DNA of 64,000 bases from Tubulanus polymorphus (lineage: Eukaryota > Animalia > Nemertea): positions 6,374,275-6,438,274 of the forward strand of contig NC_134032.1 in NCBI RefSeq assembly GCF_964204645.1, written 5' to 3'. The position numbers and the translations under genes were made by a program. A model generated the notes under the pieces. That model saw only the letters and a program-made list of their open reading frames with translations, made no database searches and was not told the origin of the DNA. This document shows, piece after piece, positions 1 to 64,000 of this stretch (positions within the stretch are counted from its first letter, which is position 1; each line of letters starts with the position of its first letter).

Positions 1-531
1 CATATGCCGCAAAATCAGGTTGGTTCTTAAAAGTCATTGGCACGTTAATCATTCCAATTTCTATTTCAGTTAAATCATGGGCTCTAAAACGAAATTAAAA
101 AGAGTCCATGGTTTGATACGATCCCGAAAAGCCATAAAAAGAAGGCATAACAGCTTTCAATAAGCATTACTCCAGTGATCTATGACGTTGTTTGATTCAC
201 TCAACTGCCTAGTTACAATGTTGAAAAAATAGATCTCTACGTTCCATCAACTGTATCATCTCTCATCTATAATTTCTAAAATGGCATCCTTGGATAACTA
301 CATAAACTGAGACGAACCTTATGTGAATGTTGAGGATTGTTATGCACAACGACTGTAGGCCTATAGTACAGCCTCTGCAGTAGAAGCCTAGAGTATAGCC
401 GCGTTCACTTGGGGGCGATTTGGTCTGGCCCAAGATTTCTTCATTACCCAGGGTTTGTGTTGGAGTAAGCTATGGCAGGATGCAACCCTGGCCTGATGTT
501 TTTCTAGGTAAGTGGCCACCTTGTGTTTAAT

Positions 532-3500
532 GCCGCGTTCACACGACAGCTAGTTAAACAGGTCTAAATGGGCACGTACCTGGTCCGGTCTAAATCTAGA
601 CCGGAACAAGTTTTGATGAGTGTTCACACAGCGTTTTGACACGATAAAATCGCTTGTCGCCGGGCCTACAAGATGTCGCCATCTGCTAAATAATTAACTG
701 GGCCTGGATGAAGTCTTGCTTCCAGATTCCAAGTAGAGCAAGACATTCTTCATTTGACCAATTCGACATTTAGACATTTTTGCGAATTCGCTTTTAATGT
801 CGTTTAAACACGATTCAAAACACGGAAGTAAAACAGATGATGATCGCGACACACGAATATGAATATTTGTTACACTCCAAACATTTCCATGGTATAGGGA
901 GGAAAAAGTAGTAGGCCAACTTAAAAATAATTACATAAACGGTAATAAAAGCATTTAAAACTTAAATATAGCTGTAAAGCAGCGATAACGGGTTTTCTGC
1001 TGTCTTAGAATCCTGTTCAACGGTGGATTTTGACAAAGCATTTGATAAGGCACAACATCAGCCATTACTAAACAGTCTATTGGGAACAGTATCAATGATA
1101 GGTCGCCCAAATGGCTCAGCTGTTCTCTGAACGAAAACTTGTAGCCGAAATCAACGGAACGCCTCATCTTGGAAAAAGGCGGTCTAACTAGTGGAGTCAG
1201 GCAAGGTGGTATCACTAAGTCGCCTTCTGTTTAATGTCCTGACAAATAACATACACAGTAATCCAAAATATACCAGACCGAGTAAATTTCCAAAACGACC
1301 ATAACACGCCGTTCGCCAAAAAATGTTCCGACAAAATCATGTCCCAATTGAAAAGAATTCTGTTTGATGGAACAATACGCTTTTTGTTTGAACAAAAACT
1401 TTTCTTCATTCTGACAGAAAATGTGTTCGAATAAAAAGCTATGTCATTGTTGAAATGAAAAACTTTCTGTTCCAGTAAAACAATTTTTTTCGAACGAATG
1501 TTTGAATGAAAACAATTCTGTTCGATTGAACGAAATACTTTATACTTTTGATTCGCAGATAAAACTTTTTACAATATACTTGTTCGAACGAAAAACTTAA
1601 TGTTTTGACAAGAAAATTCTGTTCAAACTAAAACGATTCTGTTCAATCGAACGATTGTTCGAACGAAAAACCTTTCGTTTGGAAAAAAAAAGTTTTTCAA
1701 CTTTGTTCCAATGATTTTTTCAAATTGGTTCAATCGAACAGATTTTTATTAGTTCGAACGAAATAAATTCTGTTCCGACGAAAGAATTTTCAAGCGAAAG
1801 GTCTTTTGAACGAAAAAAAAGATATTTCTGGGGTAACTTTCTGGGGTCTCCGCAGTAACTTAAAGCCGGACGTAGGTCGGCCTTGCGACGCGATGCTATC
1901 ATTGCGTTGCATCGCAAGTTTTGGTGCAAGTCGGTTGCGTTACGATTGTCAGCAACTGTTTGCGACTAGTTTCTGCGAGTCGCAAGAGCGTGTAGGTCGG
2001 TTGTGACAGTCGTGTCGCGTCGCAGAATGTAGAACATGTGCGACTCCTTGTGACTGGCGTTGCTGACAGTCGCCACCCGTCGCAAGGGAACGTAAGTCGA
2101 TGAGTCGTTGCGACACAATCGTCACTGGCGGTTGCAGTGAATGGCGTCGCAGTGAGTCACAAGCCGCCGAAAAACGACCTAAAACGTCATTAGCAATTAA
2201 TGAAATACCAGTTTCATATATCATGAAAAAACTCAAATGAAAAGTCTGGCTTATAAAGCTGTCTGCTCAGACGAAATTTTCAAAAAAAGCTTCACTTTGC
2301 CAATAAAATTGATAATTGTTATTGATCGTTGCTGGTCAGAACCAGTTAATCACTAATTAACATGGATTTTAATAAATCTGATTCCTCCTTTACAGTGAAC
2401 TTAGCTTTAACCTAGTAGAGGCTACTAAGCCTATGTAGGCCTATGTATATGCCTAGGCCAAACATCCGGACAGATTGGTCGTAGGCCTATTGAATAACAA
2501 GTAGGAAATATAGAGTATTGATAAATGGTTGAAGCCTGCGGCCAAATTAAGTAATATATTCTTTTATTTTGATACCTCGTCGACACAACAGCTTTTCTCC
2601 GCTATATCTCTTCGGCGTGTTTAGTTTAGGCCTACGACTCCCCGGTACACCAAAGATATATCTTACTAAATACACGGTTAATTTGGTAAAGAAAAATAGG
2701 TATTGTTAAACTAACTCCTTGAAACCCGCAGCCAAATCACTGGTAGTAATAAATTAATTTGTACTCGATTTGATTCTCATGATGAGGAGAAACTCGCAGC
2801 TGATCCCCGGAACGACGATGAAGAGACATGTCGATTCGTCGATGTTTACGGCTCGACGGTGCTTTCAAGATCTAAAGTAGTCAATTTCCTGTGTATCGGT
2901 AATATGATTTGATGAGGAAAAAGGGCTATTGTTAAAATTAGTTTTTAAAAACCGCGACTGAATGTGAAATCTTTGGGTAATAAATTTGTTAATTTATGCT
3001 TGAATTGATAATCGACGTGACAAGAAACATGCGGTAGATTTCGGAAAGACGACTCTATGAATGGGGCTCAATTTTCGATGTTTACGGCCCGACAGTGCTT
3101 TTGTAACGATGATTCGTGAAAAAACACGCAATGTATTTGTAGATCTCAGTGAGCTGAACGATACCATACGCATTGTATCGACAACAGCAGCAAGGTTACA
3201 AAGCCTTTGTTTTTTAGTGAAAATAGTGTGACATAAAATAATAATAATAAGAAACACGCGAATCTCAATAGGGTTTTCTGTGATGTAACAGAAAACCCTG
3301 ATATACTGGACTCACAGAGGTCGCGATATCTACCACAGAGATTCAGAAAACGGGCTATCAACAAATTCAAGTTCTGGAATTACTCGTTTGATGGCGCTAG
3401 TCAGAACCGGAAATTGGAACCTAAATCCGCCATGTTTCAGTTCATTTGCAATAAAAATCTCTCGCTTCAAGTTTTTAATGAGCGTTTTTTTTACTATGTA

Positions 3501-4302
3501 TCATCATGACTAATCCTTGAAATATGATATCCTACTGCTACGTTTGATACGATAAAACCTCACTACAAAGGCTAAAAATCACTATAAATGTCCTAATATT
3601 ATCAAAAAACTTTTTGCGAGAGCTGACGATGTTAAGACTGGTTGCCAGGTATCACATGGTGGCAGCATGTCGGTTTGAGTCCTGGTACTTTTCATTCTTT
3701 TCTTATGGATCTACGATTGTATTCCTAAAATCAATTTCAATTCTTAATATCATTTTATATTTATCAGTGTAGCCAGCAATTAATTCATCTTAGAGTCTTA
3801 AACTCAGCAACAAAGTGATGACACCAGGCACCAGTCTTTACTTCCGTTAGCTGCTTCGAGTGTTATCGCTAAATTTGTGATTCTTGGTAATTTTTTTACA
3901 TTTTTGGTGATCTTTAGCATTTGAAATGAGGTTTTATTGAATCCAACACATTGTCAGGATATCATATTTAAGGATTACGCGTGATGATGTATAGTAAGTA
4001 AAATATTGCTAAATGAACTAGAACATGGCAGATTTAGGTTCCAATTTCCGGTTGTGACTAGCGCCATCAAACAAGTAATTCCAGAACTCGAATTTGTCGA
4101 TATCCCGTATTACGGTTTAGACCGGACCTGGTACCAGTTTCTGTCCACACACATAGATTAAGACTGATCCTGAATTTTGACCGGGCCTGGTTCGCTCTTT
4201 TAGACCGGTCTAAACTAGACAGGTCTAATTTGTAATGGTATTTTTTCAAAATTGGACCAGACCAAATTAAAACCAGTCCAAATTCCGTAGTGTGAACGCG
4301 CC
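532..4302. mobile_element. Non-autonomous TIR element (Harbinger-like) with nested insertions
   Basis: GCCGCGTTCACACGAC versus GTAGTGTGAACGCGCC. Both ends share subterminal GGTCTAAA/TAGACCGG motifs. Confidence 0.5.
3351..4107. mobile_element. MITE with ~95-bp TIRs
   Basis: GGGCTATCAACAAATTCAAGTTCTGGAATTAC...GCCATG is inverted at ~4010-4107. Confidence 0.8.
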
Positions 4303-7300
4303 ATAGGAGATATTTGAATAATAGAGTGACATCCATATAGGCCTATTTCGTATTTTCATGAATACAGGTGCACCGTTTAAAATGCTGGTTTCCACTAAAA
4401 GTCAAGGCATCAGTTTGACATACACGTGATTAACGCCTAGTTTAAAAGCTTTTCTTTTTCCAGTTCATTTCTCCGAAACATTTACGCTCTACGACTTAAA
4501 AACTTTCGACATCATACAAACGTCTGGAAGACAGATTATTTTCAGGAAGTTATTAGCGGAGGAATTTTTCACGAACCTCGACAACACGTCAGTGCAGAGC
4601 TTGGTTCTGACGGAAAAACATTTCAATGGGTTCAAAGCTAAAAGGTTCTCAACAGCGATTGCTCATCCAAAATTCAACGCCGCTTTGAATCCATTTTCAA
4701 GGCAATTTCAACTGTGAAATATAATGAATTCTGAAGGACAGGGTTCCACGGTTCCTAAACTAAACAATCTACGAAATTCCCAAATTTCTTTAAGTTGACC
4801 TTTCTTATAAATTTTCGATACCCGCAACTTAACTTCAAAATTCTTCAACCTTCCAGACTTCAAGAGAATTTCGACTCCAATGCAAGAAGTTCGCCAGAGC
4901 CAAGAAAATGACTGAATCGATACAGACTACTTCAAAGTGGAGCTTGATTAATGTACAGATTCAGGCCCCATAGCTAGCCCTATCCATGTGGGGGATGAGA
5001 TTTCATTTCTATGAAAGCGGAACTTTTATGAGGTACACACGCAATGGCACAATTACCGATATATTCCGGAAGATGACTATTAGGATATATTCAAAACTTC
5101 GAATAAAAGAGCTCAACGATACATTTAAGACGCTTTTTATTCAGTGTACAGGGATTTTCTACTATCTTCACAACATGGACTCAAGAGTGATTCATCAATG
5201 GTTATAATGAGGACGACATTCAGTATTCGTGAAGATTACTTTTGGAGTCGACACGTTGAATCAACTATTAGCCCTAGGAATCATTTCAGACTCATTTTTC
5301 TTTCATAGTGTAGGATTTTCTGTATCATAGTAGACCTAATTTTTAAATAGTTTTATGACTATTTTTAGTTTATAACGCAGACAACTCAAGAGCGTGTTTC
5401 ATCAAGATTATTCACATTTCACTTTTTACTCGAAATATTTCATACAGTGAGATCTGACTGACTGGTATTACAGGTAGGCTACCTGCAGTTCGGTATGAGG
5501 CTTTACCCCACTGAGGTTTCCAATAACCTGATCAGTATCATCAATCAGTAAAACGTCAATCTTTTAGGTAATCATGTCAGCGCTTTACTTCAACATCCAC
5601 AGGGATCAGTGCTAACAAGCTTAAATCAGACCCCAGCTGTGAAACTTCACTAACACCAATTTGTAACTGTAGCAAATAAGCCTTACGGAAATAGGCTTGA
5701 ACATTTTAATGTCCGGATTAGACAAAAAGTAACTAAAGAAATTCTAAAACACGATTATTCTAAAGAAGAAAAGATTAAGAAAGGCCTGAAGGTCTATAAA
5801 AGAACAGGGGAAAATGAAAATAGAAAATGCTTCATTCTTCGAGTATTCTCGCAGAGTCTCAGTAAGACTATAGATAAGCTGAAACAGGGAAGCTTTATTT
5901 CCCTATTCCAACGACAATGAAAAGTGAAAATTGCTCTCTCTTAATTACAATGACAATGATAGAAACGAATGAAAATAACTTTTTTAAACGAATAGCTCAA
6001 AAATTAAGACGAAAATTTCAAGAGAAAGGGCATTCTTTGTTTGTAAACCAAAGTATGGAAAATGAAAAAATTTGGCAGAATTCAGTGAGCACGACCCTTA
6101 CATCAAGTAATCTCAAAAACAAGTGATTTTAAAGACAAAAGGCCTGACTTATCTTTATAACCAAGGAACACTTTTCTGGCGTGATTTTCACCTTTGAGTG
6201 CACATGAAATTTGAGTCAAATTCAACACAGAACTCATAAAACATGCTAAAACAGGGTAAAGCCAATGTGTAAACCATGACACATGCTTTCAAAACTCCTA
6301 CTAGTAAGCCCATTTGTAAATAGGCTATAGCACAGTAAAGTATGAATCTAAATGAAAAAGGGATCGTTTTTCATTTGAGTCAGGTTATATTCAATTTGTG
6401 AAGCATTCACGCCAACGTTGGATCCAGACCACAGAGCAAGTAGTACGGTCGAGATAACGTTGTTCTTTCATCGGTCTCAAAAATGTCTCTAGAATTTGAA
6501 GCACATTTAAAAGCGTTTCCAATAAGTAAATCTTAAGGAAACAGAATTCTGTACTATGGTCAGAAGTCACCCTGGTCCACCCCGATGAATGGTGCATTAC
6601 CAACACTGGGCATTTTTACCATTCTTAAAACCCTGCCACGAGTTGCACAGGCAAGACTTGAGTGGCTGGTATTATAGGCTGGTCCAACGTTTTTAGATTG
6701 GTTATAGAACTTAAAGGTGATCTTAGACTATAGTTATCAAACTGGCTGTAGGATAGGCTACAATTTAAGACGGATCTAAATCTAAGCAATGACATTGCTG
6801 CAACTGACCCCAATGAATTCATCAACAAAGACAGCAGGGCAGACCAAAGTCCTGAATTGACATTTATAAGGGCATTCTTGATCGATGAAAAGCCATTTAG
6901 AAGTCAGCATTCTTGAATAGGCTAGATGTATTTGATAACATTTCCAAGTCGAAAACTTATCCTATCAACAATGTGACCGAAGTTTAGGCCTATAGGATTC
7001 CAAACAATAAGACCTAAGTTAAAGAGTTTATTCAGAAAAGGGGAACTGAAAACATTTGAAGGTATTGTACATGACTCCTAGATCCACGCCTGCAACAATT
7101 GAAAACCATTTCCGATGGAAAAACAATTTTCGTATTTTTTCTTCCCCTGTTTTTCTTGGGAACACAAAAAAATGTGCATGACTTTTTATATGTATATGTA
7201 TATCTGATTACGCAAAAGGCTTTAATAGAATTATACTTTGTCAATAAAGAATTTCACCTGCAGACTTTAAGGGCTCTTCAGACGTCATCCTGAAGTACCA

Positions 7301-7619
7301 ACTCAAACCCGATCCTATAGTACTGAAATGCTCAACCTAAAAGCGGAAAGCATTTTAAAGGTTCCGACAGTGGTTCAATACTTCAGAGCCTTTTTACCGA
7401 AAAAATAAGACATTTAATTTGAAATTGCACTTCAAAATTTTCAGGTGAAGAAAACTTACATGCAAAAGATTATAAAGAAGGTCCCTCGGGTTTCTGGTGC
7501 GAACTTGAACAAAAATATGACTGAAATTTCTGAGAATGATGAAAAAGTTAAATGTTATACAAAGTAGGGACACCTTTTGTGGCCAGATTCACGAAAAAGA
7601 ATACCTTGAGCTTTATAGA

Positions 7620-7915
7620 CTGGTATTAACTTGATATCGAGGTTGTTTCTTATTAAGAGGTTTCTTGTGTCACTTCTCACCACCAAGAACAAGGTGCCAA
7701 AAATTCAAATTCTGTGAATGAGACTCTTGTCAAGATGTTAGTTGCGCCACTAGTCAACAGTAACAACAAGACACCAAAACTTCAAATTCCCTGATTAAAT
7801 TGTAAGATATCATCAGTGGGGGTTGTTTCTTTTCAAGAGGTTGCTTCTGCCACTTGTCACCAGCACGAACAAGACACCACAGGTTCCAATTTTCCTGATT
7901 TCCCTTGATCTGTAA
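7620..7915. repeat. Dispersed repeat with internal subunits; second copy at ~49820-50070
   Basis: GTTTCTT.TCAAGAGGTT..CACCAG..AACAAGACACCAAAA.TTCAAATTCCC in both places. Confidence 0.7.
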
Positions 7916-10900
7916 GAACTCAGTTGACTTTTACATCAACACCTATACCCATGAAAAACATCACAATAAACTATATAGGACTATTATTAACATGAGGAAA
8001 ACGACCAAAAAAATGTAGAAAATAACAACAATGATCTTCAACCTTATAGAATAATTTACTTTCAAAATCGTGATGTATTAAATTAGGCAGCCAACAAAAT
8101 TTTCCCCAATCAGTCACCTCCCGGATCAGGCTGGTTGGAAGATTGTTTGAGTGAACCGGAACCGTAATTTCAAATTATGTACTTCGATTCAATAAAAAAA
8201 TGCTATAATTTCTTCCGCCGATGACGCAACTATATCTGTACTTCGACTTCTGATTTCGACTTCTGACAACAAACAAGTCAAATCAAACGAAATCTACTAA
8301 CTGAATAAAAAATAGGGTCAATCCCTACTTTAAGATCAAGAACTCAACACATTTTTAAGCAACTTTCGCAATTTTTCCAAATGTTTCACATCAATCTGAT
8401 TCTGAGCATGTTCTTCAGTTATTGAGCAGAGCCCCTTAGACATAGAAGCATCAACTCTAAAAGGGCGGTCAGCATTAATCCCCACACTACCCACCAAACC
8501 TGCATTGTAGGGCTTAATAATAATATGAACACTGGTTAGATTGGTCTTGATTGCCACTCAGAATTGAATACATCTATAACAGCTGGTCAGCGAATAAGAT
8601 GATTATTAAAGCAATCTGCTGAATGCAATTTTCCGAGCGGCAGATTTATGACAAAATTGATGACAACAGACCATGAAAAACTAACCACAGACGCCACTAG
8701 CAATATTTCTGATAACGCATCATGATTAATTCAATCATGATTTTTTAATGTAAAACGCAGGGTACGTATCGATGAGCACACATGGAGTTCCTTGATTATC
8801 AGTGATCTAAATCTCCAACTTCCCTGATCCACACTCGACAATAACTGAATGATTGTACTTAAGAAGAACATTTTCAGTGGTGTGGGCATTTGGTTATCGG
8901 TTGTAACTAACATAGTTCGAGGTTGCATCTACGCTGCAACAGTGAGACCTATTCTTTGGTAAGATGCCCAATTTAGGGTGGTTCGGGTGACCTCCCCAGG
9001 AAAATTTTGAAGAAAATTCTTATTTTCTAAGACCCGCACTTATGCTACAATATAGGCCTAACCACTATTGTCGGAAATGATAAATTCTACGAAGTTAATC
9101 TTTAGAAATATTGTGTTCTCGCGAATGATAAGATATGGATTGCTTGAGTTTGAAGTGGCTGAATAGACTAAGACAAACACCACTATCACAGTCAATAAAT
9201 TGTACGTACTTAAAATCCTCAAGTCAACACTAAGAGTAGTAATAATATAACAATAAGCACAATCGCCCAGCTCGAAGAACTACCGGTACTATTTAAAGCG
9301 GCCTTCAATAGTTTCATGTACATTGATTGACGATTAGGCTACTTTGAGTTCATTTTTACACGCATGCTTACGATAAAATCATTAAAATATGGAGGGTGCA
9401 TTTATCGCATAAAAAACAGCAATGAAAGATGCAATTTCCCACTGAGAGGATCAGTGTCAAATTTTTGTTATTTTTGTTTTTTCATATTTCCTGACTTGAC
9501 AAAGGGGCAGCAATCTCAATTGAAAGGCTGGGGTCAGGACAAATGAAAATATCCCCTCAGATCAACAACCACCATATTTTTATATGTGAGGCCATGAGCG
9601 CAGCAATTCCAGCCAATGACAGACCGCATATACATAGTACGAATTATGACCCCTGTGTCATTAGTAATCAGTCATTAACTTTCAAATTCAAGCAGTTCGA
9701 AACGTAAACCAAACCTACAGCATAGCAAATGAATGGACCGGGATCTAGAAATGAAATTGGTAGGATTATGGTGTGAGCTGCCGATATGATGTGATCTTAT
9801 ATCTTCTTATATGATGTCGCTAGCAGATTGTATTCAAAAAAGAATCAGAAAGATAAAGATCTTTAAGAAATAGCTTTTCTACTAGAAATATATTTTCCTA
9901 TGATTCAAATCTATTCTCAAAATGCTTATCACGTGACCATTTGAGCAATTGCAGTTGCTAATAATCGTAACCGACATAAGCATGGAAGCAACTTGGCGGA
10001 TCTTGTATCCCGCTAGTCGGCCTCAGTTGCTGGGAATCGGAGCACAGTCAACATAAGCTGGACTGCGAACGCATTAACCCATTAGGCTATTTGAAATCTC
10101 CCTGATGACGACGATTAGGTTGAATAAACCACTAGCTCAAAGGAAACATTTCCCACTCCATTTTTTCCTTTCCTTAGTGTGGGATCGTGACAGCACGGAC
10201 TCGGAGAGTTTTTCATCAATGGTTTCTAAAAAGCATGCTTTTATTACAAACCCAGACTGCCGACGAAAAAGACAACTGGCAGAATACCACAACGCAGAAT
10301 TCTTCAACTCAACCAGACAAACGTCTGCGATATTTTCATTCATGAACTCACGTCTACCAAACATTACCAAATCATAACACCGACAATAAGGGAACAATAA
10401 GTGTTTACATTTCCTCGTAATCAACCTGTTATTAAAGTATGCATGAGTCGCGGCCCTAGTCGTTATAGGCAATAGAATTAACGTCGCCTTACTCCAACAT
10501 GGCCGATTTTTTACTGTGGCTAACTTTGACAACAACTATAAATCATTTTTCTGACTTCCTAACATATTTTCCGACTCCTAAGCTCACCTCGGGCCAATTT
10601 GCCACCGGTCCGAGTTAAGCAACCTTTACTGTAGGCCTATAGGCCTAATCAGAAATACAACACGTGATAAAGAGGATTAGTATTTTCTATGTAATGCCGA
10701 TTCAGTGACATACAGAGTGCCTCATGTGGGGAACACAGAAAAACTAGCGGCAGTAACAATTTGAAACAAACATTCTTAATGACGCAACATTTCCTTAGAG
10801 AGCTTTTGGGTGGGGGTTGAAAATATACCTTCAGTATGAAAACGGATAGACATAGTGGCATTCCTATGTTTGTGCTAAAAAGTAATTTGTTTCAGAAGTG

Positions 10901-11701
10901 TCAACATCGATGACCCAAAAAATCTAATCAATATTTTTCTCTATTGCCTAATTTATGAAAACAATTACCATACATAATTACGTCGGTCTATAGACAGGTA
11001 CACAGCCTAGATACTACAACACCCCTCCGGCGCTGACCATGACATAAATTATGAAATATGATTGAGAAATCTGATTGAATTTGAAATTTGCCAAAACTGA
11101 CTATAGGCCTACAAATTATACAAATTCCGACTAAAAAATAGAGATGACTTACAGTAATGTGATGATTCCCAAATGACAGCTTGTATATTTAGTAAATTGA
11201 ATTACAAGTTGTGACTCAAAATTAAAGATGACTTCAGTCAACTTGGGCCTAGACCTATACAAATAACTGATGACTTACACTTAGGCCTACGTCGTAAATT
11301 TAACTGCATACGAATTGGGACTCAAAGATTAGAAGGCCTCATGGAGTTTGACTTGGAGGCTGATTTATTTGCAATAAGCGAGCTGTGCAGCCGGTGTAGA
11401 TGACTTGTCAATCATCCAAACACAAAAATACAATTTTCACAAAGATTAATAGATCTTCAGTTGCCCGGTAGGTCGTCCGGAGAAAGACTGGAAATAATTT
11501 TTACCCCCCACAGAAACTGATTCTGAATGACAACAAGTAGGCCTATTCAACGGTCTATTGACGGCAAAACAAAATAACCATTTTCAAAATACCATATCTG
11601 ACATTTCCAAATGATAGGAGGTCTTCCATGCAGAGGTATGCAGCCTTTGAAATAGACCTAATGACTCACAAAATATTGTCACCAATCAACAAAGCTATCT
11701 T

Positions 11702-12098
11702 CAGGGTTTCAAGTGGTAAGGCCAGGGTAAAAAGAAGTACTAAGAAGGACTTTTCGGCAATTTAAGTCCCAAGAGAGGGACCTTTGGACTCGGAAAGAAG
11801 TTCTTTCCAGTAAAGTGAGGGCCCTTTTTGCAATGCCTTCAGCGGAATACTAATAGTCATGTAGACCAGTCATACATTTTCTTGTTATTCAATCTCACTG
11901 ACAATTAACATGCCTGAGTAATAAAATACTTCAACAGTTGAATTCGCGACAAAATTGCGTGCAAAAGATTAAATTTGGAAGGACTTTTATCAAAAGCAAG
12001 AACTTAGAATCAAAAAGAAGGACAAAAATATGGTGTCTGTCCAAACTTCTTCCAAAAGAAGGACAAAGAAGGACTTGGAAGGACCGCTGGAAACCCTG
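11702..12098. mobile_element. MITE with CAGGGTTTC TIRs and 6-bp TSD TATCTT
   Basis: CAGGGTTTCAAGTGGT...ACCGCTGGAAACCCTG with TATCTT on both sides; internal AGAAGGAC repeats. Confidence 0.75.
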
Positions 12099-15000
12099 TA
12101 TCTTGTCACTTGGTAAAAGTTTTTAAAAACCCTTAGGGCCTACTGGATTCAGATCCACAGTTCTAGATTCAGTTCTACTAGTTTCAGAATCTAGTCCAAC
12201 AGTACTGGACCAAGATCCTCAGTTCATTCATCGGTTCTTGACCCAGTTCCACAATTCTGGACCAAGTCAGGGGCCGATCCGGGAAAATTGGAAGATCCAA
12301 GGTACAGAAAGGAAAAGGCATTTCTTGGATAAAGCGGTAATGTCGAAGGCCACTAGCAGGCCACCCTCAGTGTTAAGATATTTTTGTAAAATACATCCTA
12401 AAAGTTTAAAAGATACAGATTCTGAGAGTATTAGTGTCAAACTTGCTGATTTTAAGCTTGCCAACCTGACTTTACGAACAGGGCAACCTCAGTGGGAAAG
12501 CAGGGGTCCGGACCCCTGAGACCACCCAAAAAATCTGCCCCTGCCCAGTTCCACACTTCTGGAACACTTAGGCTTAGTCTTTACTGAGCTAGGCGACCTG
12601 ATGTCCTCTCGACTCAAGTGAAGTTGAAATAGACATAGGCCTATAGGTCTACGGTAATCTAATTGCTCAAAATTCCCAGAATTTAAGTTCCAGGGGTTAT
12701 ATTCGAGCTCAGGCTATATTATACCACAGGGGCTGGTAAACTAGCTTGGATTTTTATTTCCGGGTTGATGATATCTCGCGAGAATGGCTCTAAATTTAAA
12801 TTGCAAATTAATTTGAAATATCACAGCAATATCTTGCATTGATTGTTTATTTATCCACTAGGCCTATCAAGTTCCGATAAACAATTGGTCGTTAAGGATC
12901 ATTATCAGGCGGTCACAAGGCCTTACTATATAAAAATAACAAGGGATAAAATGGCCTCGCTGTTTGCTGTTGACCATATTTCAATTTCAATTTATTGTAA
13001 GGGTTAAATTAAATTAAAGAAAGGGTTAAATTATTTTTGTTTTGCGATTTTTTGTTGTTTTTCATTCATTAATTTAACAACATCGTTATTGAAATTGTAC
13101 TCACAATTCTTCAATCAAATCAACACACATCATTTGCTTAAAAACTAAGTTTAATTACGCGCGTAGGCCTATAGACACTAATCATCATCCTTCACGATTC
13201 ATGAATAAATCAACACACACATCACTTTAGAAATATATAGATAAGATTATTTACACGATAATGAGAATAGGCCTAAGAAACTCACTAAGTTATAAAATAA
13301 AGCCCGCAGGATTGCAGCCGCATTTTTGTGCGGCCATGGCTGCATTTCATACCAGTGGCCTTGGCCAGCTTTCATACCCTACCTATAAACAATACATAGG
13401 CCTAGGCCTATAGGCCTAGAGTTGTTTTTTTGTTGTGTTGGGGCCCGCGACTATATAGTCTAGTACCTAGCCATTGTTCCTCAAACAATCCTCTAGGGCC
13501 AAAGAGCACATGTAAGGTATTTTGGTCCCTCATTTTGAGGGACGAGGCTATGAGCGTCTACTTCACCCCTTAAAACACTCAACTTACCTCAAACTGACTG
13601 TTCTGTATTCAGATGGAAGTTAACTTTTGTTTGAGCATAAATTTGTAATCCTAAGCTTTTGACGATCATAGTAGGCCTAACTCAAAACTTTTAGACTAGT
13701 CGCCTCAAAAGATAGTTAGTTGAAGTGAAGCAACAAAACAAATATGGCGGCTTTTCGTGTTGCACGATGGCAGGGTAAATTACAGATTCGGACTTTAACT
13801 TGGACTGACATTGATGCTAATGCAGATATTATCCTTGCTTCAAATTCTTAAGGTAGGCCTAGAATTCGCCAAAATCAATGCATTTTATCAACTAAAAATG
13901 ACATTTAAAGTAATTTTAGAGAGACAAATTGAATTTTTACATTTTATTAATCTAGTCCGTATTGGAAATCCCGATTGTGACAATCAATTCAAATCAAATC
14001 AATAAATTCTCTGGTTCCCGATTTAAATCATCAAAAATAATAGGGCTATAATAAAACATGTTTTCAAAGTCAACAAGGTAACTGATTAATTTATTTGAGT
14101 ACAAAGGTTTGATTTGACACTGAAATCAGTTGTTACATTGCAAAAAACAGGAGATAACCTCTTGACAATTTGGCGTCTGACGTTGAAGGAACCGTCGTAA
14201 CAAGGACTGGTATTCAGACTAGCGACTATACTACTTTACCGGTACACTTCGTCCTCACAAACTGACTCTTCGTCATGATTGTCATGTGTGTAGCGTTTAA
14301 CTACACAAATTCGGTCATAGGCCTACTTAGTTAGTTACCTAATCGTTGGTGGTAAGCTTTTTATAATCGGATGAGCTTATACCAACATAAAGGGATGACA
14401 AGGGCCAAAACACGGTTGAAAAAAGTAACACTTCAAAAATATACTTTATATTCACTTCAGTCCACAATTAATGGCTTAATTCACAAACTAACACAGGTAC
14501 CTTTCGAAATAATCCAATTTTATGTATGTTTCGAGTGATTAATTAACATAATTTTGAGAAATTAATTAATTTCTCCACAAATTTCGCCATTGGCCGCCAT
14601 TTCTCTGTATTGCACATGTGGCATGAAAAGACAAGGGGACCTACAAGGATTTATATAAAACTCCAAGACGAAACGACAATTTTAATTATTGATGGTTTTC
14701 CAACTTATATTTCAAAACTTCGTGTTTTCTATAATAAATAATGAAATAATAAATTCTGGAAAAAGAAAAATGTGAATAAGTGTTGATTTCTTAATTTTTT
14801 TCAATTTCGTTGTTTCGCCTCGTTAGTTTGTGCTGTTGTCCTGGCCTCAGTCCACAGGTGCCAGCACCTCCAGTAATTTTCAAAATGGCAGCTGTTGACT
14901 CGACGGAAATTAACTCTCACTTTACGGCCGATTTGCACATGGATTAAGATCGTCAGGTGAGGTGTTATAGGTATCAGACAAACTACGAATCTGTTGTGCG

Positions 15001-16423
15001 TCGATTACAACAAAAATTAGACGGATATCTTAAGAGACAATGAAATGCCAGGCAAATTACTCGTCAGTCAAATTGGCTGACGAAGATTGCATACAAAAAT
15101 GTCCTTCCCATTCCTGAAAGTGGTTTGTGAAAATATCCGATCATGAAACTAAACCACAGTCACAGACAGGTTACTGACTCAGGCCTACTGTGTATGTACT
15201 GAGTTGATGACTCTTCTGTTAGTTAGGCTAATTATGACTTAGGCTAGAAGAGTCATCGACTGCTGTCTGTCCGGTCCACAAAAAAACTGAAATCAATTTT
15301 TTAATCCTTTTAAAATTGCTTTTTAGCATGTTTATTTTTTTGCGCATTTTTTGTTTTATTTGATTCAGATTAAGTCGTGTCGTGACACTCTGACAGTACC
15401 GTGCGAACTCAAAACGGTCTCATCGCCTAGTACACATCCAGAAAATAAGTTACCCGAACTCGAACATACCTATTTAGTGCCTACTTACATCGAATTAAGC
15501 GTCGTTTATTCCGAATTTAATCCGTACTCTGCAGCCTACTCCGCGATCGATCAGCTGTGGGCAGGTGAGTGAGTAGTGGAGTGAATTCAACAAACGGGCG
15601 TTTCATGAAGAGTTTGTGACCACTGTTTTAGAATCACCGCAAAACGCAAACTTCTCCAATTCAATTCAAACATTATTGAGCATCAATTTTGATTGAGAAG
15701 TGAAAATCTAAATTGCTATAGGCCTAATCGTAATCATCAGCCTTTTTCCACAATACAATTCTTTGCGTTTTTTGCTTCTTTTTTGCCTCTCACCCTTTGT
15801 ATATTCTTGTTATTTTTCTTTCATGAACTTGGACTTATGTTTGAGGCGACGGCCCGTCTTGCGTAGCTTCGTTAATTATGCGCCATGCGTGACCAGGTGC
15901 GTGGATGCAAACGCGATAGTGGGCAGTTGCCAGTTGGTACGATTTGGTTGGGTAGGCCCGCATAGATTCTATTTGCGTTTTGTACTAATTAGTACGCAAT
16001 GGTCGTAGTTTGGATATTAAATTTCATCTGAAAATGTTGCTGTTCAGCATTTTCCAACATAGTAGAACGATCCTATTAATTATGATGGTGCGCGAAGAAG
16101 GCGGGCTCCTCCATTCCTTTGATGTGGTAAAACGTTTGTGTAGTCAGTTCATTTGGGAAGTCATGGCAACTCATACTCATCTGTACCTTTAGCCTATTTG
16201 GTAAATTTTTGGGGGTCAGCTAATGCGCCAATTGGACTTGACAACGTAGCAAAAGGCTTGTGCCACAAGTGCTACTTTTTGTAGTCCCAAGTTTTATAAC
16301 ATTTTAATACAGTTTATATTAATCATATTTTATTTTATGATATCGTACAGTATAAAGTCCTTTATTAAGCCCGGCGGTGCACACGTGTACAATTTTTGCC
16401 GAGTAACGAGACGAGTTACTATA

Positions 16424-16739
16424 AGTAATAGGGATAATAGGCTTTCAGGTTAAAGGTTGAACGGGCGGGTGAGTAAAAAATGAAAAACATAAAAATAATA
16501 ACAATAGCGAAACTCATAAAAATGAAAAATAAATTCTCACACGCTCGAATTTATTTTTCATTTTTATGAGTTTCACTCCTAATTCAAGTAGAAATTGTTA
16601 TTATTTTCATGTTTTTCATTTTTTACTCACCCGCCCGTTCAACCTTTAACCTGAAAGCCTATTATCCCTATTACTCTTAAAATATTCATATAAATGAATA
16701 AAATATAAATCATTGAACTTCTAAAATCAATTTTAATAA
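16424..16739 (+). repeat. Left TIR; 16424-16675 is itself a near-perfect palindrome
   Basis: Reverse complement of 31908-32239. Internal foldback around loop TCACACGCTC. The outer arm has AGC where the inner arm implies 19 bp. Confidence 0.95.
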
Positions 16740-16761
16740 TTTAAAAAATTACTACTTAGTT

Positions 16762-16962
16762 ATGACTGAATTACAAAAATGGGTTGGATATGCTTCATTT
16801 CAATTAGGATCGGTTATGACATTAATTTCTACTGGCGTCATAACATTTTCGAACATCAAGCCTATGGAATGTAAATCAGGCAAGAACGAAACAGATGTAC
16901 TACAACCAAACGTCGAAACAGAAAATGAATCAGAACAAAAATTAACTAAGATAAATGAGTGA
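16762..16962 (+). CDS. Small hypothetical protein with N-terminal hydrophobic segment (element gene)
   Basis: 66-aa ORF starting just inside the left TIR and overlapping the next start by 8 bp. Hydrophobic stretch WVGYASFQLGSVMTLISTGVITF. Confidence 0.5.
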   Translation: MTELQKWVGYASFQLGSVMTLISTGVITFSNIKPMECKSGKNETDVLQPNVETENESEQKLTKINE

Positions 16963-17326
16963 TGGAGTTAAGAAAAAGGCTAGATCCGAGAAACAAATTA
17001 AATGGGCAAGAGAATTAGGAAAAAGATCTTCAGAATCAAAAAAAGCTAAGAAAATGAAATTAACTGATATAAATGAATCACAGACTTTATCTGATATTGA
17101 TTCAAATAATAATCCATCTAATTCTTCTAATGCTGGAAGTAATTATAAATTATATATTACAATTGGATTAGTAACAGTTATTATATTATCCGGTGTAATA
17201 TATAAATCAAAATTCAAATCTGATGATAAAGATGATTCCAATGATAATCGGAAACCTATCATACCAGAAAATAAGTCAAATCATAAAGTCATTGAAACTA
17301 AATCTAAATTATTATTAATGGATTAA
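16955..17326 (+). CDS. Hypothetical basic protein with one predicted transmembrane helix
   Basis: 123 aa, TAAATG start, Lys/Arg-rich N-terminus, TM segment LYITIGLVTVIILSGVIY. Confidence 0.75.
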   Translation: MSDGVKKKARSEKQIKWARELGKRSSESKKAKKMKLTDINESQTLSDIDSNNNPSNSSNAGSNYKLYITIGLVTVIILSGVIYKSKFKSDDKDDSNDNRKPIIPENKSNHKVIETKSKLLLMD

Positions 17327-17332
17327 AATAGA

Positions 17333-18445
17333 ATGAAAAAAGAACAATATTTAAGAGATTTATATTATAACCCAGAAAGTGAAGTATCATATTCTAACGT
17401 TTCAGAATTATGGAATAAAATTAAATCTGATAATGGCAATGGTGCCGTACGGCACCCACACGGTGACATAAAATATAGTGAATTAAAATCATGGTTACAA
17501 AATCAACCAACATATCAAATCCACAAGAAAATGGATAAAACTTATTTAACAAGAAAAGTTATGGTTTCATATATCGATCAACAATGGCAAGCAGATTTAA
17601 TTGACATGAAGAACTTAGAGGAATACAACAAAGGATATTTCTGGATACTGAATGTTATAGACATATTCAGTCGATACGCATGGTCAATTCCAATCAAAAA
17701 TAAAACTGGAATAGAAGTTACAAATGCTTTTAAATCTATATTTAAAGAAGCTATTCCAGATAAGATACAATTTGATGAAGGTAAGGAATTTTATAACAAA
17801 CATTTTAAAAAACTATTATCTGATAACGATGTAGATTATTTTTCAACACACTCAGATAAAAAAGCATCTATTATAGAAAGATTTAATAAAACATTGAAAA
17901 CTAGAATGTGGAAATATTTTACTGCTAATGAAACATATAAATATATCAATGTGTTAGATGATTTAGTGAAAGGTTATAATAATTCTAAACATAGTTCTAT
18001 GAATATGAAACCTATACAAGCTAGAAAAGAAGATAATTCAGAAATAGTTTGGAATAATTTATATGGCGCGTTTGTTGCACATGATTTCGGAGAACCTAAA
18101 TTCAAAATAGGACAACACGTAAGAATATCTAAATATAGAAAAACCTTTTATAAAGGTTATACCCCAAATTTTACAGAAGAAATATTCAAGATTAAAAAGA
18201 TAATATTAACTAAACCTTTTGTTTATAAATTAGAAGATTTAAAAGATGAAGAAATATTAGGTTATTTCTATGAACAAGAATTATCACTTGTACCAAATCC
18301 AGATGAAATAGAATACAAAATAGAAAAAGTATTGAAAACAAAAACTCTTAAAGGAAAAAAGTATTCTTTGGTGAAATATAAAGGATATGATGATAAATTT
18401 AATGAATGGATTTTATCTAGTAAAATTAAAAGAATAAATGAATAA
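17333..18445 (+). CDS. Retroviral-type (rve, DDE) integrase with C-terminal chromodomain
   Basis: Catalytic motifs WQADL, QFDEGKEF and IIERFNKTLK. Chromo-like YKIEKVL...LVKYKGYDDKFNEWI. Intact 370-aa ORF. Confidence 0.96.
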   Translation: MKKEQYLRDLYYNPESEVSYSNVSELWNKIKSDNGNGAVRHPHGDIKYSELKSWLQNQPTYQIHKKMDKTYLTRKVMVSYIDQQWQADLIDMKNLEEYNKGYFWILNVIDIFSRYAWSIPIKNKTGIEVTNAFKSIFKEAIPDKIQFDEGKEFYNKHFKKLLSDNDVDYFSTHSDKKASIIERFNKTLKTRMWKYFTANETYKYINVLDDLVKGYNNSKHSSMNMKPIQARKEDNSEIVWNNLYGAFVAHDFGEPKFKIGQHVRISKYRKTFYKGYTPNFTEEIFKIKKIILTKPFVYKLEDLKDEEILGYFYEQELSLVPNPDEIEYKIEKVLKTKTLKGKKYSLVKYKGYDDKFNEWILSSKIKRINE

Positions 18446-19050
18446 AGATTTATTTATATTTGAACCGCATAATATGTTAATAACTGGAGTAACCAATTGT
18501 GGTAAAACACATTTCATATTAGACTTGTTAGAAACTATTTATAAGAATCATTTTGATAATATAATATTATTCTGTCCTACTTATGAAATGAATAAAACAT
18601 ATAATAGAGATATAGTTAAGATGAAAAAGTTTATTATATTAAATCCTAAAACAGTAAAAGAAAATTTAGATAATTGTATTAAAATAGCAATTGATACTTA
18701 TAAAGGATCAAATACATTATTCATTATAGATGATTGCGCAAATTTACATGATTCAAAAGTTAGAGAAAGTGAGTTATGTTATCTAGCTTTCTCCGGGAGA
18801 CATTTTGGGATAACAACTTGGGTTTTAAAGCAAAAATATAATTCAATTGTTAAAGACTTTAGAGAAAACATTAGATTTCTAGTTTTATTTTATAACAAAA
18901 ATAAAAAAATCTATGCAACAATCATTGGAAGAAAATCAAATTATACCTACTGAATTACACGATGAATATATAAATAAATTAAAGAATAATAAAGGTTCAA
19001 AATTATTACTGAGACTACAATTTCCCTATGAATATAAATTTATAAAATAA
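18438..19050 (+). pseudogene. A32/FtsK-like genome packaging ATPase, frameshifted near the C-terminus
   Basis: Walker A GVTNCGKT, Walker B FIIDD, SGRH motif. After the A-run near 18903-18909 another frame continues KSMQQSLEEN...YKFIK* to 19050. Confidence 0.9.
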
Positions 19051-19074
19051 AATTTATAATTTGGAATATTATAG

Positions 19075-19467
19075 AAACTAATTTATATATCTATGTACTA
19101 GACGTACGAGTAAGAAAGTAAGATTCTTGCCAAGAAAGTAAGAAAGTAAGAATCTTGGTAAGAATTCTTACGTACGTCTAGTATATAGATATATAAATTA
19201 GTTTTATAATAATTATTCTAAATTTAAATTATAAAAATTATATGTTTTCTCTTAATAAAAATAAAAATAGATTATATTATAACTATTTCTATACTTAGAT
19301 TAATAATTTTATGTTTTTAATTTTTATGAAAACTAAATTATATATCTATGTACTAGACGTACGAGTAAGAAAGTAAGATTCTTGCCAAGAAAGTAAGATT
19401 TCTTGGATTCTTGGATTCTTACCAAGATTCTTACGTACGTCTAGTATAAAGTTATATAAATTAGTTT
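19075..19467. terminator. Two directly repeated ~130-bp palindromes between convergent gene blocks (candidate bidirectional 3'-end signal)
   Basis: Units 19075-19204 and 19330-19467, each with arms AAACTA...CTAGACGTACG / CGTACGTCTAG...TAGTTT. The structure is directly visible; the terminator role is inferred from position. Confidence 0.5.
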
Positions 19468-19475
19468 TATAATAA

Positions 19476-20646
19476 TTATTCTAATTTTGTTTCTAATATA
19501 TTTATAAAATCATCTCTGTTTATATCTAATTCACTAAAAGTCTTAGGTAGATTTATTAATTTTAATTGAGCCATCTTAACATAATTATTAGTAGGTATAT
19601 TAGCTTTTTCTCTTAATTTTTCTAAGTATTCATCAAAATCATCATAATCAAAATCAAAATGATATCCAAAATTAGTTATCAGATAATTTAAATCTATTTT
19701 TCTTAAATATAATAATTTATATATTTGTTTAGGATTATTTTCTGCATAGGCTAATAATTTATCAAATAACAACTTATAGAATATATAATATTGGTTAGTT
19801 TTAGGATTGAAATATTTGATATATTTCTCTGGGTTATTTAACAATGGTATCATACTCACCATTTTATAAACATTAATTAGATGTAACTTTGATTTATAAT
19901 GAGTATTTTCATCAACAGGTTCAATTTTCTTATTACAATATTGACACATTTTATTTCTTTCTATTTCTTCTAATTTCTTTTCATTTTCGATATGCGCTTG
20001 AGATTTTTTATGCTTAGAAAAATTACTTTTAGAAATATCTAAATTACAAATGTTACAATGTTTTTTAGAATCATCAATTGTTTCATTATCATTAGTTTCA
20101 ATTGTATCAACATTATCTGTTATATTCTCTATGGTATCATTTGTTTCAATTGTATTAACATTATCTGTTATATTATCTATAGTATCATTTGTTTTGAATT
20201 GTATTAACATTATCTATGATATTATCTATTATATTATTATCAGATATATTATTATCATTATTATTCTTTTCTTTTTCTATATGTTTATTTGATTTCTTAT
20301 GTGATGTCCAATTTTTATATGATATATATTTCTTACATACATCACAATATTTTTCATTTGTCTTTTTGGTTTTGATATCAGGTTCAATCTTATCATTATT
20401 AGATGTAGTAGGTATTACTGTAGTAGGTATTACTGTAGTAGGTATTACATTATTATCAATTACATTACTTAATTTATCAACAACTTCACTTTTATTATTA
20501 TCGATTTCTATTAGTTTAGTTTTATAAATTTTGAAAATAGGATCAAATATCAAAGCTATATTACAAGGTATTACATAATATAAACCATCATTATTTTCAT
20601 GTGTATCGATGTATGGAATATGTTTATATACTTTACCACCTTCCAT
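19476..20646 (-). pseudogene. Protein with three U1/matrin-type C2H2 zinc fingers and internal repeats, split by a frameshift near 20190-20210
   Basis: ORFs 20185-20646 and 19476-20210 overlap. Fingers CDVC..HKKSNKH, CNIC..HKKSQAH and CQYC..HYKSKLH. VIPTT x3, and 48-bp repeats spanning the frameshift. Confidence 0.8.
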
Positions 20647-20678
20647 TTGATATAAGATTTTTTATTAAAGTTAAAATT

Positions 20679-21926
20679 TTAATACATAACACTATCTAAT
20701 TGTGAATTTACAATATTTAATTGCGCGTCAGATATAATATAAATGTGCATTTTAAAATTTTTGATTCCTTTATTTTTTGTCATGAATAATTGTATTCCAT
20801 CTTTAGTGTTCTGTAGTTTTTTTCCAGAACCATGTAATGAATTATCCTCTGTTGTTCTAAAATCTAACCATAATGCATATTTATTACCGGTATAATAATC
20901 AATTTGATTAATGTTACAATTTTCAAATGATTTTACTTTTTCATTCATAAAATGTTTTCTAATTTCTGGCCATTGATCAATCATTCTCATTCCTTGACAA
21001 AATATTTTATTTGCTATTCCTTCGATAGTTATTTCTACTTTTGTTATTTCAGGATTATAATAATTATCAACATTTATTGCGCCATTAGTATATGTTGCAA
21101 TGGTAAAAAATATTAATATGCCTTTAATAGATCTTCTTGGGAAGTTAATATTCTCATTAATTATTTCATCATTTGCATTAATAGTTACGGTTTTAAATTT
21201 ATCAATATAATCATATAATAATGAAAATCCTTGATTGTATTTAGTTTGAATTATACTTGAAATATTTTCATCAGTTACTGTGTCATATTCTAAACATATA
21301 TTTGATAATTTATAACTCATATCTTTAACAACGCTAGATAATACAATTTCATTTACAGGAGCAAAAGTTATCTCAAATATAACGTCTTCTTGAATTGCGT
21401 ATTTATATAAAGGTGCATTATTATTTATCAATTCAAAGTTTAATGGAATTTTATATTTGCTTCCATATATACTGTTTATCAATTTATCTACAGCATTAGT
21501 TAATATTGCGCTATTAGCTTCTGATCTTAATTTATTTTGGTTTTCTGATTGGATTCCTTGAAATATCATATTATTTCTATTTTCTTTAGTTAACCATAAA
21601 TCTTTATAATGCATAAATAAATTATAATCATCCAATGAGAAAACTGTTTCTGGACCAATCTTTATTGTTAACTTTTTAATCAAATATCTTCCAACATTAT
21701 CAACAACATAATTATTATTATTACCGATTACTTTTATATCGGCCGATAAATAAATACTATTTGGAACATAAAAAGTATTTTTTGTTAATCTAGGAATTCT
21801 AACATATAAAGTTTCATCGGGATTAATATTTGAAGGGTTATGAGTAATTATACGATGTGATCTTTCTGCTTTAATAGCATTAGATATTCTATGATTCTTA
21901 GAAGGATTGATATAACTCCCACTCAT
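20679..21926 (-). CDS. Major capsid protein (double jelly-roll, hexon-like), intact
   Basis: 415 aa. Pattern THNPS.I....L.VRIP, NVGRYLIKKL, YKDLW, YKIPL, ICLEYD matches my recollection of invertebrate Polinton capsids. Size and position fit. Confidence 0.8.
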   Translation of the reverse strand: MSGSYINPSKNHRISNAIKAERSHRIITHNPSNINPDETLYVRIPRLTKNTFYVPNSIYLSADIKVIGNNNNYVVDNVGRYLIKKLTIKIGPETVFSLDDYNLFMHYKDLWLTKENRNNMIFQGIQSENQNKLRSEANSAILTNAVDKLINSIYGSKYKIPLNFELINNNAPLYKYAIQEDVIFEITFAPVNEIVLSSVVKDMSYKLSNICLEYDTVTDENISSIIQTKYNQGFSLLYDYIDKFKTVTINANDEIINENINFPRRSIKGILIFFTIATYTNGAINVDNYYNPEITKVEITIEGIANKIFCQGMRMIDQWPEIRKHFMNEKVKSFENCNINQIDYYTGNKYALWLDFRTTEDNSLHGSGKKLQNTKDGIQLFMTKNKGIKNFKMHIYIISDAQLNIVNSQLDSVMY

Positions 21927-21945
21927 TTATTTAACAAAAAATTAA

Positions 21946-23386
21946 TTATTTATTTTTTGATATCATGTTTACTAATCCAAAAATAATAGCACTTACAACA
22001 GTTATTAAAAATAAAATAATATGTTCAGCAGCAAAGTTAATAATGTTTCCTGCAGATTTCAATATAAAACCAACAATTGAAGTAATAACTCCAGGTAAAG
22101 CTGCAGCAGATTTTTTAGATAGTTCCCATAAATATTTTGCTAATTTCTTTAAACCATCTTTAACTTTATCTTGTATAGAATGATCACCTGGGGGTTTATC
22201 TGGTTTATTGGGAGTGGGAGTAGGAGTAGATTTTAAAGCATTTGATATAGCTAAACCAATTGTTGTGAATAACATAGTTACAGCTGTTAGAATTGAAAGA
22301 ACTGTTATTCCTTCTAATTTAAATAATAACTTTATTCTATCTTTCAATGATATTTTAGAATCTGGTTTTATCAACAAATCTTTAAAAATAACTTTTAATC
22401 TATTAATATTATAATCATATGATTTTAATAATAATTTAATTTCTTCTTTTTGTAATTCTATGTTATATTCTAAATCATCAATTTCTTTTTCTAAATATGC
22501 ATTTCTTTTTTTAAATTCAATTTCTTCAATAACTTTATTATCTCTATCTAATTTTAATTGTTCTATTTCTTTATTTTTATCAGTTAATTCTTTTTCTAAA
22601 GTTCTAATTTTAAAATCTCTTATACTTTTATCATGCGCAATTTTATCAGATGCATTTCTTATACTAATAATTTCTCTAATTGCTTTATCAGAAAATATAT
22701 CTAAATCTTCTAATTCTTGATCTGTTGCATCAAGTAATCCATTCGGTAAAAGTTTTTCAATTGGAACTTTATTTGATTTAAGTTTACTATTTTTGGAAGT
22801 TTTATTCTGTTCAGAAGTTGTTTCTGTTTCTGATTTCTTTTTGATTATTTCAAATAATTCATTAATTCTTTGTTTAAATACTTCTCTATTTTTATTCATT
22901 TCTGTTTGTGTTAAATCTTCTACTATATAATTAATATTACTTATTCTCTTAATTCTATCTGGATCTAATTTTCTCAAAGTTAATTTTGTTATTATTTTTT
23001 TTTTTATAAGTGATATCAATATAATAATCACCTTTCAAACGATAATAACATTTACCATTATCTAAAAATTTTAATTGATCTGCTAAAGGTCCAACGTCTT
23101 CATCATTTATGTTAAGTTTAGAATTTTCAATTAAATCTTCTAATTTAGCTATTTCGTTTAAATTATCTAAATCTTGTTTTACTAAATATGGGTCTAAATT
23201 TTCAGGATATAATTTTGATTCTGCATTTTTAATATAATCATGCATATTTAAATTATTATTATATTCTGGCTCATTACCGTCATTATCAATATTAGTTTCT
23301 GCATCATTATAATCATCATCAATATATCCTTCATTATTAATTCCCATGCCTTCCATTTCATAATCTTCTCCACCTTCTACATCCAT
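21946..23386 (-). pseudogene. Acidic/coiled-coil protein with C-terminal membrane helices, split by a frameshift in an 11-nt homopolymer (22995-23005)
   Basis: ORFs 22955-23386 and 21946-23031 overlap at the homopolymer. Coiled-coil-like region followed by three hydrophobic segments and a PTPTP linker. Confidence 0.8.
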
Positions 23387-23402
23387 TTACATAATAAAAA
23401 AA

Positions 23403-24842
23403 TTAAAATTTAAAATATAATATTCCTCCGATTACAATTCCTATACAAGTTATAGCTAATTTAGTATTTTCATGGGATTTATTATCATCATTTAGTTTAA
23501 TTATATCATGTTGAATAATATCAGTTTTAATATCACCGTGTGGGTGCCGTAAGGCACCATTTTCTGTAGTATTATAATCTTTTATTTTAGAATCATTATT
23601 TAATTTAATATTCTTAGTTTTAGTTTCAGTTGATTGAATGTGTTTTTTATTTTTTTCACCTTCCATTAATTTTGGAGCAGTAATAATCTTTTTATTTATA
23701 TCATTCAATCCAAAAGAATTATTTATTGTTGCAGTTTTAATTAGATTATTATAACCAATTATGTTTCCCATCTTTAATACTAAATCATTAGAAATAATTA
23801 ATAGATTAGGGCCTATACAATAATTAAGCCTTACATGAGATTTATCTAGATAATTTTGATATCTTATAATGTTTTCTGGAGTCGATCTATTTTTATCATT
23901 ATGAATTGAATCTTCAAATAAAACTTTAAATTGTTTCTGTGTATCAAATGATGTATTCAAATTTCCAATTATTGGTGATCTTGTTTCAACTTGCGCACCT
24001 AAAATACATATCAAATAAGTTCTAATAGATTGATTTATTCTTTGTATACCTGATTTAGTAAAACCTTCACTATTTTCTAAAATAAAATAAACCCAACCAT
24101 TATTGTTTTCTTGTTTTAAATTATCATAAAATTTCGGTAATTTATTGAAATTTAATGTTTCTAAATCCTTAGTTTCTATTTTACCATAACCTAATTTATT
24201 ATTATAAATATTATAAAAGCTATTGTAAATATTATAAAATCTATTAAAAGATGGTATGGGAAGTGCGCAATATGCTGCAACATTTTCAGGGCAAGGAAGT
24301 GATCTTATTGTTCCAATTTTTGTTCTAAAATCAGAATTATTTATATCTATATTAAATTCATTGCAAATTTTATAAAACTTTGATAAATTAATATTATTAT
24401 CTAATTCTTTAAAATATCTTGATCCTGGTAAAGCGCACTCTAATTCATTTAATATTATTCTGATTTGAAAGTATGTATGAAATCTAAATAAACTTTGAAT
24501 TAGTTTATATTTAGAATTATTCAAATGATCATTCCAACTTATTCCACATCCTGTTGTTGCACAATAAACAGCAAAATTTAATTGGTTCTGCCAATACTTC
24601 ATATTAGATTTTAATAACCATTGTTTTTCATCTTTCAATTTTTTAAAATTAATTAAATATACATGAAATATATTTTCCATCTTTGCATTAAAATTATTAG
24701 TTTCAGTAACATAAATTTCTAAATTAGTTAATGAATCTAAAACTTCATTTCTATATGTAATATCTTTATTAAAATCTATTGCTGGAATATTATATTTAAT
24801 TGATTTATTATATTGGAAAGCTTTTGAAAAACTATCTACCAT
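23403..24842 (-). CDS. Hypothetical element protein with C-terminal membrane anchor
   Basis: Intact 479-aa ORF with motifs WQNQLNFAVYCATTGCG, FRFHTYFQIR and SIRTYLICILGAQ. Ends LAITCIGIVIGGILYFKF. Confidence 0.85.
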   Translation of the reverse strand: MVDSFSKAFQYNKSIKYNIPAIDFNKDITYRNEVLDSLTNLEIYVTETNNFNAKMENIFHVYLINFKKLKDEKQWLLKSNMKYWQNQLNFAVYCATTGCGISWNDHLNNSKYKLIQSLFRFHTYFQIRIILNELECALPGSRYFKELDNNINLSKFYKICNEFNIDINNSDFRTKIGTIRSLPCPENVAAYCALPIPSFNRFYNIYNSFYNIYNNKLGYGKIETKDLETLNFNKLPKFYDNLKQENNNGWVYFILENSEGFTKSGIQRINQSIRTYLICILGAQVETRSPIIGNLNTSFDTQKQFKVLFEDSIHNDKNRSTPENIIRYQNYLDKSHVRLNYCIGPNLLIISNDLVLKMGNIIGYNNLIKTATINNSFGLNDINKKIITAPKLMEGEKNKKHIQSTETKTKNIKLNNDSKIKDYNTTENGALRHPHGDIKTDIIQHDIIKLNDDNKSHENTKLAITCIGIVIGGILYFKF

Positions 24843-24887
24843 TTATTCAATAAAAAAATTAATAATTTATTAATTCTTTTAATAATT

Positions 24888-25286
24888 TATCTTGTTCTAT
24901 GACCATTTAAACTTATGATATAATCTAGTGTGTTCTTTAATTTATTAATTTCTTTTATATTAGTTTTAATTTTTTCTTTATTACTTTTTATATTTAATTT
25001 TGAACTTATACCGGTTAAAACACTTGAACTTAATCCTAACACACCAATTGATATAGCTAAAGGTGTTAATGGGCTGAATATCTTTGTTAATATAATCCAT
25101 ATAGTTTTGCCTCTTTTCTCTATATTCTTCTGCAGCTTTATTATATTTCTTTAACGCTAAGTTATGTCTTCTTTGTTCTCCTAATGAACTATTTTTATCA
25201 ATATGTTTAAATAAATATCCACCACCAGTAAATGCTAAAGCGTTAACAATTGCCGATCCTATAATAGTTATAATTGCAGAAGCCAT
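24888..25286 (-). pseudogene. Probable deletion fusion of two small membrane-protein genes
   Basis: N-terminal part MASAIITIIGSAIVNALAFTGGGYLF...EQRRHNLAL runs to ~25085. A different frame then gives IFSPLTPLAISIGVLGLSSSVLTGISSKL...LDYIISLNG. Confidence 0.6.
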
Positions 25287-25310
25287 TTATTTAGTAAAAA
25301 AATTATGCAT

Positions 25311-25532
25311 TTATATGGGAGGAATATATTTTTGTTTTTCCAAATAATCAATAGTTAAATTAGATAAAGTAACTGCTAATGTTAATTTTAAAATATCATT
25401 CATATCAAATCTATCAACATTAACACTTCCCATTTTGAATACTTTTTTTAATACCATTGAATAACCAACAGTTCCAACTGATAGTAATGCGCCATTATAT
25501 AATCCAGTTATTATCCACTTATTATCACTCAT
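25311..25532 (-). CDS. Small hydrophobic protein, putative virion/membrane component
   Basis: 73 aa, two hydrophobic helices, carries the shared upstream motif. Confidence 0.75.
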   Translation of the reverse strand: MSDNKWIITGLYNGALLSVGTVGYSMVLKKVFKMGSVNVDRFDMNDILKLTLAVTLSNLTIDYLEKQKYIPPI

Positions 25533-25874
25533 TTATTTATCAAAAAAATTACTATCATCAAAATATTTAGTTATCTTAGTGATGATTAATTCGACATTTA
25601 TTTCATTACTACTTTTATGATTATCATATATTTTGGATAATATGTTTTTGATACCTTCAATAATTCCATCTTCATTTAATTCATAATATTCTAAAGGTGA
25701 TTTAATTAAATCAATTACTTTTTCTATATTATAATTTTCTTTATCAATCATTGATGCATTGTTAAATGATTTACTTTTTATATCAGTAATTACATCATTT
25801 AGTTTAATTCTCATTTCTTTACCATGTTTAAAATCAAACCCAAAACATATACTCGGTCCAACAGTTATATTCAT
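25533..25874 (-). CDS. Hypothetical protein
   Basis: 113 aa. Its stop abuts the next start (TAAATG), and it carries the shared upstream motif. Confidence 0.7.
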   Translation of the reverse strand: MNITVGPSICFGFDFKHGKEMRIKLNDVITDIKSKSFNNASMIDKENYNIEKVIDLIKSPLEYYELNEDGIIEGIKNILSKIYDNHKSSNEINVELIITKITKYFDDSNFFDK

Positions 25875-25891
25875 TTATATAGTGAAAAAAA

Positions 25892-26400
25892 TTACTCTCT
25901 ACATCTTACAACTAATTCATAAATTACGGGGAAATTATTTAAATCAATTAAGTATCCATTATGATTTCTAATTTCTAATCTAAAATTATTAAAACGAGGA
26001 ATGCATGGTTTGAAATCACATTCTGTTAAATTATAATTTATTTGCGTTCCAAATTCTTTAACATTACCTTTTACTCTAATTCTTTAATTCTTTAACTACT
26101 ACCTAATTTGTGCCAGGCTTTTCTATTAATTTCTTGTGCTAATGTATCTAAATTATATAACCCCGGTTTTAAGTATATATAGACCCATTCATTTTTATTT
26201 TTATTAAAAACTAAAAAGGCTCTATGTTCAATAGTTTTATTCGATATATTGTAAAAAGAATTACATAAACTTATATTTACTAATTTTAAATCAACACAAT
26301 TCTTAAATTCTCTATCTAATTGTACTAATAAATTATGTGATTTATAATTTGTAAGTTTTCTAGAATCTACAAATATTCTGTATTCTTTTAATTCTACCAT
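25892..26400 (-). pseudogene. Minor capsid protein (penton-like single jelly-roll) with internal lesion near 26085-26100
   Basis: N-terminus IFVDS...NSFYNIS...LKPGLYN..LAQEIN. In another frame, C-terminus FRLEIRNHNGYLIDLNNFPVIYELVV..* ends at 25892. Both ends look like penton termini, but only ~165 codons remain. Confidence 0.65.
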
Positions 26401-26405
26401 TTATT

Positions 26406-26768
26406 TTACATATTTAATTCGAAATCTATTTCATGGTGCCCTTTTTCATTCTTACCTTTGTATACGAAATAGAAATCTCCAGAACATAATTCTTCTAAAT
26501 CTTCACTTGATAATCTATGAAATCTATCCGGTAAATATGTTCTGAATTGATATGTATTTCCTTTTAATCCTTCATATTTAAAGTGTATAACTAATTTATC
26601 TCCATAGTTATTAGTAACTGTAACAATATTTGTAATTAGATATTTCTTATGGATTATTAATTCTGTTAACTTTTTGAATTTATAATCTACAGATTTTACA
26701 TTTGTGATATCTTTAATTCTATCTAGAAATAATTTGTTGTTCTCACTGTGCGCTTGTTTACTCTCCAT
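26406..26768 (-). CDS. Small protein next to pPolB, possibly an OB-fold ssDNA-binding protein
   Basis: 120-aa intact ORF. Beta-strand pattern FKKLTEL..KYLI..YGDKLVI..YLPDRF..FVYKG. The function is inference only. Confidence 0.55.
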   Translation of the reverse strand: MESKQAHSENNKLFLDRIKDITNVKSVDYKFKKLTELIIHKKYLITNIVTVTNNYGDKLVIHFKYEGLKGNTYQFRTYLPDRFHRLSSEDLEELCSGDFYFVYKGKNEKGHHEIDFELNM

Positions 26769-26797
26769 TTTAATAACATATTTTTATCAAAATTTGA

Positions 26798-29700
26798 TTA
26801 ACACGTTAGAATTCTTTTCATTATCTCGTTCTCTTTTGTTTCTTCTCTTTTAAATCTTAAGTATTCATCTAAATTACAACCATAAGCAACTGTATGAATT
26901 CCATCATCTAAAATATATCTTTTATCATCAAATGGGTTTAGACTTACCTTTTCAATTTCTTCAACATATTGTTCATGATCTTCAGATCTTAAACTTCTCA
27001 TCTTATGTTTTCTAACTTCTTCATTGAATATACAATTGATGTAATCTTTGAAATGAATATTCTTTTCTACTACACTTTTGGTTATTCCTTTTAACTTTTT
27101 AGCTTCATGTTCTTTAGTTTTATATGAATACATTTTAGATCTAATACCAATGAATTCAATCATTTCTTCACCACCTAATTCATCTTTGAATTTACCAGGA
27201 ACTTTTTTATTATCATTGCTAAACAATTCATGATTTTTAGGATAGTTACTAAAATCAAAATGATGTTTTAATGTTTTTAAATCATCTGTTATGTTATCAG
27301 TTTTTATCTTTAATATGTAAGAATCTGTATTTTTTATGATTAATGGAAATCCACAATTAAATGTACCATCTTCAGTTGTTAAATCATAAACACATTCTGT
27401 AGGATTGGATATTTCTAATAAATCAGTAGCTTCTTCAGTTAGTTCATTTTCTACATGCGTTAATTGAAATACATTTAGTTTATCTTTTCTAATATTAACT
27501 AACATATTAAATCCTAATGAATTGCATAATATATTTAATCCTGATATAGCAACTTTTCCTTTTTGTGTCAAAGATATAGTTTTATGTTTTGTATAGTTTT
27601 TTGAACCATCTGCAGCATAAAATCCAATGAAGAACCATTTTCTTAAATCATATTTTGCATTTAATACATAATCTGGAACTATCTTTTCTTTTGTTGAAGT
27701 ATTACGTTTCACTATTGCATGAATATAGAATTCATCATTATATTTAATTGCAAAATCTTTAGTATTATTTACATGTATTCTATAAACTGCTGATGATTTC
27801 ATAACATCCATGATTCTAAATGTTTTATGTGAATAAACTTCTTCACAGTATTTCTTAATTCTTTCTAATAATTTCAAATCTTGATTGCATAAATACCAAC
27901 AATATTTAGTTCCACTAACATATTTATACACACCTGCTGAACCATCTCCCATAAAAAATCCTTTGATAAAATATTCTTTTTCTTCCAATGTTTCGGGTTC
28001 TATATTATAAATATTATCAATTATTTTATCAAATGACATATGATTCATTCTTGGGTAAAATCTGTTGTGTAATAATTCATCTCCAATTTTTATATCAGTT
28101 GGTTTTATTTCATCACCATTTTGTTTAATTAAACTATGATCTTCAGTAACATCAACAAATCCTAATTTAGTTCTAACTCTATAGATTTTCTTATTCGTTT
28201 TATGTCTAATTATATTCTTTAATTTCGCCCATCCATTTTTTGTCCAAACATCCATTAATCCATTTATTTGTATTAATTCTTTTTCACCATACGAAATATA
28301 AAGTTCATTTTGTTTTGGAATTATTTCTGAAATTCTTCTAATTAACATTTGATTATTATATTTTAAAAATATTGGGGTGTCAGCTGTTACAGAATCAAAA
28401 TATGATATTTCTATATGTTTTTCTCCAAAAAGTGGTTGTAATACATTATAATAGAATTCATACATTAGTAATTTTGATAATTCTAAAACTGAAGCGCCAA
28501 CATAGATTGGTTTATTAAATTTATTGATGTTCTTCTCATCTTAACTGCAGCTAAATTTTCATCAAATATTCTGTTACCAATGAACTTAGGATATGATTAT
28601 AAATGCCTTATCCTTTTACCATTACTGACTAACTCAATATCATTTCTATTTCTAATATTTTCACAAGTCTTACCATAGAATGCATTATTCATTAACTTGA
28701 AGAAATCTTTCTCGAAATCAGTTTTAGCTTTAGTTCTCTGTTTGGTGTTAAAATCTATATATTTTTCTAACCACTTAGATTGACTAAATGAAATATATCT
28801 ATGTACTTTTTTTAGAATCATTCCTTGATTCAAATAAAACTTTAACATTCTATAATGTACTACATAATTATATTTATCTTCTTGAGTTACCATTAACTTT
28901 TCTGTATGAATATGATTTTCAGGTTTAATTCTTTTTTGATAACTTGATAATTCTTCATGAGTTACAGTTTTATGTTCGGGGCAGTAAGCTAGATTTCTAG
29001 ATTTAAATTTAATATGTTCAGGATATTCTAAATCTACAACAAAGAAGTAACCAGTATCTGAATCATCTGCAATATCTAGAATTCTTTTCTTCCAATCAAA
29101 TTTATCATCATTTTCATTCTGTAAAACTTCACTTATTTCAAATACTCCATAAGGTTGTGGTTCCATCATTGCCCAACCATACAAATTATTTGCATCTATA
29201 TATAATAACTTATATCCGGGGTTATCATTTACATTGAAATATCTATCACCTAATACACCTGAAACTCCTCCTCTTATAGATTTTTCAAATAATAATAATT
29301 GATCTATATTTGTTAACAAATCCATTTTTATATCTGTAAATTTCAATCAACAATCCCATGTTAATCCTGGTGATGAATAACAATGACAAGGATCAATATT
29401 AAAATATTTTAGGTTTACATCTCTAAACCTTTCGAATATATCGGTTAATAATAATACATCTGATTTTAGATATAAATCTACTAATTGCCCATGATTTTCT
29501 ATTTTGAAATGATTCCAAATATTCAATGTTCTATTATAGACTTCATCTTTAACATATTCGTTTTTTAATTCATCATAGAATTGTTCTTTCAATAATTCAG
29601 TTATTTTAAAATCATTATGATTTTTATAGAAAGAATATGGAATTGCGCCTTTATATCTCATTAATTTAAAATCATCAATATTTGGGTAATATTCTTTTAA

Positions 29701-31891
29701 TATCTTTAATTCATCATCAACTAATGATTTTGATAAGTTATCTAATGAACGATTTAAAAATCTATATGAATCTATAAATCTTAAACACCCAAATTGGAAT
29801 GATATATAATTCTCAGATGTTTTAGCTAACATTCTAAATTTATAAGTTGGTATTTTATCTTTTGATCTATTTGAATTTAATATTTCTATTTCATTATTGA
29901 TTTCTTCTATTTTATAGCATAACTGTTTGATGAATAAATGTGCATCATATCCTGATAGATTATGAAATATAACTGCTACAAAATTAATTTTCTTAGCTTG
30001 TAAGTTACAATTCTCATGTGCAGCGCCTCTAAACTTTCCATTCAAATGATCATGGTCTCTTACTTTTTTATCTTTATAATTAAATATCTTTTCACAATAA
30101 TAACATTTACCTGCAAACGCAAATTCTTCTTTATCTTCTTCTGTCATAATTATTTCTTTATTTGTATTCAATAATTTACTAAATCTTATTTCATATTCAA
30201 TTAATAAGTCACAAAAATGATTGATAACATTTTCATTTCTATAATTATAATATTCACTTTCAATTAGTTCTGGATAATCAGATTTAATATATGACCCGAA
30301 AGCCGCAGCTGATTGATGAATCTTTTTAATAGTATTTGTTTTTGGTGGTTCATCTGAAAAATCATTTTCATTAGAATTTAATTTCTTTCTTTTATAATAT
30401 ATTTCTTTTCTATCTTGATCAGTTAATTCTTTATTTAATGATTCAAAATCTCCATATATTACAAATGGTACTTTATTTTTGTAATCATATTTTTTGAATT
30501 CTAATATTTTATCTTTTTCATTTGGTAAATCTAATTTACAATAATCATGATTTTCACATAATTGTTTATGATTTAATAACGTACTTTCATTACTGAATCT
30601 ATGTAAACATTTTCTACATAGATATATCTTATTATGGTGATCACTTTCTGTTCTAAAAAATAAATCTATTTGTTTAATCCACATATAATGATTCTCATAA
30701 TATAATATATCTATAACATCGTTTGAATCATAATCTTTTGATAGATATAAAGGTTCTAATGTATAATGTTTTATATTGTTACCTTTTGTATTTGGTAATT
30801 TGATTAAATCAAATACATTTATTTTTATATTATTATCTCTTTCTATTTTTGGGATGTTTTTAATTATAACAGGATACTTATCTATCTTATAATTATTTTC
30901 AAATAGTTTATAATTTGTTAATCTATAAGTATGTTTATTATAATCTTCAACTGAGTGTAAGCAACTTATTATAGCCCATAGAAAACATTTATCATCTTCA
31001 TTTTGTACATTTATTACAGCATTAGTTTTAAATGGTAGTTTAATATAACTTGTTCCATTTATACTATCATCTTTATAATAAGATAAATTATTTTCATCAA
31101 TTGGTATCGATTTAGTTAACTTATTATTTTTTGTGTTATAAACATGTAAAGTCATAAATATTATCTCATCAAATATTAAACCAGATCCTTCAAAATATTT
31201 CTCTTCTATTTTAGTTTTTACTTCATTATAACATTTATCTAATTTATCATCTATATGTTGTTTAGATATAATATGTTGTGAATGAGAATGGTTTATCTTC
31301 AGATTTTATAAACTTTACTTTAACTGATATACTAATTTTAGGATATTCAACATCAGTAATTATTTTTATAATATTTTTCATATTTTCTAAATGTTTTTTA
31401 TTTTCTTCTAATGTTTTTCCTTTATGAAATTTAAACTCGATAGCTGCTGGACCAATATCACTTTTAAATGCTTTGGTTATCTCTATATCTTTTTTATTAT
31501 CTAATGAATTAATATATTTTCTTACATCTTCCATGTATGATCTTTTATTGTTTAATTTATTTTTTATGCTTTTAATTGTCTTCTGTTTCTTATCATTATC
31601 TTTATCAAAATAATCTTCACCTAAAATATCATTATTCTTATTTCTAATATGACTTATAGATTTTAAATGTTCTTTATAATATCTTTTATCACTGAATGAT
31701 TGATTACATGTATCACATTTGTATGTTTCTTTTTCATTCTTTAATTCATCTAATTTAGATTCTAATTTATCATCTTTATTTTCTAGTTTCAATTTATTCT
31801 CTAAATGTGTTTTAGTTTTATTGTGTCTTGCTTTTTGGGATTTATCTATATTGATTTTACATGTTGGACAGTAGTACTTATTTGCTTCCAT
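26798..31891 (-). pseudogene. Protein-primed family B DNA polymerase (pPolB) polyprotein with intein; 2 premature stops and 2 frameshifts
   Basis: Exo motifs YGDFES, FHNLSGYD and YLKSD. Pol motifs YIDANNLYG, KLMNNAFYGK, YFD|TDS and KLKGI. Lesions: frameshift ~31265-31290, TGA 29347-29349, TAA 28597-28599, frameshift ~28521. Confidence 0.95.
27329..28393 (-). mobile_element. Intein with LAGLIDADG homing endonuclease (355 aa) inserted in pPolB motif C
   Basis: Block A SVTADTP, block B DVTEDH, LAGLIDADG blocks IKGFFMGDG and FIGFYAADG, block F VYDLTTEDG, terminal KN then +1 Thr. Removing it restores YFDTDS. Confidence 0.95.
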
Positions 31892-31907
31892 TTTAATACT
31901 AAATTTT

Positions 31908-32239
31908 TTATTAAAATTGATTTTAGAAGTTCAATGATTTATATTTTATTCATATATATGATTATTTTAAGAGTAATAGGGGTAATGGGCTTTCAAGCTA
32001 AAGGTTGAACGGGCGGGTGAGTAAAAAATGAATAACATGAAAATAATAACAATTTCTACTTGAATTAGGAGTGAAACTCATAAAAATGAAAAATAAATTC
32101 GAGCGTGCGAGAATTTATTTTTCATTTTTATGAGTTTCACTCCTAATTCAAGTAGAAATTGTTATTATTTTTATGTTTTTCATTTTTTACGAGCTCGACC
32201 GTTCGACCTTTGGCCTGAAAGCCTATTATCCCTATTACT
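31908..32239 (-). repeat. Right TIR; 31972-32239 is itself a near-perfect palindrome
   Basis: Reverse complement of the left TIR. Foldback around loop GAGCGTGCGA (32101-32110). Confidence 0.95.
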
Positions 32240-32448
32240 ACTATAGGTTTTTATTTGACGTACCTTACGAGCTTTCGCTTCTAATATAGATACTTCATCA
32301 GGTGAATAGTGCATGAGACTCATTCACCTGATTGAGTGAATGAGACTCATTCACCTGATGAACGAGCTTCTATACATTAGAAGCGAAAGCTCGTGCGTCA
32401 AATAAATAGTTAACCTATAGGCCTATAGTACTACCCGTCTCGTTACTC
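32240..32448. repeat. Larger part of a palindromic MITE-like element interrupted by the Polinton (left stub 16401-16423)
   Basis: GAGTAACGAGACG (16401) is the reverse complement of CGTCTCGTTACTC (ends 32448). Inner arms TATTTGACG..ACGAGCTTTCGCTTCTAAT / ATTAGAAGCGAAAGCTCGT..CGTCAAATA. Confidence 0.8.
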
Positions 32449-33138
32449 ATTTTAAACAAGGTTAACACGGCTACCGTACTCTACGAATTTTTGCCGAGTA
32501 GTCGCCGGCATGAGTGGTTAGAATGGGAGGAATGCGCTCTTTTAGTTGAGTTACATGTACGGTAACTTGTAACATGATATATGATGGCGACCAATTTAGC
32601 AACTGTTGAGCTATCAATCGCTTATAATGTCGTCCGTGTGCTACAACTGCGGGGCCCGGGAGACGGACAAGCGATAATATCTTTCCTGGCAAACGCCTAG
32701 TGACTTTTCAAGATGGCCACGCTTACAGCTTCGACTGTGCCGTTGGAGGTCCACGCGATAATTATTCGCTCTCTCATTGGCTAGTTGATGAGTCGTTTGT
32801 CGCTCGTCTCCAGCTCTCCCGCACACGGGAAACTCCCTCGGTGAGCAATTTCTCGGCGACGAGCAATTTTCCGTCGCCCAATATCAAACATGTTTGATAT
32901 TGGTCAATAGGCCTATCAAACATGTCTGATATTGGGCGACACGGAGCTATCATTTCGACGAGCAATCGCTGCCTCCCGTTGCCGCAGACGAGTGATTTTT
33001 ATCGACGCTGAGCAAATCGTTATTAAATACCGGTATGATATTCTCATTGAATTTGAGTTAGTGCAAATTTGCTCTCTGAAAAAATGTCGGCGTTAAGTGA
33101 GCAGTGACATTGGAAAGAATGCCGGACGGGCTTTGACC

Positions 33139-33393
33139 AGGGCCGTCACGGATCTAGGGGGTGTGTTGTGCTAGAGCACCCCCATTTGGAAATTATTCAC
33201 TTTCAGTTTGTTCATCGCTACATTTCAAAGACCTGTTATATTTCAAACATACAAGATGACCAAGAAATGCCTAAAACACAGAATTAAAAAACAGAATTGC
33301 GAAAATTAGGCCTAAAACAAATCTTTCAAAATTTTCTATGGGGAATGACTAGAATGGAGCACCCCCACTTTGAAAATCCTAGAACCGCCCCTG
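33139..33393. mobile_element. Short hAT-like MITE
   Basis: CAGGG...GGATCTAGG / CCTAGAACCGCCCCTG ends with duplicated GAGCACCCCC. Confidence 0.45.
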
Positions 33394-34394
33394 TTTACGG
33401 TAGGCTCTAGACCTACTATGTTATAATTTATTCAGGAAATCAAGTAGAAAAAATGATCTAATTTCTTTGTTAATTCATCCAATTTTACATCACTTTAGGA
33501 GTCAATCCGTTTTTTGAAAATGTTGATTGACATTTGAAATAAACTAGGCCTAAATCACTAATTCCTGCCAAAATAGACCGATGAATTGAAACTGTGGGAC
33601 AGCTTTCTGTGACTAAAAAAAGCAAAAATAAATTGTAATATTAATAATACCGGTCCGGTAATAATAAACATATCACATTTTATTCTTCTTAAAAAATTAT
33701 TTCTCCATTAATTTTTATCAGTCATTTTCATTACAAAATGATAATTTATACAAAAAATATATGGTACCATCAATATACATCCATTGTATTAATATAAATA
33801 TTATATCCTTATTTCTGTTTCGTGATAATTAATTAATTTGCAGGAACCCGTTTTTGCGGTTCTTTAACAACACAGTTCAGGCGCCACCAAAATTGACTCG
33901 AAACATTTTCAGGAATTTTCGGAAAGTTGTTCCTTTGTGAGTTCGGCACTGAACTGTCTTATTGTTGAAAATGTACATTGGTCTTTGATAATTTAGCTTC
34001 ATCTTAATAACGGGGCTTTCAGTAGGCCTATATAGCTAGCTGCAGCCATGACCAATAATTAAGTCAAAAGTGTATGATCTGTATATGATAGCTAGGTACA
34101 ATAGAACATAGAGCCTCATAACACCAGAAAATCTGTTAGGATCCAGTTCCACAGTTGTGAGTTACTCCGAGTTAAATAAATTCATTCCAATGAGTAAACT
34201 CAAATCTTAACTCACAACAGTGAATCCGTGTCCAGGGCACCAGAAAATCCGTTTGTACATCAGGTATATAACCAATAGTTCCTTATATCCACCATGAAAT
34301 TATTAAAATTGTGCTATTTGAAATTCTAGGATAACCAATAAATCATTATTACCGTACTCTATCATTGCCTTATTCCAGCGTATATTTCTAATAA

Positions 34395-34777
34395 GGGACC
34401 ATCCATTAAGTACATACGCACCACAGGGGGAAAGGGCATACAAATGTGTACAGGGGCATATGGTACGTACCTAATTATCATTTTTGCACTCTATTGACCA
34501 TTCTGCGTTCAAGCTAAACATGAAGTGAGATTTAATGACTAAATGTTCTCTATCGCATTCTTTATAATTTTGTAATAATGACTGCAACACGGACGATGAT
34601 TTTACTTGCACTATTTTATGATTAATACCCGGTAGGCCTACCATAGACGCTGCCTATCTGCTGAAAACAAAACTAAAACCTGTTGTAATGACAAAAACGT
34701 CAAATCTAAAGTGAAAAATACAGCTGCGGGGGCTGAAAATCGGCAGAATTTTGCATTTGTACTAAATGGATGGTCCC
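34395..34777. mobile_element. PIF/Harbinger-type MITE
   Basis: TIR GGGACCATCCATT.AGTACA; TAA TSD. Confidence 0.8.
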
Positions 34778-34882
34778 TAATGTTTAGTGATTCAACCCTT
34801 TCAGTGCATCCACACCACAGTGCGGTGTATAAATTGGTGGAATTTACTAGTACACCTGCAGTGTGATGTATTGACATAATTA

Positions 34883-35382
34883 CAGTCAACCTCGCTTAAT
34901 TCGTAGTCGGTATAACTACCAAATTCGTAAAAAAATGAAAGGTCCTGATTTTTTCTTTTGGTATTCCATTTGATTTCCATCGCATAATTCGAACTTCATA
35001 ATTCGTAAATTGTAGCCTTATCCACGGTTCCTTTTCTTAAAAACAATTGAAAATGTGGCACGTAATTCATATTCCATTGTTCTGCCTGCTGGCAATGATT
35101 GACAAGCTTATCAATTACTCATCAAGTCATTGCCACTGAACGTGCCGACATTCAAGTCTAAACAATGAATGGCCGTGGTACGTGGCATTTCTTCCTATGC
35201 CAGTGGAAACAAATTTCACCAGGTTTCTATTCATAGTTTATACTAATCAATAGATAAATCATTAATTCTACAATTGTACATAGGCTAATCAATAGAAAAT
35301 ATGAATAACGTGTAAGCCGTATAATGTCTAATTCGTTGAAAAAACCACGGTTCCAAGAGGTACGAAATAAGCGAGATGAATG
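34883..35382. mobile_element. Tc1/mariner-type MITE
   Basis: TA-CAGTCAACCTCGCTTAATTCGTA...TACGAAATAAGCGAGATGAATG-TA. Confidence 0.65.
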
Positions 35383-35659
35383 TAGTTATATTCTCTAATG
35401 AGAGATGGCAGCACCTGTCAAACATTTACGATACAGGTGCGGGGTAGATGCATAATAGCAGTATTCATGTCTTTTAATCAAATTGTTTTCAAATTATCTT
35501 AAGCACTTTCTGGTATAAATCAGCCAGCACTGAAAGGATTACGTAATGAATGCTCCCTTATTATCTATCTGCATGCAAAAAATTTGAGTTTAATTTTTTT
35601 CGTGAAACCGTACCCTGTGCTAAGTTGCGGAGTCATCCCTAAGCTTAATCTTTATCTTA

Positions 35660-35970
35660 AGTCTTCAGACTGGTCTTTAGTTGTCAGACATCAGATTGGC
35701 TATACATTTGTAGAAGCAAAATGAGCTTAGACGTGTCTTTCGTTGTTAGATAAGCTATAGAACCAAATGAGCTTTGACTGGTCTTAAGTTGTTTACTTAG
35801 CTATAGAACCAAAATAAATGAGCTAAGACTGATCTTAAGTTGACGGATCGGTTATGGAACTAAAATTAGCATATATAGACTGGTCGTAAGTTGTTATATA
35901 GGTTAGAGGCCTAGAACTATCGTAGTCTTAGACTGGTCCTAAATCTAAGCCATGACCATGCAACCGGGCC
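35660..35970. repeat. Degenerate ~50-bp tandem array of a dispersed family (also ~54420-54620 and ~6690-6790)
   Basis: Repeated GACTGGTCTTAAGTTG..GATTGGCTATAGAACCAAAATGAGCTTA-like units. Confidence 0.7.
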
Positions 35971-36815
35971 CACCCCAGATAATTAATTACTTAAGTATGA
36001 TGTATCATGAAGTTGAGTTAAGCCTAGGAGGTCTATCCTACAGACCTTTTAACTTCATTAGCAAAAGCTGCATTCATTGGAACAGCCTTTCTACCAACTA
36101 GGCCGCAAAAAGCCGAAGCCGGCTAGATAAGATGTAGCTATTTAGATTGTAGATTAGATTTAAATACAGCATGTTTCTCGATTACACAATAAACCCTGGC
36201 AATAACGAGTGCATCCTCCTAACTGGAAGCTTTCGATAGTTACGGTAAACAAGATGATCCCGCTGCTAGAGAAATGCTTACAACGCATACAAAAATACTG
36301 CTGCTTTTCATTAAAATCGATTGAACTCAATTAGTCTGATTGTAAAATCAATTGATTTTGAATAAAGTCACACAATCATTTGTCGTAGCGTTGATTTGTC
36401 CTATATTATTTAACAAACACACGCGATGAAACACTCCCGCGTCCGTGTTGTAATGATAATATAAAAAACCCACACTCAGAAAAAAATACTGATAAATAGC
36501 CTACACTCATATCAGGACCCCTGATATACATGTATTAGTTCGACTGCTTAAATTTTTAGTTTGCAAATGTTTTGCGCTGTAGTTCCCCCTAGTTCGCACA
36601 CCTGATTATTTGATTAGTCTTTTTGTTCTCACACTAGTATTCCTGAAGATGACTATCAGGAAGATGACTATCAGGATATACAGGGTGTCCCATTAACATG
36701 AAGTCAAAACAATTAGAATAAGCTACTTGTTTAAGGACACATTTCCGCAGTATTCCTGCATTCGACAATTAGTAGCTGTATATCACCCGAGCTTCTATCG
36801 CACCTACCTTGATTA

Positions 36816-36967
36816 CAGTCAAGCCCCGATATACCATCCACATCGGGAGACAAATTTTGGCAGTATAGAGAGTATGACGGTATATCGAGGGTGTTTTACT
36901 ATGTATTTGCATAGAAATGTTAATTGAGAAAACCTAGCGGGGGTGGCAGTATATCGGGGGTTGACTG
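36816..36967. mobile_element. Tc1/mariner-type MITE
   Basis: TA-CAGTCAAGCCCCGATATAC...GTATATCGGGGGTTGACTG-TA. Confidence 0.8.
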
Positions 36968-37100
36968 TATATCCTAAAGGTCATTGTAGACAGTCACTAT
37001 AGATAGTTGAAACATGACATTAACTTATAAACTATCAGCTCAAGGAAACATTTTGGCATTATTCCTGAAGATGACTGAAGATACACTCGAAATCTTATAA

Positions 37101-37462
37101 GCTACGTACGTCTACACTAGCGTTTTGTATCCGGGTTTTGCGTCACCACTATGGTCGAAACACAGTTTCAATGCAGAGTTTTCCGTAAAACTCAGGTTTT
37201 AGAAACCCCTTCTTGAAAAAGAAGGGCACACTCCGCATTGAACCTACGTTCGCGTAAAACTCTGCATTTTTTGCTAGTGTAGACAGTGAACCCATGTTCG
37301 ATGCAGCGTTCAGGCGCCATAATTGGCCTTGAACTTGTACTACAGATGTTGATTCTTATACCGAAACCGCGTTAAGTGTAGACGCTACTCACTGCAAACG
37401 CAGGTTTTCGTTGAACCCAGGTAGGTTGAAACCTGGGTACAATACGCTAGTGTAGACGTGGT
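37101..37462. mobile_element. Harbinger-like MITE just 3' of the Rab32 stop codon
   Basis: ACGTCTACACTAGCGT.TTGTA / TACAATACGCTAGTGTAGACGT inverted ends; TAA/TTA flanks. Confidence 0.7.
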
Positions 37463-37581
37463 TTAACTCTTTTAGGAAACATTTTCTTCATTTTCTGAGC
37501 GTGCAATTTTCTATATTATCAAACACACACGTGAGTCCAGTTTTTTTCACGTTTTCAGGTGACGTACATTTGAATTATTCG

Positions 37582-37698
37582 CTAGCAGCAGCCTTTTGAA
37601 GTGGATTTTTTCTGCGCGGCTCGCGGTTCCCCGAGTATGATGCGGTCTTTGTCGCGTTCTTCTTGGTCTACGTTGATCGTACGGTCATTTTGAAGGAT
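37582..37698 (-). CDS. RAB32: Rab32/38 last coding exon with CC prenylation motif
   Basis: TTTCAG acceptor, then ILQNDRTIN...KKSTSKGCC*. Confidence 0.9.
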   Translation of the reverse strand: MLQNDRTINVDQEERDKDRIILGEPRAAQKKSTSKGCC

Positions 37699-38873
37699 CT
37701 GAAATAATGCGGAGAATGAAATTAATTTCATGAGCAATTTTGCTCCAACTCTGAGCAGTGCCTTTGGTAACAAATTGAATTTTTTCCTGCTGCAGACGTT
37801 TCTAGAAGTGACTGTCTATTAATTGAAGAAAAAACATTAAGTGTGAAGAAGCCAATTTTGCAACGCATGTGAACGCACACTCTGATTTGGTCCATTCCAA
37901 ATATGGCCCATGCCAGGTACGGACCCTTTAGACCGGCCTAACATGTGGTATTGTGAAGGCAGCCTTTAGACTCAATTCTATGATTTATTTTCAAAAACTA
38001 GTAAAAATACCCATCTTCGATGTTTTTGAAAATTATGCGCGGCTCATTAACTGTCAGCCTAATAAATTCTGATTGACCTTTCCAATTAAAATGCAAGCAA
38101 TTTTTCCTCCCTCCCCTCAAATAATCCCTTTCTCGACATGCCCCTCAAGCAACATTTCCTCCCAGATCCTGGAGAGAATGTCTAACCCTTTCTCGACATG
38201 CCCCTCTAAGATTAGATCCTTACTAATGCCTTACAATAAATATTTGTCTAGAAACATGTTCACCCTGTAGTGAGAGTGGTTGGTTTGCAGTGCTCTGTAT
38301 AGGGATACAAATGGCTCAGCAAAATTCGGGTCAAATTGGGTCAAACAACACATCACTGCAGTAACAGATAACACAGTACAGGCGCAAGCACACGCAATCT
38401 ACTGCCAACTTCTGGAATCTACTGGGATTTTGGGGATGAAAATTCAAAATTGAAATGAGACGCTGGATCCAAATAAAATTGTTATCTTTACCATAAGAAA
38501 CCATTCCTCTGTGCACATGCCAAGTTTCATTTTCGAACAACAAATAGATTTCGCGCAAACTGGTAACGAAAAACGACAGTTCCCCCTTCATAGTATAGTA
38601 GATAAGAGTAGTGACCTTGAGACTCAATTCTATAAGTTATTTCCAAAACCTAAGCAGCGTTTAGACTCAATTCTATTGGCCATTTTCAAAACTAAGTGAG
38701 TAGTGACTCTAAGAATCAATTCTATGAGCCAGTTTCAAAAAACTAAGAGAGTTCTGACCTAAGTCGAAACGTCACTATTCTCTTTTCTGTAGGAGCCATG
38801 TTCAGAAGTCCCCTACAAATGGGACCTAAACCCTAAACTCACTCGCATGAACAAATCCAGGAGGAAAACTTAC

Positions 38874-39017
38874 TTTAGTGACTAGACTTCGTGCCGACTC
38901 ATCGATATTTATATTCTCTTTTGCGGACGTTTCGAACCAATCGAGGAAACCTTTTTCTTTACAATAATCATCCATGTGTTGTGCATTGTTCACTAGACCT
39001 TCTTTAGCTTGATCACA
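38874..39017 (-). CDS. RAB32: Rab32/38 exon
   Basis: CDQAKEG...WFETSAKENINIDESARSLVTK, completing NKCD and including ETSAK. CAG/GTAAG boundaries. Confidence 0.95.
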
Positions 39018-40895
39018 CTGCAGGAAAAAAAGGTATGCACGCAATTCAGGGATGATAACAGGCCATCATTAAAAAGGCGGACAATTTTTAATATCGTAAT
39101 AACTTAGAGATAACGAAGGCGTGAAGCTACTGGCAGCAGAAGATGCCAGCTACGAGCGCGCAATGCGCGAAATAATACCCGGGGGTCTGGTCCCTCCCCC
39201 AGAAAATTTTGATTTTTCACATTGTCTCAGATTGTTTTTCAGCAGTTTTCACATTGACATGTCACTCAGAAAAATCAAACAACATGTTTTACCGTCATTA
39301 CATCGCTACTTCAAAGACGATATTCATTTGCATAAGAAAACAATGTAGACGGCGCCACGTTACGGGCCACAAAAGCCATTTTTCAGCACTACGCAACACT
39401 CAGTGAAAAATCAATAATGTAGATATATACATCCACAGAGACATGATCGGCCAAGAGATAGATAAAACTAATTGCTGATGTGGCATTATGCTGCAGTTTA
39501 GAACTGTTATTGGACTTTAAGGGATGAAAACACTATGAAAAGCAGTAGTAACATATATCGAAGTTGGCGGAACTACGTCACAGCCGAGAGAAAAGCGTCT
39601 GCTACGTGGAGAAAATGGCTGCGGCCAGGCAGTCTACAAAACCCTCTTTTTTGGATTAAGTATTAGATAAAATGTTTTTCTGCTGTTTTGAAAATGTGTT
39701 TACATGTATAAAGGTTTCTAACACATCTAGATACAACAATTCACTGCAGTTCCCCTTTAAGATGCTGGTAAACCAATCATACTCACCCCCCCCCTAATTT
39801 TTCCAAAATGGATTTGCATTGATCTGAGAAATGATAAAAATTGACTGGAAAGGGGGAAATCCGTCGAGCGGAAAATTATCATCCCTGATAATTATTGAGT
39901 TTCGTAGAGTTGAAAAATCCAGCTCCGGTGCCAGTTGCAGTGAGATGGCTTCAGTTTGAGTCCCTTTTTAAAATTCAAATTCTAAGGATTCTGCTGTTAT
40001 TTAGTTGTTATTTTGCTACTAAGTAACGTATTGTTTTATAACTTGAACATGGATCCACCACCAGAATTCTGCAAAAATCATCAAACTATATAAGAAATTT
40101 TAAAAAATCTAGTCCTTAATTGTATTTTCATCACAATTTTTAACAATGAGAAAAAAAAATATTTTTCTTGTTATGCTCGTCATGATTTTCAATCTAGTAA
40201 CATGTAAAATTTACTTGTAAAATTTGTTCATATTGATTTTGAATCTCATAATTTGCAATTAAGTTTGTATTCTTCATATCTCACATCATTTGATCAATCA
40301 ATCAATCAATTTTCACTCCTAATTTTTCATTCTACAGTCCTTCCGAGGTTTTATACGGAAAATACTAAAAAAATATGGAAATCTTATTTTTTCCTATTCC
40401 ATCCCATTTTGAAACACCTATTATAAAAAAAAATATTTTTTTTGCCCTCCCATTTTTTCTTGAAATAATCTGTTCTCCATATGAAAAAAAAACCTTAGCA
40501 TATTTCTAAGTTTTGGAGTACTTTCTCCAGGAATCAAGGAGTAGTATGAGCCCTGAATGGTAACATGTGACATGTCTGATAAGGATTTCTCATAAACGGG
40601 ATAAATTTTGCTGGTTTTACCATTAATATATTTTAATACCTTAACTGACAAACCTGCAGGTACTTCAAAATTCTGTGGGTTTTCTTCATTTTTTATGGGT
40701 GATTCGTTCGCAAGTAAACATACCATCATTTCATTAACATTTTAGCAGTGACTGGTGATTTTTCAGAAAATTTGTTCTTGGAATTGACTTTCCAGAACTA
40801 TGCTTATGCAGGGTGAACTGCAATTTTTCCAAAATTATCATTTTAAAGTTTTTTCTATTTCCCGACCCAATTTAGGTTTCCACCATTAAACTTAC

Positions 40896-41077
40896 TTTAT
40901 TTGCGAGTAACACGCACGGAACTGGACTACCATCTGGAAGCTGTACTTTGCTGTCAAGGTCGTTCTTCCACTTCTGAACGGCCTCGAACGTCGACGCTCG
41001 AGTAACGTCGAACACAATGAATGCGCCAACTGCTTCTTTATAGTAAACACGCGTCATATTGCCGAAACGCTCCTGGC
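40896..41077 (-). CDS. RAB32: Rab32/38 exon
   Basis: QERFGNMTRVYYKEAVGAFIVFDVTR...CVLLANK. Phase matches the previous exon; GTAAG donor. Confidence 0.95.
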
Positions 41078-41114
41078 CTGTAAAAAAAGAAAAAACAGCG
41101 TTCCATGAAGCAGG

Positions 41115-41945
41115 TCACATTGAAAAATAAATCGCCCATAGGCAAAGTGGTTTACCTTGAAAACTGGACCTTGTTTGGCAAGGGCATTGCCTAAAAAGTA
41201 TCTTTTTAATTTTTGAGTTTTAAGTTCAATTTCATATTGTATTTTAACTTTTTTAAGAATTATTTTATAGTCAAAAAAGGCCAAAAATATACATATGTTT
41301 ACGGCCCATGTCCAAAATTTGGTAGGGTACAGGTAGGTAGGTAAACATTTTACATTTTGAAAAAATAGTTTTCACAATAAGATAAATATTTAGATTAAAT
41401 ATTCATATGATATCACCAATCAGAGGGTGGGTGATGATTTTAAGTCTTGCCAACCTCCTCCAATGTTGAGCAGCGGATACTACCGATACCGTAAAATATT
41501 GGGGTAAGTAAGTGGATTGTTTTAAACCCCGGATTTTACCAATAAAATATTGACCTCGACTTACACGCCGAGCAAGACAATAATTTGCTGCCTAGGATTA
41601 GGTCACAAGAAATTACAATTTATGATAAATTCTACCAAACAGAAAATACAGTCTATTGGTTAGAACTCGCGCTTGAAGTGTAAGTGAATCTTACACTTCT
41701 ATGGTCAATCAAAACAAACTACAGGTATTAAATGAAACAATACCGATGGCGACTAAAAATATATTCCCACAAAAGTATATTCGCAGTACATAGTCCAATG
41801 AAACGCAATGAATCCCATTTATCCCTAAAACAGCCAATCACATTCACTTGTAGAGACGACGCCCCCTCAATCAAGGTCATTGCAATTTTATATGCAAGAG
41901 CTAAGAATTTTCCTGCCAAAAACAGTTTTTCTGAGAATTTTAATG
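41115..41945. repeat. Dispersed repeat; second, expanded copy at ~47710-49240
   Basis: Collinear blocks (GTTTACCTTGAAA, GTAGGGTACAGGTAGG, GGTCACAAGAAATTACAATTTAT, GAGCTAAGAATTTTCC) occur in both places. Confidence 0.8.
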
Positions 41946-42404
41946 AAGTTTACCATGAAGTTTTCTTATGCTAATGGGCCCCTGGGGGATACAAATGTAT
42001 ACGAAAGATCAAGGATCAAAGCGTCTTGAAAATTTCCCTCCAAAACTTGGCGAACCTCAATAGTTGCCAGTCGACCATCTTGATTCCGACAGAGCCAGTT
42101 TTTGGGTTGAAGATGTGTCTAAGGTACATGTGAATTCAGTTAACGGACGGAGGACGGACGAAAAGTGAACTCAATAGCCAGCTGGGACTAAAGTCCAAAG
42201 TGGGCTAGAAAACAAGACACATCTGTGTTCCTATTACTTATACATTCCTGATCTGAAACTTTGAAGTGGCTACAATGGTGCTGAAGATCAGAAAGAGATA
42301 TGCCACAGATCCAGGGGCAAGCCCTGAGAAAATGTTCATTACAGTAATCATTGCTTTAAAAGCAATGAAAAGGTGATTCAAGCAGTGACCCATTTCTGAA
42401 ACAA

Positions 42405-43440
42405 GAGCCAAAGGGGGCACTATGGCCAGCCTTTCAGCTTGTCATAAAATGGCAACTGATGCATTCTGTGGGCTAATATTTGTCAAAATACACTCCCGGC
42501 TCATAGTCAATACTAATAATTTTACACAATACAATTGTTTTCATAAGTAGCACGGACAGCATCCTCCCATGGCAGGGATTCAAACCTGATGGCATCGCTA
42601 CACTCAGCCACGGCATGAACCCCTGCCACAGTAGACTGCGTGTGCAGGTACACGGTCGGTCTAATGTGGCAGGGTTTCGTACCGTGGCAATCTCAATGCC
42701 ATCAGGTTAGAATCCCTGCCGGGGGAGGATGCACGGACAGCGACTGGAGCTAGCAGGAACAAATACCTCAGATCAATCTTTTCCCCTGGTCTTATCGATT
42801 TAAATACGGAATAGAATTGAATTTTCAGAAATTTGCTCCAGAAAACAAAATTGAATTGCAGCTGTTTTATTTGTTCAATAAATTAAAATTGAATTGGATT
42901 TGATATTTTTCTTGCAGAATAAAATTTGATCGAATTTGCCGTTTGAGCACATGGCAGAGCATATTAGCATATGAAGGTCAGCCATCCGATTTGAGAAAAA
43001 GCTATTTCTCCCAGACTTTGCATAATGGTCAATGATATTTTCTGTAGTGCAAATAAAAATATTCCTCCCAAAAACCAAATCAACTAAAGATTTCACGAAA
43101 AATCGATCTTGAAATACAATTTTAATTCTTGAAATAAAACCTGGAAGTAAAACAGTAGATGTTACCGCGGGTTCACGTGAACACCTGCTGATTTCTGCAG
43201 CTAAGCCAATCAGAGGAGTCTTTGCTTTCTGATTGGCTTTTTAAAACAGATATCTTCGCGAAAAAGCTCATATAAATTTCAACGAGGCCTTTTTTCAAAA
43301 TTCAGATTCAAAGGGTTTGGAGAATGGATAATGCTTTAATGAATGATTAGTATGAATATATGCTCAGTTGCACAATCAAAGGGCCTTTGCTATGGAAACC
43401 ATGTAATTTAAATATGCTCCATTTGTATAGTAACAGGCTC
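42405..43440. repeat. Dispersed repeat; second copy at ~55105-55900
   Basis: Collinear blocks (TTTGTCAAAATACACTCCC, GCAGAATAAAATTTGAT, TCACGTGAACACCTGCTG, GGAGAATGGATAATGCTTT). Confidence 0.8.
42560..42731. mobile_element. Foldback MITE with 9-bp TSD CACGGACAG (MULE-like), nested in the previous repeat
   Basis: CATCCTCCC..GGCAGGGATTC / GAATCCCTGCC..GGGAGGATG. Exact TSD; absent from the 55-kb copy. Confidence 0.85.
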
Positions 43441-43651
43441 AGCCTATGGCTGGCCTAAAAACGTGTGCCTTTGTCATAGAGGAAAGAAAGAAGCAACGTG
43501 GCAGTCTAGTGATGCCATCAGGTTTCGAATAACTGATGACGGGGAACATGGCAGAGTCTTGCGATGCCATCCGACGTGCGAATCCCGGCTGCAGGAGTTA
43601 AAGGCGTTCTAAATTCATGAGCCCGCTATCTCAAAATTGGAAATATTTATA

Positions 43652-45274
43652 CAGTAAAACCTCCCTTAGTGAACATCTCTATTTAGTGAACATCTCCCTT
43701 AGTGAAGATTTTTTGCCGGGAACCAAATTTTCCCTACTCATTTTCAATTGAATCTCCATTCAGTGAACACCTCTCTAGAGTGAACACCAGCAAACAGTGT
43801 TCACCGTGGTATACGGTAAAAATGTCCCGGGAAAAAATGTCCTGGAAAAATGTCTCCAGAAAATATTTCCCAGTCTTTCATAACTATTTTGGTAATGTAG
43901 TTAATTTCACATCATTATAACACCAGAGAACAAACTTGGTAATACAATTCAATAACAATTTTAACATTTGATTACAAAATGGCTCTACTTTGATGTAATT
44001 ATTTGTTTTATAAATGTAACATCTTTAATTTGAAGTACCGTATCAGGTAATGAGTTCACATGTTCTCTCTCAAAAGGCGAAATTAATCAATGCCAAAATT
44101 CTAGGCCTATAATTCTCATGGTCACTCAATGAATTCTTTTTTATGGCTAGTGTGCAATTTACACAATTAACAAAGTTTGTTCTCTGTGGTATTATCTTTA
44201 TGTGAAATTGTGATATTTACTAAATCAGTAATGATAGACTGAGACATTTTTTTCTACCTCATAGGACATTATTTTCGGGTACATTTCCCCCCCCCCCCCC
44301 CCGGGACATTTTCACCTACATTCGCTCACCATATACTATATGTACATAACTCATGGTCATTCAATGGCTAATTGTCATTAATAGTCCTTCAGCAGGATTA
44401 ATTTGGTCAATTGGTAACTACAATTATGAATGGACAGTTGTTATTGTTTTGGATAAATGCTTATTGGGGGGGGGGTATTCAAACTGCTAGCAGGTTGCAT
44501 GACACAAACAGTGAATGGAAAAAATAGCCAAGGAAAAATTGGCCAAGAAAAAAATGGCCAAGGAAAGAATGGCCAAGGTATGCCTAGGAAAAAATGGCCA
44601 TGGAAAAAAAGGCCAATGAAGATTAAATTAAACTAACCATCATTTCATTGACTAACAAGAAATCAAATGCATTGATGTTTTGACATGTCACTTTTTGAGA
44701 TTATTAGATCTATTCCTGGATAAGTTTAGGTAAATCTATGATGAGCATATATCTTTTTAGATGCTATCAGACACTAAACCAGTTTGCAATATACCTAAAT
44801 TACCACACAACTTCAATGCATTTACCTTTGATGATTTAAGACCGTCTGTGCCCTAACAGCTTACTTAGATGTTTTAAAATATTAATTAAGTTAATCTATT
44901 AAGTTTTAATTTATCACTTTTAAGTTTAAAAGTTTATTTATTGACCACTTGCATGATAGTTCTTGATATATTCATTATATGTAGTGAAATGATATCTAAG
45001 GTCATCACATTTTAATTGTTTTAAGCCCCATGAAAAATAAATGAGGTCATTAAATTGAAAGGTTAATGTTTTATTAACATTGTTAGTAGTTCTCATAAAT
45101 TTTTCCTGGCCTTTTTTTCCATGGCCATGTTTTCCTGGCCACTTTTTCCTTGGCAATTTTTTCCTACATTCGACACAAATATGTGCTTCCTCTATTTAGT
45201 GAACACCTCTCTATAGTGAACAATTTCTACAGGAACCCTAAGTGTTCACTGTTCACTATAGAGAGGTTATACTG
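43652..45274. mobile_element. Tc1/pogo-type MITE containing two nested foldback elements (~43805-44324 and 44511-45171)
   Basis: TA-CAGTAAAACCTC...GAGGTTATACTG-TA. Both nested elements end CCTACATTC; the second is flanked by GACACAAA(C/T)A. Confidence 0.7.
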
Positions 45275-46299
45275 TAATTTATTGTTAGCAGGCACGTGAT
45301 AATCAAAGGGCAATGTACCGAGTTACCTTACAACCAACAATCATTCTTTCATTCATTCTCTAGCATAGACAGCGTTCACAAGTTTGACCACCATTTGAAC
45401 CATAAATGTATAACAGCATTATATACAGTTAAAATCGACACTTAAGAAATAGCCATAGCTTATTTATTTTGGAGTCGACAACAATATAGACCTGTCTGAT
45501 CAGACATCCAGTCACAGATCTTACATAATAATACCGAATTGTCACACCGACTGCTCCGCCGTTACTGGATGTATCGCCCTTAAAATTTGCCCCGTGCTAG
45601 ATCTCGAAATTTTCTATCGCTTGGGCATGGTTTCCAATGAAAATGTCATATGGAATTTATGCCGTGGGCCATTTACCAAATTTTTGTAGTCTCTCCTACC
45701 TTCACAGAGGGCGCATGGGTCTGCTGACATAGCCACTGACTTGAGACACTGTTGATACAGTATGAGTAACTGCTGCCTTTGTGACCTGGCTGCCGGGTCA
45801 CAAAACAGTTTTTCAAACGTAACAGATGATAGAAAATAAAAAAGCAATTAACCCACTTAGTGTAACCGAAGGGCACTGCTGCCGGTTCACAGCAATGAAC
45901 TCACTTACTGAAGTGAGCTGAGTGAATGTATTGGGCTGAGGCTAGGAACGTGTGTGACTGAACATTTTTGTTGTTTTTCAGTTATCTGCAGCACCCATGA
46001 GTTCAGATTTTCAGTACTGCGTATAATTCATACATTATGAAATGATCATATTGGTACTTAACATATTTGTTTGCTATCTATAGTTCTCATTGGGCCTCCA
46101 TGGGAAGAAGTTTTCAGTATGTGATTGAGGGACCGAATAACCACGGGCATAGGTCAAGCTGGTCCCATATGGTCTCAACAGGCATGGGTTATCACAAAAT
46201 ACTCCTACCAAATTCACAAAAAAGTTGGAAGTTCTACGTTTAAAATGGGGTCCAGGGACACCATACCCGCTTGGGAAGTGGTTTCAAATGCTCAACAAT

Positions 46300-47282
46300 C
46301 TACAATTTCAATATTCAACGCCCCCTGGTGACCATATACAAAAAACCAATGACCTTGAAACTCACCACAATCATAGAACATGTCATGAACTACAACTTTG
46401 CAATTGATCATGGTAACAAAATATGCCTTGGTACCAATGTAATAAGGAAATACTAAGTTATTCTACTATTCACCACAATTATAGATGATGTCATGAGCTA
46501 CAACTTTGCAATTGATTGTGGTAACAAAATATGCATAGGTACAAATATAATATAGAAATACTAAGTTATTGTATTAATCAACGCCCCCTGGTGGCCATAT
46601 ACATTAACAAATTGACCTTGAAACTCACCAAAATCATAGAAAACGTTATGAGCTACAACTTTCCAATCGATTGTGGTAACACAATATGCTTAGGTATCAA
46701 TTTAATGTGGAAAAACTTTTTCCCGCCTATGAATCAGTACTGATGACACCAAAATGGCCGATCGGCTTATCAAAAATACCTGTCTCAGGTATAAAAGATC
46801 CCTTTTCAAAGAACACCCTTCACACATTGCAATGAGAAATGGCAAACCAGTAGGAAGCTACAGAACTCAGAATTCAGGCCAAAATTGACATTTTTGGGCA
46901 CTAAAATGGTCATTGGACGGCCATCTTGAGTCCGATCAACCCAATTTTTCTTAAGCTGATGGGCCCTTGGGGAATCAAATATACACAAAACATCAAGGTA
47001 ATTGATCAAAGCATCTTCAAATTTTCCCTCAAAAAGTTCAAAAATGTGTCAAGTGCTGATTTTGGCGAACAATGACTGCCAGTCGGCCAACTTGATTCTG
47101 ACAGGCCCAGTTTTGAGCCGAAGATCTGTCTAGGGTAGATACATGTGTAACCCAAATATCGAGACATTACATTGAAGCGTCTTCGAAACTTCCCAAAATA
47201 ACTGGATTCCGTCTACGGAAGGACGACGGATGAAAAGTGAACGCAATAGCCCGCTGGGACTAAAGTCCCAAGTGGGCTAAAA
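46300..47282 (+). mobile_element. Helentron/HINE-like non-autonomous repeat (related pieces at ~41975-42212 and ~50335-50640)
   Basis: Internal subrepeats GAAACTCACCACAATCATAGAACATGTCATG, a GGAC microsatellite, and a 3' hairpin TAGCCC..GGGACT..AGTCCC..GGGCTA before an A-run. Left boundary uncertain. Confidence 0.5.
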
Positions 47283-47990
47283 ATCACCAGTGGTTTCCAC
47301 GGGCTTTCCACCAGTTACAACGAGATCATATTTAATGATATATTGGTTTCAACGAAGAAATTTCCGCGTCCCAGTCAAAAGTTGTTATTTCCTACAATTC
47401 CATTGGTTTTAACGGGATCGTTCATAACGAAAAATCGGATAGAATGAAGTAAATTTTGCGTCCCAAGAGCAATTTTCATTGATTACAAGGTAATTCCACG
47501 AGGCCGCAGCAGAAAATATTGATCAATCGAACCCATAGTACAAGCATTGTTTATATACTCAACCTCCCGTAGTTACTGTCAACGAAGTAACACTACATGC
47601 TCCTGATCCGTTGATATTTTCTACAACGGCGCCTCACAAACGCATGCACATTGATTTGGCCACTTAAGTCAAAATACTTCAAGAAGTTGACAAAGGAACG
47701 AAATAAATTCCCCATGGGCAAAGTGTGGTTTACCTTGAAAGCTAGAGGTTGTTTGGAGTAAGGGCATTGCTTCAAAAATCTTTTTAATTCGTGACTTCAA
47801 AGTTCCACAAGTTTATATTGTATTTTATCTTTCTTAAAGAATTATTTTGTAGTCAAATAAGACCAAAGATATACATTTGGTTACGGTCCACGTCCAAAAG
47901 TTTGTAGGGTACAGGTAGGCGTGGCAGGGAAATCATTTTATATTTTCCAAAAAAATATGTTTCACAATATGAAAAAAAATATTCAAATAA

Positions 47991-48523
47991 GGCCATCCCA
48001 AAATAATTGTCTGTTTGCCGTAACACCGACTCAACTTTTCAGGATGAGTCGGTAGGTAAGAAAAAATTTCTCACCTTTTTACATGGAAACAATATCGCAA
48101 AACTCATCTACGTTGTGCACGGGAAATTTGTCTAATAGCGTAGATTTCGAGAATTATTCTAAAATTATAACTTCGTCCAGATCGTCATCTCTGTGTTAAA
48201 AATGAAACAGCACATTGAATATGTGCGCGGTTTTACGTTACCAGCTTTGATAAAGTCACTATGAGAATGAATGGGAGCTTATTGGAACACTGCCAGTTTC
48301 CTGGAAAACTTAAATTAGGCCACATTGACAAGGCATGTTTTCACACGATGCACACTTGAATTCAAACATATATAATACATAGCTCATACGTAGGCAGTGG
48401 GTCGGTCGGCCGTTTTTATCAAAAATAAAATTTATTTCAATAAATCCCAGAAAAAAAGTTTTCACTCGGTACCTTTGAAGTCGGGTCGGTCAGGTTACGG
48501 CAAACCATTAATATGGGATGGCC
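47991..48523. mobile_element. PIF/Harbinger-type MITE
   Basis: TAA-GGCCATCCCA..TTTGCCGTAAC / GTTACGGCAAA..TGGGATGGCC-TAA. Absent from the paralogous repeat at 41.4 kb. Confidence 0.85.
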
Positions 48524-50106
48524 TAAAATTCATATGATGTCACATATCAGAGGGTGGCTGAATATTGGGTCATGGAAACCTCTTCCAATGTTGGCTGCGG
48601 AAGTTAAAATACCGGTACAGAAGAAATCGGTTATTAGATCGTTTTAAATCCTGGAATTTACGACTACTATATTCAGACCTCGACCTATTCTTTTAGATTG
48701 CTGCTTAATATTTTCAGGTCACAAGAAATTACAATTTATTACAAATTCTATCAAACGGAAAACACAGCGCTCATCTTCTGCTACGATTATTCAGCCTATT
48801 TTCATGTCAAACGCGCACGCGTTACAGCATCACCTTGAGTAGTGTACTGTACGAGCTTGTGTGTGTGTGTGTCGTGTAGCACTCTGCGCCCACAGGTGGA
48901 GGCCTCGTGTAAACGAATGTTCGCTTACACTTCAATGTCAATCAAAACAATCACCGGGTATTAAAATGAAACAATACCTATGGCGGATATGTGAAATAAT
49001 TACATCCTCACCAGCAATGAGCATTTAAAATTCGCACGTATACGGCACCTAGTCCAATGAAACATACGCCATTCTATGGCTTTCCCATAATTATTTTAGT
49101 AGCGTCAGAATTCCCCGTATATCCCAAAAACAGCCAATCCCATTCGCTCATAGAGACGACGCCCCCCAATCGAGGTCATTACAATTTTATACGCGAGAGC
49201 TAAGAATTTTCCCGCCAAAAACAGTTTTTTGTAGAATTTTAACTCAGTTGACCGTGTACATCGACGGAGGTTTGCCATGTCTTCAATCGCATCGATTATA
49301 CGTTGTTTAAGCCAAGAACCAATGAAAAAAATGCTCACATAAAAAAACGTTCCGCAATTTTACATGAATCGGCTCAATGCCAACCTCATATCGCTGACAA
49401 AGGTAAACCAAAAAGTGGATGTATGGAGGATTTTTAATTTGAGACTCGAAGCGGCTTATCTAACAAATAAACTCAATCGATTTGTTAGATTGAATTGGTT
49501 TCTTCATTTGGTTTATTCAGTTTATGGTAGGAGATCACTGTATTGGTCGTTTCATAGCGTGTTCAGAGATAACTACATAGCACGAGATATTTCGAATGGT
49601 CCGGCATAAAATTCACGGTACCTCAGAACTGTCCGCGAGTTAATAAATTATGAAACGCTTTTTCGACTATATCCGCATTTTAGTTTCGAAGCGACAAAAC
49701 CTTGGCACGGGCCTGAGTAGAAACCAACCAAAACCTGCCATATTCGCTCTGATATGGCAAGGTATATTGTGGAGTCTGAATTAAAAACTCCCTGATATTC
49801 TGCTGACCTGTGTTGTGACCAAAAATTCCCTGATTGAATTATAAGATATCCTCAGCGAGGGCTGTTTCTAATCAGAGGTCCCTTACGTCATTCGTCACCA
49901 GCAAGAAGATCAAAACACCGAAAATTCAAATTCCCCGAATAAATCGTGAGATATTCTCAGTGTGGGCGGTTTCTTATCAAGAGGTTCCTTGTGCAAAGCG
50001 CAACAAGACACCAAAATTCAAATTCCCAGACTTTTCAAGGTAAGAGTCAGAATTCCCTGATCTGTGAGAACCCTGCTGTTTATAGAGATAAGAATGATAT
50101 ACGTAC

Positions 50107-50185
50107 CTGCAATGTCCCATAGCTGTAACCGTACAACTGTGTCTGCGTCCCAGTTTATCACTTTCAGGGCAAAATCAACACCGAT
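50107..50185 (-). CDS. RAB32: Rab32/38 exon (switch regions)
   Basis: IGVDFALKVINWDADTVVRLQLWDIAG. WDIAG is typical of the Rab32/38/29 subfamily. AG/GT boundaries, ends in phase 1. Confidence 0.93.
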
Positions 50186-52699
50186 CTAACAGCATCAGTC
50201 AAGGAATTAAAAGTATAGTATACCCACACTAAAAAACTAATTTTGTTGGTATTTCGGCTAGAGACCCATATATTTTGATATAAACTGATTTTTGAAAGCG
50301 AAAGCAACTGCCGGTCCAAGGCCCATATCCTCGCCAGGTGGTTTGAAATGCTCAAAATGCAATATGCAATGCCCCTGGTGAACAAATAAAGAAATTAATG
50401 AGCTTGAAACTCACCACAATTGTACATGTCAGGAGCTACAATTTTGTAAGTGATTGTGCTTACAAAATATGCATAGCTACCAATATACGTGGAAATACCA
50501 TCTTATTCAGCTATTCAATGCCCCCTAGTGTACATAAACCAGATACAGAAACCATTTGACTTGCAACTCACCACAATCATAGAACATGTCATGGGCTACA
50601 AATTTGCAATTGGTCGCGCTTACAAATATGCATAGGTAAATTGAAGAACAAAAGAGTACGGATATGCTTGACTCGGATATAAACATATGTCAGTTAATTT
50701 CTGAAGTCCTGCTCGATTTGGGAATTAGATAGTACAGAATGTGATTAAGTCAGATTTCATAAGTCGGACTTGGATAATATATCTATGTCCAATTGAGAAA
50801 TTGTTGTACATTTAAGTACGTCTAACTTGGATCAAAATCTGGCTTAACCGAATGCCTCCCTAACACATAGACAGCACAACTTTATTGGTATTGTCAGTGA
50901 AATTTAGCACACACAAGTTACTTTATATCAATTTGATTCATTTTGATCAAGTCATCGTCAAGTGATAAGCTTGGTAGTACCATGGACGCGAAGTCAAAAG
51001 TTTTAGCACAGTACGTGTACATAATTGTGTGCGGGCAGAACAGGCGGAGCGTATCATACTAATTCAATATGCTTAGAGCGGAGAACAAAATAACAGGTGT
51101 TCATCGTCCTCTTACGCCCTCCGATGCAAATGAGTTGGCTATAGTACACATGCCTTTGACATTTTGGCTGGTAGATTCATACCCGATTATCAAACGTATC
51201 ATTTGAATAGGATTTATGTCACGCTATGCGAAATCAATTTCTAATCAAATCAAATTATCTATTTACTAAAAATAATTTTGGATCAATTTCATAGAGAAAT
51301 GTTCTATTTATTCCTAAAAAATGAAAACAAAGGGTATTTATCACATTTAAGAGTTCTTTCTTTACATACGCGGAACTTCTCATAGGAAAATCAGCAACTT
51401 TTGGAATACCTGTAACTTGGCATACGCGCAAGTCAGACCAAAAATGATGATCCCAGGTGATCCGACTTACTCGTGCTTTATTATAGGTATGAAACATTTT
51501 ATGGTGTCCTGAAAACCAACCAGGCCCGGGTTGAAACGGACAAAGCTGTTCATTGAACTCTGATATAAAAACATGTATTTGCATGATATTTTCCGGTGCG
51601 ATGACTATTTGGAAAACTGTTAATTCACACTTAATTCACAGCGCTTAATTCACACTTAATGTCATGAGTTTACTTGATGTCACTATTGCCTAAGTTTAAA
51701 TGACCATTAATGCAAAAATCAATCCAAAGTTTTCTGAACTATCTAGCTCCATTCTCGTACAATAGATACTTAAAAGTCAGCGTGACTGATAGGACCATCC
51801 CTGACCACCATTTTTGAGTCACTTTTGTTAGTTTGTTAGTTTACAATATCTATCTCAATTTTCATCTGATGATATGGCCAAAAGCAGTGTGACTTATGGG
51901 ACGAAAAAATGTGACGGTGGGATGCTATCCCAGCAATATACTGAATACTACTGTGATAAAGTATTAAAGCCAAATAATAATCACTTAGAAATATCACAAT
52001 CACTGCAATAAGAGTGAAATTTATTACAATGTAATTTCTAAAATAACTAGGCCTATATAAACTCATGTAATTTCAATGATGGGTTATTCATAAAAAGTTA
52101 GAAATTTCAAACGTATATCTTTGGAACAACTGGCAATTAATACCACAATGATATTTTGACCTTCATACATAATTAATATTTGAACGATTATTTCTGGTAC
52201 TACAGCTTAAAATAAAAGTTTTATTCATTATAGAGATTGTGACTTATGGGCATTATGAACTTTCGGAGACAGCTGTTACTACACACGAGCGAGTTCTGAT
52301 AATCATCACTGCAACAATTAACTGCATTTCTGAAGCCGTAACATCTTCTAACGGTAATGATTAAAATATCATTCGTAAAATCAAAATTTTGTTGTTATCA
52401 TTTTATTTTAAAAATTTGCAAAGCAATGATACAAAATAAGTAAGGGTAGCTATAAAAATGAATAATTTACTTTTTCCAATCCAAAAATTAGCTTTTTCGC
52501 CATTTGATTGTCAATTTGTCATGGTAAAAATAACCCGTTTCTCCGTATTCCGACGATAATTACTAGGAAATAGGTGATACTTAAGTCTGTGGAACATGGT
52601 TGCCGCCACAACTGGATAGTTTTTATCCAAAACACGCTAATAACAAATGGTCTTGGGCATTTTTGGTACAACCAAATCCCGCATTACCCCGGTTATGTA

Positions 52700-53010
52700 G
52701 TGCAAAGTCTGTCACTACGATTAAAGGACAAATTTATTCAATATTGGAGGGATCAGTGTAACATTTCTAGTATTGATTCGATACTGATTCATATAAAATG
52801 TTCAAACGGAATGGGGATTTGAAAATTATCTTACTCAATTGTCAGACGATTTAAAGGATAACCCTTTGTAGATTTTGATGTTCGAACCACCGCTTACCTA
52901 TTGAAACTGGGAGGTATAACCGTGTCCCACGTGCGGACAGCCTTTGCACAAAATGTAATATGCGAGTTGTTGTGACAAATTTCACTTTATATCTGTTTGC
53001 CTGATCTTAG
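52700..53010 (+). mobile_element. Degraded 3' fragment of a non-LTR retrotransposon (LINE) ORF2
   Basis: Broken frames read LKDKFIQYW, FENYL, LCRF*CSNHRLPIETGRYNRVPRADSLCTKC..FHF, a typical LINE C-terminal Cys/His region. Confidence 0.75.
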
Positions 53011-53429
53011 CCTTTGATTTTGACCTTTTTTAGCTTATACTTTGTAGATAACCGACAATTACATAAATTTGTACCGGCAGATTTGTTTAGATCATCAGAT
53101 GTAAAACTCCAAAAGCAGAAAACAGAATTTTGTTTCTGATATTGTATTGTATTGACATTCATGTAGTATTGTTGTTTTGCTCCAAGCAAATGTACTTTTG
53201 TGAGCAATAAAAATATATTCTATATATTTGTGGATAAGGCCATAAAAGTGTGGTGCCTCATATATAACCTACTGACCACGGCATATTCTACAGTTACAGG
53301 GAGTTCAACATCAGAACCTTCATTCAATCTAGCCTCAATTTTGTCTACAATGCCATTTTTAAATGAAAATGTTGCTAATTCTTTCAAAATTTGACTGATG
53401 GACACACTTTCTATCTCTCCCCTCTGTTA

Positions 53430-53598
53430 GGGATCATTCAATAATTACGTACGCATAAAATTTGAATTTTTCAACCCCCCCTCCCCCTATGAACGCAAAA
53501 TCGGCCATATTTTCGTATACATTAAGCATTAGTATGAAGTATTAATTGCACTGGTCCCTCCCCCTCCCCTAATGTGTACGTAATAAATGAATGACCCC
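53430..53598. mobile_element. PIF/Harbinger-type MITE
   Basis: TTA-GGGATCATTCAATAATTACGTAC...GTACGTAATAAATGAATGACCCC-TTA. Confidence 0.75.
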
Positions 53599-54116
53599 TT
53601 AACTAAATGGTTATATGAACTTGCTTATTGATTTTTCAGTTGCACCATCCTATATACTAGATATCATTTGTTCCGCATTTCAACTATTGAGAGCAATAGG
53701 TAAACTAGAGGAAAAAATCAATGATTAATGTGACTTAAGGGACATTCTGACAACTTTATTTTGAGATGGCCTTGTCATATTTTGGAGAAAACAGCGTCAA
53801 AATGCAGGCCAAAATGGTAAAACAGCCTCTTTGGCTGTGTATTCTGCTAAGAGAATTTAGTGAAATTGCTTTAAAATCCTTTATAAATGAGTTGACAATA
53901 GAGGATCCAAAAGAGGATTTTGAAGTTAAGAAAGGATGCATTTCCATGAAATCCTTTGTGATTTCTGACACTTTAGACTGTTTACTTTCTAATACAAATA
54001 TCCTCCAAGAGAACCTAATAACTGTGAAAATTTACTGAAATGCACCCCTTTGCTGGAATTGACCATATCTAGCGGTTTGGAAATGAATGCCAGAAGCTTT
54101 ACAGAATAAAGGATAC

Positions 54117-54239
54117 AGTAGCTCGGTAATGTTGTGAAAAGAACTGATGTACGTATCGTTTTATGATGGACGTCTTCCCCGTACCCAGTTCACCTATGAC
54201 GAGTATCTTATACAAATGCTCACGTTTCTCCACGTTAGC
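54117..54239 (-). CDS. RAB32: Rab32/Rab38-family GTPase, P-loop exon
   Basis: ANVEKREHLYKILVIGELGTGKTSIIKRYVHQFFSQHYRAT. AG acceptor; donor GTATCCTTT. Confidence 0.93.
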
Positions 54240-56621
54240 CTGAAACGATATCAAGAAAAATATGATACCATAATAACAGGAATACAAGATTACAGATATT
54301 CGGTCAACGGTCCTTAACAATGTCATACTAGTATCATAAGAAACAATGTCATCATCTAATTAAATCCGTTTTAAAATTTGATACATCATTGTCATCATTT
54401 ATGTACGCTAGGGCCCAGTTGGCCTCAGACCAAAAGTTGTCATAAATCTTAAGGCTTAGGAGTTAAGACTGGTCTTAGGATGTTAGATTGGCATTAGAAC
54501 TAAAATGATTTGAGATTGGTCTTAAGTTGTTAGATTGATTACCGCGCCATAATGAGCTCAGAATGATCTAAAATTATCAGATTGGTTATAGAACCTTAAA
54601 TGATCTTAGATTGATCTTAAAGAGCAAATGCTATCAAAACAGTGTGTAAAAGTCAAAAGTTCCAAATACGATGTATTCACAAATATCAAATATGCCAATG
54701 ATAAAAGGTTTTATAGACCTACCCTCTTAATGAATAGCCAAAAATGTAACAAAACATAAGAATATATTATTCTATGCTGGTGTCCTCAATGCCACCAACA
54801 GTTCAAGGATCTCGAACCAAAGACTTTTTCTTAACCGGATTATGTTTATCTCTGTTGGAAAAATACAATTTTAGACGCCCCGCCCCCGCAAGATATTGTT
54901 TTGATAAACAATCATTACCTAGGCATTAAGTTCGTTCTGCATTTTCGTCAAAACTTGAATCATACGGGACCAATGATTTTGTTCAGGTTAGCCGATAGTT
55001 CGAGTAATGGGAAATGGAATTGAATTCATATTACTTTGCAGCATTCAAGTTAACGCATTTGCGCTCAAGAATTTCACTCATAGAATCTATATTATGGATC
55101 AGGCAAGAGCCCCAAGGGGCACAACGGCCAGCCTGTCAGCTGTTCATCAAATGCAAATGATTCATCCTGTGGGTTATATTTGTCAAAATACACTCCCAGC
55201 TCTGGGTCAATACCTATAATTTACACACAATCGTGTTTTCATAAGTACCGGTACACAGATAGGGAGCTGGCAGGAACGAATGCCTCAAATCAATCTATTT
55301 CCTCGGTCTGATTGATTTGAATTGAATTTGATTTTCAGAAATTTGTTTAATAATTGAAAATTGAATTGGATTTGATATCTTTTTGCAGAATAAAATTTGA
55401 TTGAATTTTCAGTTTGTGCACATGGCTAATTAGCATATCAAGGTCATTCATGCGACCTTAGAAGAAGCTATTTTTCCCGGACTTGGCATAGGCTCCAATG
55501 AAATTTCTTGTAGTGCAAATACAAAACATTCCTCCCAAAAACCACATCAACTAAAAACATTCACAGTAATCGATCTTGAAATACAATTTTAAATCTTAAA
55601 ATAAAACCCAGAAGTAAAACAGTGGACGTTACAGCGGGCTCACGTGAACACCTGCTGCGGCTAAGCCAATCATAGTGGAGTCTTTGCTTTTTAATACGGA
55701 TACTTTTGCATTCAGATTTTCGCGAAAAAAATTCTCATAAATTTTAACCATGCCCGTTTTCAAAATTCAGCTCATTACGATTTGGAGAATGGATAATGCT
55801 TTGATAAATGATTTGTGTTAATAAATGCTCAGTTGCACAGTCAAAGGGCACTGGAAACTATGTCATTTAAATTCGCTCCATTTATATGGTAATGGGCCAA
55901 GATTGTCTAGGGGGGAAGGGTCTTGACTGTAGATTGTCTGCGACAGCACAATGTCTGAGGCGTTCAGGACACAGACAGCAGATTGCTGCTATATGATTAA
56001 TCGTATAAACCAATGTCTTTGCTAAGATGTGCCTAAACGCGTTGAAACTCAAGACAACGAGCTCGATTCATTTCGGTCAAAACCTGCATGATATATAGAG
56101 GACAGCGTCTAAAGAATTCCCCGATGAAAAGATTCTTTTTACAAAGGATTTATATAACCCTCTCTGATCAATTCTAACAATTTAATATTACATAAATGAT
56201 TCCCTTTCTACGAACCCGACTGACTTAAATAAACTTCTTGTCAATTATGACCTTGAAAATTACGAAGAAAGTTTTTGTTTGTTTATAATTCAGACCTTCT
56301 AAAAAAATAAAAATAACATCAATTTTCGATGTGACTACAACCCCATATTCAAGGCCATCTTTATTGCCTTATTTCAAATATAATGAAACATAATTCATGG
56401 TAGTTATGATGATCATCTTATTGACAACATAGCCAAATGACTTGCGTTTATTAAATTGAGTTGGAAATATAAATCGGGACTAAAAAATAATAGAGACAAC
56501 TTCAGGTATGTGATGACTTATCCAAACGGCAAGCAGTGCTTAATTAATTAATTAGAAATACAAATAGAAACCCAAAAATGGAGCAAATCAATTGAGTGAT
56601 TGCAGCTCTTGCGCTTATAGT

Positions 56622-57051
56622 CGGTCATCCTTATTACCGAGATGACGTATTTTACCGAGATGAAATGAAATATAACATATTTATTTATTCCTTATCGATC
56701 TTAACACTTGAAATCATATTGTATCAGTAATAAATGCCTGCTGGAGTCATATTTTATATATTTTGTCGGATATTTTTGAAGAAAAATAACTTTTAACTAT
56801 ACCAAGATGAGATCGTCGATCAATCAAATTCAATGAAATTTTATTGCTAACCGAGATTACGTATTTGAAGTCAAATTTATTTTACAAAATATCTGGAAAA
56901 ATATGACTCTAGAAGGTATTTATTACTGATATAATATGATTTTAAATGTTAAAATCAATAAGGAATAAATAAATATGTTATATTTCATTTCATCTCAGTT
57001 GATCTCGGTTCATCTCGGTAAATTACGTCATCTCGGTAAGAAGGATGACCC
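56622..57051. mobile_element. Foldback MITE with 8-bp TSD CTTATAGT
   Basis: Inverted along nearly its whole length (GGTCATCCTT..ACCGAGATG). Exact TSD at 56614-56621 and 57052-57059. Confidence 0.85.
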
Positions 57052-57422
57052 CTTATAGTACTGGTACCTATCAGATATTGAAACAATTCTTAGGTTAATT
57101 GTTTTCACAATTGAAATCCCAATTTAATCCCAATTTTTCGCTAATAGTTTCTTCATCAGGCAAAAGAATCGACAGTAGTACTCTGAAGGTTAACTGATTA
57201 TATCTATAGCACAAGCTTCCCCTACTAGAGTATAGTAGCTTAATCAGGTAAATTAGTAAACAGGTAGTAGTGTTTAGATTAACAGATTTTATAAGAAATC
57301 ACGAATTTCACAGAAGCTCATGATTTCTATCATTCAACCACAACACAGTACTATTACCTAATCTTCAATTGTTAGAACCAGGTTAGCTTGCTAAAACACA
57401 AATCATTCAAACGATGACTTAC

Positions 57423-57446
57423 GGTTTCCTCATAGGAGTCATCCAT
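57423..57446 (-). CDS. RAB32: Candidate first coding exon of Rab32/38 (MDDSYEET)
   Basis: ATG plus 7 codons, then a consensus GTAAGT donor in phase 0, compatible with the 54239 acceptor. Not confirmable without transcripts. Confidence 0.45.
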
Positions 57447-57734
57447 AATCTAAGCGTGAAATACAGACCAGAGATAGACAACGCACAACTTACACAGTCA
57501 AAGACAAGGTTGTAAATGAACAACTTACACAAAAAGCATACTATAGCCACGAACAGGTCTATACAGCAAAATATAGCAAATATAGTATATGACAATGCTT
57601 TGTTTGTAATAGTAGAACAGCCCTTACACATGACACAGCCCTTACACAGACATGGGGAATAGATAGTAGAATTAATACTAACCTACTATATAAACTACTA
57701 CTGTTTTCTGGATTTATAGATTTTAGGGAGGCTG

Positions 57735-58020
57735 AGAATTTTATCCTGAGTTGGTGTCGAATACTGAGTACGAGTTTGTGAAATACAGTAGACTTTGTCT
57801 CTTACTGCTGTAAAGTTGATTCCGGTACAATTCTACCCCAAGTTGGCGTCAATTATTGAATGAAAGTTTTTGAACTGCAGACTCTGTCCCTTACTGTGGT
57901 TAAAGTGAAACCAGGAAAATTCTACCCCGAGTTGGTATCAAATACCAAGTAAGAGTTTGTAAAATATATAAGTTTCTGTCTCATTAAGTAAAAAAACAGG
58001 TAAAATTCTACCCTGAGTAA
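57735..58020. repeat. Degenerate ~90-bp tandem repeat, about 3 copies
   Basis: Recurring AATTCTACCC.GAGTTGG..AATAC..AGT..GAGTTTGT. Confidence 0.7.
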
Positions 58021-60601
58021 AAAAAAAATACTGATTAGTAGCTCTTTAATTTGGTTTTTAAACTTCCAAACCACCCAAGGCACCAACAATTTCAGCAAAT
58101 TTCACTAATTAAACAACAGGCAAGCCATTCGCGACTAAATTGATTGAAAAAGACTTTGTTTGATAAATTCAATTTTAAAATGCTAGCCAAGAGGTGCATT
58201 TTTTATTATGCAAACTGTCCAAATAATTCAACAACTTGCCACACCATTGAACACCATAGCAGCTTTTAACAGGAAGGATTTGTATTTGTCAACCTTTTAA
58301 ATCAACAAGAAGTGGGAAGCCATTCGTACAAGTACCGTCTGAAAACCCCAATACATACATAGTTATCACTTACACAGACAACAAACCCTTTATGAAAGTA
58401 GGGTCAATACAACATTTAAGTACGTTTAAATAAAATTCTACTATTCTCAACTATTTGACATCAACAACATTATTCAATACCGGTAATGAAATAGATTAAT
58501 AAGTAGTAATCCAGTATGCCAGCCACCACCAAAACAACACAAAGCTCGACATTTGTACCCACATGAGATAAATAAGTTTTTAATGAAAAAGTTTTGATTG
58601 AGTATATCTATTCAAATACGTAATTTAGGATTTAAGTCAGGGATTCAAACATATAATCAAATCATCCATCAATCAAAGGAATAATTGGGACAGCCATCTT
58701 ATTTGAATATCGAAACCACGTCAAAATAAATGGTATCGAGATCTTTAAAGGACTCACACACGATGCATGCAAGCTATTCAAGCCAGCGAAAATACAGCAG
58801 TACAGAGAACATTGAAACATACAGTTCTAGGAAATTATGAATCGCGGGTCCTGGAAAAGTTAACCAATTTGAAGAGTATTTTCTAAGTGCTTGTTAACGC
58901 GAATTCATTCAAAATTTTTCATGGAATAACCTTCGGGTATTGTTAAACAGTCGCCAAAATATCTAAGAAATTTCGTCGCAAATGAGGCAAAAACACACAC
59001 CAGATGGCATAACAATACACTCCTAGTGACAATTAGTTCATTTCCAATGAGCTTAGAACTGGATTTCTAGGCTCCCAAAAGGAAATGTCGCCAATCAAGT
59101 CATAGAATATATATAAGATTGCCATTCCCAATGAGTGTGTGGTACAGTTTTACTGGAAATTGAATTATCAATGAGAAAAGTTGATTCGAATTTAACCGAA
59201 ATGTAGAAGAAATTGAACCACGGCAACCGAGTAGCCACTAGCAAAACTAGCGTAGCCTCGCCTGCCATATGTGGAATCCTCAATTGTCACAGTATCGGTG
59301 CCGGTGACCCATTAAGCGAATATTCACAAATTTATAACATCACGTCGAAAAATGCAATGTGTGTCCTTTCATGAGTGATATGACTTGCATATTTTAACAC
59401 AATTTGTGACTGATCTTTTAGAAATTTCGTAGACTTGTCCTGGACACCTTGAAGTTATTTTGTGAAAATTTTCGATAAATTCAGTTCGTCTATCGATGAG
59501 AAAATACCCGACGAAAAGCGCACATCACCTTTTTGGGACACCTGGCTATTATCTACAAGCAGAAAGCGGATTTAGATTTCTACCCAAGACTAAACTAAAC
59601 ACACGTATTATATGAGAAAGATGAGAAAAAATGACAAAGAAAAAAGAAATAGATATCTAGAATATGACAAACATTTAAGTTACAACATAACCAACACCGC
59701 GATTAAGATAAAAAAATGGATCAAATAAGGCATCATCCATCCCGAATCCCGAAAAGAGGAAAAATGAACTGACTTACAACCCGTAGCAACGTAACAACAC
59801 AACAATTAAAATGGTTGACCTCAAGAAACCAGAAACAGTAATCGAACGCTTACCAAAACGAAAAATCTCAAAAGCAATCACCATTTTTAAATTCCACCGT
59901 TAATAACTACTGTACATATATCACTGCACTCTCGGTCCATCACGTTACGATCAACATAACTCATCAGTCCTCGGTCAATTTCATGAAATTCTCATTCTAT
60001 CAATCGAATACTATCTCTATGATGGCCTTCAATAAAAAAATGGTCGAACTAGCTTTAAAGTCGCCACAATACTGTTGTCATCTCTATGATCGAGTCCCAA
60101 TTTGCTTACACAATTTTAATTTAATCATCAGTCATCACTGACAGTCAATAGGCCTATAGCATCTCACGAAGAAGGTCTTCGATATATCTTAAGTCATGTC
60201 TGCGCAATTCTGAATTCTATAACACATAACTGAAGTCATCTCTATTTTTGAGTCCCAGCACCCAATTTGTTTTCCACAATTCAACAAATGAAATTTGTCT
60301 TAGATAAGTCATCATATTACTGAACTGAAGTCATCCCTATATACATACGTATGTATCATCAATTAAATTTACTAAGTGTAGTTAGTCATCATTTGGATAA
60401 GTTGTCGACATTAACGATCATCCCATCTGACTTAACCAGAGATTTACTGTCATTGTCTCGTTCTAATTGGACACCATCCGAAATGCAGAAGTTTTCTCAA
60501 TTTTCCGACCTGGATATGCGGGATCGGCAAAAGTTATATACATCTATTAGGAAAATTTGAAAAGCTATATTTTACAAATATATGACACACATTAATCATA
60601 G

Positions 60602-63154
60602 TCAAATTCGAGGAATCTTTGATGTCGGTTCCGTTGTAGCAGTTCCTGCTGGGGACGTCGGCCGTTTTAAACCGGAGTGCTCGGCTGCGGTCGAGTTTAA
60701 GTCATCACCTATAGATGGCACAGTCACGGATTTTGGCGACTCGGTGGCTGATAGCACTGGCTGAGTAGTGACAACAGGTGGCACCACCTGCTGCAACTGC
60801 TTATGATGTTGCTGCTGCTGCTGCATCGGCTGTTGAAGCCGAAATGGAGGCCCGCTGAACGCGCTACGAATGATCGGTGTGATTGGCCCTCGAAATCCGG
60901 GCACCATATGCTGCTGTACAAGTCCAGGCAGGACTGGCGGCGCACCGGGCATAAAAACGGGCAAAGCTCCGGGCCGTAGAGCTCGTCCCATGAACGGTAA
61001 AGCCGCCGGATTATGCTGAAATTGTCCGAACGGTGGTCGCAATAAGCGTAACGCCAGTGATGTGGCGTTCGCCCGCACAGCAGCGAGGATCTCGTTCGGT
61101 CGCATTGCGGCCGAACCTTGAAACCGATTGATGATGTGCTGAGCTCCGGCGGAAGCCTGTAGCACCGGGCCCACACTCCTCTGAGGATTGGACATTGATG
61201 CTGAAGTTATCGCCGCCTGCTGGTTTACATTTGCAGGGTTATTTACGTTCCCCGCTTGACCAGCTGGTGGTACGTTCCGAAGTCGACTAGCAGGTGATAA
61301 GTTCCCAGGCTGAGCAGCAGGCAATACGTTGCCGGGTTGAACACCAAGCGGTACGTTCACAAGTTGACCAGCAGGCATTACATTCCCAGGTTGACCAGCA
61401 GGTGGTATGTTCCCAAGTCGACTAGAAGTCAGAACATTCCCAAATTGACTAGCAGGCATTACGTTCCCTAGTCGACCAGCCGGCGGTAAGCCGATACGAA
61501 GGGGCTGACCAGTCAAACCTCCCACTCCGAGTGGCAGTAAACTGCTAAGCGCAACTGGATGACGAAACGGAGCACCAATCGACGTAGGTTGCAGCGGCAA
61601 ACCAGGCAACAACCCTGTAGCAGCGCCGGCGGGATAACCGAATACAGCCCCACCCTTACGGCCATCGGGAACGGGTTCTGTGTTTATCTGACTGACTGAT
61701 GGCGTCTCGATGGAGCGGTTTTGAACGACTGGTATCGCCATACCTTGCGACATACCCGCCATGATCTGTGTCTGGTAATTCGACAAGCGACTTCCGCTGT
61801 CATCGATCTTACCTCCAATTGGTGACGTTGTTTCGGAATCATGATTGTCGCTAGTTCCATGTTGTAACAATGCTCGCCCCGTGAATCGATGTACGTCGTG
61901 TTCTCGCGGGATTCCCACTTCGCCTGCTGGAGGGACGTTAGAGCGCGCGCCATCCAGGTGCAGCTCGATCGGACGATCGATCTCTGATTTCGGCAAGCGA
62001 ATCTCGACTGGACGTCCGAGTTCTGCACTGCGCAGACGGATAACGACTGGGTTGTCGTCAGGACTTGAGCGACGTGAGTCTTCCCCATCCCCGGGGTCAC
62101 GTCGCCAAATATCGCAGTTATCAAACGAAGCTGAACATCCATCGTTCTTCAAATGTTGATGGTCACGATCGTTCGAGGTTAAGGTCAAATGATCCTTGCG
62201 TTGATCGTAATTCGCTGACCCTTGTTTTTCACAACTTGCTGATCGCGACTTTTCGTTATTAGGTGATCGCAACATTTCCGTACTTCTATCGTAATTTGTT
62301 GATTGTGGCATTTTGTTACTAACTGATCGCGACATTTCCATACCTGTATCGTAAGTTGTGTCATGAGCTGGTTGTGACATTTCCAATTTTCTATCGTAAT
62401 TTGACGATCGCATCATTTCCACACCTCTATCATAACCTGTAGATCGCAACTCGACCCCTCTATTGTAACTTGCTGGTTGAGACATTTCATAACTCGTTGA
62501 TTGCAATATTTTGTTATTTGCGGATCGCGACATTTCGGGACTTTTAAGGTAACTTGCTGAATGCGACATTTTTGTGCCTTTATCATAACTAGCTGATCTC
62601 TGCGTTTCATAATTTCCAGAAAGCAGCATCTCGTAATTCGCTGGTCGCGACATTTCAGGGCCCATATCGTAACTTGTCGAACCTTGCTTTCCAGTTCCTT
62701 TATCATAACTTGCCGAAAGCGACATTTCATAATTTCCAAAATGCGACATCTCGTAATTTGCTGACCTTGAAGGCTCAGAAGTTGCTGATTGCGACATTGT
62801 TTCAGTAAATCTAACACGATCCAACGGCGACCTACTGCGTCCGCCTCCCAACCATGAACCGTCATACGACGACAACATTTCGATGGAACGTCCGCGTAAT
62901 GGCTCACTGTGACGAGTCACTGACGAAAATTCAGGATTTCGATGATCGACGATAAAACGATTACCGGTATTTCGCGACGGGTATTCCCCGTCTCTGGCAT
63001 GGCCTGACGATCCATCATTACAGGCGCGTAGCAGCATTTCTTGGTGTCGCGCATCAAAATTTGATCGTTGATTATTGGGAGCGTTTGTGAGAATATTTGA
63101 ACCACCGAATGGATGAGCACGATAGCGCCCATCGGCTGGTCTTCTATAAGCCAT
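60602..63154 (-). CDS. 850-aa uninterrupted ORF; low-complexity repeat protein of unknown function
   Basis: Long stop-free ORF, more GC-rich than its flanks. EMSRSANYD-type repeats, PAGQPGNV-type repeats and a Pro/Gln-rich C-terminus. No domain recognised. Confidence 0.75.
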   Translation of the reverse strand: MAYRRPADGRYRAHPFGGSNILTNAPNNQRSNFDARHQEMLLRACNDGSSGHARDGEYPSRNTGNRFIVDHRNPEFSSVTRHSEPLRGRSIEMLSSYDGSWLGGGRSRSPLDRVRFTETMSQSATSEPSRSANYEMSHFGNYEMSLSASYDKGTGKQGSTSYDMGPEMSRPANYEMLLSGNYETQRSASYDKGTKMSHSASYLKSPEMSRSANNKILQSTSYEMSQPASYNRGVELRSTGYDRGVEMMRSSNYDRKLEMSQPAHDTTYDTGMEMSRSVSNKMPQSTNYDRSTEMLRSPNNEKSRSASCEKQGSANYDQRKDHLTLTSNDRDHQHLKNDGCSASFDNCDIWRRDPGDGEDSRRSSPDDNPVVIRLRSAELGRPVEIRLPKSEIDRPIELHLDGARSNVPPAGEVGIPREHDVHRFTGRALLQHGTSDNHDSETTSPIGGKIDDSGSRLSNYQTQIMAGMSQGMAIPVVQNRSIETPSVSQINTEPVPDGRKGGAVFGYPAGAATGLLPGLPLQPTSIGAPFRHPVALSSLLPLGVGGLTGQPLRIGLPPAGRLGNVMPASQFGNVLTSSRLGNIPPAGQPGNVMPAGQLVNVPLGVQPGNVLPAAQPGNLSPASRLRNVPPAGQAGNVNNPANVNQQAAITSASMSNPQRSVGPVLQASAGAQHIINRFQGSAAMRPNEILAAVRANATSLALRLLRPPFGQFQHNPAALPFMGRALRPGALPVFMPGAPPVLPGLVQQHMVPGFRGPITPIIRSAFSGPPFRLQQPMQQQQQHHKQLQQVVPPVVTTQPVLSATESPKSVTVPSIGDDLNSTAAEHSGLKRPTSPAGTATTEPTSKIPRI

Positions 63155-63334
63155 ATTTACTTAATGAAATGCAGACAAAATATGTCAAAAATACAAAACC
63201 TATGGAATTTTGAAAACTTCTTGCCAATCTATTTCTATTAGTAGGTTTCCTATGGTTTTTGAATTATGTTGTAAATTCTAAAATTTCAGTAAGTTAAACC
63301 AGTAACTGCGTAATACAAAAGCAAAAAATCATAA

Positions 63335-63575
63335 TTCAGTAGGTCATTTAATCAGTTAGTAAGTTAGGCAGTTAGCTAGGCAGGCAGTCAGTCATTCAGT
63401 AAAGGCTATCAGTCAGGTAGGCAGACAAGCAGTCAATCAATCAGGTAGTCAGTCATTCAGCCAGGCAGTGAATGAGTCAGGCAGTAAATTTGGCAGTCGG
63501 TCAGTCAGATAGCTATCAGTCAGTCAGTCACTGAAAACTGTCAGAGAATCAAGTCACTCAGTCAATCAGTAAGTC
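63335..63575. repeat. Degenerate tetranucleotide (CAGT/CAGG) microsatellite
   Basis: Visible 4-bp periodicity. Confidence 0.7.
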
Positions 63576-64000
63576 GGACTGTATGAACACTGTCGGCGAT
63601 CTGGAAAATGACGAAAAAAGTTACGAAAATACGTTTTTAAAACATTCATTTCATGGAACAATACAATATATGATAATGTAGTTATGAAATGAGGGAAAAT
63701 GTTATAAATTGAGATATAACGAAAACAAGTGCGAATTATGATGAAATTATTCCGCTACAAGAACAACAATGATAAGCAACAATTGATAAGTAAACAATTA
63801 TAGGAACGATTCAAATGATAGGATTCAATATCGATAACGACAGATGATATAATGATAAGTTTCACGGATGAAAAAGAAGATGACATGGAAGAAACTATTG
63901 GAATGTAAATGATAATGAAATAAATGATAATGACAGATGACAATATGCGTAGGATGTAGTTAGTTCTGTTATATACTACACTCACACAGTGTACAAAGTA

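Follow-up and report, generated by a model that had tools for sequence, protein, structure and literature searches.

A Polinton-type element in the Tubulanus polymorphus genome with poxvirus-type gene starts and a giant-virus-type intein in its polymerase

The 64-kb stretch of Tubulanus polymorphus DNA analysed here (the window) contains an element of 15,816 bp at positions 16424 to 32239, whose terminal letters are AGTAATAG at 16424 and CTATTACT at 32239. It is bordered by two plus-strand copies of the target-site duplication ACTATA, the left at 16418 to 16423 and the right, an exact 6-bp match, at 32240 to 32245. The insertion lies inside one arm of a host inverted repeat, and the mirror arm (about 32420–32450), with its single ACTATA, serves as an internal empty-site control; the original prediction of a real chromosomal integration is thereby upheld. 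An X1 contig runs through the left flank without a mismatch and into 30 nt of the element, 1 nt under the threshold for a bridge. With a GC content of 23.3% compared with 37.8% in the flanks, the element is, as predicted, far more AT-rich than its host. The host flank holds a Rab32/38 gene with introns of 2–9 kb and exons near 54.2, 50.2, 41.0, and 38.9 kb. The few homologues of element proteins that carry a name include bivalve and insect ones, which fits an invertebrate host.

The hallmarks of Polintons are present, namely an rve integrase, terminal inverted repeats, AG...CT ends, and a 6-bp target-site duplication. The left terminal repeat (16424–16675) is self-palindromic and contains AAAAATGAAAA sequences that match the core of the poxvirus early promoter, while the right one (31972–32239) is a palindrome with 129-nt arms and a 10-nt loop. 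These fold-back termini of 252 and 268 nt have z-scores of about -28, and none of 200 shuffles was equally stable. The predicted hairpin termini are therefore confirmed as strong fold-backs; judged from the letters of the element, the term applies here to palindromic duplex ends, known from this copy, the contigs of relatives being without ends. Flip/flop ends, suggested by reads that switch strand at 16507/16580, were rejected because a 16-nt difference between the end repeats explains these reads. A 20-mer of the terminal inverted repeat had no match in the viral contigs.

From the left end, the plus strand carries a gene remnant (16762–16962; about 206 aa in the relative L001), a conserved 123-aa ORF with a predicted membrane segment and a TAAATG start (16955–17326), an rve integrase with a chromodomain and an open frame (17333–18445; PF00665, E 9e-10, and PF00385), and an A32-type packaging ATPase with a TAAATG start and a frameshift in its 3' part (18438–19050; PF04665). 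The genes that follow are read from the minus strand. A variable zinc-finger/repeat gene (19476–20646) occupies two frames, has a start of the A-run class described below, and shows mostly low read depth, and it is therefore regarded as accessory. Next come genes with a T-run and TAAATG start: the double jelly-roll major capsid protein, with an open frame (20679–21926), a coiled-coil/membrane protein that forms two ORFs here and one 485-aa ORF in L001 (21946–23386), a conserved 479-aa protein with no assigned function and no match in Atlas (23403–24842), and three small conserved ORFs (24887–25874; starts at 25286, 25532, and 25874), the first of them broken. Beyond these lie a probable minor capsid protein, so identified by inference and carrying an internal deletion in this copy (25892–26400), a conserved 120-aa ORF with an A-run class start (26406–26768), and a protein-primed DNA polymerase B (26798–31891), also with an A-run class start, that includes zinc fingers at its N terminus as well as an endonuclease VII insert.

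An AF2 model of the 415-aa capsid ORF (pLDDT 84.8) displayed the double jelly-roll fold, and the top Foldseek matches were the capsids of PBCV-1, EhV, an iridovirus, and mavirus. The protein has no Pfam match, belongs to a separate set, and is 35–39% identical to a protein annotated as bivalve. No relatives of the integrase or, in three scans, of the capsid were found in the viral contigs, and none of the capsid in the phage collection; in genome contigs, three capsid relatives were found in a repeat scan and none in the first. The intact minor-capsid candidate of L001 resembles unnamed viral proteins of 230–310 aa and DUF5901. A profile scan of 19 ORFs and of the relatives' accessory ORFs, which a very divergent protease could escape, recovered no protease family. 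No RNA polymerase gene was detected among the 19 ORFs scanned, in line with the original prediction, and the scans likewise detected no pox RNA-polymerase subunit.

Comparison with intact homologues revealed damage in several genes. The polymerase, which is 64–88% identical to the full-length homologue P0280 and has a relative, P0290, that matches PF03175, is broken at four places by two frameshifts and two in-frame stops; to these are added the ATPase frameshift, the deletion in the minor-capsid candidate, and three more damaged ORFs. This copy of the element is defective and cannot sustain replication from its own genes. The wider family was evaluated with raw DNA reads from the host species, covering about 12% of run X6. 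Depth relative to the unique flank was 72–109x over the integrase and ATPase, 133–151x over the capsid, and 84–112x over the polymerase, with the baseline taken from read placement at 90% and the capsid and polymerase depths from placement at 85%. Most reads placed on the element were 90–99% alike, and their most frequent differences included C>T and G>A; we therefore conclude that a diverse family of roughly 100 copies exists, a read-depth count in which integrated and free copies are pooled.

The motif T6-N5-9-TAAATG occurs at six sites on the minus strand of the element, all at ORF starts of the capsid block, compared with none on its plus strand and one in 2 x 48 kb of flank. TAAATG stands at 9 of 14 hand-picked gene starts as opposed to 23 of 378 other sense ATGs (p about 8e-8); mechanical ORF calling over the window, in which broken fragments were counted, gave 8 of 17 starts. 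A second class, TTT(A/G)ATAAAAA...AAATG, precedes the ORFs starting at 31891, 26768, and 20646. The end repeats contain seven matches to AAAANTGAAAA, two of the sites being doubled by palindromes, and the 48 kb of flank contain two more. Among 40 starts, a T peak lies 9–10 nt ahead of TAAAT (95% and 72%, compared with 39% and 37% at internal TAAATG). For initiation, a T at -3 is unfavourable, except where a poly(A) leader takes its place, as in poxvirus biology. We rejected a splice-acceptor reading of the motif, with AG in 0 of 36 T-run starts, as well as a stop-start packing reading, which accounted for only 4 of 69.

This T peak matches the vaccinia late promoter, in which the conserved T is the 10th base (PMC11980589), with the peak here at -9; an early-promoter consensus of poxviruses is given in PMC5294985. 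As described in these two sources, the poxvirus consensus for late, intermediate, and early promoters agrees with the two start classes and the end-repeat motifs, a comparison made with poxviruses at large and not with any identified helper. This agrees with the original prediction of a pox-like late motif accompanied by a second class, and promoter class follows gene function, as it does in poxviruses.

The prediction was also open to the objection that its traits are general to Polintons, and this check was run; the start motif and the intein passed it. At 16 related metagenome loci, with capsids 49–75% identical, TAAATG opens 55 of 65 mechanically called ORFs. The corresponding counts are 19 of 309 for a set of 30 other Polinton/PLV loci and 0 of 17 for six capsid relatives at a greater distance. 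Loci within the control set of 30 are not independent, their host and lifestyle are unrecorded, and some have motifs of their own, and they therefore show only that the TAAATG motif is not general. The motif is kept by relatives at 36–44% GC (7 of 9 starts versus a background of 0 of 102), and L069, a control with 22% GC, has TAAATG at 1 of 10 starts. Since the motif is specific to this clade, helper dependence is better supported than it was in the original prediction.

Two long AT-rich hairpins (19045–19506; z of -11.5 and -8 to -9) lie between the converging gene blocks, as originally noted. Hairpins of unrelated sequence are found 3' of the ATPase in L001, L003, L004, and L005, and none was present at four other convergent junctions. 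Long intergenic hairpins resemble mimivirid 3' ends, and the mimivirus rule places a hairpin at every gene end; a rule of this type was rejected for the element. The sense strands contain 58 AATAAA in 13.8 kb, an observed/expected ratio of 0.89–1.01 in a codon-shuffle test, and a small sister set without TAAATG gave 0.56 for AATAAA and 0.37 for CpG (6.5 kb). Because the AATAAA ratio is near 1 in the 30 control loci, as in the element, this test was rejected as a discriminator between nuclear and cytoplasmic life. T-run avoidance goes along with A-run avoidance and is seen in several controls as well. To our knowledge, RNA polymerase and introns are generally absent from Polintons. The absence of RNA polymerase, the absence of introns, AT-richness, and unpurged polyA signals are thus non-discriminating, and the argument that independent traits converge has to be narrowed: the start motif and the intein are special, while Polintons in general have neither RNA polymerase nor introns, AATAAA behaves the same in controls, and relatives with TAAATG reach 44% GC.

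The polymerase is interrupted at motif C (YFD/S...N/TDS) by a 355-aa intein with an open frame (28393–27329, minus strand), which has two LAGLIDADG motifs and matches PF14890 and PF14528. Class 1 features are preserved, including S1, block B TEDH, block F VYDLTT, and an ...IIKN/T end, with Lys as the penultimate residue as in many viral relatives. The intein is predicted to splice itself out, and with its endonuclease motifs apparently intact it is a candidate homing intein. Among the best 150 relatives in a library of 1.84 billion, 103 have both giant-virus-type junctions and one has a Polinton extein, which bears out the prediction of a giant-virus-type intein. None of the 30 control Polinton/PLV loci has it, and of 120 polymerase homologues one carries it and 119 have an empty site, including the three closest; the closest polymerases, 81–85% identical in the C-extein, are empty. 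A second intein search gave 46 matches, 14 with exteins resembling an intein-free Polinton polymerase, and two of its clusters comprise 41 and 55 sequences located on long contigs. One polymerase pair at 81%, P0409 and P0294, differs in that the former has the intein and the latter is empty.

The same difference is seen within the host species. In X6, 94 reads with 53 different starts skip exactly 1,065 bp (27329–28393). In 71 further reads the gap is almost identical, and the intein is covered at 20–43% of the depth of the flanking gene. The exact empty joint is also found in X1 and X3 contigs. Taken together, these data show that the host species has alleles with the intein alongside empty ones.

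Five Polinton inteins form one clade (100/100; tree of 41 rows chosen from 116). The intein is sister to two asfarvirus-like PolB inteins, P0149 and P0206, in two trees (FastTree 0.976; IQ-TREE 87/88), and the best solved match of both is 8ywg, which we take to be the African swine fever virus polymerase. A third tree leaves the sister group open, and the C-terminal block of the intein is common to eight giant-virus inteins, one of Imitervirales family IM_01 (PMC8575486). With one of three trees unresolved and this block shared elsewhere, an asfarvirus origin was rejected as not robust. With the PolB motif-C inteins of Nucleocytoviricota the intein shares the site YxD/S...N/TDS, the Ser start, the Asn end, LAGLIDADG, and 30–44% identity; it differs in that it interrupts a protein-primed polymerase encoded by an integrated element, and in being polymorphic among copies in an animal species.

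Comparison with Maverick/Polinton elements (adintoviruses; Starrett et al., PMC8502044) disclosed a shared pPolB, rve integrase, A32/FtsK-type ATPase, double jelly-roll capsid, terminal repeats, 6-bp duplication, and animal host. In contrast, no adenain protease was found in the element, its capsid belongs to a separate set without a Pfam match, and, against the accessible text of that source, the pox-type starts, the intein, and the self-palindromic ends are its own. With the adenain cysteine protease not found, the element is of Polinton type in the broad sense only. Mavirus and the EMALEs of Cafeteria (PMC10945749) share with it an rve integrase, pPolB, many AT-rich chromosomal copies, and helper-type promoter motifs; they differ in their protist host, their mimivirid helper with its motif, and a virophage-type capsid, and reactivation and protection are demonstrated there, while our element is known from DNA alone. 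By fold, the mavirus capsid ranks 38th or lower against ours, at 9–11% identity. As both the capsid and the protease tests for virophages failed, the virophage-like, helper-dependent Polinton originally proposed survives as an element that works like a virophage, and not as a member of the family.

Polinton-like viruses are already tied to invertebrate poxviruses. Barth et al. (PMC11296320) reported PLVs in entomopoxvirus occlusion bodies (AHEV_PLV1/2, CBEV_PLV1, Ca_PLV1), one of them integrated in a beetle genome. A cysteine protease is described in all four, two are without a detected integrase and two have tyrosine recombinases, and the main text of PMC11296320 makes no mention of promoters or inteins; our comparison with these viruses is by description and not by sequence. 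Endonuclease inserts in pPolB have been suggested to stem from intein invasions (Krupovic et al., PMC11161782). In their accessible text, Jeong et al. (bioRxiv 2023.08.22.554363), Starrett et al. (PMC8502044), Stephens et al., PMC12220804, and bioRxiv 2026.10.13.758929 describe no intein in a Polinton polymerase. In the openly accessible article texts searched, we found neither TAAATG promoters nor a true intein in Polintons, and no earlier description of a Polinton polymerase intein.

Probably, though by no means certainly, a pox-like cytoplasmic virus supplies both the RNA polymerase that transcribes the family and the factory in which it replicates, with integration as a latent state, and the family so works like a virophage. 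The copies would be silent in the nucleus until a pox-like helper infects, and would then be transcribed and copied in the cytoplasmic factory, as happens to the virophage mavirus with its giant virus. The helper RNA polymerase would read the T-run and TAAATG as a late promoter, serving the capsid gene and those presumed to encode virion proteins. The A-run class would act for it as a promoter of intermediate type, serving the polymerase and its neighbours. The element's own polymerase would copy the genome, the ATPase would fill the capsid, and the rve integrase would place new copies in the germline, while read-through from one converging block into the other is probably limited by the hairpins between them, and the free genome may be able to fold back at its palindromic ends. 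The intein would have entered the Polinton lineage once, from the PolB of a large DNA virus at the equivalent motif-C site, and later spread wherever genomes replicate side by side, by homing into alleles that were empty.

The family is likely a parasite of a pox-like virus because of its promoter match, an argument used for the EMALEs of Cafeteria, in which helper-matching promoters predict reactivation (PMC10945749; bioRxiv 2025.10.09.676808). The traits need not indicate one helper, contrary to the original prediction, since the promoters are pox-like but only 0–33% of ORFs start with TAAATG in 25 sampled intein-bearing viral loci, compared with 78–91% in the clade of the element; a pox-like virus is not clearly the source of the intein.

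An unlikely alternative is that the wiring is a relic, in which ancestors parasitised a pox-like virus and the present copies, with no living helper, reflect a fossil burst or nuclear transposition. The at least eight breaks in this copy are what it expects, as are reads mostly 90–99% alike with C>T and G>A changes and the fact that no helper virus was found in the collections searched. Against it are the intact promoters at all six late-class genes, the motif and open frames retained by relatives at 50–75% capsid identity, and the clean state of both the end repeats and the target duplication. Rather less likely still, the helper could be an asfarvirus-like or Megaviricetes virus whose late promoter also combines a T-run with TAAATG. 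Such viruses are where the intein family resides, and T-runs do precede some TAAATG starts (5 of 17) in L028, an Imitervirales-like contig, in addition to the mimivirid-like look of the long hairpins. The low TAAATG frequency in intein-bearing viral loci, the restriction of hairpins to certain gene ends, and the poxvirus early core in the terminal repeats all disagree with such a helper. The least probable account, an autonomous nuclear Polinton whose motif is used by host Pol II or an element factor or is an AT-biased translation context, conflicts with a motif kept at 41% GC and missing from AT-rich controls such as L069, with the poor context of a T at -3 unless a poly(A) leader is made, with the 58 sense-strand AATAAA, and with an intein from cytoplasmic viruses, which requires a common replication space. 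In its favour are the expression of other animal Polintons without a known helper (PMC11131425), the conserved ORFs without an assigned function, and the nucleus that integration requires.

If the helper-dependent reading of the family holds, an extension of it can be put forward tentatively, and we regard it as possible but doubtful: this invertebrate germline clade of Polintons could consist of provirophages of undiscovered poxvirus-like viruses, with staged pox-type promoters, a homing intein from giant-virus polymerases still spreading among copies, and a possible role in inherited defence.

The transcription of animal Polintons, and whether they ever form particles, has long been an open question, for which the pox-type late promoter offers a sharp test. 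From this promoter one would predict that the host has a pox-like virus not yet seen. The full-length intein, present in some copies only, is a candidate for a homing intein in the germline of an animal, whereas the survey of Green et al. (PMC5784728), in its accessible text, reported inteins absent from metazoan genomes. It would also record gene flow from giant-virus polymerases to Polintons.

The window holds two copies of a 36-bp GC-rich repeat, located in the integrase gene (17438–17473) and in the gene for the 479-aa protein (23526–23561), which is in frame at both sites and encodes the same short peptide in each. Reads derived from other copies of the element joined this repeat to position 17081, within a third gene; this observation therefore suggests that the repeat is a small mobile in-frame insertion. 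The repeat was not detected in the retrieved loci.

Variation among copies of the element was also evident at window positions ~25081 and ~26065, where many of the raw host DNA reads (run X6) left the window sequence; therefore, other copies carry additional sequence at these two sites. Over window positions 16424–19030, the summed contig depth relative to the adjacent host repeat was ~2 in run X1 versus ~0.3–0.5 in runs X6 and X2, a depth measure that does not represent a copy number. The higher value in X1 could reflect free copies of the element in that sample, or an artefact.

Among the host sequences surrounding the element, a high-copy repeat at 14176–15285 reached ~300× the unique depth in X6, and a small MITE-like inverted-repeat element occupies 32246–32450, with the Polinton inserted in its arm. 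Further along the window, four exons of the host Rab32/38 gene were found on the minus strand (38800–54300). An 852-aa open frame, also on the minus strand (60602–63160), contains tandem repeats and a Q/P-rich part, had no Pfam match, and is probably a long host exon.

Dozens of broken polymerase copies bearing the intein were represented by proteins P0402, P0403, and P0417 and their clusters, on contigs of at most 825 kb; these clusters probably correspond to a second eukaryotic genome invaded by the same intein. Two relatives of the capsid and polymerase, P0046 and P0291, are annotated as Bartonella proteins and lie on short contigs, labels most likely explained by animal-host contamination in those assemblies.

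Deoxynucleoside kinase, a gene type frequent in large DNA viruses, is present in close relatives of the element (metagenome locus L001, 10343–10981; protein P0285), and its gene is missing from the window copy. Three other metagenome loci, L014, L017, and L019, form a sister group by capsid (43–48%), lacking the poxvirus-type TAAATG motif and displaying a different start motif. CpG and AATAAA are depleted in this sister group, and a switch of lifestyle within the lineage is possible.

Follow-up and report, generated by a model that had tools for sequence, protein, structure and literature searches.

A Polinton-type element in the window

The window, by which we mean the whole 64-kb stretch of Tubulanus polymorphus DNA analysed here, contains an integrated element with a GC content of 0.20-0.26, compared with ~0.37 outside it. 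A 6-bp target duplication (ACTATA, 16418-16423 and 32240-32245) borders it on both sides. Its genes and repeats are as follows.

16424..32239: integrated Polinton-type element, 15.8 kb, with ends AGTAATAGGG...CCCTATTACT
16424..16739: left terminal inverted repeat, an imperfect palindrome in itself
17333..18445, plus strand: rve integrase with chromodomain (Pfam rve 8.9e-10, Chromo 8.6e-5)
18438..19050, plus strand: A32-type packaging ATPase (Pfam Pox_A32 1.8e-12), split over two frames in the window copy
19035..19468: cluster of inverted repeats at the convergence point of the two transcription units
20679..21926, minus strand: major capsid protein with a double jelly roll (415 aa, ORF intact)
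25892..26400, minus strand: predicted minor capsid (penton-like) gene, split in two in the window copy
26798..31891, minus strand: protein-primed DNA polymerase B, broken into several pieces in the window copy
27329..28393, minus strand: intein with LAGLIDADG endonuclease within polymerase motif C, lacking in some copies
31908..32239: right terminal inverted repeat, a palindrome with 129-nt arms and a 10-nt loop

AG...CT ends and a 6-bp target duplication are marks of Polinton/Maverick elements, and both are present here together with terminal inverted repeats, protein-primed polymerase and rve integrase. A double jelly-roll capsid protein and an A32 ATPase are also encoded, the minor capsid protein being predicted only; assignment of 25892..26400 to it is a lead obtained through the homolog in a related locus, L002, for which a DUF5901-like fold is suggested. 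The family is multi-copy, with copy number in the tens, and the copy in the window is decayed; its polymerase pieces map onto a single 1693-aa PF03175 protein, P0121. The AlphaFold2 model of the major capsid protein has a pLDDT of 90 and matched the PBCV-1 capsid in Foldseek (E 1e-17), with iridovirus and mavirus capsids matched as well, and 50/86 capsid relatives favour the NCLDV Capsid_N profile. Outside Polintons, the nearest relatives of the intein are carried by the delta-like polymerases found in other giant viruses rather than by poxvirus-type polymerases.

In agreement with the first-pass annotation, which had described the element as encoding no RNA polymerase, neither RNA polymerase nor transcription factors, which virophages with their helper-dependent lifestyle likewise lack, were detected among its ORFs in a Pfam search that left some of them without assignment. 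The adenovirus-type cysteine protease of Group 1 Maverick-Polintons was not found among 18 element ORFs or 11 ORFs of L002, three ORFs being without family. The poxvirus early consensus AAAANTGAAAA has 7 matches (1.1 expected), all within the terminal palindromes; these matches were set aside as evidence because they collapse to two motifs multiplied by the repeats. T5NT counts were uninformative.

Start motifs in the element and its relatives

Gene starts in the element carry two types of motif, a T-class in which TAA and a run of T precede TAAATG at fixed spacing and an A-rich A-class, which at the polymerase gene has the form TTAATAAAAAAT...TAAAATG, in addition to TAAATG alone.

16952..16957, plus strand: TAAATG start of a 123-aa gene
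18435..18440, plus strand: TAAATG start of the A32 ATPase gene
20644..20668, minus strand: A-class motif, zinc-finger gene; homologs in loci L001 and L004 have the TAAATG form
21924..21944, minus strand: T-class motif, major capsid gene, TAA-T6-GTTAAA-TAAATG at 21926
23384..23405, minus strand: T-class motif, acidic/coiled-coil gene, TAA-T7-N6-TAAATG at 23386
24840..24861, minus strand: T-class motif, 479-aa gene, TAA-T7-N6-TAAATG at 24842
25284..25305, minus strand: T-class motif, small hydrophobic gene (139 aa in relatives), TAA-T7-N6-TAAATG at 25286
25530..25551, minus strand: T-class motif, 73-aa hydrophobic gene, TAA-T7-N6-TAAATG at 25532; TAA doubles as the upstream ORF stop
25872..25894, minus strand: T-class motif, 113-aa gene, TAA-T7-N7-TAAATG at 25874
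26398..26403, minus strand: TAAATG start of the predicted minor capsid gene, with T at -9 and without T-run
26766..26790, minus strand: A-class motif, 120-aa gene
31889..31914, minus strand: A-class motif, 5' end of the polymerase gene

All six T-class strings were found letter for letter at the ATGs for which the first-pass annotation had given them, and the starts at 16955, 18438 and 26400 have, as it said, TAAATG with no T-run. T is present at -10 in 6/6 T-class sites, with a spacer of 6-7. The genes had been called consecutive. This is correct, since comparison with L002 shows the ORF that begins at 22899 to be a fragment of the gene with its start at 23386 (one 485-aa ORF in L002, broken in the window); of a seventh gene (144 aa in L002), between 25286 and 24842, only the 3' half is left, with no start or promoter. 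The motif at 25532 had been placed inside the upstream coding sequence; this overlap is weak evidence, as the homolog aligns over residues 1-23 only and no overlap occurs in L002. Restriction of the motif to a structural module was not borne out, TAAATG being used element-wide, at 45/54 ORFs of at least 120 aa in clade A (see below), nor can the six genes as a group be called structural: the major capsid gene alone was shown to be so, and the T-run is missing at 26400, where the predicted minor capsid gene starts. Neither Pfam nor the Atlas gave a match to the 479-aa gene.

The pattern TAAT{6,7}N{5,7}TAAATG has 6 matches on both strands of the 64-kb window, every one at an ORF start, whereas sequences simulated from the element with Markov models (orders 1, 3 and 5, 200 each) gave a mean of 0.010-0.015 and a maximum of 1, so that the enrichment over background that the first-pass annotation had named as a test was confirmed. 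Since the search pattern was derived from the same six sites, the independent test is provided by the relatives. On its own, TAAATG shows no enrichment in the element, with 46 occurrences against 33-46 expected; its non-random feature is its placement at gene starts. A-class sites number 3 in the window and 4 in relatives against 0.035 expected, for a pattern set post hoc. Poxvirus intermediate promoters, in the available descriptions, have a TAAA initiator and an A/T-rich core 15-19 nt upstream with no T at -10; the A-run of the A-class, at -14 to -9, is nearer than so described.

Conservation in sister elements, a second test named there, was evident: at starts confirmed by homologs, TAAATG is present in 30/34 cases in one clade of relatives (clade A) and 20/21 in another (clade B), compared with 0/145 in 49 other loci and 0/32 in the AT-rich ones among them. 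TAA directly precedes 5-6% of background ATGs. In clade A and B loci with a GC of 0.33-0.44 TAAATG is present at 24/24 confirmed starts, and the capsid start in L001-L010 has a layout identical to the T-class of the window. The capsid tree, composed solely of retrieved loci, and the clade counts omit 19/87 loci in which the capsid ORF is <330 aa, and one locus, L033, was joined to clade A at 50% identity in the matrix, permutation and ORF-usage counts. It is possible that clades A and B are not sister groups, as a clade without TAAATG was placed between them (SH 87, fast tree). Across genomic copies of two promoters, variation affected 1/32 core positions compared with 5/12 spacer positions, which suggests that the promoters were under selection while the family spread. 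Two clades of Polinton-like viruses share the motif as a conserved signal at gene starts.

Comparison with poxvirus promoters and with other explanations

The likeness to poxvirus late promoters proposed in the first-pass annotation was upheld when the sites were compared directly with poxvirus DNA. Both have TAAAT over the start codon followed by G, T residues near -10 and a 6-7 bp spacer; available text of a review gives a conserved T at -10 of TAAAT (PMC11980589), and that of a second source a spacer of 5-7 bp in the late promoter (PMC5294985). A matrix built from positions -20 to -5 upstream of genuine poxvirus TAAATG starts, TAAATG itself being excluded, separated start from non-start TAAATG with an AUC of 0.77 in the window, 0.79 in clade A and 0.81 in clade B, and the reverse direction gave 0.76. 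Column permutation yielded p values of 0.0025 for clade A starts and 0.0005 for clade B starts, values which overstate independence because the four poxvirus control loci all represent a single orthologous region and there is relatedness among the element promoters too. For non-start sites the values were 0.60 and 0.85, and for the other AT-rich clades 0.28; the window's own nine starts, at p 0.072, fell short of significance. Back-to-back genes also correspond, with divergent ATG pairs 15-16 nt apart bearing TAAATG at both starts in 4 clade B loci and in 4/4 poxvirus loci.

The correspondence is not exact. Among 49 clade A starts, T occurs at -9 in 88% and at -10 in 78%, a profile shifted 1-2 bases relative to the four poxvirus loci, in which T peaks at -12 to -10, the best fit to poxvirus being obtained with a shift of one base; in clade B the peak lies at -11 to -8. 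The A peak is at -15/-14 in clade A compared with -13 in poxvirus, and TAAATG opens ~83% of genes in clade A and 39% in the poxvirus control. Moreover, the element is a 16-kb integrated unit without RNA polymerase, and promoter activity is here predicted from sequence.

We consider it reasonably probable that the motif is a promoter for the post-replicative RNA polymerase of a poxvirus-like helper, the helper itself being predicted. Against this, the integrase start lacks TAAATG in the window copy. The offset of 1-2 bases would also suit the RNA polymerase of a non-pox cytoplasmic helper. Such a helper could be a nucleocytovirus not yet sampled, resembling asfuviruses or egoviruses, or else a linear element of plasmid type with a polymerase gene of its own, such as pGKL2, which serves pGKL1 in yeast; we regard this explanation as unlikely. 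Yeast virus-like element promoters have the upstream conserved sequence ATNTGA, which precedes only 2/86 starts here. The yeast elements do resemble the present one in being protein-primed polymerase B elements with terminal repeats, one of which relies on the polymerase of the other; they differ in being cytoplasmic and capsid-less, with the polymerase encoded within the system. Their pox-like TAAAN initiator, 5' poly(A) leaders and stem-loop terminators, as given in available text (PMC6211774), favour a helper of this type, as do the hairpins 3' of the ATPase gene in the window element and three relatives. The intein provides a tie to non-pox giant viruses, but these viruses, with delta-like polymerases, have TAAATG at just 9/102 starts; the asfarvirus initiator is TATATA, not a start-codon TAAATG, and the text of the egovirus preprint contains 0 mentions of 'promoter'.

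Reading of the sites by host RNA polymerase II as initiator or short-leader promoters, with convergent likeness to poxvirus, appears improbable. Integration and the rise to tens of copies would come most easily to an element that host machinery can express, and TATAAA lies inside many sites; however, a TATA box works ~25-30 bp upstream of the start site, so that one overlapping the ATG would cause transcripts to begin inside the ORF. The pattern is, in addition, missing from 48 kb of host flank and the 49 related loci, and ATGs 15 nt apart are too close for two ordinary leaders. Dense packing could generate such an arrangement as a by-product of stop codons, a T-rich terminator belonging to the preceding gene, and either an A-rich context for translation or coupling of stop and start: the leading TAA doubles as the stop codon of the upstream gene in 3/6 sites (25894, 24861, 23405), and TAAATG combines stop and start at 25532. 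This origin is nevertheless highly improbable. Where genes stand head to head, the T peak is as strong (on average 4.75 T of 7, with T at -9 in 12/12 clade A starts) as at head-to-tail genes (4.32, 29/34), and is thus not the terminator of an upstream gene; spacing is tied to the ATG and not to the upstream stop (gaps of 0-24 nt behind intact upstream genes), and the equally dense AT-rich relatives that lack TAAATG have AAAATG-type starts. Chance in DNA of 78% AT would explain the background frequency of TAAATG alone, but its probability is negligible given the excess of the full motif over simulation and its retention in relatives up to GC 0.44.

A predicted helper and its implications

Under the poxvirus-like helper reading, element DNA would, on infection by the helper, enter the cytoplasmic factory; there, post-replicative machinery supplied by the helper would initiate inside TAAAT and yield nearly leaderless mRNAs, predicted to carry a 5' poly(A) made by slippage. 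T-class sites, at the genes for capsid and small hydrophobic proteins, would fire late. In a weaker step of the scheme, A-class sites (polymerase and zinc-finger genes) would fire earlier, in the manner of intermediate promoters. As the window copy is broken, its promoters are inherited signals. The promoter interpretation of the first-pass annotation is partly supported, with the correction that a poxvirus proper is not required as helper.

No capsid or polymerase relatives were found in IMG/VR. A motif scan of 41/64 parts of that collection returned at least 120 loci with one match apiece, the best among the multi-ORF loci scanned being a poxvirus (4/6 starts), and no candidate helper emerged from these parts. 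When the intein was traced in the hope of identifying the helper, it pointed to giant viruses that lack a TAAATG start signal, the deoxynucleoside kinase of L002 offered no clue, and a literature search on invertebrate poxviruses turned up nothing pertinent.

Among known systems, the mavirus and Sputnik virophages are likewise small capsid-encoding elements bearing start signals of a larger cytoplasmic virus, with an integrase in mavirus; virophages have late promoters in common with their helpers, according to available text (PMC6428243). The present element differs in that its signal is pox-type and not mimivirus/CroV-type, no cysteine protease was detected, its helper is predicted only and its probable host is an animal. 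Polinton-like viruses co-sequenced with entomopoxviruses have also been proposed as poxvirus parasites; in the available text of that report they are linked by co-sequencing, no rve integrase is reported, and 'promoter' occurs 0 times in text and supplement (PMC11296320). With Mavericks/Polintons (Polintoviricetes, adintoviruses) the element shares protein-primed polymerase, chromodomain-bearing rve integrase, A32 ATPase, double jelly-roll capsid, terminal inverted repeats and 6-bp duplication; it differs in the protease, which was not found, and in its NCLDV Capsid_N leaning, palindromic termini, intein and putative helper-type promoters. No Polinton virion has been observed, according to the available part of a recent source (10.64898/2026.06.19.733378).

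A wider proposal, which we advance tentatively as possible rather than probable, is that one lineage of integrated high-copy Polintons in animal genomes is a class of provirophages of unknown poxviruses, with a two-tier intermediate-and-late programme copied from the helper. The promoter alone would then predict the helper of each clade and reveal unsequenced invertebrate poxviruses, and the copies may be an inducible antiviral defence, as mavirus is in protists. More narrowly, it is likely that the window element and two clades of its relatives are switched on not by the host but by a yet-unfound poxvirus-like helper. Polinton expression and its possible dependence on a helper virus are long-standing questions, which a clade-restricted poxvirus-type promoter makes directly testable. 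If the proposed reading is true, it would provide the first regulatory evidence for poxvirus hyperparasites and a sequence signature usable to find Polinton helpers, and promoter piracy would extend from protist virophages to an integrated element of a probable animal host.

Start motif and the element that carries it

The six strings reported in the first-pass annotation as poxvirus-late-promoter-like gene starts, TAA-T6/7-N6/7-TAAATG (T-class), were each recovered exactly as described. The full pattern matches six times in 64 kb, always at an ORF start and within 21924-25894, as against 0.010-0.015 matches expected from Markov simulations. TAAATG alone is at background level (46 seen, 33-46 expected), and the signal therefore lies in start-codon placement combined with the T-run upstream. 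A gene beginning at 23386 is the source of the ORF at 22899, which is a piece of it, and in the window's copy a seventh gene no longer has its start. The features of the element are:

16424-32239: AT-rich element with palindromic terminal inverted repeats, lying between the copies of a 6-bp target duplication
Element gene: rve integrase with chromodomain (Pfam)
Element gene: A32 ATPase (Pfam)
Element gene: double jelly-roll capsid
Element gene: predicted minor capsid

The protein-primed polymerase is broken up, its pieces mapping onto a single 1693-aa relative; by polymerase, integrase and ends the element is a Polinton. Pfam found no RNA polymerase among the 18 ORFs, in agreement with the earlier statement that the element encodes none, nor a transcription factor or a protease, the last being a feature of group 1 Maverick-Polintons. 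A capsid with 38% identity to the window's has been named from a bivalve. The flanks hold few genes and many repeats. On these two grounds the host is probably an animal. Raw DNA reads of sequencing run X7, counted from 85% identity, cover most of the element ∼200-1100-fold versus 6-10-fold in the least-covered flank bins, so that the family numbers roughly tens of copies.

Each terminus (16424-16739 and 31908-32239) is a long palindrome with the element's terminal sequence at both its ends, and the poxvirus early consensus AAAANTGAAAA is matched seven times, in every case within these palindromes and never in the 15-kb interior. A long hairpin 3' of the ATPase gene, possibly a 3'-end signal, is conserved in position but not in sequence between the window (19035-19468) and three relatives (L001 3720-3837, L004 3163-3275, L002 9173-9340); few copies carry the form present in the window (depth ∼35 versus 400-900). 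A pair of 36-nt GC-richer inverted repeats (17438-17473 and 23526-23561) lies in frame within the integrase and a 479-aa gene, and shorter alleles near 17081-17439 are present in reads. An 850-aa low-complexity ORF on the minus strand (60602-63154), with 27-nt and 60-nt tandem repeats and no Pfam match, is probably a host exon.

Distribution among relatives

An 86-capsid alignment led to 87 fetched loci, with metagenome matches limited to the best 80 of 299; 19 loci were excluded from the fast tree of 69 capsids. Within this sample, TAAATG starts are confined to two clades, A (the window and L001-L011) and B (eight loci, 31-36% identity). Among the matches listed, conservation in sister elements is borne out, TAAATG occurring at 30/34 (A) and 20/21 (B) homolog-confirmed starts, as against 0/145 outside these clades. 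Composition does not account for this, since the AT-rich loci among the others give 0/32 whereas A and B loci of GC 0.33-0.44 give 24/24. Counting all ORFs of at least 120 aa, the values are 45/54 (A) and 27/32 (B).

In another AT-rich clade (L013, L015, L021, L027, L041) several genes open with TATA(A)n-ATG, not TAAATG, and this form may mark dependence on another helper. The clade A relative L002 carries a deoxynucleoside kinase under a T-class motif (10340-10981; Pfam dNK, 1.7e-31), and ORFs of similar size are present in L001 and L004. Related elements L083, L084 and L085 are on contigs assigned to a bacterial genome bin, which these sequences, eukaryotic or viral in origin, have probably contaminated.

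Geometry of the motif

According to passages of PMC11980589 and PMC5294985, poxvirus late promoters overlap the start codon with TAAAT(G), the T at -10 being conserved and the spacer 5-7 bp long, and in intermediate promoters an A/T-rich core lies at some distance upstream of TAAA; a passage of PMC4542343 indicates that salmon gill poxvirus also retains TAAATG. In a control of 49 TAAATG starts from 4/13 fetched poxvirus loci (GC 0.30-0.65), T peaks at -12 to -10, compared with -10/-9 in clade A and -11 to -8 in clade B. In the elements, a poxvirus matrix (-20 to -5) distinguishes TAAATG at starts from TAAATG elsewhere with an AUC of 0.77-0.81, and the reverse test gives 0.76. Column permutation yields p values of 0.0025 (A), 0.0005 (B) and 0.072 (window alone, n=9), with controls at 0.28-0.85, the start sets in both kinds of test not being independent samples; position within the motif thus matters. 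Divergent ATGs 15-16 nt apart occur at four clade B loci and 4/4 poxvirus loci. The motif is thus genuine and conserved, its geometry is specifically that of poxviruses, and the late-promoter likeness originally claimed holds against poxvirus DNA, although the best fit of clade A requires a one-base shift.

At two promoters, genomic copies vary at 5/12 spacer versus 1/32 core positions (a position counting as variable when 3% or more of the reads differ, with less power for sites near the edges of the stretch to which reads were mapped), and T-run length differs by one base among copies. A second, A-rich form (A-class) precedes the polymerase, 120-aa and zinc-finger genes in the window and four starts in relatives. 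It may be akin to the poxvirus intermediate class, though its spacing is shorter than described. Such a class would fit a satellite to which the virion-bound early machinery of poxviruses is not available. In L007 (370-399), L008 (2017-2046) and L009 (788-819), two divergent genes share a single 29-31 nt spacer, whose central A/T tract is T-class toward the capsid and A-class toward the opposite gene.

Candidate readers of the motif

We lean towards the motif serving the polymerase of a pox-like helper. Another cytoplasmic polymerase might read it instead, which we regard as unlikely; asfarvirus and yeast virus-like-element promoters have related layouts, but their initiator or upstream motif differs from the element's. 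Reading by the host polymerase is quite improbable. The leading TAA is the upstream gene's stop codon at three of the six sites; that the motif is a by-product of gene packing is nevertheless very doubtful, because T at -9 is kept at 12/12 head-to-head starts (29/34 head-to-tail), and the T peak thus belongs to the start. Chance is barely credible as an explanation.

Promoter sharing with a helper is known for Sputnik and mavirus (passages of PMC6428243), and Polinton-like viruses have been co-sequenced with entomopoxviruses, PMC11296320 describing them without promoter analysis. No report of poxvirus-type promoters in Polintons was found in the literature searched, the scope of which excluded most subscription papers and preprint supplements, and none of the literature matches listed contains TAAATG. 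Term searches for "promoter" gave no hit in the body text of PMC11131425, PMC11071308, PMC8502044, 10.64898/2026.10.13.758929, 10.64898/2026.06.19.733378 and 10.1101/2024.03.23.586382.

An intein with a LAGLIDADG endonuclease lies inside polymerase motif C (27329-28393, minus strand); intein-less alleles exist in the same species' DNA, a joint skipping 1065 bases being found in 94 reads of X7 and also in runs X1 and X2. It most resembles inteins of other Polinton polymerases (64-46%) and, after these, inteins of giant-virus delta-like polymerases (∼43%), a similarity implying that inteins have moved between the two. As a pointer to the helper the intein was rejected: eight loci around relatives of two intein-sharing delta-like polymerases have TAAATG at just 9/102 starts, so that it shows contact with giant viruses other than poxviruses but does not identify the helper. 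With a pox-like helper as the favored reader, the element would work like a provirophage with pox-type promoters.

Follow-up and report, generated by a model that had tools for sequence, protein, structure and literature searches.

An apparently undescribed, old intein family of Polinton DNA polymerases in an animal nuclear genome

The window, a 64,000-nucleotide stretch of the Tubulanus polymorphus genome, contains an integrated Polinton whose DNA polymerase gene is interrupted at its catalytic motif by an intein. Filled and empty alleles of the insertion site exist side by side in reads bearing the species name, and the related inteins of protein-primed polymerases form one clade. Taken together, the sequences suggest an old Polinton intein family that likely had a single giant-virus-type origin, is predicted to be self-splicing, and likely persists by converting intein-free sister elements (we put the probability at roughly 0.78). 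This family, present here in an animal nuclear genome, is apparently undescribed.

The element and its recognizable parts outside the polymerase are as follows.

16424..32239, no strand: whole Polinton, 15,816 bp, with AG...CT ends
16418..16423, no strand: target-site duplication, left copy, 6 bp
32240..32245, no strand: target-site duplication, right copy, 6 bp, identical to the left
16424..16739, no strand: left terminal inverted repeat (TIR) with a long internal palindrome (repeats I1 96%, I5, I6 90%)
31908..32239, no strand: right TIR with a long internal palindrome (repeats I1, I2, I6)
17333..18445, plus strand: retroviral-type integrase with a chromodomain (Pfam rve, Chromo)
18438..18953, plus strand: A32-like packaging ATPase (Pfam Pox_A32, E 1.8e-12)
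20679..21926, minus strand: likely (candidate) double jelly-roll major capsid protein, a language-model lead only

Size, TIRs, target duplication, integrase and ATPase are all those of a Polinton/Maverick, for which 13-25 kb, TIRs and a 5-8 bp target duplication have been given as the definition (PMC10748475); this agrees with the sequence-only reading, which had named a Polinton as the host of the intein. The G+C content of the element is about 22-25%, against 35-39% in its flanks. The capsid candidate has feature scores of 0.97-0.98 to viral clusters, some of which are Preplasmiviricota or have capsid Pfams in 10-24% of their members, and its recognition score lies below the tool's threshold. 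No adenain maturation protease was found, either as a Pfam match among element ORFs of at least 100 aa or as a motif in six frames; the same scan detected adenain in contigs L192 and L193. Because of this the element is not classed as a complete adintovirus (Starrett 2021). ORF 23403-24842 had no match in Atlas, and an Rfam search gave no match. Read depth drops to 5-25% of the element level at 18956-20660 and 22568-23231, suggesting that these accessory regions differ among copies. By eye, the insertion site of the Polinton appears to lie within a short repeat element whose ends are inverted (16390-16423 and 32240-32450).

The flank of the element carries a recognizable animal gene.

37585..54239, minus strand: host Rab32/38 gene, five coding exons; the Polinton lies about 5.3 kb downstream

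One 48-residue exon of this gene is 100% identical to NCBI records of Tubulanus polymorphus, a palaeonemertean (Nemertea), and the next matches reach at most 87%. The placement in an animal genome is thereby upheld. Contamination or mis-assembly would leave the element outside the animal chromosome; the sharp G+C contrast with the flanks and the lack of a read set seen spanning both junctions speak for it, but it is improbable in the extreme. The 6-bp target duplication is perfect, the neighboring intron-rich Rab gene is identical to a nemertean record, and a contig of X1 crosses the left junction without differences, from 15151 to 16453, about 30 bases into the element. At the right end, 1457 reads of X6 exit into unlike flanks, which points to many insertion sites. 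Elsewhere in the window, a low-complexity host exon (60602-63154, minus strand; 850 aa) has internal repeats and no Pfam match.

The polymerase and its intein are encoded on the minus strand.

26798..27328, minus strand: C-extein of the protein-primed PolB, beginning TDS
27329..28393, minus strand: intein of 355 aa, class-1 type (Ser1 ... Asn355, Thr+1), with a LAGLIDADG endonuclease, at the pol-c site
27329..27391, minus strand: C-terminal splicing blocks F and G (D337 and N355 in 20/20 Polinton-type inteins; penultimate Lys here)
27602..27625, minus strand: second LAGLIDADG motif (catalytic-position D262 in 20/20)
27938..27961, minus strand: first LAGLIDADG motif (catalytic-position D150 in 20/20)
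28136..28147, minus strand: block B TxxH (T83, H86; 20/20)
28394..31891, minus strand: N-extein, broken here, with N-terminal zinc fingers, exonuclease and polymerase motifs A and B
29998..30144, minus strand: Endonuclease VII/HNH insertion within the polymerase (PF02945, 23.8 bits, cut-off 23.6)

The intein reads as 355 stop-free residues between the polymerase residues YFD and TDS, with Ser first and Lys-Asn last. A stop-free 1065-bp insertion splitting YxDTDS had been claimed from the sequence, and the translation, the flanks and reads across exactly the empty site all bear this out. The pol-c assignment also holds under the allele definition in PMC549080, the insertion point lying between YxD and TD where homologous inteins sit. 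Matches above cut-off were obtained to Pfam LAGLIDADG_3 (E 2.5e-8) and to NCBIfam TIGR01445 (intein N-terminus); the match to Pfam Intein_splicing (E 9e-7) falls below that family's cut-off. An AlphaFold model (mean pLDDT 93.6, 63-row alignment) has the HINT fold, with the intein homing endonucleases TliVMA, PI-PkoII, PhoVMA and PI-PfuI as its best PDB fold matches, so that the HINT/LAGLIDADG match proposed as a check was found. The best named viral fold matches are giant-virus DNA polymerases at 21-30% identity.

The class-1 residues are all present (Ser1, the block B TxxH, the block F Asp, the terminal Asn and Thr+1). Ser1, T83, H86, D150, D262, D337 and Asn355 are each conserved in all 20 full Polinton-type inteins, and the splicing blocks and both LAGLIDADG blocks are as they had been described. 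The block-D lysine is found in 8 of the 20. The penultimate His, frequent though not invariable in class-1 inteins, is replaced by Lys, as the sequence-only reading had noticed; since the Lys-Asn terminus recurs in 72/201 inteins of the viral type and 5/20 of the Polinton type, it is not counted as disqualifying. The endonuclease region (44-63%) is as conserved as the splicing regions (39-70%), and the G+C and GC3 of the intein (0.247 and 0.12) equal those of the remaining polymerase. Differences between reads and window within the intein fall at third codon positions in 16 of 25 cases (p=0.002, over the best-supported rows listed, with 400 further rows beyond them), pointing to purifying selection during the spread of the element family. 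Such selection would mean that the polymerase was translated while the family spread. As a sequence the intein is confirmed and well supported; its splicing and cleavage are predicted.

The window polymerase is itself disrupted upstream of the intein, by two frameshifts, one near 31290 and one near 28522, and by a stop in frame at 29347, a breakage absent from the sequence-only reading. With three disruptions the window copy is probably dead, and its intein is probably a passenger in a dead element. The polymerase motifs of a protein-primed PolB are present in this broken gene, and there are relatives that carry PF03175, which the window polymerase does not match. The labels pPolB1 and pPolB2 are used here as judged from motifs and Pfam, with trees built without named references; by its HNH insertion and absent PF03175, the window polymerase appears to be of the pPolB2 class. 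The EndoVII/HNH insertion has been called unique to oomycete and nematode pPolB2, and a pPolB2 count of 0 is given for three nemertean genomes (Jeong 2023, PMC10748475). PF02945 also occurs in several relatives of the window polymerase. The four nearest polymerase relatives (73-88%) have an uninterrupted motif with no insertion.

Sister elements in the genome were studied through raw DNA reads or contigs of X1, X2 and X6. X6 has the same species label as X1 and comes from a separate study; about 12% of the run was examined. The name Tubulanus polymorphus covers two species (PMC8468679), and X6 may therefore differ from the window's own species. The marine metagenome run X5 contributed only a small share and is left out as evidence. 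In X6, 94 reads skip exactly 27329-28393, and 71+39 further reads have a net 1065-base skip with a few differing flanking letters, giving 204 empty-site reads; the same joint is found in X1 and X2 contigs. The exact skips independently confirm the limits of the intein, and the intein-less sister Polintons that had been proposed as a check do exist. More than half of the empty-site reads (110/204) have letters unlike those of the window copy no more than 8 bases from the insertion point (27320-27328); these sites may be target-escape alleles, or plain drift.

In X6 the eight extein bins have a mean depth of 725 and the six interior intein bins one of 234. The resulting ratio, 0.32, is rough because two low bins near the C-terminal end of the intein were omitted as locally diverged. 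Single-copy depth is about 8x by two flank bins, and a published genome size of 313-358 Mb (PMC8468679) would imply 5-6x; on these figures the Polinton family has about 90-130 copies, a number that free element DNA could inflate, with 28-43 copies, about a third, filled. The reads being short, an intact polymerase could not be phased in any intein-bearing copy.

Relatives were gathered by a word-based search (561 longer proteins, best 120 listed) and by HMMER (2132, best 150 listed). In a BLAST among 294 stored proteins, the top 18 after the intein itself all belong to protein-primed polymerases that carry this intein at the identical position, and inteins of RNA-primed PolBs begin at 43%. Polinton-type inteins are found in at least 13 other polymerase clusters (90% identity), at 41-76% to the window intein, the nearest at 64-76%. 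Identity between Polinton-type and viral-type inteins has a median of 36% and a maximum of 45% over 3985 pairs, and GVMAG contigs match the window intein at up to 43%; the label "viral-type" rests on Pfam and GVMAG contig matches, not on the taxonomy of each intein. The earlier description as a giant-virus-type intein thus stands as to the closest kin outside Polintons, but not as to the nearest relatives, which are other Polinton-type inteins. This suggests that the capture was old and shared and not a fresh jump into the worm lineage. Among the proteins gathered, none agrees with Mimivirus R322 in length and intein position as published, and none is labelled Mimivirus.

The intein is scattered among these polymerases. 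The nearest 120 exteins comprise 94 with an empty site, 5 filled, 3 otherwise changed and 18 without the site, and two other 90% clusters mix states (7 filled, 6 empty and 2 without site among 15 listed; 5, 1 and 9 among 15 listed). The P0003 cluster has 136 members, those listed being on contigs of 57 kb to 1 Mb that look like host chromosomes. For the eight pPolB2 carriers, intein and extein identities rise and fall together (r=0.98 over 28 non-independent pairs). The carrier P0007 is of the PF03175 class; its intein has 40-47% identity, and its extein has no BLAST match to other carriers. Among 190 intein loci from IMG/VR and JGI (33/64 parts scanned), none has a Polinton-type extein. Three Polinton-like IMG/VR contigs are matched by the extein; the site is empty in L191 and L193, whereas L192 lacks a match to the site pattern. 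The phage collection gave two weak matches only (26-28%) and the plasmid collection none.

Several further proteins in this set are unusual. The six empty members of the P0003 cluster have site residues unlike those of carriers, which may likewise reflect target escape or plain drift. The carrier P0002 has YGD before the intein, as in viral polymerases, and its nearest empty relative, P0301, has YLD; the YGD in P0002 is possibly a relic of co-conversion. Several large proteins among P0156-P0161 and P0009-P0011 match the intein family twice, and one of them, P0009, also has Pfam domains of type II topoisomerase; together this suggests moves of the family to other sites and genes. The Polinton-type polymerase P0302 is listed as belonging to a Sulfurimonas MAG, and the viral-type PolB inteins L194-L200 are under prokaryotic MAG names; these contigs are probably mis-binned.

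Intein tree 1 contains 12 Polinton-type inteins (8 near-duplicates of the 20 were dropped) and 103 of 201 others. Tree 2 contains the Polinton set, 36 viral-type rows and, as outgroup, 10 of 53 extracted archaeal pol-c inteins. The 12 Polinton-type inteins are monophyletic, with SH-aLRT 100 in tree 1 and in a further quick tree, and have support of 100/98 in the archaeal-rooted tree 2. Together with viral-type PolB inteins they make up a clade supported at 100/100, from which the 10 archaeal ones are separate. The clade, the co-divergence with the polymerases and the matching base composition suggest one old entry into Polintons and long residence, and so the distribution would reflect one such entry, patchy presence since, and one or more lateral moves from one polymerase class to the other. 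A fresh jump into this lineage is not supported, the nearest relatives being other Polinton-type inteins. In the suggested comparison of intein and extein, their identities co-vary among the pPolB2 carriers and P0007 crosses the polymerase class; no described Polinton intein clade was found in the literature searched.

The sequence-only reading had also proposed transfer from a giant-virus PolB to a Polinton. The kinship holds, viral-type PolB inteins being the next kin, but the direction is favoured and not established, as an arrangement with the Polinton inteins as the sister group of the entire viral-type set is not rejected by the AU test (p=0.397) and the viral-type clade has a polytomy at its base in the archaeal-rooted tree. 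A different direction, in which both descend as sisters from an older source or giant viruses acquired their inteins from Polinton-like viruses, is compatible with the other results, though we consider it unlikely. None of 200 bootstrap trees groups the viral-type inteins without the Polinton ones, and the viral-type inteins are far more numerous. They have YGD at the site in 193/201 cases, and YGD is also common in archaeal ones, whereas the sites of Polinton carriers are varied. The C-terminal GFPL motif, found in 20/20 Polinton inteins and 13/201 others, is common to one viral subgroup only; the join of the Polinton clade with this GFPL subclade has support of 96, 88 and no resolution in three trees. 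That the worm Polinton took up the intein recently and directly from a Mimivirus-like giant virus, the literal history first proposed, is very improbable: among named entries, giant-virus PolB inteins match best in fold and sequence, and GVMAG contigs reach 43%, but the Polinton-type relatives are closer (64-76%), no pair of Polinton-type and viral-type inteins exceeds 45%, and the base composition of the intein fully matches the element. The closer relatives and matched composition largely refute such a capture. Co-infection, which the sequence-only reading held to be needed for the transfer, is an inference.

Ancient entry into the polymerase class followed by vertical inheritance, repeated loss and loss of homing is a little less likely again than a different direction of transfer. 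The pairwise match of intein and extein identities fits this history, as does the equal G+C and GC3 of the intein and the rest of the polymerase, and 20 of 500 shuffles of the carrier labels on the extein tree needed as few changes as were observed. Many precise losses would be required, however: the 10 carriers among 104 rows of that tree need 8 changes, 7 of them forced by starred branches. The endonuclease region is conserved like the splicing regions, with both catalytic aspartates invariant, and both alleles coexist in three separate families, which also argues against it. P0007 would still demand a lateral move. A placement of its intein outside the pPolB2 inteins is not rejected by the AU test (p=0.498), a point against the preferred history. 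Intact endonuclease motifs, scattered distribution and coexisting alleles suggest homing instead, as part of the preferred history of an old family that converts empty sisters. A more specific version, in which Polinton homing inteins derive from a single giant-virus capture, passed between both polymerase classes, are actively homing among dozens of copies in animal genomes and leave escape-variant empty alleles, is held tentatively, at somewhat under even odds.

The chemistry of class-1 splicing is established, and the conserved residues predict that it operates here. An acyl shift at Ser1, aided by T83, H86 and D337, would be followed by transfer to Thr+1 and cyclisation of Asn355, rejoining YxDTDS. 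Since the intein interrupts the catalytic motif, the polymerase should function only after splicing. In homing, the endonuclease would cut motif C of a sister Polinton where that site is empty, and repair of the break would copy the 1065 bp. Co-replicating linear copies in one cell are the most likely setting, and chromosomal copies in the germ line a less likely one. Homing requires flanking homology, which would mostly confine the intein to one polymerase lineage and explain the co-divergence; it would have crossed at least once to the other Polinton polymerase class. The same splicing residues are given for the Mimivirus intein (PMC549080).

The intein resembles the Mimivirus R322-type pol-c (position III) inteins of Nucleocytoviricota PolB in its catalytic-motif site, length of about 350 aa and LAGLIDADG endonuclease (Ogata 2005, PMC549080), and shares with them the first Ser, last Asn, Thr+1 and TxxH block. 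Unlike theirs, its host polymerase is protein-primed and gives no BLAST match to their exteins over the region of motifs A-B, the site residues are not YGD, and the element is integrated and multi-copy in an animal nucleus. Archaeal pol-c inteins (Thermococcales, Methanocaldococcus and DPANN PolB) have the YxD|...|TD site in common with it, but match at 21-29% identity over long matches, are about 390 aa long and form a separate clade. The element is like Polintons/Mavericks with pPolB2 (Jeong 2023, PMC10748475; divergent PolB class, Starrett 2021, PMC8502044) in its TIRs, target duplication, integrase, ATPase, capsid candidate, HNH/EndoVII insertion in the polymerase and lack of a PF03175 match. 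It differs from these in carrying a true intein, the HNH/VSR insertions in the available accounts having no reported splicing domain, and in that no maturation protease was found in the window copy. Viral-type polymerase inteins of algae and protists and the Anaeramoeba inteins (Gallot-Lavallee 2023, PMC10710043) are likewise virus-borne and on nuclear scaffolds. The hosts described there are not animals, while here filled and empty alleles occur in dozens of animal copies.

No published intein of a Polinton polymerase was found in the literature, with subscription papers, bioRxiv supplements, Repbase and InBase outside the search. The available text of PMC10710043 does not mention Polintons, and the word "intein" is absent from the main texts of PMC10748475 and PMC8502044, as far as these were available. 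Inteins are also not mentioned in one supplementary file each of PMC10748475, PMC8502044 and PMC11161782, nor in the accessible parts of PMC11131425 and 10.64898/2026.10.13.758929. Four papers mention inteins in general terms only in the portions available (PMC12220804, PMC3671162, PMC5718144, PMC13768754). Endonuclease insertions in Polinton polymerases have been speculated to stem from intein invasions (Krupovic 2024, PMC11161782), and reviews describe inteins as absent from metazoan genomes (PMC5784728; PMC8529194). Since inteins are known in insect iridoviruses (PMC549080), their presence in an animal virus is no novelty; an intein in an integrated, multi-copy, protein-primed element appears to be one.

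The window thus holds a complete intein in an animal nuclear genome, though within a virus-like element and not a cellular gene, and a pol-c intein in a protein-primed polymerase, for which no report was found in the literature searched. It adds evidence, at the level of sequence, that genetic material has moved between polymerases of the giant-virus type and those of Polintons, and also between the two Polinton polymerase classes. With about one-third of the copies filled and two-thirds empty, the homing cycle of invasion, decay and escape becomes testable within one genome. Should the more specific version, with active homing, be true, a metazoan nucleus would harbor a naturally occurring selfish element that splices as a protein and is driven by its endonuclease.
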